Below, in pieces: positions 1 through 32,000 of a DNA stretch of 32,000 bases. The stretch is from Acaryochloris marina S15 (GTDB taxonomy: Bacteria > Cyanobacteriota > Cyanobacteriia > Thermosynechococcales > Thermosynechococcaceae): NCBI RefSeq assembly GCF_018336915.1, contig NZ_CP064923.1:30001-62000 (forward strand). Reading direction: 5' to 3'. A program made the translations under genes and the position numbers. Every line of letters begins with the position of its first letter. The first letter of the stretch is position 1. The notes beneath the pieces were generated by a model. That model did no database searches. It was not told the DNA's origin and worked only from the letters and a program-made list of their open reading frames with translations.

Positions 1-256
1 TAGTGCCCCAGGGCGTGGCGGTATACCAGGCATCATGGTTGCCAAAGGATGCGGCATAGGGCAGTTCTAGAGTGGAGACGGCCTGCACTACTTCCACCGC
101 CTCATTGCCAAAATCCCCTACAAACAGGACTAAATCGACGCCGAGTTGTGCCAATGCCTTTGGATCCTCTTCATCCCAAGCGTCGTGAATATCCCCAATC
201 ACAGCAATTTTGATGGATGGAGAACTAGCGAGAGAAGTAGAGAGTGGCTCAGTCAT
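1..256 (-). CDS. Metallophosphoesterase (calcineurin-like), N-terminal part; the 3' end lies outside the window
   Basis: Manual minus-strand translation from the ATG at 256..254 gives MTEPLSTSLASSPSIKIAVIGDIHDAWDEEDPKALAQLGVDLVLFVGDFGNEAVEVVQAVSTLELPYAASFGNHDAWYTATPWGT. It contains the three classic motifs GDxH, GDxxxE and GNHD. Confidence 0.75.
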   Translation of the reverse strand, partial: MTEPLSTSLASSPSIKIAVIGDIHDAWDEEDPKALAQLGVDLVLFVGDFGNEAVEVVQAVSTLELPYAASFGNHDAWYTATPWGT

Positions 257-266
257 TCATGGGGGG

Positions 267-650
267 TTAGTCTTGGATATATTCTTGGTCTTGGGCCAGG
301 GCAATTTCGGCCCGGATAAACTCGCGACCTAAATAAGCAGCGTGATCTAGCTGAGTCACCAGGCAGGTTTTCGGTTCTTCAAAGATAGCAATACAGAGTT
401 CTTTTGCGGTCTTGGCCCGGAACTTAGCATCGGGTTTGCGTTCCACTTTTCCTCGACAAGATAAGGGTTCCCCCGTATCAGGGTCGACGGCTAAGCCTTT
501 ATCGTTAATGTCATTGGCATAGTGATCCGCACAAATGGCTGGGGCCTGCCGATCGAGATAGATCAAAAAGTAGCCACCCGGATCTAAAGCAATAAAGCGT
601 TGGGATAACTGGTTATTAATGGCAGCTTGATCGCTAACAATGGTGTTCAT
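267..650 (-). CDS. Small conserved protein, possibly DUF4346-type
   Basis: 127-aa ORF with clean ends. The motifs LDPGGYFLIYLDR and HAAYLGREFIRAE resemble, from memory, the DUF4346 family common in cyanobacteria. This was not verified by search. Confidence 0.45.
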   Translation of the reverse strand: MNTIVSDQAAINNQLSQRFIALDPGGYFLIYLDRQAPAICADHYANDINDKGLAVDPDTGEPLSCRGKVERKPDAKFRAKTAKELCIAIFEEPKTCLVTQLDHAAYLGREFIRAEIALAQDQEYIQD

Positions 651-731
651 GAACTAAAAATGCCGAATGGGTAGGATGCGACTCCAAGATCCAGTCTAGT
701 ACGTGAACTCCCATTAGGTGTAACGGTGTGC

Positions 732-2519
732 CTAGCTGTTGGCACTTGGGGCCATCGTGCCAGAATAGACCAACCCTTTTTTCATATCTAAGGTGAGGTG
801 GGTGCCGTCCCGAATCATGCGGGTAGCATTCTCGACGCCAACGATCACCGGAATTCGTAAGCGCAGCCCCAATACGGCGGCATGACTGTCCATTCCTCCC
901 ACTTCAGTGATGATACCGGCGGCTTTGCGAATGGCATCGACATGGCTAGCATCGGTTGCCTTCGCCACTAAAATATCGCCCCGGTGGAAGCCTTTAATAC
1001 CGTTGGGAGTGGTAATGACGCGGGCTAAGCCACTGACAGAGCCATTGCCAATGCCAATGCCTTGGCCCATAACGGCGGTGACAATCTCGACTTTGATAAA
1101 GTCCGTGGACCCCGCGACCCCCTGTAAGGTGCCTGCAGTCACCACCACTAAGTCGCCTTCTTCCACTAAGCCTTTTTCCTGGGCCACATTGAGAGAAGCT
1201 TGTAGCGTTTCATCAATAGAGGGCAAATTGAGGACCAGCAACGGCTGTACGCCCCAGACCATTTGTAATTGGCGAGCCACCTCTACGTGGGGCGTCACGG
1301 CTAAAATAGGGATATTAGGTCGATATTTGGAGACGTTTCGTCCAGTTGATCCAGTTTTGGTAAAGGTGAGAATAGCTTTGGCTTTGAGCTGAGCAGCGAT
1401 ATGGCCCACAGCTTGGCTAATCGCACTAGGGATGGCTGTTACGGATGTGTCTAGAGCAGTACTGGTATGAATGTTTTTCTCGTGATCAATCCGCTCTGCG
1501 ATTTTGGCCATAGTGGCCACAGCTTCCACAGGATAGTTGCCAACAGCGGCCTCATTGGAGAGCATGACTGCATCAGTGCCATCTAGAATGGCGTTGGCCA
1601 CATCAGAGACTTCTGCCCGCGTCGGCCTGGGAGAATTGACCATGCTGTCTAGCATTTGCGTGGCCGTAATCACAGGGATACCCAGACGGTTAGCCGTAGC
1701 GATTAACCGCTTTTGCAGAATTGGGACATCCTCTGCAGGCAGCTCAACTCCCAAGTCGCCCCGAGCAATCATCACCCCATCACAGAGACTGAGAATCTCT
1801 TCCATTTGGGTGATGGCTTCATGTTTTTCGATTTTGGCAATAACGGGGATAGATTTGCCTGCATTGGCGATGATTTCTTTAATTTCGATGACGTCTGCTG
1901 GGTTGCGGACAAAGCTGAGGGCAATCCAATCAACGCCATGGGTCAGGCCAAATTGTAGATCCTCTCGATCTTTATCGGTCAGGGCTTTGACGGATAAATA
2001 AACCCCTGGGAAATTAACGCCTTTGGAGTCAGACAGCTTCCCTCCCACAACCACACGGCAATGCAGGGTTCTGGAAGAAGTATCTACGGACTCAACGACC
2101 ATCTCGACTCGGCCATCGTCGAGGAGAATGGTGGCTCCCACAGATACTTCATCCGCCAGCTTGGAATAAGTAACCATGCTGCTGGTTTGAGTACCTGGAA
2201 CGGTCTGGCTGGTGAGGGCAAAAGGATCCCCATTCTTGAGGGTGATGGGGCCGTCAGCGAACTTACCGAGGCGGATTTTGGGCCCTTGCAGGTCTTGCAA
2301 GATGGCAACGGGCTGGTTCATCTCATAAGAGAGTTGCCGAATCAGGCGAATGGAGCGCAGATGATCGTCATGGGTGCCGTGGGAAAAGTTGAGTCGGAGA
2401 GTGGTGGCTCCTGCTTCTATGACCGCCCGCAGCATATCTGGCTTGGAGATGGCTGGCCCTACGGTGGCCACAATTTTGGTACGACGGTCGGACTCAGGCA
2501 AGGACATGTATGATTTCAA
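732..2519 (-). CDS. pyk: Pyruvate kinase with C-terminal PEP-utilizing-enzyme mobile domain
   Basis: 595-aa ORF. N-terminus RRTKIVATVGPA, then the typical PK barrel (NFSHG, MIARGDLGVE, TQMLDSM). The C-terminal extension ends in GGMDSHAAVLGLRLRIPVIVGV. The start could be Met5 (MSLPES, ATG at 2507). Confidence 0.95.
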   Translation of the reverse strand: MKSYMSLPESDRRTKIVATVGPAISKPDMLRAVIEAGATTLRLNFSHGTHDDHLRSIRLIRQLSYEMNQPVAILQDLQGPKIRLGKFADGPITLKNGDPFALTSQTVPGTQTSSMVTYSKLADEVSVGATILLDDGRVEMVVESVDTSSRTLHCRVVVGGKLSDSKGVNFPGVYLSVKALTDKDREDLQFGLTHGVDWIALSFVRNPADVIEIKEIIANAGKSIPVIAKIEKHEAITQMEEILSLCDGVMIARGDLGVELPAEDVPILQKRLIATANRLGIPVITATQMLDSMVNSPRPTRAEVSDVANAILDGTDAVMLSNEAAVGNYPVEAVATMAKIAERIDHEKNIHTSTALDTSVTAIPSAISQAVGHIAAQLKAKAILTFTKTGSTGRNVSKYRPNIPILAVTPHVEVARQLQMVWGVQPLLVLNLPSIDETLQASLNVAQEKGLVEEGDLVVVTAGTLQGVAGSTDFIKVEIVTAVMGQGIGIGNGSVSGLARVITTPNGIKGFHRGDILVAKATDASHVDAIRKAAGIITEVGGMDSHAAVLGLRLRIPVIVGVENATRMIRDGTHLTLDMKKGLVYSGTMAPSANS

Positions 2520-2647
2520 AAAAGTTTAGGCAGTAGAATGAACAATCAACAGGGTTGTCCATCAACTTAACAGTTTAGGCTGAGACGTTACCCCAAGCGA
2601 ATTTTTGGCGAAATTCCTACAGATAGATCTAAGAAACGGAGACTAGG

Positions 2648-3091
2648 GTGAAGTTAACCACACGGGGACACTATAGTGTGAAGGCGTTGCTGGATTTGAG
2701 TCTGCAGCCTAATTTTGGACCGGCATCGGTGAATGCTATTGCCAAACGTCAGTCTCTCCCGGCTCCCTATTTGGAAAAGTTGCTGATGGAGTTACGACAA
2801 GCGGGGCTGGTTCGGTCTGTTCGGGGTTCTAAGGGAGGCTATCAGTTAGCCCGTCCTCCAGTGCAAATTTCTCTGGGGCATATTTTGGAGGCGGTGGGAG
2901 AAACGGTTGAACCGTTTACAGAACAATCAGCAGCAACCCAGCAAGCGGAAGATTGGGTGACCCTCACTCTCTGGAAACGCCTGCACCAAAAACTCAAGGA
3001 ATCCCTCTACAGTATTTCCCTAGAAGATCTCTATTTTGATGCCCGCAGTTGGCAAGCTGCTCAAGGGGCAGAGACTAGCTTTGTTGTTTAG
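2648..3091 (+). CDS. Rrf2 family transcriptional regulator
   Basis: 147-aa ORF with a GTG start. N-terminus (V/M)KLTTRGHYSVKALLDLSL and the SVRGSKGGYQLARP winged-helix signature are typical of Rrf2/IscR-like proteins. Confidence 0.85.
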   Translation: MKLTTRGHYSVKALLDLSLQPNFGPASVNAIAKRQSLPAPYLEKLLMELRQAGLVRSVRGSKGGYQLARPPVQISLGHILEAVGETVEPFTEQSAATQQAEDWVTLTLWKRLHQKLKESLYSISLEDLYFDARSWQAAQGAETSFVV

Positions 3092-3116
3092 ATTTTGATG
3101 ATGTGGCTAATCCCTA

Positions 3117-4412
3117 TTAGATAGGACTAATTTCAGCTTCTACAACGACATCTTGCATATCAAAGGCAGAGTTATTGGTGTAATTGGAGTCATACTCAAC
3201 TCCTAATTCATACAAGAATACGACCTGATTGTCATTGAGTTGTAAGGTTGTGTCGTCAGGGCCTTCTAATACTTCAGCGTCTTCTAAGAATGATGTAATA
3301 GACGCTTGTCCTCCGTAAGGCTGGAAAGAGGGTGAAGTATCACCATTGAAAAGTGTAATCACCTGTTTCAATGCAGCACTATTCCACTCATTTAAGTTAG
3401 AAAAATAGCTGAGTGTTGTGTCACCACAACTGTCCGATGCATTATCCAACAGATTTCCTGTAATGGTAAGAGTTGTATTTCGAGGTACTGAGCGAGTATA
3501 GGTTGGATCACCTGGATTAATGGTCATGCTCTCAGGTGCGCTGCTAGGAAAGACAAAATTAACTGTGGCGTTTGTGGGAATAGCAGGACCGCTCACTCCA
3601 CAAGTGACCTGACCTCCAACAACATTGATGCTGATATTAGCATCGTTTGTAAAGGTTACTGTCCCATCAGTAACACTAAAAATTCGGTCGGAAGTTGCGC
3701 CGGAAGATGTTGAAGGAGCAGGGACCGTTGCATAGGTTGGTCGGGTAGCAACGGTCGCATCAGCTGCATAAATTTCATTGGGACCCAAGGCTTTAACCAC
3801 GCTGCCTTGCTTGTAAAGTTTGGCAAGGCTGCCTGTATCGTTAACACATGACAAAAAACTAGATGTGCCCGTACCTGTCCAGCCTGGAGGACAACTGGGT
3901 AATGTTCCTGTGTCTTCTATGCGATCGATGAGTGGTTCATGTTCCCAATTGGCGGGGACATTTGCATCAATATACTCTCCATCACTATCTATGCTAGGAC
4001 CCCAACGGTAAACAACTTTAGGACCTCGCCAAGTGTTATTTGTTGAGGAAGCCAGGTAATAAATGACTGGTACTCCACCTATTTTGGGGTACAACATGAG
4101 TACAGGTGCGGCTCCTGTTGGTAGCCCCGTATTAAAGTCACTCGGCTTAGTGGCAGTCGCTACGTTTTTCTCTAATTTTTCAGCCTGGCGGACTTCTGTG
4201 GCAATGAAGTCTAAAGAACGATCCAGCTCTGTGCGCCTTTCATTCTGAGCATTGGCCGTTTGACTAGATGTCAAAATCGCAACTAGGCCGAATCCACCTA
4301 ATGAAACAACTCCCAAGCTAATAGCAGCAGCAACTAGCAATTCAGGGAGAGTAAATCCTTGTATTTGTGCTGAAGGTTTCACAGTTGTATGAAAGCGAGG
4401 AAGTCTATACAT
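3117..4412 (-). CDS. Type IV minor pilin/pseudopilin, PilW-like N-terminus with about 370 aa of unassigned C-terminal sequence (cluster A, gene 4)
   Basis: 431 aa. Leader MYRLPRFHTTVKPSAQIQ, then G|FTLPELLVAAAISLGVVSLGG (prepilin cleavage/N-methylation motif with Glu5 plus a hydrophobic helix). This is followed by ERRTELDRSLDFIATEVRQA, which resembles the PilW/PulJ class. The rest is Thr/Ser/Asn-rich with paired Cys. Confidence 0.75.
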   Translation of the reverse strand: MYRLPRFHTTVKPSAQIQGFTLPELLVAAAISLGVVSLGGFGLVAILTSSQTANAQNERRTELDRSLDFIATEVRQAEKLEKNVATATKPSDFNTGLPTGAAPVLMLYPKIGGVPVIYYLASSTNNTWRGPKVVYRWGPSIDSDGEYIDANVPANWEHEPLIDRIEDTGTLPSCPPGWTGTGTSSFLSCVNDTGSLAKLYKQGSVVKALGPNEIYAADATVATRPTYATVPAPSTSSGATSDRIFSVTDGTVTFTNDANISINVVGGQVTCGVSGPAIPTNATVNFVFPSSAPESMTINPGDPTYTRSVPRNTTLTITGNLLDNASDSCGDTTLSYFSNLNEWNSAALKQVITLFNGDTSPSFQPYGGQASITSFLEDAEVLEGPDDTTLQLNDNQVVFLYELGVEYDSNYTNNSAFDMQDVVVEAEISPI

Positions 4413-4648
4413 ATGTTCAGTGTAAATAGCAAAAATGAACGTTTTATAGTGCTTGAAAGTAAAATGTCTAATAAATTGAGTTGATTTAGCTAGAAACTTT
4501 GATTTCTGGATAGTGAGAGAGTTGTATATATTAGTTTAGAGGAAAAATATTAGTTTATTTTATCAACTTTAGACATTACATTTCAGTAAATTAGCTTGCC
4601 AATTTACAATCAGTTTTTTTGATTTCGACAAAGCGGTCTGAAACACAC

Positions 4649-5185
4649 TTAAGATGACGTATGGCAGTTAGTGGGTGTGGCTTGCCCTGAAGAAGGAGGA
4701 AATGAGCCTTTAAATTCTCCTACTCGAATGATGCCAATACCTGCAGAAATGGCTAAGCAGCGCATTCCTCCTGATTGGTCAGGATGGTAAAACACAAAGA
4801 CGTTACTCGAAGAAGTAGATCCTTTGGGAGAAAACTCTATTGTGTCTGGGTTTTGAGCAACTAGTGTTACTCCTGATATTTGGTTTCTGCCGTTGACTTG
4901 AGTTAGATCTCGGCTCCCTGTTGGTAAGCAATTAGAGGGGTTAGCTGCAACCGATGAAGATGTGATGGTCAAACTGCAGCGTTGGCTTGTTCGAATTGCT
5001 GAAGCTTGACCTTCTTTTAAAGCGCCTTCTACTTGCGCCAGAACATCTTCTACCCTTTTTTTATTGACCCAACTTAAAAAACTAGGAGTTCCTAGAGCGG
5101 CAAAAATTCCTAAGATTAATACTATGGCTAAGACTTCGGGTAAGGAAAAACCTTGATATTTTTTTGTGGATTGTAGTTGTTTCAT
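4649..5185 (-). CDS. GspH/FimT(FimU)-like minor pilin (cluster A, gene 3)
   Basis: The track ORF is 4649..5317. Met45 (ATG 5185..5183) gives MKQLQSTKKYQ G|FSLPEVLAIVLILGIFAALGTPSFLSW, then KRVEDVLAQVEGALKEGQASAIRTSQRCSLT (GspH/FimT-like). The longer start would overlap the upstream gene by 107 nt. Confidence 0.7.
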   Translation of the reverse strand: MKQLQSTKKYQGFSLPEVLAIVLILGIFAALGTPSFLSWVNKKRVEDVLAQVEGALKEGQASAIRTSQRCSLTITSSSVAANPSNCLPTGSRDLTQVNGRNQISGVTLVAQNPDTIEFSPKGSTSSSNVFVFYHPDQSGGMRCLAISAGIGIIRVGEFKGSFPPSSGQATPTNCHTSS

Positions 5186-5210
5186 GTCCTTAGTTGATAG
5201 AATCCTCAAC

Positions 5211-5759
5211 TCAAGGACATGCCAAGGAAGCATCTGGAATAATTTTGGCTTGAGTGATAGCGATTGGAATAAATTTGCCTTCAATGATCTCGCTGGGGGA
5301 GTAATCGGCTGATACAACTCGATATTCCAATTTCAGAACATTAAATGGCGCTGATGTTGGAAGAGTATGAATGCGAGCTACAGTATAAGCCCGATTGCCA
5401 ATCGCACTGGTTTTATTAGTAAATTGAGGCGAAATATTATCCAGTCCATTAATTTCGTCTAGTAGGCGGTCTGCATATCCTGTAGTTTTTGTTCTTCCTT
5501 GGCAGGCATCTAGAACAATGTTGTAGCTAGAGCCAGCATAATCTAATCGATTGGATTCATACCTCACTCGTTCAAGATCTTCTTGAATCCAAGTGGTTGC
5601 TTCGCTGAGTTCTTTACCTTTAACTCTAAAGACGGTGGCGGCCACGAAAGCTTGCATTGCTGTACCAATGAAACTTGCAATTATTACTAAACCTACTAGT
5701 ACTTCAACTAATGTGAAGCCAGCTTCTCGGGGGTGATTAAAACTAGACTGCCTAGGCAT
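5211..5759 (-). CDS. Small type IV minor pilin/pseudopilin, PilV-like size class (cluster A, gene 2)
   Basis: 182 aa. MPRQSSFNHPREA G|FTLVEVLVGLVIIASFIGTAMQAF shows the classic prepilin leader, Glu5 and hydrophobic helix. Confidence 0.75.
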   Translation of the reverse strand: MPRQSSFNHPREAGFTLVEVLVGLVIIASFIGTAMQAFVAATVFRVKGKELSEATTWIQEDLERVRYESNRLDYAGSSYNIVLDACQGRTKTTGYADRLLDEINGLDNISPQFTNKTSAIGNRAYTVARIHTLPTSAPFNVLKLEYRVVSADYSPSEIIEGKFIPIAITQAKIIPDASLACP

Positions 5760-5922
5760 AGACTTAGCTCACTATCTCTAAAAAATTAGGTTATGGTTCT
5801 TTTAATTCTGTCTAATAATTTGTTTGATGAAGCCTAGAATAATTACATGATAAGCATTTATGCAGAATTAATTACAATCCATTTCTTTGCTAACTCAAAT
5901 GCCCTTAGCTTGCTTTATACTT

Positions 5923-7305
5923 TTAGCTCACGTCTTTCTCTTTAGTTTCCCAGGATTGGATCGGACCAATTTGAGGAGGATATGTGATGGTTATCGGTGC
6001 ACTTCCCCAGGCTCCTCTTGGTGGATCTAATACAGGAGTTCTAACTGCCCCATCGTCTAACCAACGGTTAACCCAAAAAATACCTGTATTTAAGTTGTAA
6101 GAAGTTGGGGCGCTTGGGTTACTTGGAGGTGGGGGCTTGAGACTACAATAATCGTTGTTAGAGATAGGAGGTGGAGCAGCTACTGGCGAAGATCCACTTT
6201 TTTTGTTCATGACATCATAGCTTGGGGCATGGATGAAAATATCACATACTACTGAGCCTTTATCCAAAGTAATATCTTTATCACCGCCTTGGCCGAAAAT
6301 TTTTACTGTGTGAGCATTGCAGTTGGGTCGGCTACCACAAATGTTCCTGATTTTTTCCCCTCTTAAATCAATATCTTCATTGACCCATATCTCAATTATT
6401 TTTAGAGGGCCTGTATCATTATTTACAGAAAAACCACCATCCAAATCGTCGATGACATATCTATATGTCTGTGTATTGTTGGTGGAGTTGCTCTCTTGAG
6501 CTACCTCAAACGGTTGAGGTAAAGTACTAGGCATGCTTGTCAGTAAGTGAAAGTTACCTGGTAAAGGTTGGGCAAGTACGGCTGGTATATTAATACTGGC
6601 ATTAGACAACTCTAACTCCCGTGATTTGTATAGATTAGGGTTAGTTGGAATGGTTGTCACAGAATTGCAGTTACCTAGCACATCCGCTTCGATCTCACCT
6701 GTATTAGCTGAAGTTTGAACCCACAAACCTGCAATGTTAGGCGGAGGTGGATATACAGGGAATTTAACTTCTAGCTGAGAAATGGATTCGCTAGGTTGGC
6801 CTTCGTTGACTCTGCCTTGAACCGTCAAAATCCCAACGTTACTGGTATAGGTGTAATCTACTAATCTATATTCACCTTGAGAAGGTTTACTAGAATCCAC
6901 ATCATGCCAAACAGTCCGTTTGGCATGACTAGCAATTTTGCTATTGTTATCGGATGCACAGCCCAAGAAAGGACTGGCTATGTTGCTTGGGTTATGCCAA
7001 CTGGTTTCCGAGCTACTATCTTGGCAAATATTATTGCTAGCCCAACCTAGTTTGCAGGCAGGCTGCAACGCGAGTTCACGATAGTCGTTGATGAGATTTC
7101 GAATTTCGTTGACCCCGGTTTCTGCGGCGTTGAGGCTTTTGGCGGTATCTTTTTGTGCGATCGCACTCACCTGACTATCTTGCGATCGCAAAAGCATCGT
7201 CAACCCGACTAACAGGATAATCAGTCCCATCCCAATGGCGACAGGCAAAGCAAAGCCTGCTTGTCCCTTTCGGTATTTCAGAGAGTATACAATCCATTTA
7301 TTCAT
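5923..7305 (-). CDS. PilX_N-type pilus-associated protein with Pro-rich C-terminal region (cluster A, gene 1)
   Basis: 460 aa. The N-terminus GQAGFALPVAIGMGLIILLVGLTMLL has no Glu5. It is followed by SLNAAETGVNEI, the pattern I associate with the PilX N-terminal domain (hydrophobic helix, then an A-A-E-x-G motif). Later segments include PPPPNIAG and AAPPPISNNDYCSLKPPPPSNPSAP. Confidence 0.6.
   Translation of the reverse strand: MNKWIVYSLKYRKGQAGFALPVAIGMGLIILLVGLTMLLRSQDSQVSAIAQKDTAKSLNAAETGVNEIRNLINDYRELALQPACKLGWASNNICQDSSSETSWHNPSNIASPFLGCASDNNSKIASHAKRTVWHDVDSSKPSQGEYRLVDYTYTSNVGILTVQGRVNEGQPSESISQLEVKFPVYPPPPNIAGLWVQTSANTGEIEADVLGNCNSVTTIPTNPNLYKSRELELSNASINIPAVLAQPLPGNFHLLTSMPSTLPQPFEVAQESNSTNNTQTYRYVIDDLDGGFSVNNDTGPLKIIEIWVNEDIDLRGEKIRNICGSRPNCNAHTVKIFGQGGDKDITLDKGSVVCDIFIHAPSYDVMNKKSGSSPVAAPPPISNNDYCSLKPPPPSNPSAPTSYNLNTGIFWVNRWLDDGAVRTPVLDPPRGAWGSAPITITYPPQIGPIQSWETKEKDVS
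7157..7189. repeat. HIP1 (GCGATCGC) palindromes: a representative pair among eight copies in the window
   Basis: GCGATCGC occurs at 7157, 7182, 11444, 14761, 19447, 19813, 20545 and 23731 (start positions, read by eye). A random 32-kb sequence would be expected to contain about 0.5 copies of a given palindromic 8-mer. HIP1 enrichment is a hallmark of many cyanobacterial genomes. Confidence 0.8.
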
Positions 7306-7559
7306 GGTTGAGAGTTTTCGCCAACACAGATGTACAGCATTCTATCTAATACAGATCTTGCAGATTGTTATACAAACTATACCGAATATCTCTATAAAAA
7401 TTAAGTATTTCTCCTCACGTCAATCAATGATTTCGAGTATAGCCATTCTAGCAGTTGGCTTCAGTACTGGCAGACAATAATGTGATTTAGATCAGGCCTT
7501 AGCTGTAGTTTTTTGAGATAACAAAATATTTTGTCAACACTCAAATAAAAATAACTTTC

Positions 7560-7575
7560 AGTGATCTAGATCACA
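7560..7575. promoter_or_regulatory. CRP/SyCrp1-type binding-site candidate (aGTGA-N6-TCACA)
   Basis: The sequence is agtgatctagatcaca. The core GTGATCTAGATCAC is a perfect 14-bp palindrome and matches TGTGA-N6-TCACA at 9 of 10 positions. It lies 255 bp upstream of the cluster A start (7305) and 657 bp upstream of the cluster B start (8232). A weaker site, tgtgatttagatcagg, sits at 7481..7496. Confidence 0.5.
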
Positions 7576-8231
7576 CAAGCTAGTGATTTCGATTTCTAAA
7601 CTAGACTCTCAGGAAAAATAATTCATTCACCTTGATATGTCTAGGTTGAAAGGGTTGTGCCTGATTCTGTAAATACCTGATTCAGCCACATTCTACACAC
7701 CAGCATAAGTTTCTCTATCTACTAATTAACCAATATCAATCAGCAGTTTATAAAGATTGCTCGATTCTATAGTTCATGAATGATCTATTGCTAGGGTAAG
7801 AAATCTAGCAATATTTTGTCTGATATTGGTCTTTAGTTTACTTATTCTGTTGTTTCATATCTCTTAGTCGAGATCATTGTTTTCACTGAGATAATATATT
7901 TCTTGATTGTATATTTAAGTGTCTGAAAAGTATGACTTATAGGATTTCCGGGATATCACTGAGGTGACGAAGGAAGATTTTATATAAAGTTATTGTCAGG
8001 GATTGCGAAATCGTAAGGCAATATCTACCGAACCTATTTCTGGAATTGGTGCTTGGGAGCTACTGAAACCAGCATGGAGACTAATCAAGAGTCACTTGTT
8101 TGTGAGATCTTGGTGTGCTTTTGCATGGCGATTTTCTTGACGTGCAAAATATCGATCGACGCCTCAATTAGATGGTGATCAGTTTTGTTTAAGTTGAGTC
8201 CATCCTAGGAATTAAGAATAGAGTTTATCTC

Positions 8232-8810
8232 ATGGGTCAGTACAAGTTGTCTTTGGTACTTTACAACCACTTAATTAAATATTTGCAACCATCAGATCCT
8301 GATGCAGGATTCTCACTTATCGAAGTCATGGTTGTTATTGCACTTACGGCATTTCTAGCTGCTTTTGCCGTACCTGCGATCACTTTTGGTAACAATCCAC
8401 TGCGAGATTCATCTAACCGAATTGCCGCGAGTATGAAGTGGGCTAGGGCTCAAGCAATGGCTTCGACTTCTGCAGTGCGGATTCGCCCGATCTCAAATAC
8501 ACAATTTGTGATGGAGCGAGCGAATAGGTGTACTGAACCGAATGCTGCCAATTGGACCATTATTAGTGACCAAGTCGAAAAAGATGGGCAAATGGTCTAC
8601 GAAGATTTAAGTCTAGATACACCGGCACAGTTGACTACCGTTACGGAAGATGGAGTGGCTGCGACGCCTACAACTTGGGATATCTGTTTTAACACTCGAG
8701 GAATAGCGGATAAAACCCTGGCTCTAACGATGCAGCATACGGGAAATAGTGACCAACGAACCATGACTATTTTTCGCGGAGGCACAGTTGATCTTACTGA
8801 TATCAGTTAA
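8232..8810 (+). CDS. GspH/FimT(FimU)-like minor pilin (cluster B, gene 1)
   Basis: 192 aa. A long leader ends in DPDA G|FSLIEVMVVIALTAFLAAFAVPAITF, followed by RDSSNRIAASMKWARAQAMASTSAVRIRP (GspH/FimT-like). Confidence 0.7.
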   Translation: MGQYKLSLVLYNHLIKYLQPSDPDAGFSLIEVMVVIALTAFLAAFAVPAITFGNNPLRDSSNRIAASMKWARAQAMASTSAVRIRPISNTQFVMERANRCTEPNAANWTIISDQVEKDGQMVYEDLSLDTPAQLTTVTEDGVAATPTTWDICFNTRGIADKTLALTMQHTGNSDQRTMTIFRGGTVDLTDIS

Positions 8811-8856
8811 CGGTAACTCCCTAGAAATGAGAAATGTATCGTAGATCGAGAAATTC

Positions 8857-9297
8857 ATGAAAACTCATAGACCTCACTCCCCCAATCCATTGTTGCTCAG
8901 AATGTTGCGGACTTCACATACTGACGACAAAGGTCTCACCCTGGTAGAAGCGCTGGTTTCATTGCTGATCTTTTTTGTGGCTGCAGCATCTATTGTGCCG
9001 GTTTTTTTGAACTACACAATTTCTACGATTAACAACGAAAGACGCACTGGAGGTATTGCTGTTGCTCAGCAAGTGCTAGATGGACTGCGCCAGGTAGATA
9101 CCACGACTCTACAAGCTACTGGCTCCGACACCCTAACAGATGTTTCTTACTTGGGTAAGACTTATACCCCTATCGTTACTTACTGCCAGAATCCAGCATT
9201 CTGCACCAACCCAGACTCCCGGCACATCACACTTCAGGTATTCCACAATGGCGACGAAATTTACCAAGCTGAAACTGTTTTCACCAACCTCCAATAA
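8857..9297 (+). CDS. PilV-like small minor pilin (cluster B, gene 2)
   Basis: 146 aa. The leader ends in HTDDK G|LTLVEALVSLLIFFVAAASIVPVF, with Leu at +1 and Glu5 present. Confidence 0.7.
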   Translation: MKTHRPHSPNPLLLRMLRTSHTDDKGLTLVEALVSLLIFFVAAASIVPVFLNYTISTINNERRTGGIAVAQQVLDGLRQVDTTTLQATGSDTLTDVSYLGKTYTPIVTYCQNPAFCTNPDSRHITLQVFHNGDEIYQAETVFTNLQ

Positions 9298-10294
9298 AGG
9301 TTTTACGCTGGTTGAATTATTGGTTACAACCCTTATTGCTTCGGTAGTGCTGGTCTCTTCTCTGGGACTGATTACCAACCAACGTAGGCGCTTTGTCTCC
9401 GATCAGGTTCGTGCAGAATCTAATCAAACCTTGCGGGTGGGTTTGGATCTCATAGGTGCTGATATTAAAAATACGGGAGACTTTTTAGAGACGGATATTA
9501 ATTTGCCTGTGGTGTCTGTTATAGATGGTGCAGCAGGAGCACCAGACGAAGTTATTCTGCAGCGCAAACTCATCTCTGACACATTGACCGTTTGTGAAGA
9601 TGTTAATGCTGGTGTCCAAGCAACCATAACCGTTGCTGTGAGACCTGGTGCTGGTGACTGTCCGATCTATTCGGATGGTAATAATGATGATTTGAACGAT
9701 CCACTGACCCTGGCAAGCAGAGAACGCTGTGAACAAGACAATGTTGCGGGATGTGATCGAGTAGCTGCCCTTGCCTCAACTACTTGTGATGACGAATGCG
9801 TAACGGCCTATATATATGACCCTGTAGACCGTGAGGGTGAATTTTTTAGTTACTCATTTGAGGCACCTGATGCGACGCCTAATCCGACTCTGAATCGGAT
9901 ATTTGTTGGGGATGGTGCTGCTTTCGCCAATACCTATCAAGTGGCCAATAGACCCGTGATTTATCTCCTTGAGCAGCGACACTACCGGCTGAATAACAAT
10001 GTATTACAGCTAAGTGTGAATCGGGGTAATTTCGTATCGATAGTCAACCAGGTTGCAGATTTTCAGGTACAAGCACAGTTGACGACCAATCCCAACCCTC
10101 TAGATGCATTTAATTCTACGCCAGGTGGTGATCCACAAACTTACCAGCAGACTAATCCCTTTACATCCTTGCAATTTCTACAGGTAGATTTGCAGTCTGT
10201 CGATCCATCTGAATCTGATTTAACGGAATTGGATGCCGATCAGCGCCAGATTTCTTCTAGATTCTATCCACGTAATGCTAAGTCCGACGATTAA
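9248..10294 (+). CDS. PilW-like minor pilin (cluster B, gene 3)
   Basis: The track ORF starts at 9140. Met37 (ATG 9248) gives MATKFTKLKLFSPTSNK G|FTLVELLVTTLIASVVLVSSLGLI, then RAESNQTLRVGLDLIGADIKNTG (PilW-like). No other ATG, GTG or TTG start lies between 9248 and the cleavage motif. The gene therefore overlaps the previous one by at least 50 nt. Confidence 0.7.
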   Translation: MATKFTKLKLFSPTSNKGFTLVELLVTTLIASVVLVSSLGLITNQRRRFVSDQVRAESNQTLRVGLDLIGADIKNTGDFLETDINLPVVSVIDGAAGAPDEVILQRKLISDTLTVCEDVNAGVQATITVAVRPGAGDCPIYSDGNNDDLNDPLTLASRERCEQDNVAGCDRVAALASTTCDDECVTAYIYDPVDREGEFFSYSFEAPDATPNPTLNRIFVGDGAAFANTYQVANRPVIYLLEQRHYRLNNNVLQLSVNRGNFVSIVNQVADFQVQAQLTTNPNPLDAFNSTPGGDPQTYQQTNPFTSLQFLQVDLQSVDPSESDLTELDADQRQISSRFYPRNAKSDD

Positions 10295-10359
10295 CGGTCT
10301 GTAGCTTTTTTGCCTTCCTATACAAGATTCTTTGCCTTACTTAGAGACTTATTACAGCT

Positions 10360-12882
10360 ATGAAGTACAATTCCAGCCGCTTTCACCACTCCTTATTTCA
10401 ACTGTTGGTACGTCTTCAGCAGACTCGGCAAAAAGAGGGAGGATATAGCTTAGTCGTTACAGTGGCGATGCTGTTGATTTTGTCTACCCTGCTCATTAGT
10501 GCTGCGGTAGTCAGCAAAGTGGATACAGCGAGTACCAATGCTTCTGCTAGAAGTAGTAATGGCTTTTATGCTGCAGAAGCTGGGCTGAACTTGCGTGCTT
10601 CACAAATCCAAACCCAGTTTCGAGGGTTTCAGCGCCCTACAGGCACGGCTCCCCTAGATGACAATAATGACGGCGAAGTGTGGGATAACTGCGCAGATGG
10701 TAGCAGTGTTGGCACGGGTGATTTTGATTGTCGTCCATTTACGTTTCAAGGCCAAGATGTCTTTACCTACATTCAAGAGGTAGGGCAAGATGACAATTTG
10801 GATGGTGTCCCCGATGATGTGGATGGGGATGGTGTGGCCGATCCAATCTCTATTGTGGTGCCACCTGGAGAGAGGTTTGCAGGCTTAAGTGCTCAAGAAT
10901 ATCGGTATGATTTATGGTCTGTTGCCCAACGAAATGATCTCCCTTCTGCTGTATTGGGTATGACCTTCAAGAGTCGGGTAATTCCCTTATTTCAATTTGC
11001 TGTATTTTATGAAAATGATGCTGATTTTAGTATTCCGCCTGATATGACCATTAATGGTCGGGTGCATACCAATGGCGATCTATATTTAAATTCAGCTTTT
11101 AATCCTCTGAGACTGACTATCAACGGTGATGTGACAACTGCCGGCACCCTTTACAGAGGGAACAAAGATGCTAGAGGTGGACAACAGTGCAGCGGCAACG
11201 TCACGATTCGTAGACAAGATGGTAATCCTCAAGATTTACTGTGCCAGGGCAACGCCATTACATCCTATACCAACACCACAGCGACCCCCTCTAATATCAG
11301 TACTTGGGGAACTGCTATTGATACTGGGATTGATGTATTAGAAGTACCATCACCAGATGCCTATAATCCCACTCCTGGTAGTAGTTATTGGGATGCAGCA
11401 GATCTGCGGATTGTTCTGGAAGTTGATACGAATGGCAACCCTAGCGATCGCAACGGTAATGGTTATGTACTCGAAGTTCGCAATCAGGATGGCACCCCTA
11501 ACGACAATTTATCTGAACGACTGTTGAGAAGTTGCCCAGTGCCAGAAGCAGTATTACAGCCTGATTCAGATGCAAGTCCAACTCAATACCAACAAGGGAA
11601 AACACGTCTGCAATTACTCGATAACAGCAATTTAGGTACAAATGATTCCAACAGAATTGTGACGATTGGTGATCATGTTACTGATTCAGTCAACGTCGAT
11701 GTTGATAGTAATGTCATTAGTAGTCGACCTGCCACTGATGTGCGCCTTAGGAAGAGACTAAACCAAGAAATTAACTTTGACCCTGCGAACCCTCTTAACC
11801 TACCTGCCCTTCCAGGGACAATAACAGTACGCAAGGCTGTTGTCTCTACTTCCAACACCTTCTACAACTATCGGGAAAAACATGGTGTAGCGGGTGGTGA
11901 TGAGGGTCGTTTTATTCGAATGGTAGATGTTGATGTGCAGGCACTGCTCGATTGTTCTCATGATCAGCAATTAATGGGAGCCACACAGCTGAATGATCGT
12001 ACTGATGGGGGTTTAGTGTGGTTTGTCACAGTAGATACCCCTGACCCTAAACCCAATCTCAGTGATGATCCAGATGCTGATAGCGATAATAACTCTCAAG
12101 TTGGCAGTATCTATGGCGTGCGTCTTTATAATGGCGCTTCTCTCAATACTAGTGCTGCAGTTACTGGTGCGCCGACCATTGAGGGATTAACGGTTATCTC
12201 TGATGAAGCAGTCTACGTTCGTGGTGACTATAACCTTCACACAGATCCTGATCCAGCTGTTGATACTTGGAGACCAGCAGCTATTATGGCTGACTCCATC
12301 AATGTTTTATCGAATTCATCTTTGCTCGATGACTCTGATCGCCGGATATTTGATACCACAGGTGGTGATGGACATCCCAACAACATCCAATATCCTCGAG
12401 GAGATAATCGAGGAACGATTAATTGGAATGCTGGTCCTCGCAATTCTACTGAAACTACTATCAATGCTGCCTTTCTCTCAGGAACTGAAATTACTGGGGG
12501 GGCCAACGGTTCAGCAACGCAGCTAAATACTATCCAAAGTGGTGGGGTCAACAACTTCCCGCGATTTCATGAAAATTGGTCTGGTATTCCTTTGAATTAT
12601 CGAGGGTCTTTGGTAAGCCTCAGTGAACCTCGGCGGATCAATTCTGATTTTTGTGGCAGTAGAAATGAAACTACTTGCAATATTTACAGCCCTCCGATCA
12701 GAAATTGGGATTTCGATCAGCGGTTTAATGATGCGGGTGACTTACCCCCACTCACGCCCCGAACGGTTTATTTGCGTCAGGAATTGTTCCAGCGTGATTT
12801 TGACCGCAACTCAAGTCGATCCGTGCAGTTGTTTGCTTCTGCACCTATTCTTCCTTCCATTCAGCCCAATTTTTCTCTGTAA
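10360..12882 (+). CDS. Large PilX_N-type pilus-associated protein with Asp-rich calcium-site-like motif (cluster B, gene 4)
   Basis: 840 aa. The N-terminus KEGGYSLVVTVAMLLILSTLLISAAVV has no Glu5 and is followed by NGFYAAEAGLN (PilX_N pattern). Asp-rich DDNNDGEVWDNCADGSS and DDNLDGVPDDVDGDGVADP occupy residues 100-161 (nt 10657..10842). The rest is long and Asn/Asp/Thr-rich. Confidence 0.6.
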   Translation: MKYNSSRFHHSLFQLLVRLQQTRQKEGGYSLVVTVAMLLILSTLLISAAVVSKVDTASTNASARSSNGFYAAEAGLNLRASQIQTQFRGFQRPTGTAPLDDNNDGEVWDNCADGSSVGTGDFDCRPFTFQGQDVFTYIQEVGQDDNLDGVPDDVDGDGVADPISIVVPPGERFAGLSAQEYRYDLWSVAQRNDLPSAVLGMTFKSRVIPLFQFAVFYENDADFSIPPDMTINGRVHTNGDLYLNSAFNPLRLTINGDVTTAGTLYRGNKDARGGQQCSGNVTIRRQDGNPQDLLCQGNAITSYTNTTATPSNISTWGTAIDTGIDVLEVPSPDAYNPTPGSSYWDAADLRIVLEVDTNGNPSDRNGNGYVLEVRNQDGTPNDNLSERLLRSCPVPEAVLQPDSDASPTQYQQGKTRLQLLDNSNLGTNDSNRIVTIGDHVTDSVNVDVDSNVISSRPATDVRLRKRLNQEINFDPANPLNLPALPGTITVRKAVVSTSNTFYNYREKHGVAGGDEGRFIRMVDVDVQALLDCSHDQQLMGATQLNDRTDGGLVWFVTVDTPDPKPNLSDDPDADSDNNSQVGSIYGVRLYNGASLNTSAAVTGAPTIEGLTVISDEAVYVRGDYNLHTDPDPAVDTWRPAAIMADSINVLSNSSLLDDSDRRIFDTTGGDGHPNNIQYPRGDNRGTINWNAGPRNSTETTINAAFLSGTEITGGANGSATQLNTIQSGGVNNFPRFHENWSGIPLNYRGSLVSLSEPRRINSDFCGSRNETTCNIYSPPIRNWDFDQRFNDAGDLPPLTPRTVYLRQELFQRDFDRNSSRSVQLFASAPILPSIQPNFSL

Positions 12883-12916
12883 CCTATTAGACGGAAGTCG
12901 ATTTGACGTTTGAAAT

Positions 12917-12968
12917 CCCATAGTACAAAAACAGGAGCTAAGCTTGGCTCCTGTTTTTGTACTATGGG
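12917..12968. terminator. Long perfect hairpin downstream of the pilin cluster B operon; likely a terminator
   Basis: cccatagtacaaaaacaggagc (12917..12938) is the exact reverse complement of gctcctgtttttgtactatggg (12947..12968). That gives a 22-bp perfect stem with an 8-nt loop, starting 35 nt after the stop at 12882. The T-run sits inside the descending arm rather than after it. A second small hairpin, ggctg-aaaa-cagcc, lies at 12974..12987. Confidence 0.55.
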
Positions 12969-13174
12969 CAGTGGGCTGAAAACAGCCTGATCAACTACCG
13001 AGTCACCTGATAGCTCTCCATCAAAGGAGTAGGATCAGTTAGTTTAGATTATGGCCATATTTTCCATACCTACTGCCTACTCCTTAGGACAGCAAGTCCT
13101 CAAGCCAGATTCAATATGACTACTCTTGTCGTCACTTATCGATTTATCTCAATACTTATGTGTGTTTGTAGTCA

Positions 13175-14194
13175 GTGATCACTTCTGATTCTGCACTGGC
13201 CTTCGACCGGCTCTTACCTATTGTGGTCCTGATCAGTGCTGCAATCCTTGATTTTGCGATTGGTGACCCTTGGGGGTGCCCCCATCCTGTTCAAATGATG
13301 GGTTGGATCATTCAACGCTATACCAAGGGAGCACTTCGGTGGTGGAATGAACCCTGGCAACTGCGGATAGCGGGTATACATCTGACGATCGCACTGGTTT
13401 GTAGCGTGAGTTTGGGGAGCTGGCTGCTGTTCTATGGGTTGGACCGGTGGGCTTGGCCGATTAGCTTGGGAGTAGAAGTTGTTTTGCTCGCCAGTTGTTT
13501 TGCCGGTCGTAGTTTACGTGATGCAACGGTTGACGTTCTTAAACCTCTAGCGAAAGCGGATCTAACCGTGGCGAGATCTCGGCTTCGTCGCTATGTCGGT
13601 AGAGACACCGATACCTTGGCAGAGCAAGATATCTTAAGGGCGTTACTAGAGACCGTTGCCGAGAATACCACGGACGGTGTGATGGCTCCTTTGTTTTATG
13701 CCTTGGTGGGTCTGGCCATTCCTGGGATAGGCCCCGTACCGATGGCGTTGTTCTATAAGGCGGTCAGTACATTAGATTCGATGATTGGGTATCGTACAGC
13801 CCCTTACACTGATCTGGGTTGGTTTAGTGCTCGTCTGGATGATGCGCTGACCTGGTTGCCCTGCCGATTGATGGTACTCACCGTTGGATTGTTATCGGGC
13901 AAACTCAAATCTGTCTGGGTGATTGGTTGGCGAGATGCCCGCAAGGATCCTAGCCCTAACTCGGGCTGGAGTGAATGCGCTTATGCTGCCATCTTGGGCG
14001 TGCAGTTGGGAGGACAAAATTGGTATCGTGGCGTTGCTAAACTAAAGCCGCTGCTGGGCAATCCCCTACAACGGATTACAGCGAAGCATATCGAAGTAGC
14101 GATTCGCCTCACCCGCAACTGCTTTTTGCTGTGGTTGGGATTGGCAGTGGCCTTCACTTGGTTAACGTTGCCAACCCCTGGGTCTTTGGGTTAA
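13175..14194 (+). CDS. cobD: Adenosylcobinamide-phosphate synthase CobD/CbiB
   Basis: 339-aa multi-pass membrane ORF with a GTG start. The N-terminal AILDFAIGDPWGCPHPVQMMGW and later ENTTDGVMAPLFY and PNSGWSE motifs are typical of CbiB/CobD. Confidence 0.9.
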   Translation: MITSDSALAFDRLLPIVVLISAAILDFAIGDPWGCPHPVQMMGWIIQRYTKGALRWWNEPWQLRIAGIHLTIALVCSVSLGSWLLFYGLDRWAWPISLGVEVVLLASCFAGRSLRDATVDVLKPLAKADLTVARSRLRRYVGRDTDTLAEQDILRALLETVAENTTDGVMAPLFYALVGLAIPGIGPVPMALFYKAVSTLDSMIGYRTAPYTDLGWFSARLDDALTWLPCRLMVLTVGLLSGKLKSVWVIGWRDARKDPSPNSGWSECAYAAILGVQLGGQNWYRGVAKLKPLLGNPLQRITAKHIEVAIRLTRNCFLLWLGLAVAFTWLTLPTPGSLG

Positions 14195-14199
14195 CGGTA

Positions 14200-15378
14200 T
14201 CAGTTGTCTTTGAGCAGCAAATAATAGAGCTGCCCGGATCCCGTCATCACCCCTGCTCGTTCCTTCGCTTTTGCCCCAGTCCCCATAAAAACATCCACCC
14301 GACCTGGGCCTTTGATTGCACTGCCCGTATCGTGATCTAGCACAAACCGACTGACATCTTTGAATTCTAGCTTTTGGCTGGCATTGTAGTAGGGTAAGTT
14401 GGTTTGGATCAGCGCTAATGCACCAGGGGGCATGAGCGATTTATCGGTTGCAATGGAGCGCTCATCGGTGACGGGGACATTCAGATTCCCCATGGGAGGC
14501 GAACCAAAGGTTTCTTGAAAAAAGACAAAGCTTTTGTTTTTGGGAATGTATAAATCTAAATCTTGAGGATTCTCGTCAAAGTACTGCAGTACAAGAGGTA
14601 GACTCAATTCCTCAAGGGTGAATTTGCCATCGGCAATTAAAGCTTTACCGATACTGGTATAGGGATGTGCGGTCTTTCCGGCATAACCGACTGTCATTTC
14701 TGTGCCATCAGTGATACCCAGACGGGCCGATCCTTGCACTTGGACTAGGAATGCCTGGATGCGATCGCGCAGCCATACCAACTCCAATCCCTGCAATTGA
14801 CCTTGAGATCCTTGCAAGCCATCTGCGCCCTCTAGCTCTGCTCGGGTGGGATGGGGTTTTGGCCATTCCTTCAAATCTGCGGGAGCCTGATACAGGGGGT
14901 AGCGAAACTCTGCGGTGGGTTTGCGGCTAGCGGGATAGGTCGCCTCGTAATATCCCGTAAAATCGACATTGCCCTTTTGGTCATTGCCAATAGATTGGTA
15001 AAACTGAAATTCACGCTTGACCGCCTTTTCTAGGGCTTTTGGCGACTTGGCCTGCACCACCAACTGCCGAAAACGGCGGAGGCTACGGGAGACACGATCG
15101 CGGGTGATACCCGGAACTTTATAGTCTTGGTAATCTTTTTGGGCTTTTTCAGTTCCTAAATACTCCAAGCTGTGATCAATCGCCGTCAGCAGCGCTTTAT
15201 AGTCTCCTTTCTGGCCATTTATTTTTTTCCATAGCTGTTTATCCTTTGCTAAACCCCTGGGCAGTTGGTCTGTAGAAATGACCTGTAAGGGAAGAGGTTC
15301 CATGGGGGGTGTTGCAGCCGTCAGAGAAGTGGTGGCAGCAGTACACCCCAAAAGCAAAGGCAGAGTTAGAAAAAACAT
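14200..15378 (-). CDS. mltA: Murein transglycosylase A (MltA-like lipoprotein)
   Basis: 392 aa. Signal peptide with lipobox LLLGC. MltA-type core (GSARLGITDGTEMTVGYAGKTAHPYTSIGKALI) and C-terminal 3D-domain motif DTGSAIKGPGRVDVFMGTG. Confidence 0.85.
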   Translation of the reverse strand: MFFLTLPLLLGCTAATTSLTAATPPMEPLPLQVISTDQLPRGLAKDKQLWKKINGQKGDYKALLTAIDHSLEYLGTEKAQKDYQDYKVPGITRDRVSRSLRRFRQLVVQAKSPKALEKAVKREFQFYQSIGNDQKGNVDFTGYYEATYPASRKPTAEFRYPLYQAPADLKEWPKPHPTRAELEGADGLQGSQGQLQGLELVWLRDRIQAFLVQVQGSARLGITDGTEMTVGYAGKTAHPYTSIGKALIADGKFTLEELSLPLVLQYFDENPQDLDLYIPKNKSFVFFQETFGSPPMGNLNVPVTDERSIATDKSLMPPGALALIQTNLPYYNASQKLEFKDVSRFVLDHDTGSAIKGPGRVDVFMGTGAKAKERAGVMTGSGQLYYLLLKDN

Positions 15379-15397
15379 GCAGTCAAACGATTAGAAC

Positions 15398-15649
15398 TTA
15401 ATAACGGTCGACGCTAGATAAGAAAACAGGTTCCACTCGAATGGCAGTAATGCTAGAAGGACGGATCACCATATACTCGCCCTGGATATTTTTAATGGGG
15501 ACGTTAATGAATTCCTTGGAGTCTGACTTGGGTACCAGCTCGTTGCTGTACCACTGCTGAAATTCTTGAATAGTTGCAAACCGAACCTCTTCTTTGTGGC
15601 CCCCTTCGATAAACAGGTGGACCGCATATTCATTGGCAGTTTTTGGCAT
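15398..15649 (-). CDS. Hypothetical small protein, probably co-transcribed with mltA
   Basis: 83-aa ORF that ends 19 nt before the mltA start on the same strand. I recognise no family. Confidence 0.5.
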   Translation of the reverse strand: MPKTANEYAVHLFIEGGHKEEVRFATIQEFQQWYSNELVPKSDSKEFINVPIKNIQGEYMVIRPSSITAIRVEPVFLSSVDRY

Positions 15650-16156
15650 TGTTGGATGTTGTGATGTACTCCGAGCTAATTATGGACAAAAACTAGCGCA
15701 AACATAACGAATGGATTGATATTCTTGTCTAACCCCATACCGATAGCAGCGGGTAAACCTCTCTCCTACCACAGCAGAGGATGGCTGTGAGCCATGGACT
15801 GGTTGATTCAGAATTCATCCTGCATCAAGGTTGACTGGGTGACCAGTGCGGTCAAGCGTTTCTCAAGTCTGGCACTGTTCATCTATCGATAAAGGAGGGA
15901 ACACTAAGAAGTTATGGGGCTAATATCTAATAAGATTCTCATAGGTTTTTAATATATTTATGAATCAAAAATAAACGAAAAAGTTTTCTAGTTGATAGTT
16001 AACAATACACTGATACCTACGCCCTTGAGGTCAATGCCTGAGCTGTCACCATAGATTTATTCACCTCAGTGAGACTAATGCTATATCGGCAACGTAAATA
16101 TAAATATATTTGTTAAAATAAAAAATGATCCCCGTGCTGAAAATAAGTTTAAGCCT

Positions 16157-19048
16157 ATGGTGAGAACTGATCTAAACCTGAGAATGTTAGACATCTCAGT
16201 TGCCAGTTTTAACCAGTCCAATGCAGATCAGCTAAGAAAGATGAGCCAGAAGAGATATGGCTGGCTGTGGAAGATAGCAATTTTGCCATCCCTTGCCATT
16301 GGATTAGTCACGGGGACACCGGATGTTAAAGCAGAAGAGAATATTCTAGTTATTCATTCTTACCATCCAGAACTGTCTTGGACTGACCAAGTTAAACAGG
16401 GCATTGACCAATCTTTTCAAAAACGTCGGCCCGAGGCCAAAATTTTCCATGAATATCTAGATGGCAAACGTCTACCTGCCCTAGAACATTCTCAAAGTTT
16501 CCTAGAGTTGATTCAGGAAAAATATCAAAAGATACCCCTGGATGCCTTAATGGTTTCGGATGATCCGGGTTTACAGTTAATCTTGCAAGTTCGCGATCAG
16601 TATTTTCCCAAAGTGCCCATTGTGTTTTTGGGCATTAATCATGTTCAACCCGAACTCTACAATGTTCCTGGATTAACAGGAGTATTTGAAAAACATAGCG
16701 TCGCTCAGACTGTTCAAGTTGCTAAGCAACTGACGGGGGCAGATGGCTTGATTGTGATTAATGATTCCACGGAAACGGGACAAGCCAATATCAAACGGAT
16801 CAATGAGATCAAACAGCTCCCTAACGTGCCTCAATCCATTGCGATTATCCATGATGTGACACCTGAAGATTTACCTCAAAGGTTATCTGCCTTTCCTTCG
16901 ACATGGCCGGTATTGCCTATGGGGCAGCTCCGTCAAGGTCATGCCAAAGGAAAGTTGATTAACTTTGAGATGGATACCCAAATCCTCAGAGACAAGTTGC
17001 CGAATCCCCTGTTTACTGCCACAGTGATGCGGGTAGGGCCAGGAGCCGTAGGCGGCAAAGTTCTTGAAGGGGGGTTTCATGCTGACCAGGCAGTCCGTTT
17101 GGTTGAACAAATTTTGGATGGGGCTAATCCGACTGATCTGGAGCCGATTGCTGAGTCCAAAAATCTGTGGATGTTCGATGCTAGAGAGCTAAAGCGTTTT
17201 CGGATCAATCCTCGAGATTTACCCGTAGGTAGCATGGTGCTCTATAGTGAGCCCTCCTTTTATGACCAGCATCAGGGTTTGGTATGGGTCGTCTTCGGCG
17301 CTTTTTCCAGTTCTTTAGTGATGATTGCTTTGCTGATAGAGGTATTGCGTCGGCGAGCACAGGTTGAGAAAACCTTGCGAGACAATGAAAAACGCTATAA
17401 AGACCTGGCAGAAGTGGGTGCCAATACCTTCTGGGAATTGGATATAAATCTGAATTTGTCCTATGTCTCTGATCGGAAGGGGTATCAAACATCAGCCATT
17501 TCTTCTCAGGCCATTGGTTTGTCTTTAACGGATGTGTTTGCAGATGAAGAGATGTTTGAGTTTAATACCAAACGTCTAGACACTATTCTGCATTGGCGTC
17601 GACCGATTCAAGACTTTATCTTTTTTGCCAAAGAAGATAATCAAGAGATGCGAATCTTTAAGCTGAATGGTAAGCCTATTGTTGATGATGCCCAGCTATT
17701 TCAGGGGTATCGAGGGATTCAGCGAGATATTACCGAAGAGTATTTCTTAACCAAAAAGATTGCCTATCAGGCGGCCTACGATAGTTTAACGAATCTGTTG
17801 AATCGTTCAGAGTTTGATAATCGGTTACAAGAATCCGTCGATCAGGCTAGAGAAGACAAGACTAAGTTTGTATTGTGCTATCTCGATTTGGACCAATTCA
17901 AGTTGGTCAACGATACCGCTGGCCATATGGTTGGCGATCAGTTGCTCACCGAATTAGCACAACTCCTCAAACAAAAGATTCGCCCCGATGATGTTCTGGG
18001 ACGTTTGGGGGGGGATGAATTTGGATTGCTGATGCAAGACTGCTCTTTGTCAGAAGCCCAAGCCTGTTGTGAAATGTTGGTGACTACAGTCCAGACCTTC
18101 CGCTTTCAGTGGCAAGACAGTCAATTTAGAGTGGGGGTGAGTGTTGGTATTGTGGCCTTCGCAGATGCCAGCTATACCTCAGAAGAACTTTTAAGTCGGG
18201 CAGACCTGGCTTGCTATAAAGCCAAGGATGCTGGCCGGGGACGAGTCTACGTTGCCAATCAAAATGATCGTGAGCTAGACCATTATCAATTGCAAATGGC
18301 TCATATTGCGGATATTCCCCAAGCCATTGAAGAAGACCGATTATTCTTAGTGAAGCAGCCTATCCTGAATATTAATCAGCCTTCTGCTCTATTTCGCCAT
18401 TATGAAATTCTTTTACGGTTGAGAGATGGCAAAAACAATATTATTGGGCCTGGATTGTTTATTCCGGCGGCAGAACGCTATGGCGTGATTGGTCTGATTG
18501 ACAAGTGGGTGTTAGAAAATACCCTCCGCCAGTACTATCAATGTGGCTTAAAAGATGTGGTTGTTTCCATTAATCTGTCAGGGGCCAGCATTAATGATGA
18601 GCGAGCGATGGCGGACGTCATTGCCTTGATCACCCAGTCCAATGTGCCCCCCAGCAATATTTGTATCGAGATTACTGAAACGGCCACCATTGCTCAATTG
18701 GATCAGGCCCTGCGGTTTATTGAATCCCTCAAGAAGATTGGGGTAAAGTTTGCTTTGGATGATTTTGGCAGTGGTGTGTCCTCCCTGAGCTATTTGAAGA
18801 GCTTACCGGTGGACTACCTCAAGATCGATGGCAGTTTGGTGAAGAATATTGCTGTTGTAGAGAGTGATCGCGAAATCATCTACCTAATTAATGAGTTAGC
18901 CCATAAGCGAGGGATGAAAACGATTGCTGAATTTGTGGAAAATGAGCAGATTCTAGAGCAGTTACGGATTATTGGTGTGGACTATGCCCAAGGCTATGGC
19001 ATTGGTAAGCCAGAGCCGTTAGCGGTCACTCAATTAATGGTTAGCTGA
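16157..19048 (+). CDS. Membrane-bound sensory diguanylate cyclase/phosphodiesterase (periplasmic domain-TM-PAS-GGDEF-EAL)
   Basis: 963 aa. Hydrophobic segment WKIAILPSLAIGLV, a roughly 330-aa periplasmic-type domain, then a second TM (LVWVVFGAFSSSLVMIALLI) and a PAS-like region. The GGDEF domain has an RPDD I-site five residues before LGGDEFGLL. The EAL domain shows YEILLRL, DDFGSG, and EFVE...QGY. A later Met (MLDISV or MSQKRYG) could be the true start. Confidence 0.9.
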   Translation: MVRTDLNLRMLDISVASFNQSNADQLRKMSQKRYGWLWKIAILPSLAIGLVTGTPDVKAEENILVIHSYHPELSWTDQVKQGIDQSFQKRRPEAKIFHEYLDGKRLPALEHSQSFLELIQEKYQKIPLDALMVSDDPGLQLILQVRDQYFPKVPIVFLGINHVQPELYNVPGLTGVFEKHSVAQTVQVAKQLTGADGLIVINDSTETGQANIKRINEIKQLPNVPQSIAIIHDVTPEDLPQRLSAFPSTWPVLPMGQLRQGHAKGKLINFEMDTQILRDKLPNPLFTATVMRVGPGAVGGKVLEGGFHADQAVRLVEQILDGANPTDLEPIAESKNLWMFDARELKRFRINPRDLPVGSMVLYSEPSFYDQHQGLVWVVFGAFSSSLVMIALLIEVLRRRAQVEKTLRDNEKRYKDLAEVGANTFWELDINLNLSYVSDRKGYQTSAISSQAIGLSLTDVFADEEMFEFNTKRLDTILHWRRPIQDFIFFAKEDNQEMRIFKLNGKPIVDDAQLFQGYRGIQRDITEEYFLTKKIAYQAAYDSLTNLLNRSEFDNRLQESVDQAREDKTKFVLCYLDLDQFKLVNDTAGHMVGDQLLTELAQLLKQKIRPDDVLGRLGGDEFGLLMQDCSLSEAQACCEMLVTTVQTFRFQWQDSQFRVGVSVGIVAFADASYTSEELLSRADLACYKAKDAGRGRVYVANQNDRELDHYQLQMAHIADIPQAIEEDRLFLVKQPILNINQPSALFRHYEILLRLRDGKNNIIGPGLFIPAAERYGVIGLIDKWVLENTLRQYYQCGLKDVVVSINLSGASINDERAMADVIALITQSNVPPSNICIEITETATIAQLDQALRFIESLKKIGVKFALDDFGSGVSSLSYLKSLPVDYLKIDGSLVKNIAVVESDREIIYLINELAHKRGMKTIAEFVENEQILEQLRIIGVDYAQGYGIGKPEPLAVTQLMVS

Positions 19049-19808
19049 CCGATTTTCCCCCCAGGGATGTCAGGAACGCCATATCTATATATTCAATGTT
19101 TGCAGTTGCGCCAGCTAATCGAGACAAGGGGTGGTCTGGATCCCCCAAACCATTGATGACGAGTAATGCCCCAGTAAAGTCTTGGGTTTGGGTATAGTCG
19201 TTGACTGTGATGATGGGCTGACAGCCAGCGGTACAGGCGGCTTGACAGCCCGCCTGGGAATCTTCAAACACCAGACAGTCAGAGGGTGCTAAGGCCAGTT
19301 GGTTCAGTGCATAGCGGTAAATGTCGGGAGCAGGCTTTTTGGCCGGGACTATGTCTCCGGCGGCAATGGTCTCGAACCAATGCAGGCTGTCTGTACCTAA
19401 TGTGTGCTCTAGGAGGACGATCACATTGGGAAGATCGCTGGTGGTTGCGATCGCAAGTCGTATCCCTTTATCCCTCGCTTCTTGTAGCAAGCGCTCCACC
19501 CCAGGCCGCAGCGGAATCGTACCCTGGCGGAGTAGAGCTTGGTAATGCTTGTTTTTAGCTCCATGCAGGTCTGCAATAAAGCCCTTCAGATCTTGAGGGG
19601 GCTGCCACTGGGGGCAAAACTGCTGGATATAATGGTGAATCCGCTCTTTGCCCCCTGCGACCTGGAGGAGCTGTCCATATTGGTCAACGGACCAGTGCCA
19701 CTCTAATCCGGCATCCGTAAAGGCTTGGTTAAAGGCGACTCGGTGACCATCGCGCTCTGTGTCTGCTAAGGTGCCGTCCACATCAAAAATTAGAGCTTGG
19801 AGAGACAA
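19041..19808 (-). CDS. cbbY: HAD-superfamily phosphatase, CbbY-like
   Basis: 255 aa. MSLQALIFDVDGTLADTERDGHRVAFNQAF (DxDGT motif I) with a CbbY-like overall pattern. Its 3' end overlaps the convergent GGDEF/EAL gene by 8 nt. Confidence 0.75.
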   Translation of the reverse strand: MSLQALIFDVDGTLADTERDGHRVAFNQAFTDAGLEWHWSVDQYGQLLQVAGGKERIHHYIQQFCPQWQPPQDLKGFIADLHGAKNKHYQALLRQGTIPLRPGVERLLQEARDKGIRLAIATTSDLPNVIVLLEHTLGTDSLHWFETIAAGDIVPAKKPAPDIYRYALNQLALAPSDCLVFEDSQAGCQAACTAGCQPIITVNDYTQTQDFTGALLVINGLGDPDHPLSRLAGATANIEYIDMAFLTSLGGKSVS

Positions 19809-19899
19809 GGGTGCGATCGCAAAACATCATCTTCAACCTATCAAATAATAGGTAGGATATCGCTGAATAAATAGGTATGAAAAGAGTGACCGCTCGCCT

Positions 19900-20469
19900 T
19901 TATTTAGGTTCCATATAGATTTGAGTGACATAGTAGGTTTGTCCATCGCGCCAAATTCCGACGCCTGTCTCTTGCATCTCTGGTAGCAGAATATTTTTAC
20001 GATGGCCGGGGCTTCTCATCCAGCTGGTAACGGATAGACTCACGGGATCAGGCGAACGATTACATTTCATCAGGTTTTCCCCAATAAGATATGCCCTGAG
20101 GCCCAACGCCTCGACTCGGCGGCGGTGGTTGCGGCCCTGATGATCAATATGGCTGTAAAAATTATGGTGTGCCATCTGCTGGCTATGGGAGCGGGCCGCT
20201 AGAGACAGAGTGGGATTGAGGCGTAGGTCCGGTAGGCCACGGCCTTGACGTTTGAGATTAATCCGTCGCAAAACATCTGCTTCCATCTGAGCGATGTTGC
20301 TGGATTGAACCGGTAAGGTAAAAGTACTTGTCCTTAGAGAGGACGGTTGCAGAGATTGGGATAAACTCGGCGTTGCGACGAGGCTAAGGCCCAAGGCCAA
20401 ACTTAGAGGCCAGCCCCAACGTCTAAAAATAGATAAATGAGACGCCTGATGCTCCTGACTGATGTGCAT
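19900..20469 (-). CDS. Secreted CAP/SCP (YkwD-like) domain protein
   Basis: The track ORF runs to 20652. Met62 (ATG 20469..20467) gives a plausible signal peptide, MHISQEHQASHLSIFRRWGWPLSLALGLSLVATPSLSQS. CAP-domain motifs present are AARSHSQQMAHHNFYSH and WMRSPGHRKNIL. Confidence 0.7.
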   Translation of the reverse strand: MHISQEHQASHLSIFRRWGWPLSLALGLSLVATPSLSQSLQPSSLRTSTFTLPVQSSNIAQMEADVLRRINLKRQGRGLPDLRLNPTLSLAARSHSQQMAHHNFYSHIDHQGRNHRRRVEALGLRAYLIGENLMKCNRSPDPVSLSVTSWMRSPGHRKNILLPEMQETGVGIWRDGQTYYVTQIYMEPK

Positions 20470-21160
20470 GAATTGATTCCCCCCGGAATAGACAAAAACA
20501 GGCAACGATCTGGCTAATGAAATGAGTATGGCAAGTCCATGTTTGCGATCGCGTCTTTGTAAGCAAGCCCTTTGTCCAACATGCGTATAACTTTGGCACA
20601 GAGAAGTGAAGAACTCGGTAATTCTGACTACGAAAAATGGATAAATCTCCATAGCAAATGGCGCCCTGATTCGAGAAGTGATCAGTAAGCAATTGCTATA
20701 CTCAAAAATTGGTCGATAAAAGCCTGTCTTATCCTTAGGGTAGACACTTTAGCTTTCTATTCGAACATAGAAAAATAATTTAATTCCCAAAACTAAAATA
20801 AATAAGCTAATTACTGCTGGGCTAGCTCTAACTAAGCCTTAATTGACCAGACAAAAAGTTTGGATTTTATAGGAGGACTGCTGTTAAAACGATAAATTTA
20901 GATGTCTTGAAATAATATAATAATGTCCTAATCGTTGCTAAAAAAGATGTGATCTTGAGGGGCGATTCACTGTGCGCTCTGAAGGATTGAGACAATAGGG
21001 CTGCTTTTGAACCCTGCAGATGTATCTGTATATGCAGTGGACGTGGATGGGGTTTGATATCACCTATATTCACGTCAAGCTAAGATTAAGTGAGTGAACT
21101 GCCATTTGCTGTGGGACACTCTAGAAAAGTCACAGCTAGCATTACATAGGAGATGCTCTC

Positions 21161-21451
21161 ATGCTGGAGCGTGCAGAAGTCGATAAAGTTGCCCATCTGG
21201 CCCGCCTATCCCTCACGGATACTGAATCAGAACAGTTCACCACTCAGTTGGGGGATATCCTCGACTATTTTGAGCAATTGAGCGAGCTTGATGTTGCAGA
21301 GGTAGAGCCCACCACCCGAGCCATTGACGTTAGCAATGTCACTCGTACCGATGATCTAACGCCCTATGATGATCGAGAGGCCATTGTGGCTTGTGCGCCG
21401 GACCAGGAAGATGAGTATTTCAAAGTGCCCAAAATCATGGGTGAAAGTTGA
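21161..21451 (+). CDS. gatC: Asp/Glu-tRNA amidotransferase subunit C
   Basis: 96 aa. MLERAEVDKVAHLARLSLTDTESEQFTTQLGDILDYFEQLSELDV is a canonical GatC sequence. Confidence 0.9.
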   Translation: MLERAEVDKVAHLARLSLTDTESEQFTTQLGDILDYFEQLSELDVAEVEPTTRAIDVSNVTRTDDLTPYDDREAIVACAPDQEDEYFKVPKIMGES

Positions 21452-21643
21452 TTGAGCAGCGGGTTAACCCAGAGTTGTTGCTCTCTCCTATAAAAATATT
21501 TGAATTCCTGGATTAGAGATCTGTACCATAGGTAAGGACATACTTCTCCTAGACCATGTCTAGTGAGTGATGTCGGTGATAAACTAGCAGGCTCCACCAT
21601 TCTTGGGTTGTAGTCGTTTTCTCGGAAGGAACCGTTACGCAAT

Positions 21644-22828
21644 ATGCCAACCATTGAAACCCGCACCGAACCCATGGTCCTTAACATGGGACCTCAACAC
21701 CCTTCTATGCACGGGGTGCTGAGACTCATGGTGACCCTAGATGGTGAGAATGTCGTCGATTGTGAGCCGGTGATTGGCTACCTGCATCGCGGCATGGAAA
21801 AAATTGCCGAGAGTCGGTCCAACATCATGTTCGTCCCCTATGTCAGCCGCTGGGATTATGCGGCAGGCATGTTCAACGAAGCCATCACGGTCAACGCACC
21901 AGAACGCTTAGCAGATATCAAGGTGCCGAAGCGGGCCAGCTATATCCGAGTGATTATGCTGGAGCTGAATCGAATTGCAAATCACCTGCTTTGGCTTGGC
22001 CCCTTCCTCGCAGATGTGGGAGCCCAAACCCCCTTCTTCTACATTTTCCGGGAACGGGAAATGATTTACGATTTGTTTGAAGCCGTGAGTGGCATGCGCT
22101 TCATTAATAACAACTACTTCCGGATGGGCGGGGTCGCAGCTGACCTCACCTATGGTTGGGTCTCCAAGTGCTTAGACTTTTGTGATTACTTTCTCCCCAA
22201 AGTCGATGAGTATGAGCGTCTGATCACCAATAACCCCATCTTTATTCGACGCCTAGATGGTGTGGGTACCATTAGCCGCGAGGATGCGATTAATTGGGGC
22301 TTGTCGGGTCCCATGCTGCGAGGATCTGGCGTTCAATGGGATCTCCGTCGAGTTGATCACTATGAATGCTATGACGACTTCGATTGGGAAGTGCAGTGGG
22401 AAACCAAAGGAGACTGCCTCGCCCGCTATTATCTGCGGATTCGTGAAATGCGGGAGTCCGTCAAAATTATTAAGCAAGCTCTAGAACATCTACCCGGTGG
22501 CCCTTACGAAAACTTAGAAGCCAAGCGGATGATGGAAGGCCGCAAATCGGAGTGGAATTCCTTTGAATATCAGTTCTTGGGTAAGAAGCTCGCCCCCACC
22601 TTCAAAATTCCTGAAGGTGAACTTTATGCCAGAGTCGAAACAGGTAAAGGTGAGCTAGGCATCTATCTGATTGGTGATGAGAATGTCTTCCCTTGGCGAT
22701 GGAAGATTCGCGCCCCTGATTTCAATAATTTGCAGGTCTTACCCCAGTTACTCAAAGGCATGAAGGTCGCCGATATTGTGGCGATTCTAGGGAGCATTGA
22801 TGTGATTATGGGATCCGTCGATCGCTAA
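21644..22828 (+). CDS. ndhH: NAD(P)H-quinone oxidoreductase (NDH-1) subunit H
   Basis: 394 aa. [28 protein letters not shown] and the C-terminal [12 protein letters not shown] are canonical for NdhH/NuoD. Confidence 0.95.
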
Positions 22829-22885
22829 TCTCAGCTGCTCAACTGACGAGAGTAGTGGACTGATATCTGTGCGCGGGGTGATCGT

Positions 22886-23563
22886 ATGTCTAACGTCTCT
22901 GAACTCATTCAAGAGATGCAGACGTACTATCACCATCGTGCTGCTGATTATGATGTCTCGATGGGCTATGACCAGCCTGAAGTGGTTGCTCAACTAGCCG
23001 ATGTCATTGAGCATCTCAGACAGTTGGTAACGGGTAAACGGGTGTTAGAGATAGCCTGTGGCCCTTGTTTCTGGACGGAACAAATTTATGATTGCACTCA
23101 TTCTTTTCTAGCAACCGATTACAACCAAAGTACCTTAGAGCAGGCAGCCCTTAAGCAACTCCCCGCTCACAAAGTCCAGCTCCAGCAGGCTAATGCCTAT
23201 CAGCTCTCCGATCTTCCTCACGATTTTGATGTTGTCCTAGCGATAGATTGGTTGGCTCATGTTCCAATGTCAAGAATGCGTGATTTTCTGCATGACCTGC
23301 ATCTGCATATGAAGGGACAAGTGGTGTTTTGTGATCAGCTCCCTGGATCCCAATCTTGGACAGGAAAATTTGATTCTGAAGGAAATCATTTACAGTTACG
23401 CCATTTGAAGAATGATGCATCCTATACCGTGATCAAGCATTTCTTCTCAGATACAGAAATCGCAAATATTTTTTCTGATTTTCCAGTGAATGTTGAGATA
23501 GATCGTTATCCTGATGTACAAAGAATAGTGTTGTCTTATTCGTTAAACTCTACGACTATTTAG
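22886..23563 (+). CDS. Class I SAM-dependent methyltransferase
   Basis: 225 aa. Motif I-like VLEIACGPCFWT, with an acidic residue after beta-2 (LATDYN). The substrate is unknown. Confidence 0.65.
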   Translation: MSNVSELIQEMQTYYHHRAADYDVSMGYDQPEVVAQLADVIEHLRQLVTGKRVLEIACGPCFWTEQIYDCTHSFLATDYNQSTLEQAALKQLPAHKVQLQQANAYQLSDLPHDFDVVLAIDWLAHVPMSRMRDFLHDLHLHMKGQVVFCDQLPGSQSWTGKFDSEGNHLQLRHLKNDASYTVIKHFFSDTEIANIFSDFPVNVEIDRYPDVQRIVLSYSLNSTTI

Positions 23564-24249
23564 TAATAAGTCTAGTAGACGCTAAGAGAATAATGATCAT
23601 CGGAAGTAGAGCTTGGCAGTCGCCATTGCTAAAATTCTTAGATTATTTACAGCCTGATTTGGATATCGGCTATCTTCGATTTCACCCTGATTAAGAGGGA
23701 GAGTAGGAATAGTGTGTGTAGATTACTTATGCGATCGCACTACTATGCCTTACATGATGGATATCAATCTTGAATGATTTATGAATTATTTATATTTTTA
23801 GAATATTTTTATTCTTAAATATAAAAAACTGAATCTTGCATTCTATGATCCCAAAATTCAGTGGATTAGGCTACTCTAGCAAGCTAAGTCAATAATTTAA
23901 CTCATAAAAAAAATATAAAATAATATTTATTAAATTAACCAGATACTTTTAAAAGTATTAATAGATACAAAAAAATAGTAATTAGAGTTACAAACTTTTT
24001 GAGCTGTTAGTCTTACTATATTCAAAGGTATAGTTTTCCCGCTAACTGTAATTTAATACTGGCCTGCATAATCTTTTAAAACTGGAGATTAACGTATTCT
24101 TAATCCTATTTTTAGGAAATATTTTTGCATGCAAATTAGTTAACTATATTTAGTTTTATTGAATGGTTGCTCTTAGGTTCTACAGAAATTTTATTTCAAT
24201 GAAATTTTAGTCAAGCAGCTAATAAATTATTTTTTTCGATTCAAACACC

Positions 24250-25077
24250 ATGAAAATCAAACATATACTGAATACAATTGATCGACATTTTCATCCCTCT
24301 CATATCTATGCACTTCAGCCAGATCATGATCTTCTGAGAGAGAATCGACCCTATAGAGAAGCCAATGATATTGTTCTTTTGTCTTATCCAAGATCTGGGA
24401 ATACATGGCTGAGGCGGCTGCTGGCTAACTCGATTTTAGAAGCTCAACAATACCCATCTTCTATCCAATCCGATATCCCTTTTGAAACCGTTGTCCCATC
24501 AATTTATACGCAAAGTATCAAACCACCCTGTCTGCATCATTATGATGATATCTGTCACCGCATTGTTAAAAGCCATGAGCATAGGGATGCAAAGAAACAT
24601 AAGACGGTTTATGCATTTCGTAACCCTGTAGATACATTGGTCTCTTGGCATCACTTCGTCGCCAATTCTCCAAGCCTCTTACAACAATTTCCTTGAGTGT
24701 CCGATCTTTCCATCGATGAGTTTTGCTTGAATGCAGTAGAGGGCTGGGCCAAGCATATTCAACAAACTCGTCACTATAAGGACATCTTGTTAGTGGAATA
24801 CGAAAACTTATTTCAGCATCCTCATCAGATGCTGGCCAATATTTTGGATTTTTGCAGTATTCCCCGCAGTAATATTGATCTAGATCAGATCATTGAGAAC
24901 CAATCGATCTGTAAGCTAAAGCCGGTGACTCAATCCCAAGAACTCAGAAAAGGCGGGGTTGGACATGGCGAAAATGAATTACGGCCTGACACCGTGACTG
25001 AGCTACGTCAGTATCAACAAATGCTCAACATGACCTGGAAATCTGACATGGAACGTAGTCTGACGACTGCAATGTAA
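24250..25077 (+). pseudogene. Sulfotransferase-family gene interrupted by a single in-frame TGA (24694..24696)
   Basis: ORFs 24250..24696 and 24697..25077 are in the same frame, separated only by the TGA (caa ttt cct TGA gtg tcc). The first half carries the 5'-PSB loop YPRSGNTWLRRLL (nt 24388..24408). The second half carries the RKGGVGHGENEL 3'-PB-like motif. Joined, they give about 275 aa, a normal sulfotransferase length. Confidence 0.6.
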
Positions 25078-25404
25078 ATTCAGTATAGAACTCGACTCTC
25101 CTCTCATCTGACTCATCAGAGCTATCGAGGTTAACCCCAGTCACAGTATTGCAAAAGAACTTCCAATAGTGGTCGATCTGGCTGGCACCCCTATCAATGC
25201 AAGTATTCTTAACTACGTGGCAACCGGCAAATATGCCCCGCGAGGGTATTTGCAGCGGTAAGCTCGCGACTTGATCTATTGACCACCATTAGGATATGGA
25301 GGCACCAACCATAAACCCCAATCAAGCCTCTGAACATTAGTTTTATGATGCATTGGATTATTTGCCAAAATATTCCCTTGCATTTTTCAGATGCCTGCCG
25401 TAAA

Positions 25405-25418
25405 CTACATACATGTAG
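25405..25418. promoter_or_regulatory. Operator-like palindrome CTACAT-AC-ATGTAG overlapping the putative promoter of the TetR gene
   Basis: 6-bp perfect arms with a 2-bp spacer. It lies just downstream of a sigma70-like promoter, TTGCAT (25378..25383), 17 nt, TAAACT (25401..25406), and 19 nt upstream of the GTG start at 25437. Confidence 0.5.
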
Positions 25419-25436
25419 ACAAGTTGTAAAAGCGTT

Positions 25437-25970
25437 GTGGGCAATACGAGGACAAAAATCTTAGATGTGGCGGAGCGCTTGACCCAAACAAAAGGGTTCA
25501 ATGGCTTTAGTTATCTTGATTTGGCCGATGAAATTGGCATTAAAAATTCAAGCATACACTACCACTTCAAAGCTAAGGCCGATCTAGCCTTGGCTTTGGT
25601 AGAACGCCTGCATGAAGGACATAGTGCTGTCTTTGAAGATCTCAATAAAAACCTCGATACACCACAACAACGGTTGCAAGCAGTGGTCGACTATTTTCAA
25701 ACTTACATCCAAGACGAGAAGTTTTGTATGTGTGGAATGATGGCGGCAGAGTTGCAATCGGTTAGTCCAGCAGTGAGAAGTCGTCTGATTGCGTACTTTA
25801 AGGACCTTCAAATCTGGCTTACTGAGCAGTTTGCGGCAATGGGAGAACCCGATGCCCAAAACAAAGCACTCAGGTTTGTTAGTACAGCGGAAGGTTCATT
25901 GTTGCTGGCGAGACTTGAGAATGATCCTAAAATTGTTGGCCAAGCGTTGAAAACGTTTATCCACGGCTGA
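25437..25970 (+). CDS. TetR/AcrR family transcriptional regulator
   Basis: 177 aa with a GTG start. N-terminal HTH TKILDVAERLTQTKGFNGFSYLDLADEIGIKNSSIHYHFKAKADL. Confidence 0.85.
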   Translation: MGNTRTKILDVAERLTQTKGFNGFSYLDLADEIGIKNSSIHYHFKAKADLALALVERLHEGHSAVFEDLNKNLDTPQQRLQAVVDYFQTYIQDEKFCMCGMMAAELQSVSPAVRSRLIAYFKDLQIWLTEQFAAMGEPDAQNKALRFVSTAEGSLLLARLENDPKIVGQALKTFIHG

Positions 25971-25986
25971 CATATTTTTGGGTTAT

Positions 25987-26030
25987 ATTTTTTTGGTCCA
26001 TTTATCTACATACATATAGGTCAGCTTTGA
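25987..26030. promoter_or_regulatory. 44-bp promoter/operator module, copy 1, upstream of the azoreductase-like gene
   Basis: atttttttggtccatttatCTACATACATATAGgtcagctttga. The 14-mer at 26006..26019 differs at one position from the palindrome at 25405. The module matches 26857..26900 at 36 of 44 positions by manual alignment. Confidence 0.5.
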
Positions 26031-26183
26031 GCTATGCTTTGTTTAGACCTCGTTGCAGGTTTTTCTGTGAGGTGAATTTTCTGAAAAGTCAGCTCACAGT
26101 TTTCATCACCACTTCTCTGCAAGAGAGCAGAAACCAGACAGAAACCGGATTCGCACCTATTTACTTAGACTTGAGGTTACATC

Positions 26184-26813
26184 ATGAAGAAACTGCTTTA
26201 CATCAAGTGTTCACCGCGAGGCACTCGCTCCAAGACAGCCCAAATTGCTGAAGCATTTTTACCTACTTACAAAGAGAAGTATCCCGACGCAGAGATTGAG
26301 GAACTCGACCTTTTTAAGGTCAAACTGCCTGAATTTGACGGCGATGCCGCTGCTGCGAAGATGTCTTTCTTCGGTGGACCTGATATGGACAGCAAGCAGC
26401 AGACTCTCTACGATGAATTGGTTCGGCTCTTCAACCAGTTCAACTCCGCTGACGATTATTTGTTCAGTATTCCAATGTGGAACTTTGGTGTGCCCTGGAA
26501 GTTGAAGCTCTACATCGACCTGTTGAGCATGCCCGGTACCCTTTTCGGCTTCGATCCAGCAGTTGGCTATAGCGGGCTGCTTAAGAATAAGCGTGCGACC
26601 GCAGTGTATTCGGCAGCTATTTACAGTTCTGGCGCATCAAAGCAATTTGGGACTGACCACGTATCAACCCATTTCACCGACTGGTTAAACTTCGCTGGTA
26701 TCGACGATGTTGCTACGGTATGGTATCAACGCTACAAGATGGTCAGTGACGACGAGGCGAGTGCAGCCTTGGAGCAGGCGCGGGAAGAGACTAGGGTAGC
26801 GGCACGGCGCTAA
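26184..26813 (+). CDS. FMN-dependent NAD(P)H oxidoreductase, azoreductase/quinone reductase-like (flavodoxin-like fold)
   Basis: 209 aa. MKKLLYIKCSPRGTRSKTAQIAEAF...LDLF...LPEFDG resembles the AzoR/Flavodoxin_2 N-terminus. PMWNFGVPWKLKLYIDL is the typical family motif. Confidence 0.7.
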   Translation: MKKLLYIKCSPRGTRSKTAQIAEAFLPTYKEKYPDAEIEELDLFKVKLPEFDGDAAAAKMSFFGGPDMDSKQQTLYDELVRLFNQFNSADDYLFSIPMWNFGVPWKLKLYIDLLSMPGTLFGFDPAVGYSGLLKNKRATAVYSAAIYSSGASKQFGTDHVSTHFTDWLNFAGIDDVATVWYQRYKMVSDDEASAALEQAREETRVAARR

Positions 26814-26856
26814 GTACAGCACTCACTGGAAGCAATTAACCAGAGTCGGAAACCCT

Positions 26857-26900
26857 ATTTTTTTGACCTATTAATTCACATACATGTAGGTCAGTTTTGA
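26857..26900. promoter_or_regulatory. 44-bp promoter/operator module, copy 2, upstream of the NTF2-like and AhpD-like genes
   Basis: atttttttgacctattaatTCACATACATGTAGgtcagttttga. It contains a TTGACC -35-like hexamer (26863..26868), the 14-mer at 26876..26889, and outer inverted arms TGACCTA...TAGGTCA (26865..26871 and 26887..26893). Confidence 0.5.
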
Positions 26901-26960
26901 TCCTTCTTCTGTTAAACGTTGAACTCAAAATCTAATCCAACCCCAAAGGAGACTAAAACA

Positions 26961-27380
26961 ATGTCAACTACAACCACACTAAACGTAACCCCTAAAACAG
27001 CCGCTGACGAAGCACAGAGCTTTGCAGAATACAAAGCTGTTGAAGCTGCTTTGCAGCCTTATATTGAGTCCGCCAAAACAGGTGACGGCGCACTTTGCCG
27101 GACGGCCTTTTATGACCATGCTCATATTGTTGGCTCAGTACACGGCACTTTCTATGACTTGGATGCTGACACGTTCAAAGGCGCGGTCAATGAAGCTGGT
27201 GCATCTCCAGACGTTCAGTCCCACATTGCCTGGATTGATATTTCTGGACCTGCCGCCGGCGCAAAGGTTGAATTTATCAATTGGGCTGGTTTCCGCTACA
27301 CCGATTTCTTTGTTCTCTACAAGCAGGATGGACAGTGGAAAATCAGCGGTAAGGTCTACGATTCTTACGCTCAAAACTAA
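26961..27380 (+). CDS. NTF2-like/SnoaL-like small protein
   Basis: The track ORF starts at a TTG (26919). The ATG at 26961 is preceded by AAGGAG (26946..26951). The 139-aa product ends in AWIDISGPAAGAKVEFINWAGFRYTDFFVLYKQDGQWKISGKVY, typical of the NTF2-like cone fold. Confidence 0.6.
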   Translation: MSTTTTLNVTPKTAADEAQSFAEYKAVEAALQPYIESAKTGDGALCRTAFYDHAHIVGSVHGTFYDLDADTFKGAVNEAGASPDVQSHIAWIDISGPAAGAKVEFINWAGFRYTDFFVLYKQDGQWKISGKVYDSYAQN

Positions 27381-27429
27381 TCTTCAACCCTAACGCTAAA
27401 AAAACAACGCTAAAAAAAGGAGAAACACG

Positions 27430-27996
27430 ATGACGAACTTTATTTTGCACACTGAAGAAACTGCGCCCGAAGGAAGCAAAGCGATTCTGCAAGGCGCTAA
27501 GAAAGCCTACGGATTTGTGCCGAACCTGATGGCTACTTTGGCGGAATCCCCTGCGGCAGTGGAAGCATACGGTACGCTTTCTGGAATCTTTGACAAAAGC
27601 GACTTTACCTCAGCAGAGCGTCAAGTTGTTTTGATGACCAACAACCGCCTGAACGGTTGCACGTACTGCATGGCCGCACATTCAACCATTGCCAAAATGC
27701 AGAAAGTTCCAGCTGATGTCATTGAGACATTACGTAAAGGCACATCATTTACCGATCCGAAGCTTGAAGCGCTGCGCGTATTCTCGGCTAAAGTCAATGA
27801 GAATCGTGGTGTTGTCAGTGATGCTGATATCGCTGCGTTCATTGCGGCAGGTTACAGCAAGGCCAATGTCCTCGAAGTTATTGTGGGAACGGGCTTAAAG
27901 GTCCTGTCCAATTACACGAATCACGTTGCCCAATCCCCTATTGATGACGCATTCCAGTCAAATAAATGGTCTGCAGATATGTCTGAGGCTGCATAG
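27430..27996 (+). CDS. Carboxymuconolactone decarboxylase/AhpD-like family protein
   Basis: 188 aa. RBS aaaggag lies 7 nt upstream. The AhpD-core motif NGCTYCMAAH (CxxC...H) is present. Confidence 0.75.
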   Translation: MTNFILHTEETAPEGSKAILQGAKKAYGFVPNLMATLAESPAAVEAYGTLSGIFDKSDFTSAERQVVLMTNNRLNGCTYCMAAHSTIAKMQKVPADVIETLRKGTSFTDPKLEALRVFSAKVNENRGVVSDADIAAFIAAGYSKANVLEVIVGTGLKVLSNYTNHVAQSPIDDAFQSNKWSADMSEAA

Positions 27997-28003
27997 CAAG
28001 CAG

Positions 28004-28041
28004 GGGTATTGATCTGTGCATAGGACAATACCCTTTACTTT
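28004..28041 (+). terminator. Rho-independent terminator candidate
   Basis: gggtattg (28004..28011) pairs with caataccc (28026..28033), leaving a 14-nt loop, and is followed by tttacttt. It begins 8 nt after the stop at 27996. Confidence 0.5.
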
Positions 28042-28196
28042 AGCCCGCAACTAAAAGCTTGAAAAATGATATGCCCCTGCTACCCTAAGTCCCTGAGGTA
28101 GATGGAGGGAGATTGTCAACTTAACCTTACATTACCGAAATTTAAATACATTGTTCCTGTCTCTACAGTTGCCTTGAACTAGTATTGATAAATACC

Positions 28197-28787
28197 TTAA
28201 GAACAAACCAAATAACTACTCAAGAATGAACTCATCTTCTCGATTGGCTTGACGGATTGTTCTAACTGCATTCTTAACAAAGCGCCTTCATAGGCATTAA
28301 CCAGGAAATCAGCTAGTTCCTCGGCAGAGATATCATCACGAATGACGTTTCGACTCTGCCCGCGTTTAAGGGTTTGGGAAAACTGCTGTTTCATACCTTC
28401 TAGGCCTTCAATCATGGCCTGCCGACACAGCTCACTACTCCCTCCCAGCTCTGCCCCCAAGTTGCCTATGAGGCATCCAGTTTTCGAGTCCTGATGCCGC
28501 TGCACTTCTCTCTCAAAAAAATTCTTGAGGGCCATGAATGCGTTGTCTTCAGGTTCCTTAAGCTGATCAGACATACAGGCAATCAACTGCTGAGAGTAGT
28601 GCCGAATCACCTCAGCTGCAAAATGCTCCTTGCTTTCAAAGTAGTTATAGAAAGACCCTTTAGGAACGTTGACCTGATCAACAACTTCTTTGATCCCAGT
28701 ACCGTGATAACCCTGACTAATAAACAATTTTAGTCCTTCATCTAGAAGTCTTTCACGGGTGTTGTCATTGCGTCTTGGCCTGGCCAT
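28197..28787 (-). CDS. TetR/AcrR family transcriptional regulator (second, intact paralogue)
   Basis: 196 aa. MARPRRNDNTRERLLDEGLKLFISQGYHGTGIKEVVDQVNVPKGSFYNYFESKEHF is a canonical TetR HTH. Confidence 0.85.
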   Translation of the reverse strand: MARPRRNDNTRERLLDEGLKLFISQGYHGTGIKEVVDQVNVPKGSFYNYFESKEHFAAEVIRHYSQQLIACMSDQLKEPEDNAFMALKNFFEREVQRHQDSKTGCLIGNLGAELGGSSELCRQAMIEGLEGMKQQFSQTLKRGQSRNVIRDDISAEELADFLVNAYEGALLRMQLEQSVKPIEKMSSFLSSYLVCS

Positions 28788-28837
28788 GTAGACAGTATAT
28801 GACCAGGAACGCTACATAGCTATTGAGGAACCTAAAC

Positions 28838-29138
28838 TATGCTAGAGAGAATCAATACCAAACACCGTCGGGTTAATAATTTTAACCCGTTAAAGGCTGT
28901 CACCAACCAGACAGGGATTTTTGTATCAGAGGGAAATTATCATCCTCCCACCTCTGATTAATGTACTGCTTCAACGACAGAATTAACGGTTCAGGTCGAT
29001 GGTGGATATATTCCGATCCAAGAGAAAGGTAAACGGAGTTTTGAAGCGTTGGCAGAAATGTACTATCGACCAGAAAATATTCAATTTATCGATCGCCATC
29101 ATCGTGAGATTGTCGATAAAAAAGGAAAAAGGCAATAG
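28838..29138 (+). pseudogene. Frameshifted gene remnant of unknown origin (transposase origin is only a guess)
   Basis: Two short open stretches lie in different frames. The first, 28838..28960, reads MLERINTKHRRVNNFNPLKAVTNQTGIFVSEGNYHPPTSD*. The second, 28962..29138, reads CTASTTELTVQVDGGYIPIQEKGKRSFEALAEMYYRPENIQFIDRHHREIVDKKGKRQ*. There is no intact gene, and the remnant sits between TetR paralogues. Confidence 0.25.
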
Positions 29139-29426
29139 ACAAGAGAAGGCGCTCATAATGTCTTACAGAATTAGGGCAGCCATGATCAGTGATGAATAGA
29201 ATCAGTGATGAATGGAAAAGTAGATGGAAAGGCCCCGTGATCAAGAGTCCAACTATCACTGCTTAAAGAAACTTTTTGATTACGCTCCCATTGAGTGAAC
29301 CTAAAATAGAGAAAGTTAGAGTCTGTATTCCATTCGCCGCGAGGGTTATAGCACTAACGCTGTTTTATATTCTGATGCTTATTTAACCCCTATAAACATA
29401 TCAATCAAGACATTTGACGTTTAAAG

Positions 29427-29460
29427 ATGACTGGTCATATAATTCTAGACGACCGGTCAT
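29427..29460. promoter_or_regulatory. Tandem 12-bp palindromes ATGACtgGTCAT and ACGACcgGTCAT in front of the dead TetR/ADH unit
   Basis: The sites are at 29427..29438 and 29449..29460, with centres 22 bp apart. A TATAGT hexamer (29460..29465) lies 6 nt before the ATG at 29472. The intact paralogue shows the same layout on the minus strand: GGTCATATACT at 28804..28794, then 6 nt, then the ATG at 28787. Confidence 0.5.
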
Positions 29461-29471
29461 ATAGTTGTTTT

Positions 29472-29606
29472 ATGACAAGACCAAAGCGTAGCGAAAACAT
29501 CTGAGAAAAACTTCTGTAAAAAGGGCTTCAGTTGTTGCCTGGTCAAGGCTATCACGGCACTGGCACCAAGGAAGTTGTTGCTCAAGTCGACGTTCCAAAA
29601 GGTTCT
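29472..29606 (+). pseudogene. TetR-family pseudogene, N-terminal (HTH) fragment with two in-frame stops
   Basis: The fragment reads MTRPKRSENI*EKLL*KGLQLLPGQGYHGTGTKEVVAQVDVPKGS. The intact paralogue reads MARPRRNDNTRERLLDEGLKLFISQGYHGTGIKEVVDQVNVPKGS. The stops are at 29502..29504 and 29517..29519. Similarity ends at 29606, just before the ADH start. Confidence 0.75.
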
Positions 29607-29621
29607 TTACCCAAAAAAATT

Positions 29622-30707
29622 ATGCTAGCAACTTACTATCACGAGCGTTCAGACATTCGCGTTGGCAATCTACCCGACCCAACAATACTCTCGGATACAG
29701 ACGCCATCGTTCGCGTTACCCTCGCAGGGATTTGTGGTGCCGACTTCGACTTTATTAACAACGGTCCCGAAATGGGTGTTCCCCAGGGCATGCGGATGGG
29801 GCATGAGTTTGTCGGAATCGTGGAAGCCGTCGGGAAGGCCGTTCATACCGTTAAAGTCGGAGACCGTGTAGTTGCCTCAGCCATGTTTGTTGACGGTGTA
29901 TGCCACCATTGCAAACGCGATCTCCCCTCAGCCTGCGAACATGGCGGTCTGTTTGGTTCTCCCCTCTTCGTACAGCACGGCGGCAGTGATATTCAAGGTG
30001 GCCAATCCGAATTTGTGCGCGTGCCCTATGCCAATGGAACCCTATTCAAACTGCCTGACAGCTTTACGTCGGGTTCAGAAGACCACAAAGCGCTACCGCT
30101 GGCAGATAATTTTGCAACTGGATATCATGGCGCCCTTAACTCAAATATTCTCCCTGGCGAAACAGTTGTTGTTATCGGTGACGGAGCGGTGGGACAGAGT
30201 GCTGTGATGGCAGCAGCAAAGCTCTTTAATCCTGAGCAGGTTATCCATGTGGGCCGGTACGATAGCCGACTGGAGTTTTCCAAGCAAAAAAGTGGCGCGA
30301 CCCATACTGTAAATGGCAAAACCCAAGACCCAATCGAGTATGTGAAGAGCTTGACTAATGGTTACGGCGCCATGTCGATTATTGACACCGTTGGTAATAA
30401 AGGATCGATTTCGCAAGCCATGGCGATGGCCCATGCAGGCGGTAAATTGAGCGTGCTTGGGTTTGGGCATCTTTATGAACCTGTAGATGCCCCCTACTCT
30501 GATGCTCTATTTAGAAACCTGACTATTCATACAGGCGTCGTGAATGTCGCCGCCTATATGAGGACGCTGCTTCCGATCGTCGAAAACGGGCAGATTGATC
30601 CCAGTGTCATCTTTACGGATACCTTGCCACTTGCAGAGGCTAAGCAAGGCTATGACTTAATGATGGGTCGGTCGGCCGGTACAGTCAAAGTTGCGCTTAA
30701 GCCCTAA
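29622..30707 (+). CDS. Zinc-dependent alcohol dehydrogenase (MDR superfamily)
   Basis: The track ORF starts at TTG 29532, but those first 30 codons are TetR remnant. The ATG at 29622 gives a 361-aa product starting MLATYYHERSDIRVGNLPDP. Motifs present are GICGADF, GHEFVGIVEAVG, the structural-zinc Cys cluster CHHCKRDLPSAC, and the Rossmann motif VIGDGAVG. Confidence 0.85.
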   Translation: MLATYYHERSDIRVGNLPDPTILSDTDAIVRVTLAGICGADFDFINNGPEMGVPQGMRMGHEFVGIVEAVGKAVHTVKVGDRVVASAMFVDGVCHHCKRDLPSACEHGGLFGSPLFVQHGGSDIQGGQSEFVRVPYANGTLFKLPDSFTSGSEDHKALPLADNFATGYHGALNSNILPGETVVVIGDGAVGQSAVMAAAKLFNPEQVIHVGRYDSRLEFSKQKSGATHTVNGKTQDPIEYVKSLTNGYGAMSIIDTVGNKGSISQAMAMAHAGGKLSVLGFGHLYEPVDAPYSDALFRNLTIHTGVVNVAAYMRTLLPIVENGQIDPSVIFTDTLPLAEAKQGYDLMMGRSAGTVKVALKP

Positions 30708-30722
30708 TTCGCAGCCAACAGG

Positions 30723-31022
30723 TTGTCGATGAGTCCAGAAGTGAGAAGTCTTTTGGTTGTTTACTTTAAAGACTTTTCGCTCTGGGAGTTGTGTCAGCAG
30801 ACCATGATTGACAGATTCCAGTGTATGAAACAACAAATTTTACACACGCACAAACGCGGACAGGCAGAAGGTACCATGCGAGACGATATCTCAGCTGAGG
30901 AACTGGCTGACTTTCTGATCAATAGCTATGAAGGTGCATTACTGAGAATGCAGGTGGAGTAGTCTGTTAAGCCTATTGGACAACTGAGTTCACTCATACG
31001 TCACTATCTAATGAGGGCTTAG
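30723..31022 (+). pseudogene. TetR-family pseudogene, C-terminal fragment with an in-frame stop
   Basis: The fragment reads ELCQQTMIDRFQCMKQQILHTHKRGQAEGTMRDDISAEELADFLINSYEGALLRMQVE*SVKPIGQLSSLIRHYLMRA*. The intact paralogue reads ELCRQAMIEGLEGMKQQFSQTLKRGQSRNVIRDDISAEELADFLVNAYEGALLRMQLEQSVKPIEKMSSFLSSYLVCS*. The stop is at 30960..30962. The preceding MSPEVRSLLVVYFKDFSLW resembles the other TetR type (VSPAVRSRLIAYFKDLQIW at 25437..25970). Confidence 0.7.
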
Positions 31023-31119
31023 AGCGTTCCTTGAATATAGTCGACTGGGTTTAAGAAACAAGGATGACTTCCTCAAATCTAGTTACACCAGTACTGGTAA
31101 AATTTGGCTCTATTTTCAG

Positions 31120-31131
31120 ACGACCAGTCGT
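31120..31131. promoter_or_regulatory. Perfect 12-bp palindrome ACGACcaGTCGT upstream of the hypothetical gene/SDR unit
   Basis: It has 5-bp perfect arms and a 2-bp spacer, and lies 22 nt upstream of the ATG at 31154. It belongs to the same AyGAC-NN-GTCrT family as the sites at 29427 and 29449. The shared flank agacgacc(a/g)gtc is also found at 29447. Confidence 0.5.
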
Positions 31132-31153
31132 TTTAATGAATTAGAAGTTACTC

Positions 31154-31558
31154 ATGAAAAATACACTGAAATGGCGCATTCACGGTGATGAATTTGAGGA
31201 TGGTAGCAAGATGGCGGACTGGAAAAAGATTGAAAGTAGCGCTTGGCATTTTCAAGTTGAAAGTAGCTATGAGATGACATTCGATATCTACGAACATGAT
31301 GGTCAGTTCTGGAAGCTATATCAGGGGCGCTGGGTTGTAGAAGGGATCGCCGAATATACTTATCGATACGGTGGTCAAGCCTGCCGGATGACCCAGGTGG
31401 CTTACACAAAAAAGGCGAGATCCCCCCACTCTGGCCTGCTTAAACAGCGCGGAGATTTGGAGTGGGTGCGGGTTTACGAAGTAAATGAACGCATTCATAA
31501 CGTTGTGAAGACTGGCCTGCCGAATCCAAAGTACAACGGCAAAACTGTCGCGGCCTAA
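31154..31558 (+). CDS. Hypothetical protein
   Basis: 134-aa ORF (MKNTLKWRIHGDEFEDGSKMADWKKIESSAWHFQVE...). I recognise no family. It lies between the operator-like palindrome and the SDR gene. Confidence 0.45.
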   Translation: MKNTLKWRIHGDEFEDGSKMADWKKIESSAWHFQVESSYEMTFDIYEHDGQFWKLYQGRWVVEGIAEYTYRYGGQACRMTQVAYTKKARSPHSGLLKQRGDLEWVRVYEVNERIHNVVKTGLPNPKYNGKTVAA

Positions 31559-31601
31559 ATGGAATTGAAGGCAGTGTTTGGCAAAATCGAGGAGGTGCGC
31601 T

Positions 31602-32000
31602 GTGACAAAACCCATTTGTTTGATTACTGGGGTAGGAGACGGGACGGGAAGTGAGATCGCTCGCAAATTTTCCCAAGGAGGATACCGGGTCGCAATGATA
31701 GCCCGTAATCGAGATCGCCTCCAAATGCTCGAACGAGAACTGCCGCAATCCAAAGCTTATGCTTGTGATATTGGAGATTTAGAGACCCTACTCTCCACCC
31801 TAAAGAAAATTTGCTCAGAGATGGGACATCCTTCTGTCTTGATCCATAATGCTGTTAGCGCTACCTTCGGAAGGTTTCTAGAAGCCGATCCTGAAGATTT
31901 AGAACGCAACTTTCGAGTGAATACAACATCATTGCTTTACCTGGCTCGGGAACTCTCACCATCTATGATTGCAGCCGGCAATGGTGCAATTGTGGTCACG
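31602..32000 (+). CDS. Short-chain dehydrogenase/reductase (SDR), N-terminal part; continues beyond the window
   Basis: The GTG at 31602 is preceded by ggagg (31591..31595). Manual translation gives VTKPICLITGVGDGTGSEIARKFSQGGYRVAMIARNRDRLQMLEREL...LIHNAVSATFG. This includes the TGxxxGxG cofactor motif and the NNAG-like HNAV. Confidence 0.8.
   Translation, partial: MTKPICLITGVGDGTGSEIARKFSQGGYRVAMIARNRDRLQMLERELPQSKAYACDIGDLETLLSTLKKICSEMGHPSVLIHNAVSATFGRFLEADPEDLERNFRVNTTSLLYLARELSPSMIAAGNGAIVVT

Follow-up and report, generated by a model that had tools for sequence, protein, structure and literature searches.

Why does one short stretch of DNA hold two sets of minor pilins that are transcribed away from each other, and what could two sets do that one could not? 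The DNA in question is a 32 kb piece of Acaryochloris marina S15 (contig NZ_CP064923.1), termed here the window, in which two gene tetrads occupy positions 3117-12882. The genus Acaryochloris reportedly has up to 44 pilin genes. In a sequence-only reading of the window it was suggested that effector or adhesin functions are fused onto the pilins themselves, and that the two sets specify two alternative pilus tips. Our analysis makes it likely that these are two complete core minor-pilin sets priming two alternative type IV pilus tips, one for EPS/motility and one probably of Com type. The idea of two tips without PilY1 is thus supported, yet it is already in the literature (Schuergers et al. 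2026, bioRxiv 10.64898/2026.02.12.705559), and the locus adds no new category.

Gene content and class assignment

Eight intact pilin-type genes lie in 3117-12882, and the ORF list and a six-frame scan revealed no others in the 32 kb. The scan pattern, i.e. G-[hydrophobic]-[STAG]-L-x-[EVQ] followed by a hydrophobic stretch, was applied to the whole window and gave exactly eight sites, which are the eight genes; one extra match is interrupted by a stop codon and was discarded as spurious. As no other such site lies in the 32 kb, the clustering is not due to chance. The same prepilin-motif scan found no major pilin in the window. The genes form two divergent tetrads, X-V-H-W on the minus strand and H-V-W-X on the plus strand. 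The earlier description of one H, V, W and X gene per strand, in differing order, is confirmed by the ORF list, the coordinates, the sizes and the motif scan. The genes and the hairpin that follows them are listed below (a slash marks the end of the leader).

3117..4412, minus strand: W(-), 431 aa, QG/FTLPE
4649..5182, minus strand: H(-), 177 aa from ATG, QG/FSLPE
5211..5759, minus strand: V(-), 182 aa, AG/FTLVE
5923..7305, minus strand: X(-), 460 aa, QAG/FALPV, without Glu5, then LNAAETGV
8232..8810, plus strand: H(+), 192 aa, AG/FSLIE
8857..9297, plus strand: V(+), 146 aa, KG/LTLVE
9248..10294, plus strand: W(+), 348 aa from ATG, KG/FTLVE
10360..12882, plus strand: X(+), 840 aa, GG/YSLVV, then FYAAEAGL
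12917..12968, no strand assigned: terminator-like hairpin, a 52-nt near-perfect palindrome 35 nt past the X(+) stop

The V(+) and W(+) genes overlap by 50 nt, and the overlap is likewise called in a homologous locus (L001). An alternative, longer TTG ORF of H(-) extends to 5317 and overlaps V(-). The palindrome at 12917..12968 has 26-nt arms that are 96% complementary, with no loop; it is found also in another locus (L004) and is probably a terminator hairpin.

Six of the proteins have a full class III leader, i.e. a Gly at its end, a hydrophobic residue at +1, a Glu at +5 and about 20 hydrophobic residues. Both X proteins are without Glu5, as is the case in PilX-type proteins. All eight were searched against the Pfam and NCBIfam HMMs with curated cut-offs. 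The pilin N terminus proposed earlier was supported: N_methyl or TIGR02532 reached its cut-off in five of the six classical pilins, while V(+) fell 0.2 bit short (N_methyl 21.0 vs 21.2 bits). Among the class models, Pfam GspH (PF12019) was above its cut-off of 21 for H(+) (33.1 bits; N_methyl 29.3 bits, also above cut-off), and the PilV, PilW and PilX models were sub-threshold. H(-) reached 18.2 bits with GspH, which is sub-threshold, and matched ComGD at 3.7e-8; its orthologue in A. thomasi has a weak Pfam GspH match. The match of V(+) to TIGR02523 (type_IV_pilV) is sub-threshold (9e-5, 23 bits vs 52.2). V(-) is above the N_methyl cut-off (28.3 bits) and has sub-threshold matches only to the PilV (TIGR02523, 15.9 vs 52.2 bits), GspI and ComGE models; it adjoins X(-), as in three homologous loci (L003, L005 and L009).

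Both W proteins match the N terminus of HpsC, W(-) at 6.8e-8 and W(+) at 1.9e-7. W(-) is above the TIGR02532 cut-off and has a GspJ match of 1.2e-4 (22 bits vs 64.85), W(+) is above the N_methyl cut-off (26.6 bits), and the Pfam PilW model matched neither. For the X proteins, PilX_N (PF14341) matched X(+) weakly (12.2 vs 25.5 bits) and X(-) not at all. The X(-) homologues are named PilX or PilX_N-domain proteins in UniRef and JGI, and many of the 260 X(+) homologues are named PilX. The V, W and X labels should thus be read as assignments drawn from gene order and size, from what the homologues are called, and from the resemblance of the N termini to PilV, GspJ, HpsC and PilX_N.

Two distantly related sets without PilY1

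The order of the plus-strand genes is that of the pilA9-pilA10-pilA11-slr2018 layout, as had been noted from the sequence. X(+) matches the NCBIfam HpsA model at 6.1e-15 over four stretches, with 54 bits against a cut-off of 400. None of the window proteins reached the HpsA, HpsB or HpsC equivalog cut-offs of NCBIfam (NF038301/3/4); the W proteins scored 31-32 vs 200 bits and the V proteins 15-16 vs 150, and the HpsA, HpsB and HpsC proteins of Dolichospermum, taken as a control, passed with 1117, 211 and 372 bits, respectively. As defined in Schuergers et al. 2026, a set is of the EPS type if it is a full FimT-PilV-PilW-PilX set and its PilX is an HpsA homologue; by its sequences the plus set belongs to this type. 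The earlier view that the X and W members are unusually large has to be narrowed, i.e. the 348 aa of W(+) are ordinary for HpsC-like pilins, the profile of which has 318 positions.

A tetrad with the order H-V-W-X was also found in Thermus (154-125-299-603 aa). The N- and C-terminal parts of X(+) share 43% and 40% identity, respectively, with the PilX of this tetrad, which is without residues ~358-480 of X(+). The Thermus PilX had no match in the PDB, hence it is not ComZ. The tetrad and its relation to X(+) seem to be a new observation.

The minus-strand set had been regarded as a little-characterised variant, which did not prove to be the case: the X(-) family comprises 622 representative clusters across cyanobacteria, and the X-V-H-W order is found in Dolichospermum as well. 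There the tetrad divergently adjoins a genuine hpsA-B-C, and its X is homologous to X(-) over the full length. X(-) itself has no match to the NCBIfam HpsA model. The minus set would be of the "Com" type, an assignment we infer by exclusion only, i.e. from its non-HpsA PilX; the definition in Schuergers et al. 2026 also includes a co-occurring PilV of the PilA5/RntB subfamily. The X(-) and X(+) families align over the PilX_N helix alone (hhalign 86%, E 5e-6), and W(-) and W(+) have only alpha1 in common, which argues for two old lineages and not a recent duplication.

In the AF2 model of X(-) (pLDDT 78.6) there is a helix (19-74), strands (145-201), a beta-rich insertion (209-418) and a C-terminal strand (451-455). 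In other words, alpha1 and a four-strand sheet are followed by an insertion of ~210 residues and a final strand, an order that fits an interrupted pilin fold. The predicted insertion before the last strand matches the cyanobacterial PilX architecture of the preprint. The W(-) model has a pilin part to ~222 with alpha1 and a multi-strand beta region, compatible with the PilW/GspJ class, then a low-confidence linker and a C-terminal beta domain at ~245-430 (pLDDT mostly 80-94). This domain had no fold or sequence match (Foldseek; family profile vs PDB), and the W of Dolichospermum has only 237 aa vs 431 in W(-). The fusion of effector or adhesin modules onto the pilins is supported by both modelled regions and by the HpsA relation of X(+).

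The absence of PilY1 from both sets was borne out. No PilY1/PilC match at E<=1 was obtained with Pfam or NCBIfam for any of the eight proteins (the PilY1 domain is PF05567), so that the search for a canonical PilY1 domain hidden in the large ORFs came out negative at this limit. The family profiles of X(+), X(-) and W(-) retrieved no PilY1/PilC from the PDB, only weak N-terminal pilin matches. Among the Foldseek matches shown for the X(-) and W(-) models there was no propeller, and neither ComZ nor any other pilin.

The divergent spacer and variation between strains

The tetrads are separated by a divergent spacer of 926 nt with three features of interest:

7560..7575, no strand assigned: CRP-type palindrome, AGTGATCTAGATCACA
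7582..7607, plus strand: box with a -10-like TAAACT/TAGACT, conserved in the aligned loci
7906..8231, plus strand: conserved, non-coding stretch ahead of H(+), a leader or promoter region

The palindrome is the sole CRP-type site with at most one mismatch in the 32 kb. Its core, GTGATC-N2-GATCAC, is invariant in all seven aligned Acaryochloris loci, and the surrounding DNA is ~60-80% identical. Its centre would lie at about -41.5 from a putative plus-strand start at ~7609, the promoter being predicted from the sequence. SyCRP1 activates pilA9-slr2018 in Synechocystis, and by analogy the locus may be under CRP control. The region at 7906..8231 is ~80-95% conserved, whereas the H(+) proteins of those genomes are only 53-65% identical; it showed no covariation support for an RNA structure and belongs to no Rfam family. 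That the spacer conserves both a CRP-type palindrome and a leader seems to be a new observation.

The synteny survey showed that the divergent pairing of the two sets is kept across Acaryochloris, and that none of the eight ORFs is disrupted, either here or in any of the syntenic genomes examined. A. thomasi has two tandem minus-type sets. Strong reassortment of alleles is seen between strains, mostly of X and V, and this pattern too is apparently new. X(-) and W(-) diverge extremely between strains despite the fixed locus, and their alleles reassort; invariant Cys, Trp and Gly positions are retained in both families. Allelic variation of minor-pilin operons between P. aeruginosa strains is said to have been described by Giltner et al. 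in 2011.

We tentatively suggest, as a possibility that falls short of likely, that homologous recombination moves cassettes of tip-exposed subunits between Acaryochloris strains. H, the regulatory spacer and the housekeeping flanks would be the conserved anchors. The exchanged parts would be X(-), in many cases along with V(-), and the variable middle of X(+), to which W is added in deeper comparisons. The C-terminal domain of W(-), which is specific to the clade, would form a second tip module that had not been recognised before. If this is true, cassette exchange would yield strain-specific tip combinations, for instance under the pressure of pilus-binding phages or for the recognition of partners or substrates.

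Interpretation and comparison with known systems

Gene content, motifs, homology, predicted folds and synteny come directly from this work, and complex formation, the two filament types, their functions and CRP control we infer by analogy with experiments in Synechocystis and Thermosynechococcus. [quoted passage not shown] The plus set would be the EPS/motility-adhesion type, the counterpart of Synechocystis PilA9-12, and the minus set would prime a different filament, possibly for DNA uptake. The bulky beta-rich PilX insertions (modelled in X(-)) and the extra domain of W(-) may cap the tip and give binding specificity without PilY1, and the expression of both sets is probably controlled from the spacer with its invariant CRP-type site. 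The proposal of two alternative tips draws support from Schuergers et al. 2026 (bioRxiv 10.64898/2026.02.12.705559), where two independent priming sets are shown experimentally in Synechocystis and Thermosynechococcus, a PilX beta-solenoid is proposed to replace PilY1, and two sets are considered a general cyanobacterial feature. The head-to-head arrangement of both sets around one conserved regulatory spacer would make the locus a clean example of this model, convenient for studying the choice of tip by one pilus machine, the replacement of PilY1 by PilX insertions, and the diversification of tip specificity between strains.

Other readings have to be weighed against two alternative tips. Both sets might prime adhesive pili that differ in their specificity for surfaces, cells or particles, the minus set being a variable cassette of adhesins that plays no part in competence. 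The extreme divergence and reassortment of X(-) and W(-), typical of exposed binding surfaces, would fit this, as would the extra domain on W(-) and the tandem sets of A. thomasi; moreover, the preprint (bioRxiv 10.64898/2026.02.12.705559) reports species in which Com-type sets act in motility or biofilm behaviour, with PilX2 and S. elongatus UTEX 3055 as examples for motility. However, Com-type loci, the putative orthologues, are needed for transformation in Synechocystis, S. elongatus and T. vulcanus, and we consider this reading rather doubtful, though the strongest of the three rivals.

It is clearly unlikely that the plus-strand genes encode the pseudopilus of a polysaccharide secretion system of the Hps kind, i.e. 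a T2SS-style piston for exopolysaccharide export in place of a pilus tip. X(+) does match HpsA, both W proteins match the HpsC N terminus, and NCBIfam calls the Hps proteins polysaccharide-secretion pseudopilins, but the equivalog cut-offs were widely missed, the flanks of the plus set are without hps glycosyltransferase genes, and the genes are ordered as in pilA9-12, a set that primes genuine surface pili in Synechocystis. That one set is a decaying or redundant paralogue without a separate function is highly improbable: the minus set is poorly conserved between strains, but the ORFs are intact in all syntenic genomes, the invariant residues of X(-) and W(-) are retained, and the two sets are only distantly related.

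The reading as two priming sets can be placed among known systems. The fimU-pilVWXY1E cluster of Pseudomonas and the minor pilin/PilY1 clusters of Myxococcus share these four pilin classes and the presumed tip-priming role; the Acaryochloris locus differs in having neither PilY1 nor PilE, a PilX four to eight times larger, and two head-to-head sets. In Thermus thermophilus, the second tetrad shares the H-V-W-X order of the plus set. ComZ, of the Thermus ComZ/PilA2 tip complex, is cited as structural precedent for a PilX that bears a solenoid (bioRxiv 10.64898/2026.02.12.705559); it had no sequence match to any window protein. X(+) has regions in common with HpsA of the Nostocales hpsA-D locus (hormogonium polysaccharide secretion), where the order is X-V-W-H vs H-V-W-X in the plus set.

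PilA9-PilA10-PilA11-PilA12(Slr2018) of Synechocystis sp. PCC 6803 has the same FimT-PilV-PilW-PilX order as the plus set and is CRP-regulated, and the Acaryochloris locus has a conserved CRP-type site. Slr2018 (773 aa) and X(+) (840 aa) are both large, HpsA-related PilX proteins with a hydrophobic +5 residue. Unlike its counterpart, the plus set has no slr2019-like gene downstream and stands head-to-head with a second set. The Com sets compared were PilA5-8 with PilX1-3 of Synechocystis, PilA3/PilW/RntA/RntB of S. elongatus and tll2333-35 of T. vulcanus. The minus set resembles them in its smaller, non-HpsA PilX with a PilX_N-type N terminus and in its full H/V/W/X complement. In other cyanobacteria, synteny has been reported between homologues of PilX1-3 and those of PilA5, and in the minus set X likewise lies beside V. 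It differs from the Com sets in that its four genes form one operon-like block, X-V-H-W, and in that W(-) carries an extra domain of ~190 aa.

Gene content and family assignment of the pilin locus

The ORF list of the window contains eight intact pilin-type genes within 3117-12882, i.e. a minus-strand set in the order X-V-H-W and a plus-strand set in the order H-V-W-X. X, V, H and W denote PilX-, PilV-, GspH/FimT- and PilW-like minor pilins, and the sign in brackets gives the strand:

X(-): 5923-7305, minus strand, 460 aa; G|FALPV, Glu5 absent, then an AAE-x-G motif
V(-): 5211-5759, minus strand, 182 aa
H(-): 4649-5182, minus strand, 177 aa counted from ATG
W(-): 3117-4412, minus strand, 431 aa
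H(+): 8232-8810, plus strand, 192 aa
V(+): 8857-9297, plus strand, 146 aa
W(+): 9248-10294, plus strand, 348 aa
X(+): 10360-12882, plus strand, 840 aa; G|YSLVV, Glu5 absent, then an AAE-x-G motif

All but X(-) and X(+) carry G|(F/L)(T/S)L-x-E and a hydrophobic helix (6 of 8 proteins). A six-frame motif scan of the 32 kb found exactly these eight prepilin sites, so the clustering of the pilins is real and there is no major pilin in the window. The sequence-only reading of the locus as two tetrads, eight pilins in all, with no major pilin was correct. The other ORFs in the window are of the housekeeping kind (pyruvate kinase, Rrf2, CobD, MltA, a GGDEF-EAL protein, NdhH and others), and none of them is PilY1-like.

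The families were assigned with Pfam and NCBIfam profiles, and by PDB profile searches with the X(+), X(-) and W(-) families. N_methyl or TIGR02532 reached the cut-off in five of the six classical pilins and the GspH model scored above it in H(+) and just below it in H(-), whereas the similarity of the V, W and X proteins to PilV, GspJ/HpsC and PilX_N was N-terminal only and sub-threshold. X(+) matched the NCBIfam HpsA model in four stretches (E 6e-15); since its 54 bits fall far under the cut-off of 400, X(+) is a distant HpsA relative and no HpsA equivalog. The PilY1/PilC models gave no match at E<=1 to any of the eight proteins (Pfam, NCBIfam), and in the PDB the three family profiles matched nothing except weak N-terminal pilin similarity. 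On these sequence and profile searches, a PilY1 concealed inside one of the large ORFs is rejected, which agrees with the earlier claim that neither set is accompanied by PilY1. A recent duplication of one tetrad can also be dismissed, because the X(-) and X(+) families are alignable over the PilX_N helix only and W(-) and W(+) over alpha1 only.

The G+C content across the locus (3000-13000) is 0.38-0.46 vs 0.50-0.52 in both flanks. A 52-nt near-perfect palindrome with 26-nt arms and no loop lies 35 nt past the X(+) stop (12917-12968), is also present in L004, the locus of a very close Acaryochloris strain, and is probably a terminator. The GGDEF-EAL protein (963 aa, 16157-19048) is encoded three genes away from the pilins; its N-terminal sensor part is 74% identical to that of MBIC11017, the neighbour genes 92-99%. 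The minor-pilin sets of Synechocystis are under c-di-GMP control, and for this reason the protein may be relevant here.

Relatives and predicted structures

Homologues of X(+) number 260 across the cyanobacteria, and many are titled "Tfp pilus assembly protein PilX". X(-) has a 100% identical counterpart in Acaryochloris marina. For X(-), a word-based search gave 30 relatives, and a profile run against 1.84 billion representatives gave 622 clusters; E<=1e-30 was reached by 225 of these, nearly all full length. The clusters include Nostoc azollae, Anabaena, Dolichospermum, Oculatellaceae and Thermosynechococcaceae; their names provided no link to the Com proteins of model organisms, only hypothetical or PilX names from Nostocales, Oculatellaceae and Thermosynechococcaceae. 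A narrow version of the contig synteny alignment for this family contained 10 loci, mostly from Acaryochloris. In Dolichospermum heterosporum (L005, CP099464, 1-11247) the X(-) homologue is the first gene of an X-V-H-W block homologous to the minus set, and this block stands head-to-head with HpsA, HpsB and HpsC genes that all pass the NCBIfam cut-offs. This arrangement shows that the divergent pairing of an HpsA-type set with a second type is widespread and older than the Acaryochloris/Nostocales split. The minus set, which the sequence-only reading took for a differently organised and probably less characterised variant, is not an odd one: its X family has 622 clusters, and its gene order recurs in Dolichospermum. 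In Acaryochloris thomasi (L003, 3524-12479) two minus-type sets lie in tandem on one strand (X417-V194-H188-W519, then W421-X412-V197-H194), and no HpsA-type set is adjacent to them.

The AlphaFold2 model of X(-) (mean pLDDT 78.6) comprises, in order, a helix (19-74), four long strands (145-201), a region of many short strands (209-418), in which most of 240-370 has a pLDDT of ~90, and a final strand (451-455). In the W(-) model (mean pLDDT 76) the pilin part ends near residue 222, and a disordered linker joins it to an additional C-terminal beta domain (residues ~245-431, window 3117-3830, pLDDT mostly 80-94). This domain has conserved residues across the Acaryochloris/Thermosynechococcaceae family, whereas the Dolichospermum W, with 237 aa, has no such domain. 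Extra modules fused onto the pilins are thus predicted, in keeping with the effector or adhesin function that had been proposed for such fusions: the beta-rich insertion of X(-) and the extra domain of W(-). Foldseek gave nothing significant for the X(-) model in the PDB, so that search supports neither a solenoid nor a ComZ relationship; for the W(-) domain it gave only generic beta-sandwich or phage-tail matches (PDB, BFVD; TM ~0.1). No sequence match was recognised for that domain, the sole Pfam match, Cadherin_4, being at chance level. Apart from the weak N-terminal pilin similarity, neither the sequence and PDB profile searches nor, among the matches listed, Foldseek of the two models matched ComZ or any solved pilin.

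The divergent spacer and variation between strains

The two sets are separated by 926 nt. The spacer contains a CRP-type palindrome, (A/T)GTGATCTAGATCAC, at 7560-7575, invariant among the aligned Acaryochloris loci, and just after it a conserved box that contains the -10-like TAAACT/TAGACT (7560-7607 in all). The palindrome centre would lie near -41.5 of a putative plus-strand start, a geometry that would fit a class II CRP promoter toward the plus set, whose leader would then be ~620 nt long. The non-coding block at 7906-8231 is more conserved across Acaryochloris (80-95%) than the coding sequence downstream of it (H(+) proteins 53-65% identical). Within the block, around TTTCCGGGATATCACTGAGGTGA (7945-7967), lies a long imperfect palindrome. 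In the Rfam gathering scan the spacer matched no riboswitch or other structured RNA, the E-value scan gave RAGATH-12 only (E=0.45), and the block showed no covariation for an RNA structure (RNAalifold covariation term -0.13).

In all Acaryochloris genomes recovered, the locus is bordered by rrf2/pyk on one side and by cobD/mltA on the other; the flanking proteins are 87-100% identical, the pilins 36% to 100%. Mosaicism was analysed by nucleotide identity between the window and L004, and by protein matrices over L004 and the homologous loci L006-L010. The nucleotide identities to L004 were:

3251-5250: ~100%; W(-), H(-)
5501-7000: 51-75%; 5' part of V(-) and X(-)
7251-9000: 98-100%; spacer, H(+)
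9250-12500: 71-96%; end of V(+), W(+), X(+)

The identity switches abruptly from ~100% to 51-75% within 5250-7250, and 9250-12500 is also divergent. The allele relationships of X, V, H and W are mutually discordant in the pairwise matrices, e.g. X(-) of MBIC11017 is 80% identical to that of bin148 and 51% identical to that of bin176, yet V, H and W of MBIC11017 and bin176 are 78-85% identical. Together, these patterns indicate allelic replacement by recombination, by which tip subunits would be reassorted at a fixed chromosomal site. Neither silent cassettes nor long repeats were found in the window as a possible source of the variation.

Comparison with known minor-pilin sets

The Thermus thermophilus tetrad (L016, AP025596, 4244-7812) has the H-V-W-X order of the plus set (154, 125, 299 and 603 aa). 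Its 603-aa PilX-family protein is 43% and 40% identical to the N- and C-terminal parts of X(+) but lacks a counterpart of residues ~358-480; PDB comparison rules out that it is ComZ. The conservation of X(+)-type PilX across phyla (cyanobacteria, Thermus) is striking.

In a classification of pilins from 90 cyanobacterial genomes, Schuergers et al. (bioRxiv 10.64898/2026.02.12.705559) described two conserved core sets, each FimT-PilW-PilV-PilX. The EPS type (PilA9-12), whose PilX is an HpsA homologue, primes long adhesive motility pili, and the Com type (PilA5-8 and PilX1-3; PilA3/PilW/RntA/RntB in S. elongatus) short dynamic competence pili. Either set was shown to be enough for piliation in Synechocystis, and the functional split was confirmed in Thermosynechococcus. 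The preprint reports up to 44 pilin genes and multiple sets in A. marina; its supplementary text does not include Acaryochloris genes. Oeser et al. described Slr2018 (773 aa) as a PilX_N protein whose +5 residue is hydrophobic, pilA9-slr2018 as activated by SyCRP1, and PilX1-3 homologues as adjoining PilA5 homologues in other cyanobacteria.

The locus is best explained as an EPS-type set and a second, Com-type-like set, both of which would prime tips for one type IV pilus machine. By the criterion tested, the plus set fits the EPS type; for the minus set, the Com type is assigned by exclusion only. The predicted order of elements in X(-) is that of the cyanobacterial PilX of the preprint, i.e. 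a pilin fold with a beta-solenoid inserted before the last strand, and this solenoid was proposed there as a PilY1 substitute in cyanobacteria, which generally lack PilY1. By analogy with the core sets of Synechocystis and Thermosynechococcus, two alternative tips would be expected, as the sequence-only reading had suggested. That reading is supported point by point, yet it was anticipated by Schuergers et al.; modest new leads come from the cassette-like reassortment, the extra W(-) domain and the conserved regulatory spacer.

Follow-up and report, generated by a model that had tools for sequence, protein, structure and literature searches.

A probable apical minor pilin of the PilX_EPS/PilA12 family in Acaryochloris marina S15, with putative calcium-binding loops confined to its closest relatives

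An active question in cyanobacteria, which mostly lack PilY1/PilC, is what caps their pili and how these adhere and sense surfaces. It is raised here by a large PilX-like protein encoded in a 32,000-nucleotide stretch of DNA from Acaryochloris marina S15 (contig NZ_CP064923.1, positions 30,001 to 62,000, forward strand; hereafter the window). The sequence-only reading of this DNA had placed the gene at 10360-12882 on the plus strand, as the last of a plus-strand set, and had proposed that its 840-aa product substitutes for PilY1 by way of a calcium-binding segment, leaving about 760 residues unassigned. The open reading frame (10360..12882, plus strand, ATG start) agrees exactly with these coordinates and this length, and the gene does close the pilin set, the next gene being cobD at 13175. 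The set comprises the following genes:

8232..8810, plus strand: FimT/GspH-like minor pilin, which opens the set; counterpart of PilA9
8857..9297, plus strand: PilV-like minor pilin with an N_methyl motif (TIGR02523 PilV, 9e-5); counterpart of PilA10
9248..10294, plus strand: PilW/GspJ/HpsC-like minor pilin (HpsC, 2e-7); counterpart of PilA11
10360..12882, plus strand: probable tip minor pilin of the PilX_EPS/PilA12 type, 840 aa (Slr2018 homology, HpsA model, AlphaFold2 model, ComZ fold match)

The product of 8232..8810 matched Pfam GspH (8.6e-8), N_methyl (5.8e-7) and TIGR01708 gspH (6.8e-10), and by BLASTP it matched Synechocystis PilA9 (4e-9) and a 164-aa protein of Thermus (3e-10). The corresponding BLASTP matches were PilA10 (6e-14) and a Thermus 123-aa protein (1.8e-20) for the product of 8857..9297, and PilA11 (1e-29) and a Thermus 299-aa protein (4e-31) for that of 9248..10294. 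The mechanical open reading frame of the PilW-like gene runs from 9140 and carries the N_methyl motif at aa 51-73; the start is probably Met37, at 9248. The three genes upstream of the 840-aa gene thus encode minor pilins of the FimT, PilV and PilW types, in the order of PilA9, PilA10 and PilA11 in the Synechocystis locus. Scans of the locus for promoters and terminators returned matches at chance level only.

A second set of minor-pilin genes in the window is divergent, and its PilX-like protein is smaller, at 460 aa. This protein has only its N-terminal ~70 residues in common with the 840-aa family, its profile found no sequence match in the PDB, and its single-sequence model (pLDDT 39.6) was unusable; for these reasons it can be placed in the competence (PilX_Com) type only as a guess.

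The region that had been left unassigned in the 840-aa protein belongs to a family that is already known, that of PilX_EPS/PilA12 and HpsA-like proteins. BLASTP aligned two regions with Slr2018 (PilA12) of Synechocystis, aa 28-359 (34% identity, E 2e-44) and aa 546-816 (36% identity, E 3e-39). An earlier proposal casts Slr2018 as a PilX-like pilin of unusual size whose +5 residue is hydrophobic (Oeser et al. 2020/21, 10.1101/2020.12.15.422378). The HpsA model NF038301 matched the window protein (E 6e-15) and all 44 aligned family members (best E 1.4e-26), and this homology, together with a predicted beta-rich region at aa 213-790, is consistent with the expanded, HpsA-homologous beta-solenoid of PilX_EPS/PilA12 proteins. 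A weak match to the GspK model was seen in two of the 44 members (E 0.0015) and not in the window protein. The 840-aa protein contained no Pfam family at E <= 0.1, Neisseria_PilC included; the Neisseria_PilC domain was likewise absent from the other window ORFs scanned, among which no PilY1/PilC homologue was identified.

The family comprises 399 loci in GTDB species representatives and ~4,300 clusters at 50% identity. Most of 79 related loci have two or three prepilin genes directly upstream, and homologues in Thermus, Binatia and Bdellovibrionota lie within plain minor-pilin cassettes. A profile search gave no link to the experimentally deleted Thermosynechococcus locus tlr0680-82, with no named protein of T. 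elongatus or T. vulcanus among its best 120 matches. The nearest named relatives of a protein from the metagenome-assembled genome labelled 'Thermosynechococcus sp. WC_1' came from other genera, the closest being Altericista.

The match to HpsA also invites a reading in which the protein is part of an HpsA-like polysaccharide-secretion pseudopilus, or a tip-borne beta-helix lyase or hydrolase acting on extracellular polysaccharide (EPS), and not an adhesin or plug. According to work cited in 10.64898/2026.02.12.705559, hormogonium polysaccharide secretion and motility both require HpsA in Nostoc. Beta-solenoids are common among polysaccharide-active enzymes, the predicted solenoid has invariant polar residues (e.g. 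H236, N238, R505, E506, D615, H737 and E738), and weak matches were obtained to the K1-lyase Rider domain in two family members (E 0.01) and to the gp37 tail-fibre trimerisation region in one. We nevertheless regard this reading as quite unlikely, since the protein scored 54 bits against the 400-bit cutoff of the HpsA equivalog, no enzyme family or enzyme structure was matched significantly, and the ORFs scanned beside the pilin sets contained no glycosyltransferase or other polysaccharide-synthesis domains. The plain cassettes of Thermus, Binatia and Bdellovibrionota also argue against it.

The N-terminus of the protein is that of a PilX-type pilin:

10360..10620, plus strand: leader (aa 1-28, from the sequence) and hydrophobic alpha1 helix (aa 29-87; AlphaFold2 helix 29-87)

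A prepilin-peptidase site is probable after Gly28, judging from the sequence, and the mature protein would begin YSLVV, with valine at +5 in place of Glu5. None of 271 homologues has glutamate at this position, and a PilX-type helix with a hydrophobic +5 residue is a feature shared with PilX_EPS/PilA12. The anchor described previously is present, GGYSLVV...AAVV at aa 27-51 and NGFYAAEAGLN at aa 67-77. Its PilX_N label held in part: the Pfam profile aligned over its full length with aa 27-77, but with a score under the Pfam threshold (12.2 bits, cutoff 25.5; E 0.19). The same profile matched 25 of the 44 family members, with a best E of 1e-4.

Structure prediction, which had been suggested as a check on the PilY1 idea, gave an AlphaFold2 model (pLDDT 76.8, pTM 0.78) with the element order helix 29-87, strands 125-209, a beta-rich region 213-790 and a last strand 801-813. 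The latter two elements and one further segment are:

10996..12729, plus strand: large insertion, beta-rich (solenoid-type) and divided into subdomains, aa 213-790 (~580 aa); many short, regularly spaced strands in the AlphaFold2 model
11545..11826, plus strand: extra segment, aa 396-489, from the gap pattern of the family alignment; missing in ~600-aa Thermus-type homologues
12760..12798, plus strand: conserved C-terminal beta-strand, aa 801-813, within LPPLTPRTVYLRQELF; from the AlphaFold2 model

The beta-rich module carries the conserved motifs SR(L/V)(V/I)P(L/M)FQF and N(Y/F)PR(F/L)HExW. The C-terminal region has invariant residues (L795, P796, P797, P800, Q807, E808 and F810), and its strand motif, carried by 214 of 301 homologues, lies at a median distance of 8 residues from the C-terminus. 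Strand 801-813 is predicted from the model to return to the pilin sheet as an in-cis "licensing" strand; only the order of secondary-structure elements suggests where exactly the module is inserted and that this strand pairs with the sheet.

The only significant fold match in the PDB was to the tip pilin ComZ (6qvi_B; Foldseek E 1.1e-6, probability 0.98), in which a beta-solenoid is placed after the next-to-last strand of the pilin fold and before the final one (PMC6561018). The element order and the ComZ match agree with an insertion of the solenoid at the same place, and the pilin fold and beta-solenoid architecture are common to both proteins, with low global TM-scores (0.18 and 0.26) and 11% identity in the structural alignment. 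A Foldseek search of the BFVD viral structures gave no significant match. PDB sequence searches with the single protein and with a 44-sequence profile returned nothing usable, and ComZ was absent from both at E <= 10.

ComZ binds DNA, and a tip position has been proposed for it (PMC6561018); as the sole significant structural match, it raises the possibility that the window protein is a tip DNA receptor of a competence pilus. We consider this very unlikely. Sequence similarity to ComZ was not detected, even with the family profile; the protein is strongly acidic (pI 4.4, net charge -42) and its mature form has just 8 lysines, whereas ComZ binds DNA with lysines; and the homologue identified by sequence is PilA12, which belongs to the motility/EPS set, rather than a competence-set PilX. 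The 460-aa PilX-like protein of the second set would be a more natural competence candidate. Thermus, moreover, carries comZ alongside a distinct homologue of the 840-aa protein, which lies in a four-gene cassette of its own. Identity of this Thermus homologue with ComZ was considered and rejected, because a profile that includes T. thermophilus sequences misses the ComZ PDB chain and the Thermus locus is this separate cassette.

The segment from which a calcium-based function had been deduced contains three DxDxDG sites, at aa 100, 144 and 153:

10657..10701, plus strand: DxDxDG motif 1, DDNNDGEVWDNCADG, aa 100-114, in the alpha-beta loop
10789..10845, plus strand: tandem DxDxDG motifs 2 and 3, DDNLDGVPDDVDGDGVADP, aa 144-162, in an insertion that is lineage-specific and separates two strands of the pilin sheet

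Both Asp-rich motifs pointed out earlier are real and non-random, the second ending at aa 162, one residue beyond the 161 given. Judged by 20,000 shuffles that preserved composition, Dx[DN]xDG occurred three times where 0.10 was expected (P = 1.5e-4) and Dx[DN]xDGxx[DE] twice where 0.013 was expected (P = 5e-5). Motif 1 adjoins the invariant Cys111 and the near-invariant Cys124. It was present in 16 of 192 homologues, and all three motifs in 10 of the 192, the carriers being the closest, Acaryochloris-type relatives; within these 10-16 sequences the ligand positions D/N/D/G were conserved and the x positions variable. The spacing and conserved ligand positions of a DxDxDG calcium loop are therefore present at three sites. 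The description of the segment as thrombospondin type 3-like was not borne out by Pfam profiles. Neither TSP_3 nor EF-hand of Pfam matched the whole protein or the isolated segment (E <= 10), and the label comes from the regular-expression motif; the sole Pfam match of the isolated segment was a non-significant one to FG-GAP (E 1.3), and a PDB sequence search with it gave nothing usable. Residues 143-159 have a pLDDT below 50 in the AlphaFold model, and loop geometry is not readable there.

These loops also fail as the core of an analogy with PilY1. They are insertions in loops of the pilin domain, and the segment is missing in 176 of the 192 homologues, Slr2018/PilA12 and the Thermus proteins among them; as the motifs are found only in the closest relatives, they cannot explain the function of the family. 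A reading in which Ca2+ bound at aa 100-162 tunes pilus extension and retraction, or mechanosensing, as in Pseudomonas PilY1, is accordingly unlikely. It draws on the three motifs (P ~1e-4 against composition) with their ligands kept within the clade, on the acidity of the protein and on the calcium sites known in GspK and XcpX (PMC6211770). Against it stand the narrow distribution, the location of the motifs away from the distal module, and the missing TSP_3 or EF-hand match with low model confidence at aa 143-159. This equivalent tip pseudopilin has two calcium sites in GspK, to which XcpX adds a third that is restricted to a clade and has a Kd of 26 uM (PMC6211770); the sites are regarded as structural and not regulatory. 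At most, by analogy with these, the DxDxDG loops may form a clade-specific calcium site. This probable calcium-binding, Asp-rich loop is the only unreported feature of the 840-aa protein.

Returning to the family as a whole, we favour the proposal, likely though well short of certain, that the 840-aa protein is an apical minor pilin at the PilX/GspK position and an orthologue-type relative of PilA12 (Slr2018) in the PilX_EPS subfamily. Its N-terminal helix would anchor it in the inner membrane and, because this helix lacks Glu5, would place it only at the very tip of the filament. Its own C-terminal strand (aa 801-813) would complete the small pilin beta-sheet, and completion in cis would enable docking of the PilV- and PilW-like products of the upstream genes, after which the FimT-like adaptor would join the complex to the major pilin. 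The beta-rich module (~580 aa), placed after the sheet and ahead of the last strand, may project from the tip and do in cis what proteobacterial PilY1/PilC does in trans, as a tip plug and an adhesin whose target is possibly the cell's own extracellular polysaccharide. A pilus primed in this way would most likely be of the long, adhesive, motility type and not a competence pilus. The three DxDxDG loops would be a clade-specific addition to the pilin domain that probably binds Ca2+ and stiffens the loops.

The earlier suggestion of a PilY1 substitute thus stands as to the PilX-type pilin without Glu5, its position at the end of the operon and the absence of a PilY1 from the ORFs scanned, and is not supported as to its calcium core. 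It is reasonable in that the layout of helix, small pilin sheet, beta-rich insertion and conserved C-terminal strand fits published models of PilX/GspK-type tip pilins that have no PilY1 partner and bear the plug or adhesin module, with the licensing strand, in cis; and it is already published for the PilX_EPS/PilA12 family: the PilX_EPS beta-solenoid has been proposed as the PilY1 plug, with an EPS-adhesin role as a hypothesis only (Schuergers et al. bioRxiv 2026, 10.64898/2026.02.12.705559). Tip pilins without a PilC/PilY1 partner have been described as contributing the last beta-strand in cis, preceded by a large insertion (PMC13533445). Synechocystis mutants lacking pilA9-slr2019 still make pili (10.1101/2020.12.15.422378), and piliation as such therefore does not depend on this set. 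A pilA9-12 deletion mutant made short competence-type pili only, and deletion of tlr0680-82, a predicted EPS/motility locus of Thermosynechococcus vulcanus, abolished phototaxis (10.64898/2026.02.12.705559).

Nothing in the locus overturns current thinking. Through it the PilX_EPS/PilA12 family gains a well-conserved representative in the Acaryochloris lineage, and the family and its four-gene cassette reach far past the cyanobacteria, a point not addressed in the 2026 cyanobacterial study. The conserved C-terminal strand offers a direct handle on the "in cis licensing strand" model, and the clade-restricted DxDxDG loops form a natural presence/absence series for calcium at the pilus tip. Two wider readings, which we put forward as speculative and rather doubtful, concern a calcium-dependent tip in the Acaryochloris clade and an ancient, shared cassette of FimT, PilV, PilW and giant PilX. 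If the first were true, acquisition of the three loops would make assembly of the priming complex, or stability of the tip, calcium-dependent, a convergence on the calcium switch of PilY1 and on the third, clade-specific site of XcpX. A calcium switch with an EF-hand-like site is reported for Pseudomonas PilY1 by Orans and co-workers in 2010, a paper cited in PMC13533445. In the second reading the cassette, common to cyanobacteria, Thermus, Binatia and Bdellovibrionota, would specify a motility/adhesion pilus distinct from the ComZ-type competence pilus, and the uncharacterised 605-aa homologue of Thermus would prime the narrow PilA5 twitching pilus.

Among known systems, PilA12/Slr2018 is the closest. 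The two proteins are homologous over the N-terminal and C-terminal thirds, share a PilX_N-type helix with a hydrophobic +5 residue, occupy the same operon place after the PilA9/10/11 counterparts and are close in length (840 aa, compared with 773-799); upstream in the window there is a CRP-type site, and a CRP-family gene stands beside the Synechocystis operon. They differ in that identity is only 34-36%, the central regions are unaligned by BLASTP, and Slr2018 has none of the three DxDxDG motifs and a net charge of -9, against -42 for the window protein. HpsA of Nostoc punctiforme, a distant relative, shows a significant but partial profile match, and both proteins are linked to pseudopilin-like genes (HpsB-D for HpsA); the HpsA profile spans 1503 positions against 840 aa, however, and the scanned window ORFs had no hps glycosyltransferase context.

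ComZ of Thermus thermophilus (PDB 6QVI) has the design predicted for the window protein as well, a pilin fold into which a large beta-rich module is inserted ahead of the last strand, and for neither protein is a role predicted in the filament body; they differ in the lack of detectable sequence similarity and in the lysine-mediated DNA binding of ComZ, compared with a strongly acidic window protein. GspK/XcpX of type II secretion and CpaL of the Tad system are apical subunits that, like the 840-aa protein, lack Glu5, and they have a large insertion in the pilin fold and a C-terminal strand supplied in cis (PMC13533445), as is proposed for that protein, although the insertion of GspK is alpha-helical and lies in mid-sheet. 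The likeness to PilY1/PilC of Pseudomonas and Neisseria is one of proposed function, a tip plug or adhesin that gives the last beta-strand of the PilX/PilK sheet, and of operon position after pilW/pilX, with a possible calcium site. The proteins are not homologous, and no PilY1/PilC beta-propeller or vWA domain was detected in the 840-aa protein. PilY1/PilC is a separate protein that docks in trans, whereas the module of the 840-aa protein is fused in cis to its PilX pilin.

The gene of the giant PilX-type minor pilin starts with ATG and encodes 840 amino acids (aa); its coordinates are exactly those of the sequence-only reading. The anchor sequence spans aa 27-51 and NGFYAAEAGLN aa 67-77. The gene and its neighbours are arranged as follows.

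8232-8810, plus strand: GspH/FimT-like pilin
8857-9297, plus strand: PilV-like pilin
9248 (probable start)-10294, plus strand: PilW/GspJ/HpsC-like pilin
10360-12882, plus strand: giant PilX-type minor pilin, 840 aa
13175-14194: cobD

As cobD lies downstream, the 840-aa gene closes the plus-strand pilin set. The window is cyanobacterial in look and syntenic with Acaryochloris marina MBIC11017, where both pilin sets, cobD and mltA occur in the same order and the homologue of the 840-aa protein is 71% identical. No PilY1/PilC-type domain was present in any window ORF scanned.

Slr2018, the PilA12 protein of Synechocystis PCC 6803, was reached through a homologue in Snowella and then compared directly with the 840-aa protein. 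Residues 28-359 aligned with Slr2018 26-344 (34% identity, E 2e-44) and residues 546-816 with Slr2018 586-799 (36% identity, E 3e-39). The Synechocystis locus has the order PilA9-PilA10-PilA11-Slr2018, as in the window, and the three upstream window proteins matched PilA9, PilA10 and PilA11 with E values of 4e-9, 6e-14 and 1e-29, respectively. The NCBIfam HpsA model matched all 44 aligned family members; its score for the 840-aa protein (E 6e-15, 54 bits) is below the equivalog cutoff of 400 bits. Oeser et al. proposed that Slr2018 is a PilX-like minor pilin of unusual size whose +5 residue is hydrophobic, and Schuergers et al. (bioRxiv 2026) assign it to PilX_EPS and call it "homologous to HpsA". 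The same preprint suggests PilX_EPS as an adhesin for the EPS track, and shows by experiment that the EPS set serves to prime pili of the long, adhesive motility type. Homology to Slr2018, an HpsA-related solenoid, the lack of Glu5 and the cassette context support membership of the PilX_EPS/PilA12 family; the protein matched neither HpsA proper, PilY1/PilC nor TSP3/EF-hand profiles, nor ComZ by sequence.

A search of 5.8 billion proteins returned 260 matches, many named "Tfp pilus assembly protein PilX" or "hypothetical". Full-length relatives were cyanobacterial (Acaryochloris, Aliterella, Lyngbya, Thermosynechococcaceae), and versions of ~600 aa were found in Thermus and other phyla. Among GTDB species representatives, 399 encoding loci were identified, some of them in Thermus, Meiothermus, Binatia, Bdellovibrionota, Deltaproteobacteria and Methylomirabilota. 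When 1.84 billion representatives at 50% identity were searched exhaustively with the profile, 4,311 relatives reached E <= 1e-3 and 1,239 reached E <= 1e-30. Most loci with enough upstream sequence carried two to three prepilin-type ORFs directly 5' on the same strand; similar upstream cassettes were seen in Binatia and Bdellovibrionota (non-cyanobacterial loci L029-L079). In Thermus thalpophilus, the cassette (locus L039:6199-9809) encodes FimT-like (164 aa), PilV-like (123 aa), PilW-like (299 aa) and giant PilX (605 aa) proteins, and is separate from the comZ locus. The window proteins matched these counterparts with E values of 3e-10, 1.8e-20, 4e-31 and, for the giant protein, 5e-86 plus 2e-65, and were nearer to Thermus than to Synechocystis (PilX 44% vs 34% identity). 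This cassette may therefore be a second, uncharacterised priming set of Thermus, and might serve the narrow PilA5 pilus. A segment of ~95 aa (aa 396-489, 11545-11826) sets the long cyanobacterial homologues apart from the ~600-aa Thermus-type proteins, which lack it. Its conservation is poor and its model confidence partly low; the "additional domains of unknown function" described for PilX_EPS in the 2026 preprint may be its equivalent.

A second, divergent minor-pilin set of four pilin-like ORFs occupies 3117-7305 on the minus strand.

5923-7305, minus strand: 460-aa PilX-like protein, N-terminus resembling the 840-aa protein
5211-5759, minus strand: 182-aa pilin
4649-5317, minus strand: 222-aa GspH/ComGD-like pilin
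3117-4412, minus strand: 431-aa GspJ/HpsC-like pilin

The 460-aa and 840-aa proteins have only the N-terminal ~70 aa in common (BLASTP E 4e-4; hhalign probability 89.6%). The 460-aa protein had no family match and no PDB sequence match, its single-sequence AlphaFold2 model was unusable (pLDDT 39.6), and it is ~45% identical to its A. marina counterpart, vs 71% for the 840-aa protein. This set may be of the competence type (PilX_Com).

The intergenic region between the two sets (7306-8231) contains a CRP-type palindrome, AGTGATCTAGATCACA, at 7560-7575, the sole match in 32 kb at <=1 mismatch. The same palindrome recurs at the corresponding position of four Acaryochloris loci (L001:5198; L004:5196, a perfect TGTGATCTAGATCACA; L009:5270; L017:5207) and upstream of Snowella operons (L033:5083, L035:5024). 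In Synechocystis, pilA9-slr2018 is under SyCRP1/cAMP control, with which the palindrome is in keeping, and a CRP-family gene adjoins the operon (L080:1049-1774). About 3 kb 3' of the pilin locus, a 963-aa GGDEF + EAL protein (c-di-GMP turnover) with a weak PAS match is encoded at 16157-19048 (plus strand); A. marina has the same arrangement (993-aa ORF, L001:13720-16701). A sulfotransferase is divided between directly adjacent plus-strand ORFs: 24250-24696 covers the N-terminal half of the Sulfotransfer_1 domain (Pfam) and 24697-25077 the C-terminal half, which probably reflects a pseudogene or an in-frame stop. The two ORFs lie in the lowest-GC stretch of the window (23001-25000; 0.36-0.38 vs about 0.45-0.50 elsewhere).

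The AlphaFold2 model of the 840-aa protein, built on the 44-sequence alignment, had a mean pLDDT of 76.8 and a pTM of 0.78. It comprises a helix (aa 29-87), a loop with a short helix (aa 108-113), strands (aa 125-129, 132-141, 163-166, 177-191 and 194-209), a long beta-rich region (aa 213 to about 790) of numerous short strands at regular intervals, into which some subdomains are inserted, and a single long last strand (aa 801-813). Confidence was low at 143-159 (the Asp insertion), 470-484, 569-579, 663-686 and 817-840. The sole significant PDB fold match (Foldseek) was ComZ of Thermus thermophilus (6qvi_B; E 1.1e-6, probability 0.98), with low global TM-scores (0.18, 0.26) and 11% identity; ComZ was not found by sequence searches. 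ComZ has a GspK-like pilin fold with a ~380-aa triangular beta-solenoid between the penultimate and last strands, and a tip position in the pilus has been argued for it on steric grounds (PMC6561018). For the 840-aa protein, the element order together with the ComZ match suggests an insertion topology; all cyanobacterial PilX homologues are shown by Schuergers et al. (bioRxiv 2026) to have a ComZ-like beta-solenoid within the pilin fold. A ComZ-like DNA receptor is an unlikely alternative: the mature protein is acidic (pI 4.4, net charge -42, 8 lysines only), its relatives by sequence are of the motility/EPS set, and Thermus has ComZ and, separately, a homologue of the 840-aa protein. The invariant polar residues in the solenoid would suit an enzyme, a possibility against which stands the lack of a significant match to any enzyme family or enzyme structure.

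Two Asp-rich stretches lie in the pilin domain.

10657-10701, plus strand: Asp-rich stretch 1, aa 100-114
10789-10845, plus strand: Asp-rich stretch 2, aa 144-162

The DxDxDG motifs were borne out: Dx[DN]xDG occurs at aa 100, 144 and 153 (mean 0.10 in composition-preserving shuffles, P = 1.5e-4) and Dx[DN]xDGxx[DE] twice (0.013 expected, P = 5e-5), so the 9.4% Asp content does not account for them. No profile backed the thrombospondin type 3/EF-like label: TSP_3 and EF-hand matched neither the whole protein nor the isolated segment. The protein matched no curated calcium-repeat profile, and a PDB sequence search with the isolated segment gave nothing useful. Residues 142-157 are an insertion present in 7 of the 44 family members, the first stretch occurring in a few more. 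Among the 192 homologues of at least 550 aa, motif 1 was found in 16 and all three motifs in 10; the carriers were all closest, Acaryochloris-type relatives, and Slr2018 and the Thermus proteins lack the motifs. Clade members all keep the D/N/D/G positions and differ in the residues between (e.g., DDNLDGVPDDVD, DANVDGIPDDID, DTNADGIPDDDD), a pattern expected of metal-binding loops. Motif 1 lies in the alpha-beta loop, adjoining invariant Cys111 and near-invariant Cys124, and the second stretch in the turn between strands 132-141 and 163-166, outside the distal module. A good precedent for calcium sites in a tip pilin is the equivalent type II secretion subunit: GspK has two, and XcpX a third in one clade only (Kd 26 uM; PMC6211770). 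The motifs are best read as a probable structural calcium site acquired by one lineage. Being clade-restricted and in pilin-domain loops, they are not what makes the family PilY1-like, as had been supposed. The clade-restricted loops do not appear to be described in the cited papers (the 2026 preprint makes no mention of calcium), nor does the wide spread of the whole four-gene cassette beyond cyanobacteria, with Thermus carrying a second set that is not the ComZ one.

In tip complexes, the PilK/PilX sheet is completed by a last strand, provided in trans by the C-terminal ~10 residues of PilC/PilY1 (PMC13533445, PNAS 2026) or in cis by the PilK homologue itself, as in GspK, CpaL and ComGG, and strand addition licenses tip-complex assembly (PMC13533445). 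Residue +5 was V, I, L, T, S, A, F or M, and never E, in the 271 homologues with a recognisable site. The terminal strand falls in a stretch that is among the best conserved in the family (invariant L795, P796, P797, P800, Q807, E808 and F810), and the motif P[LI][ST]PRxVxL[RK]QExF was found in 214/301 homologues, with a median distance of 8 residues to the C-terminus. The proposal of a PilY1 substitute is sound and fits the cis-strand tip pilins, but is not new, having been published for the PilX_EPS/PilA12 family. The 840-aa protein resembles the cis-strand tip pilins in having no Glu5, a large insertion and a conserved terminal strand, and is thus best read as a PilX with a PilY1-type module fused in cis.
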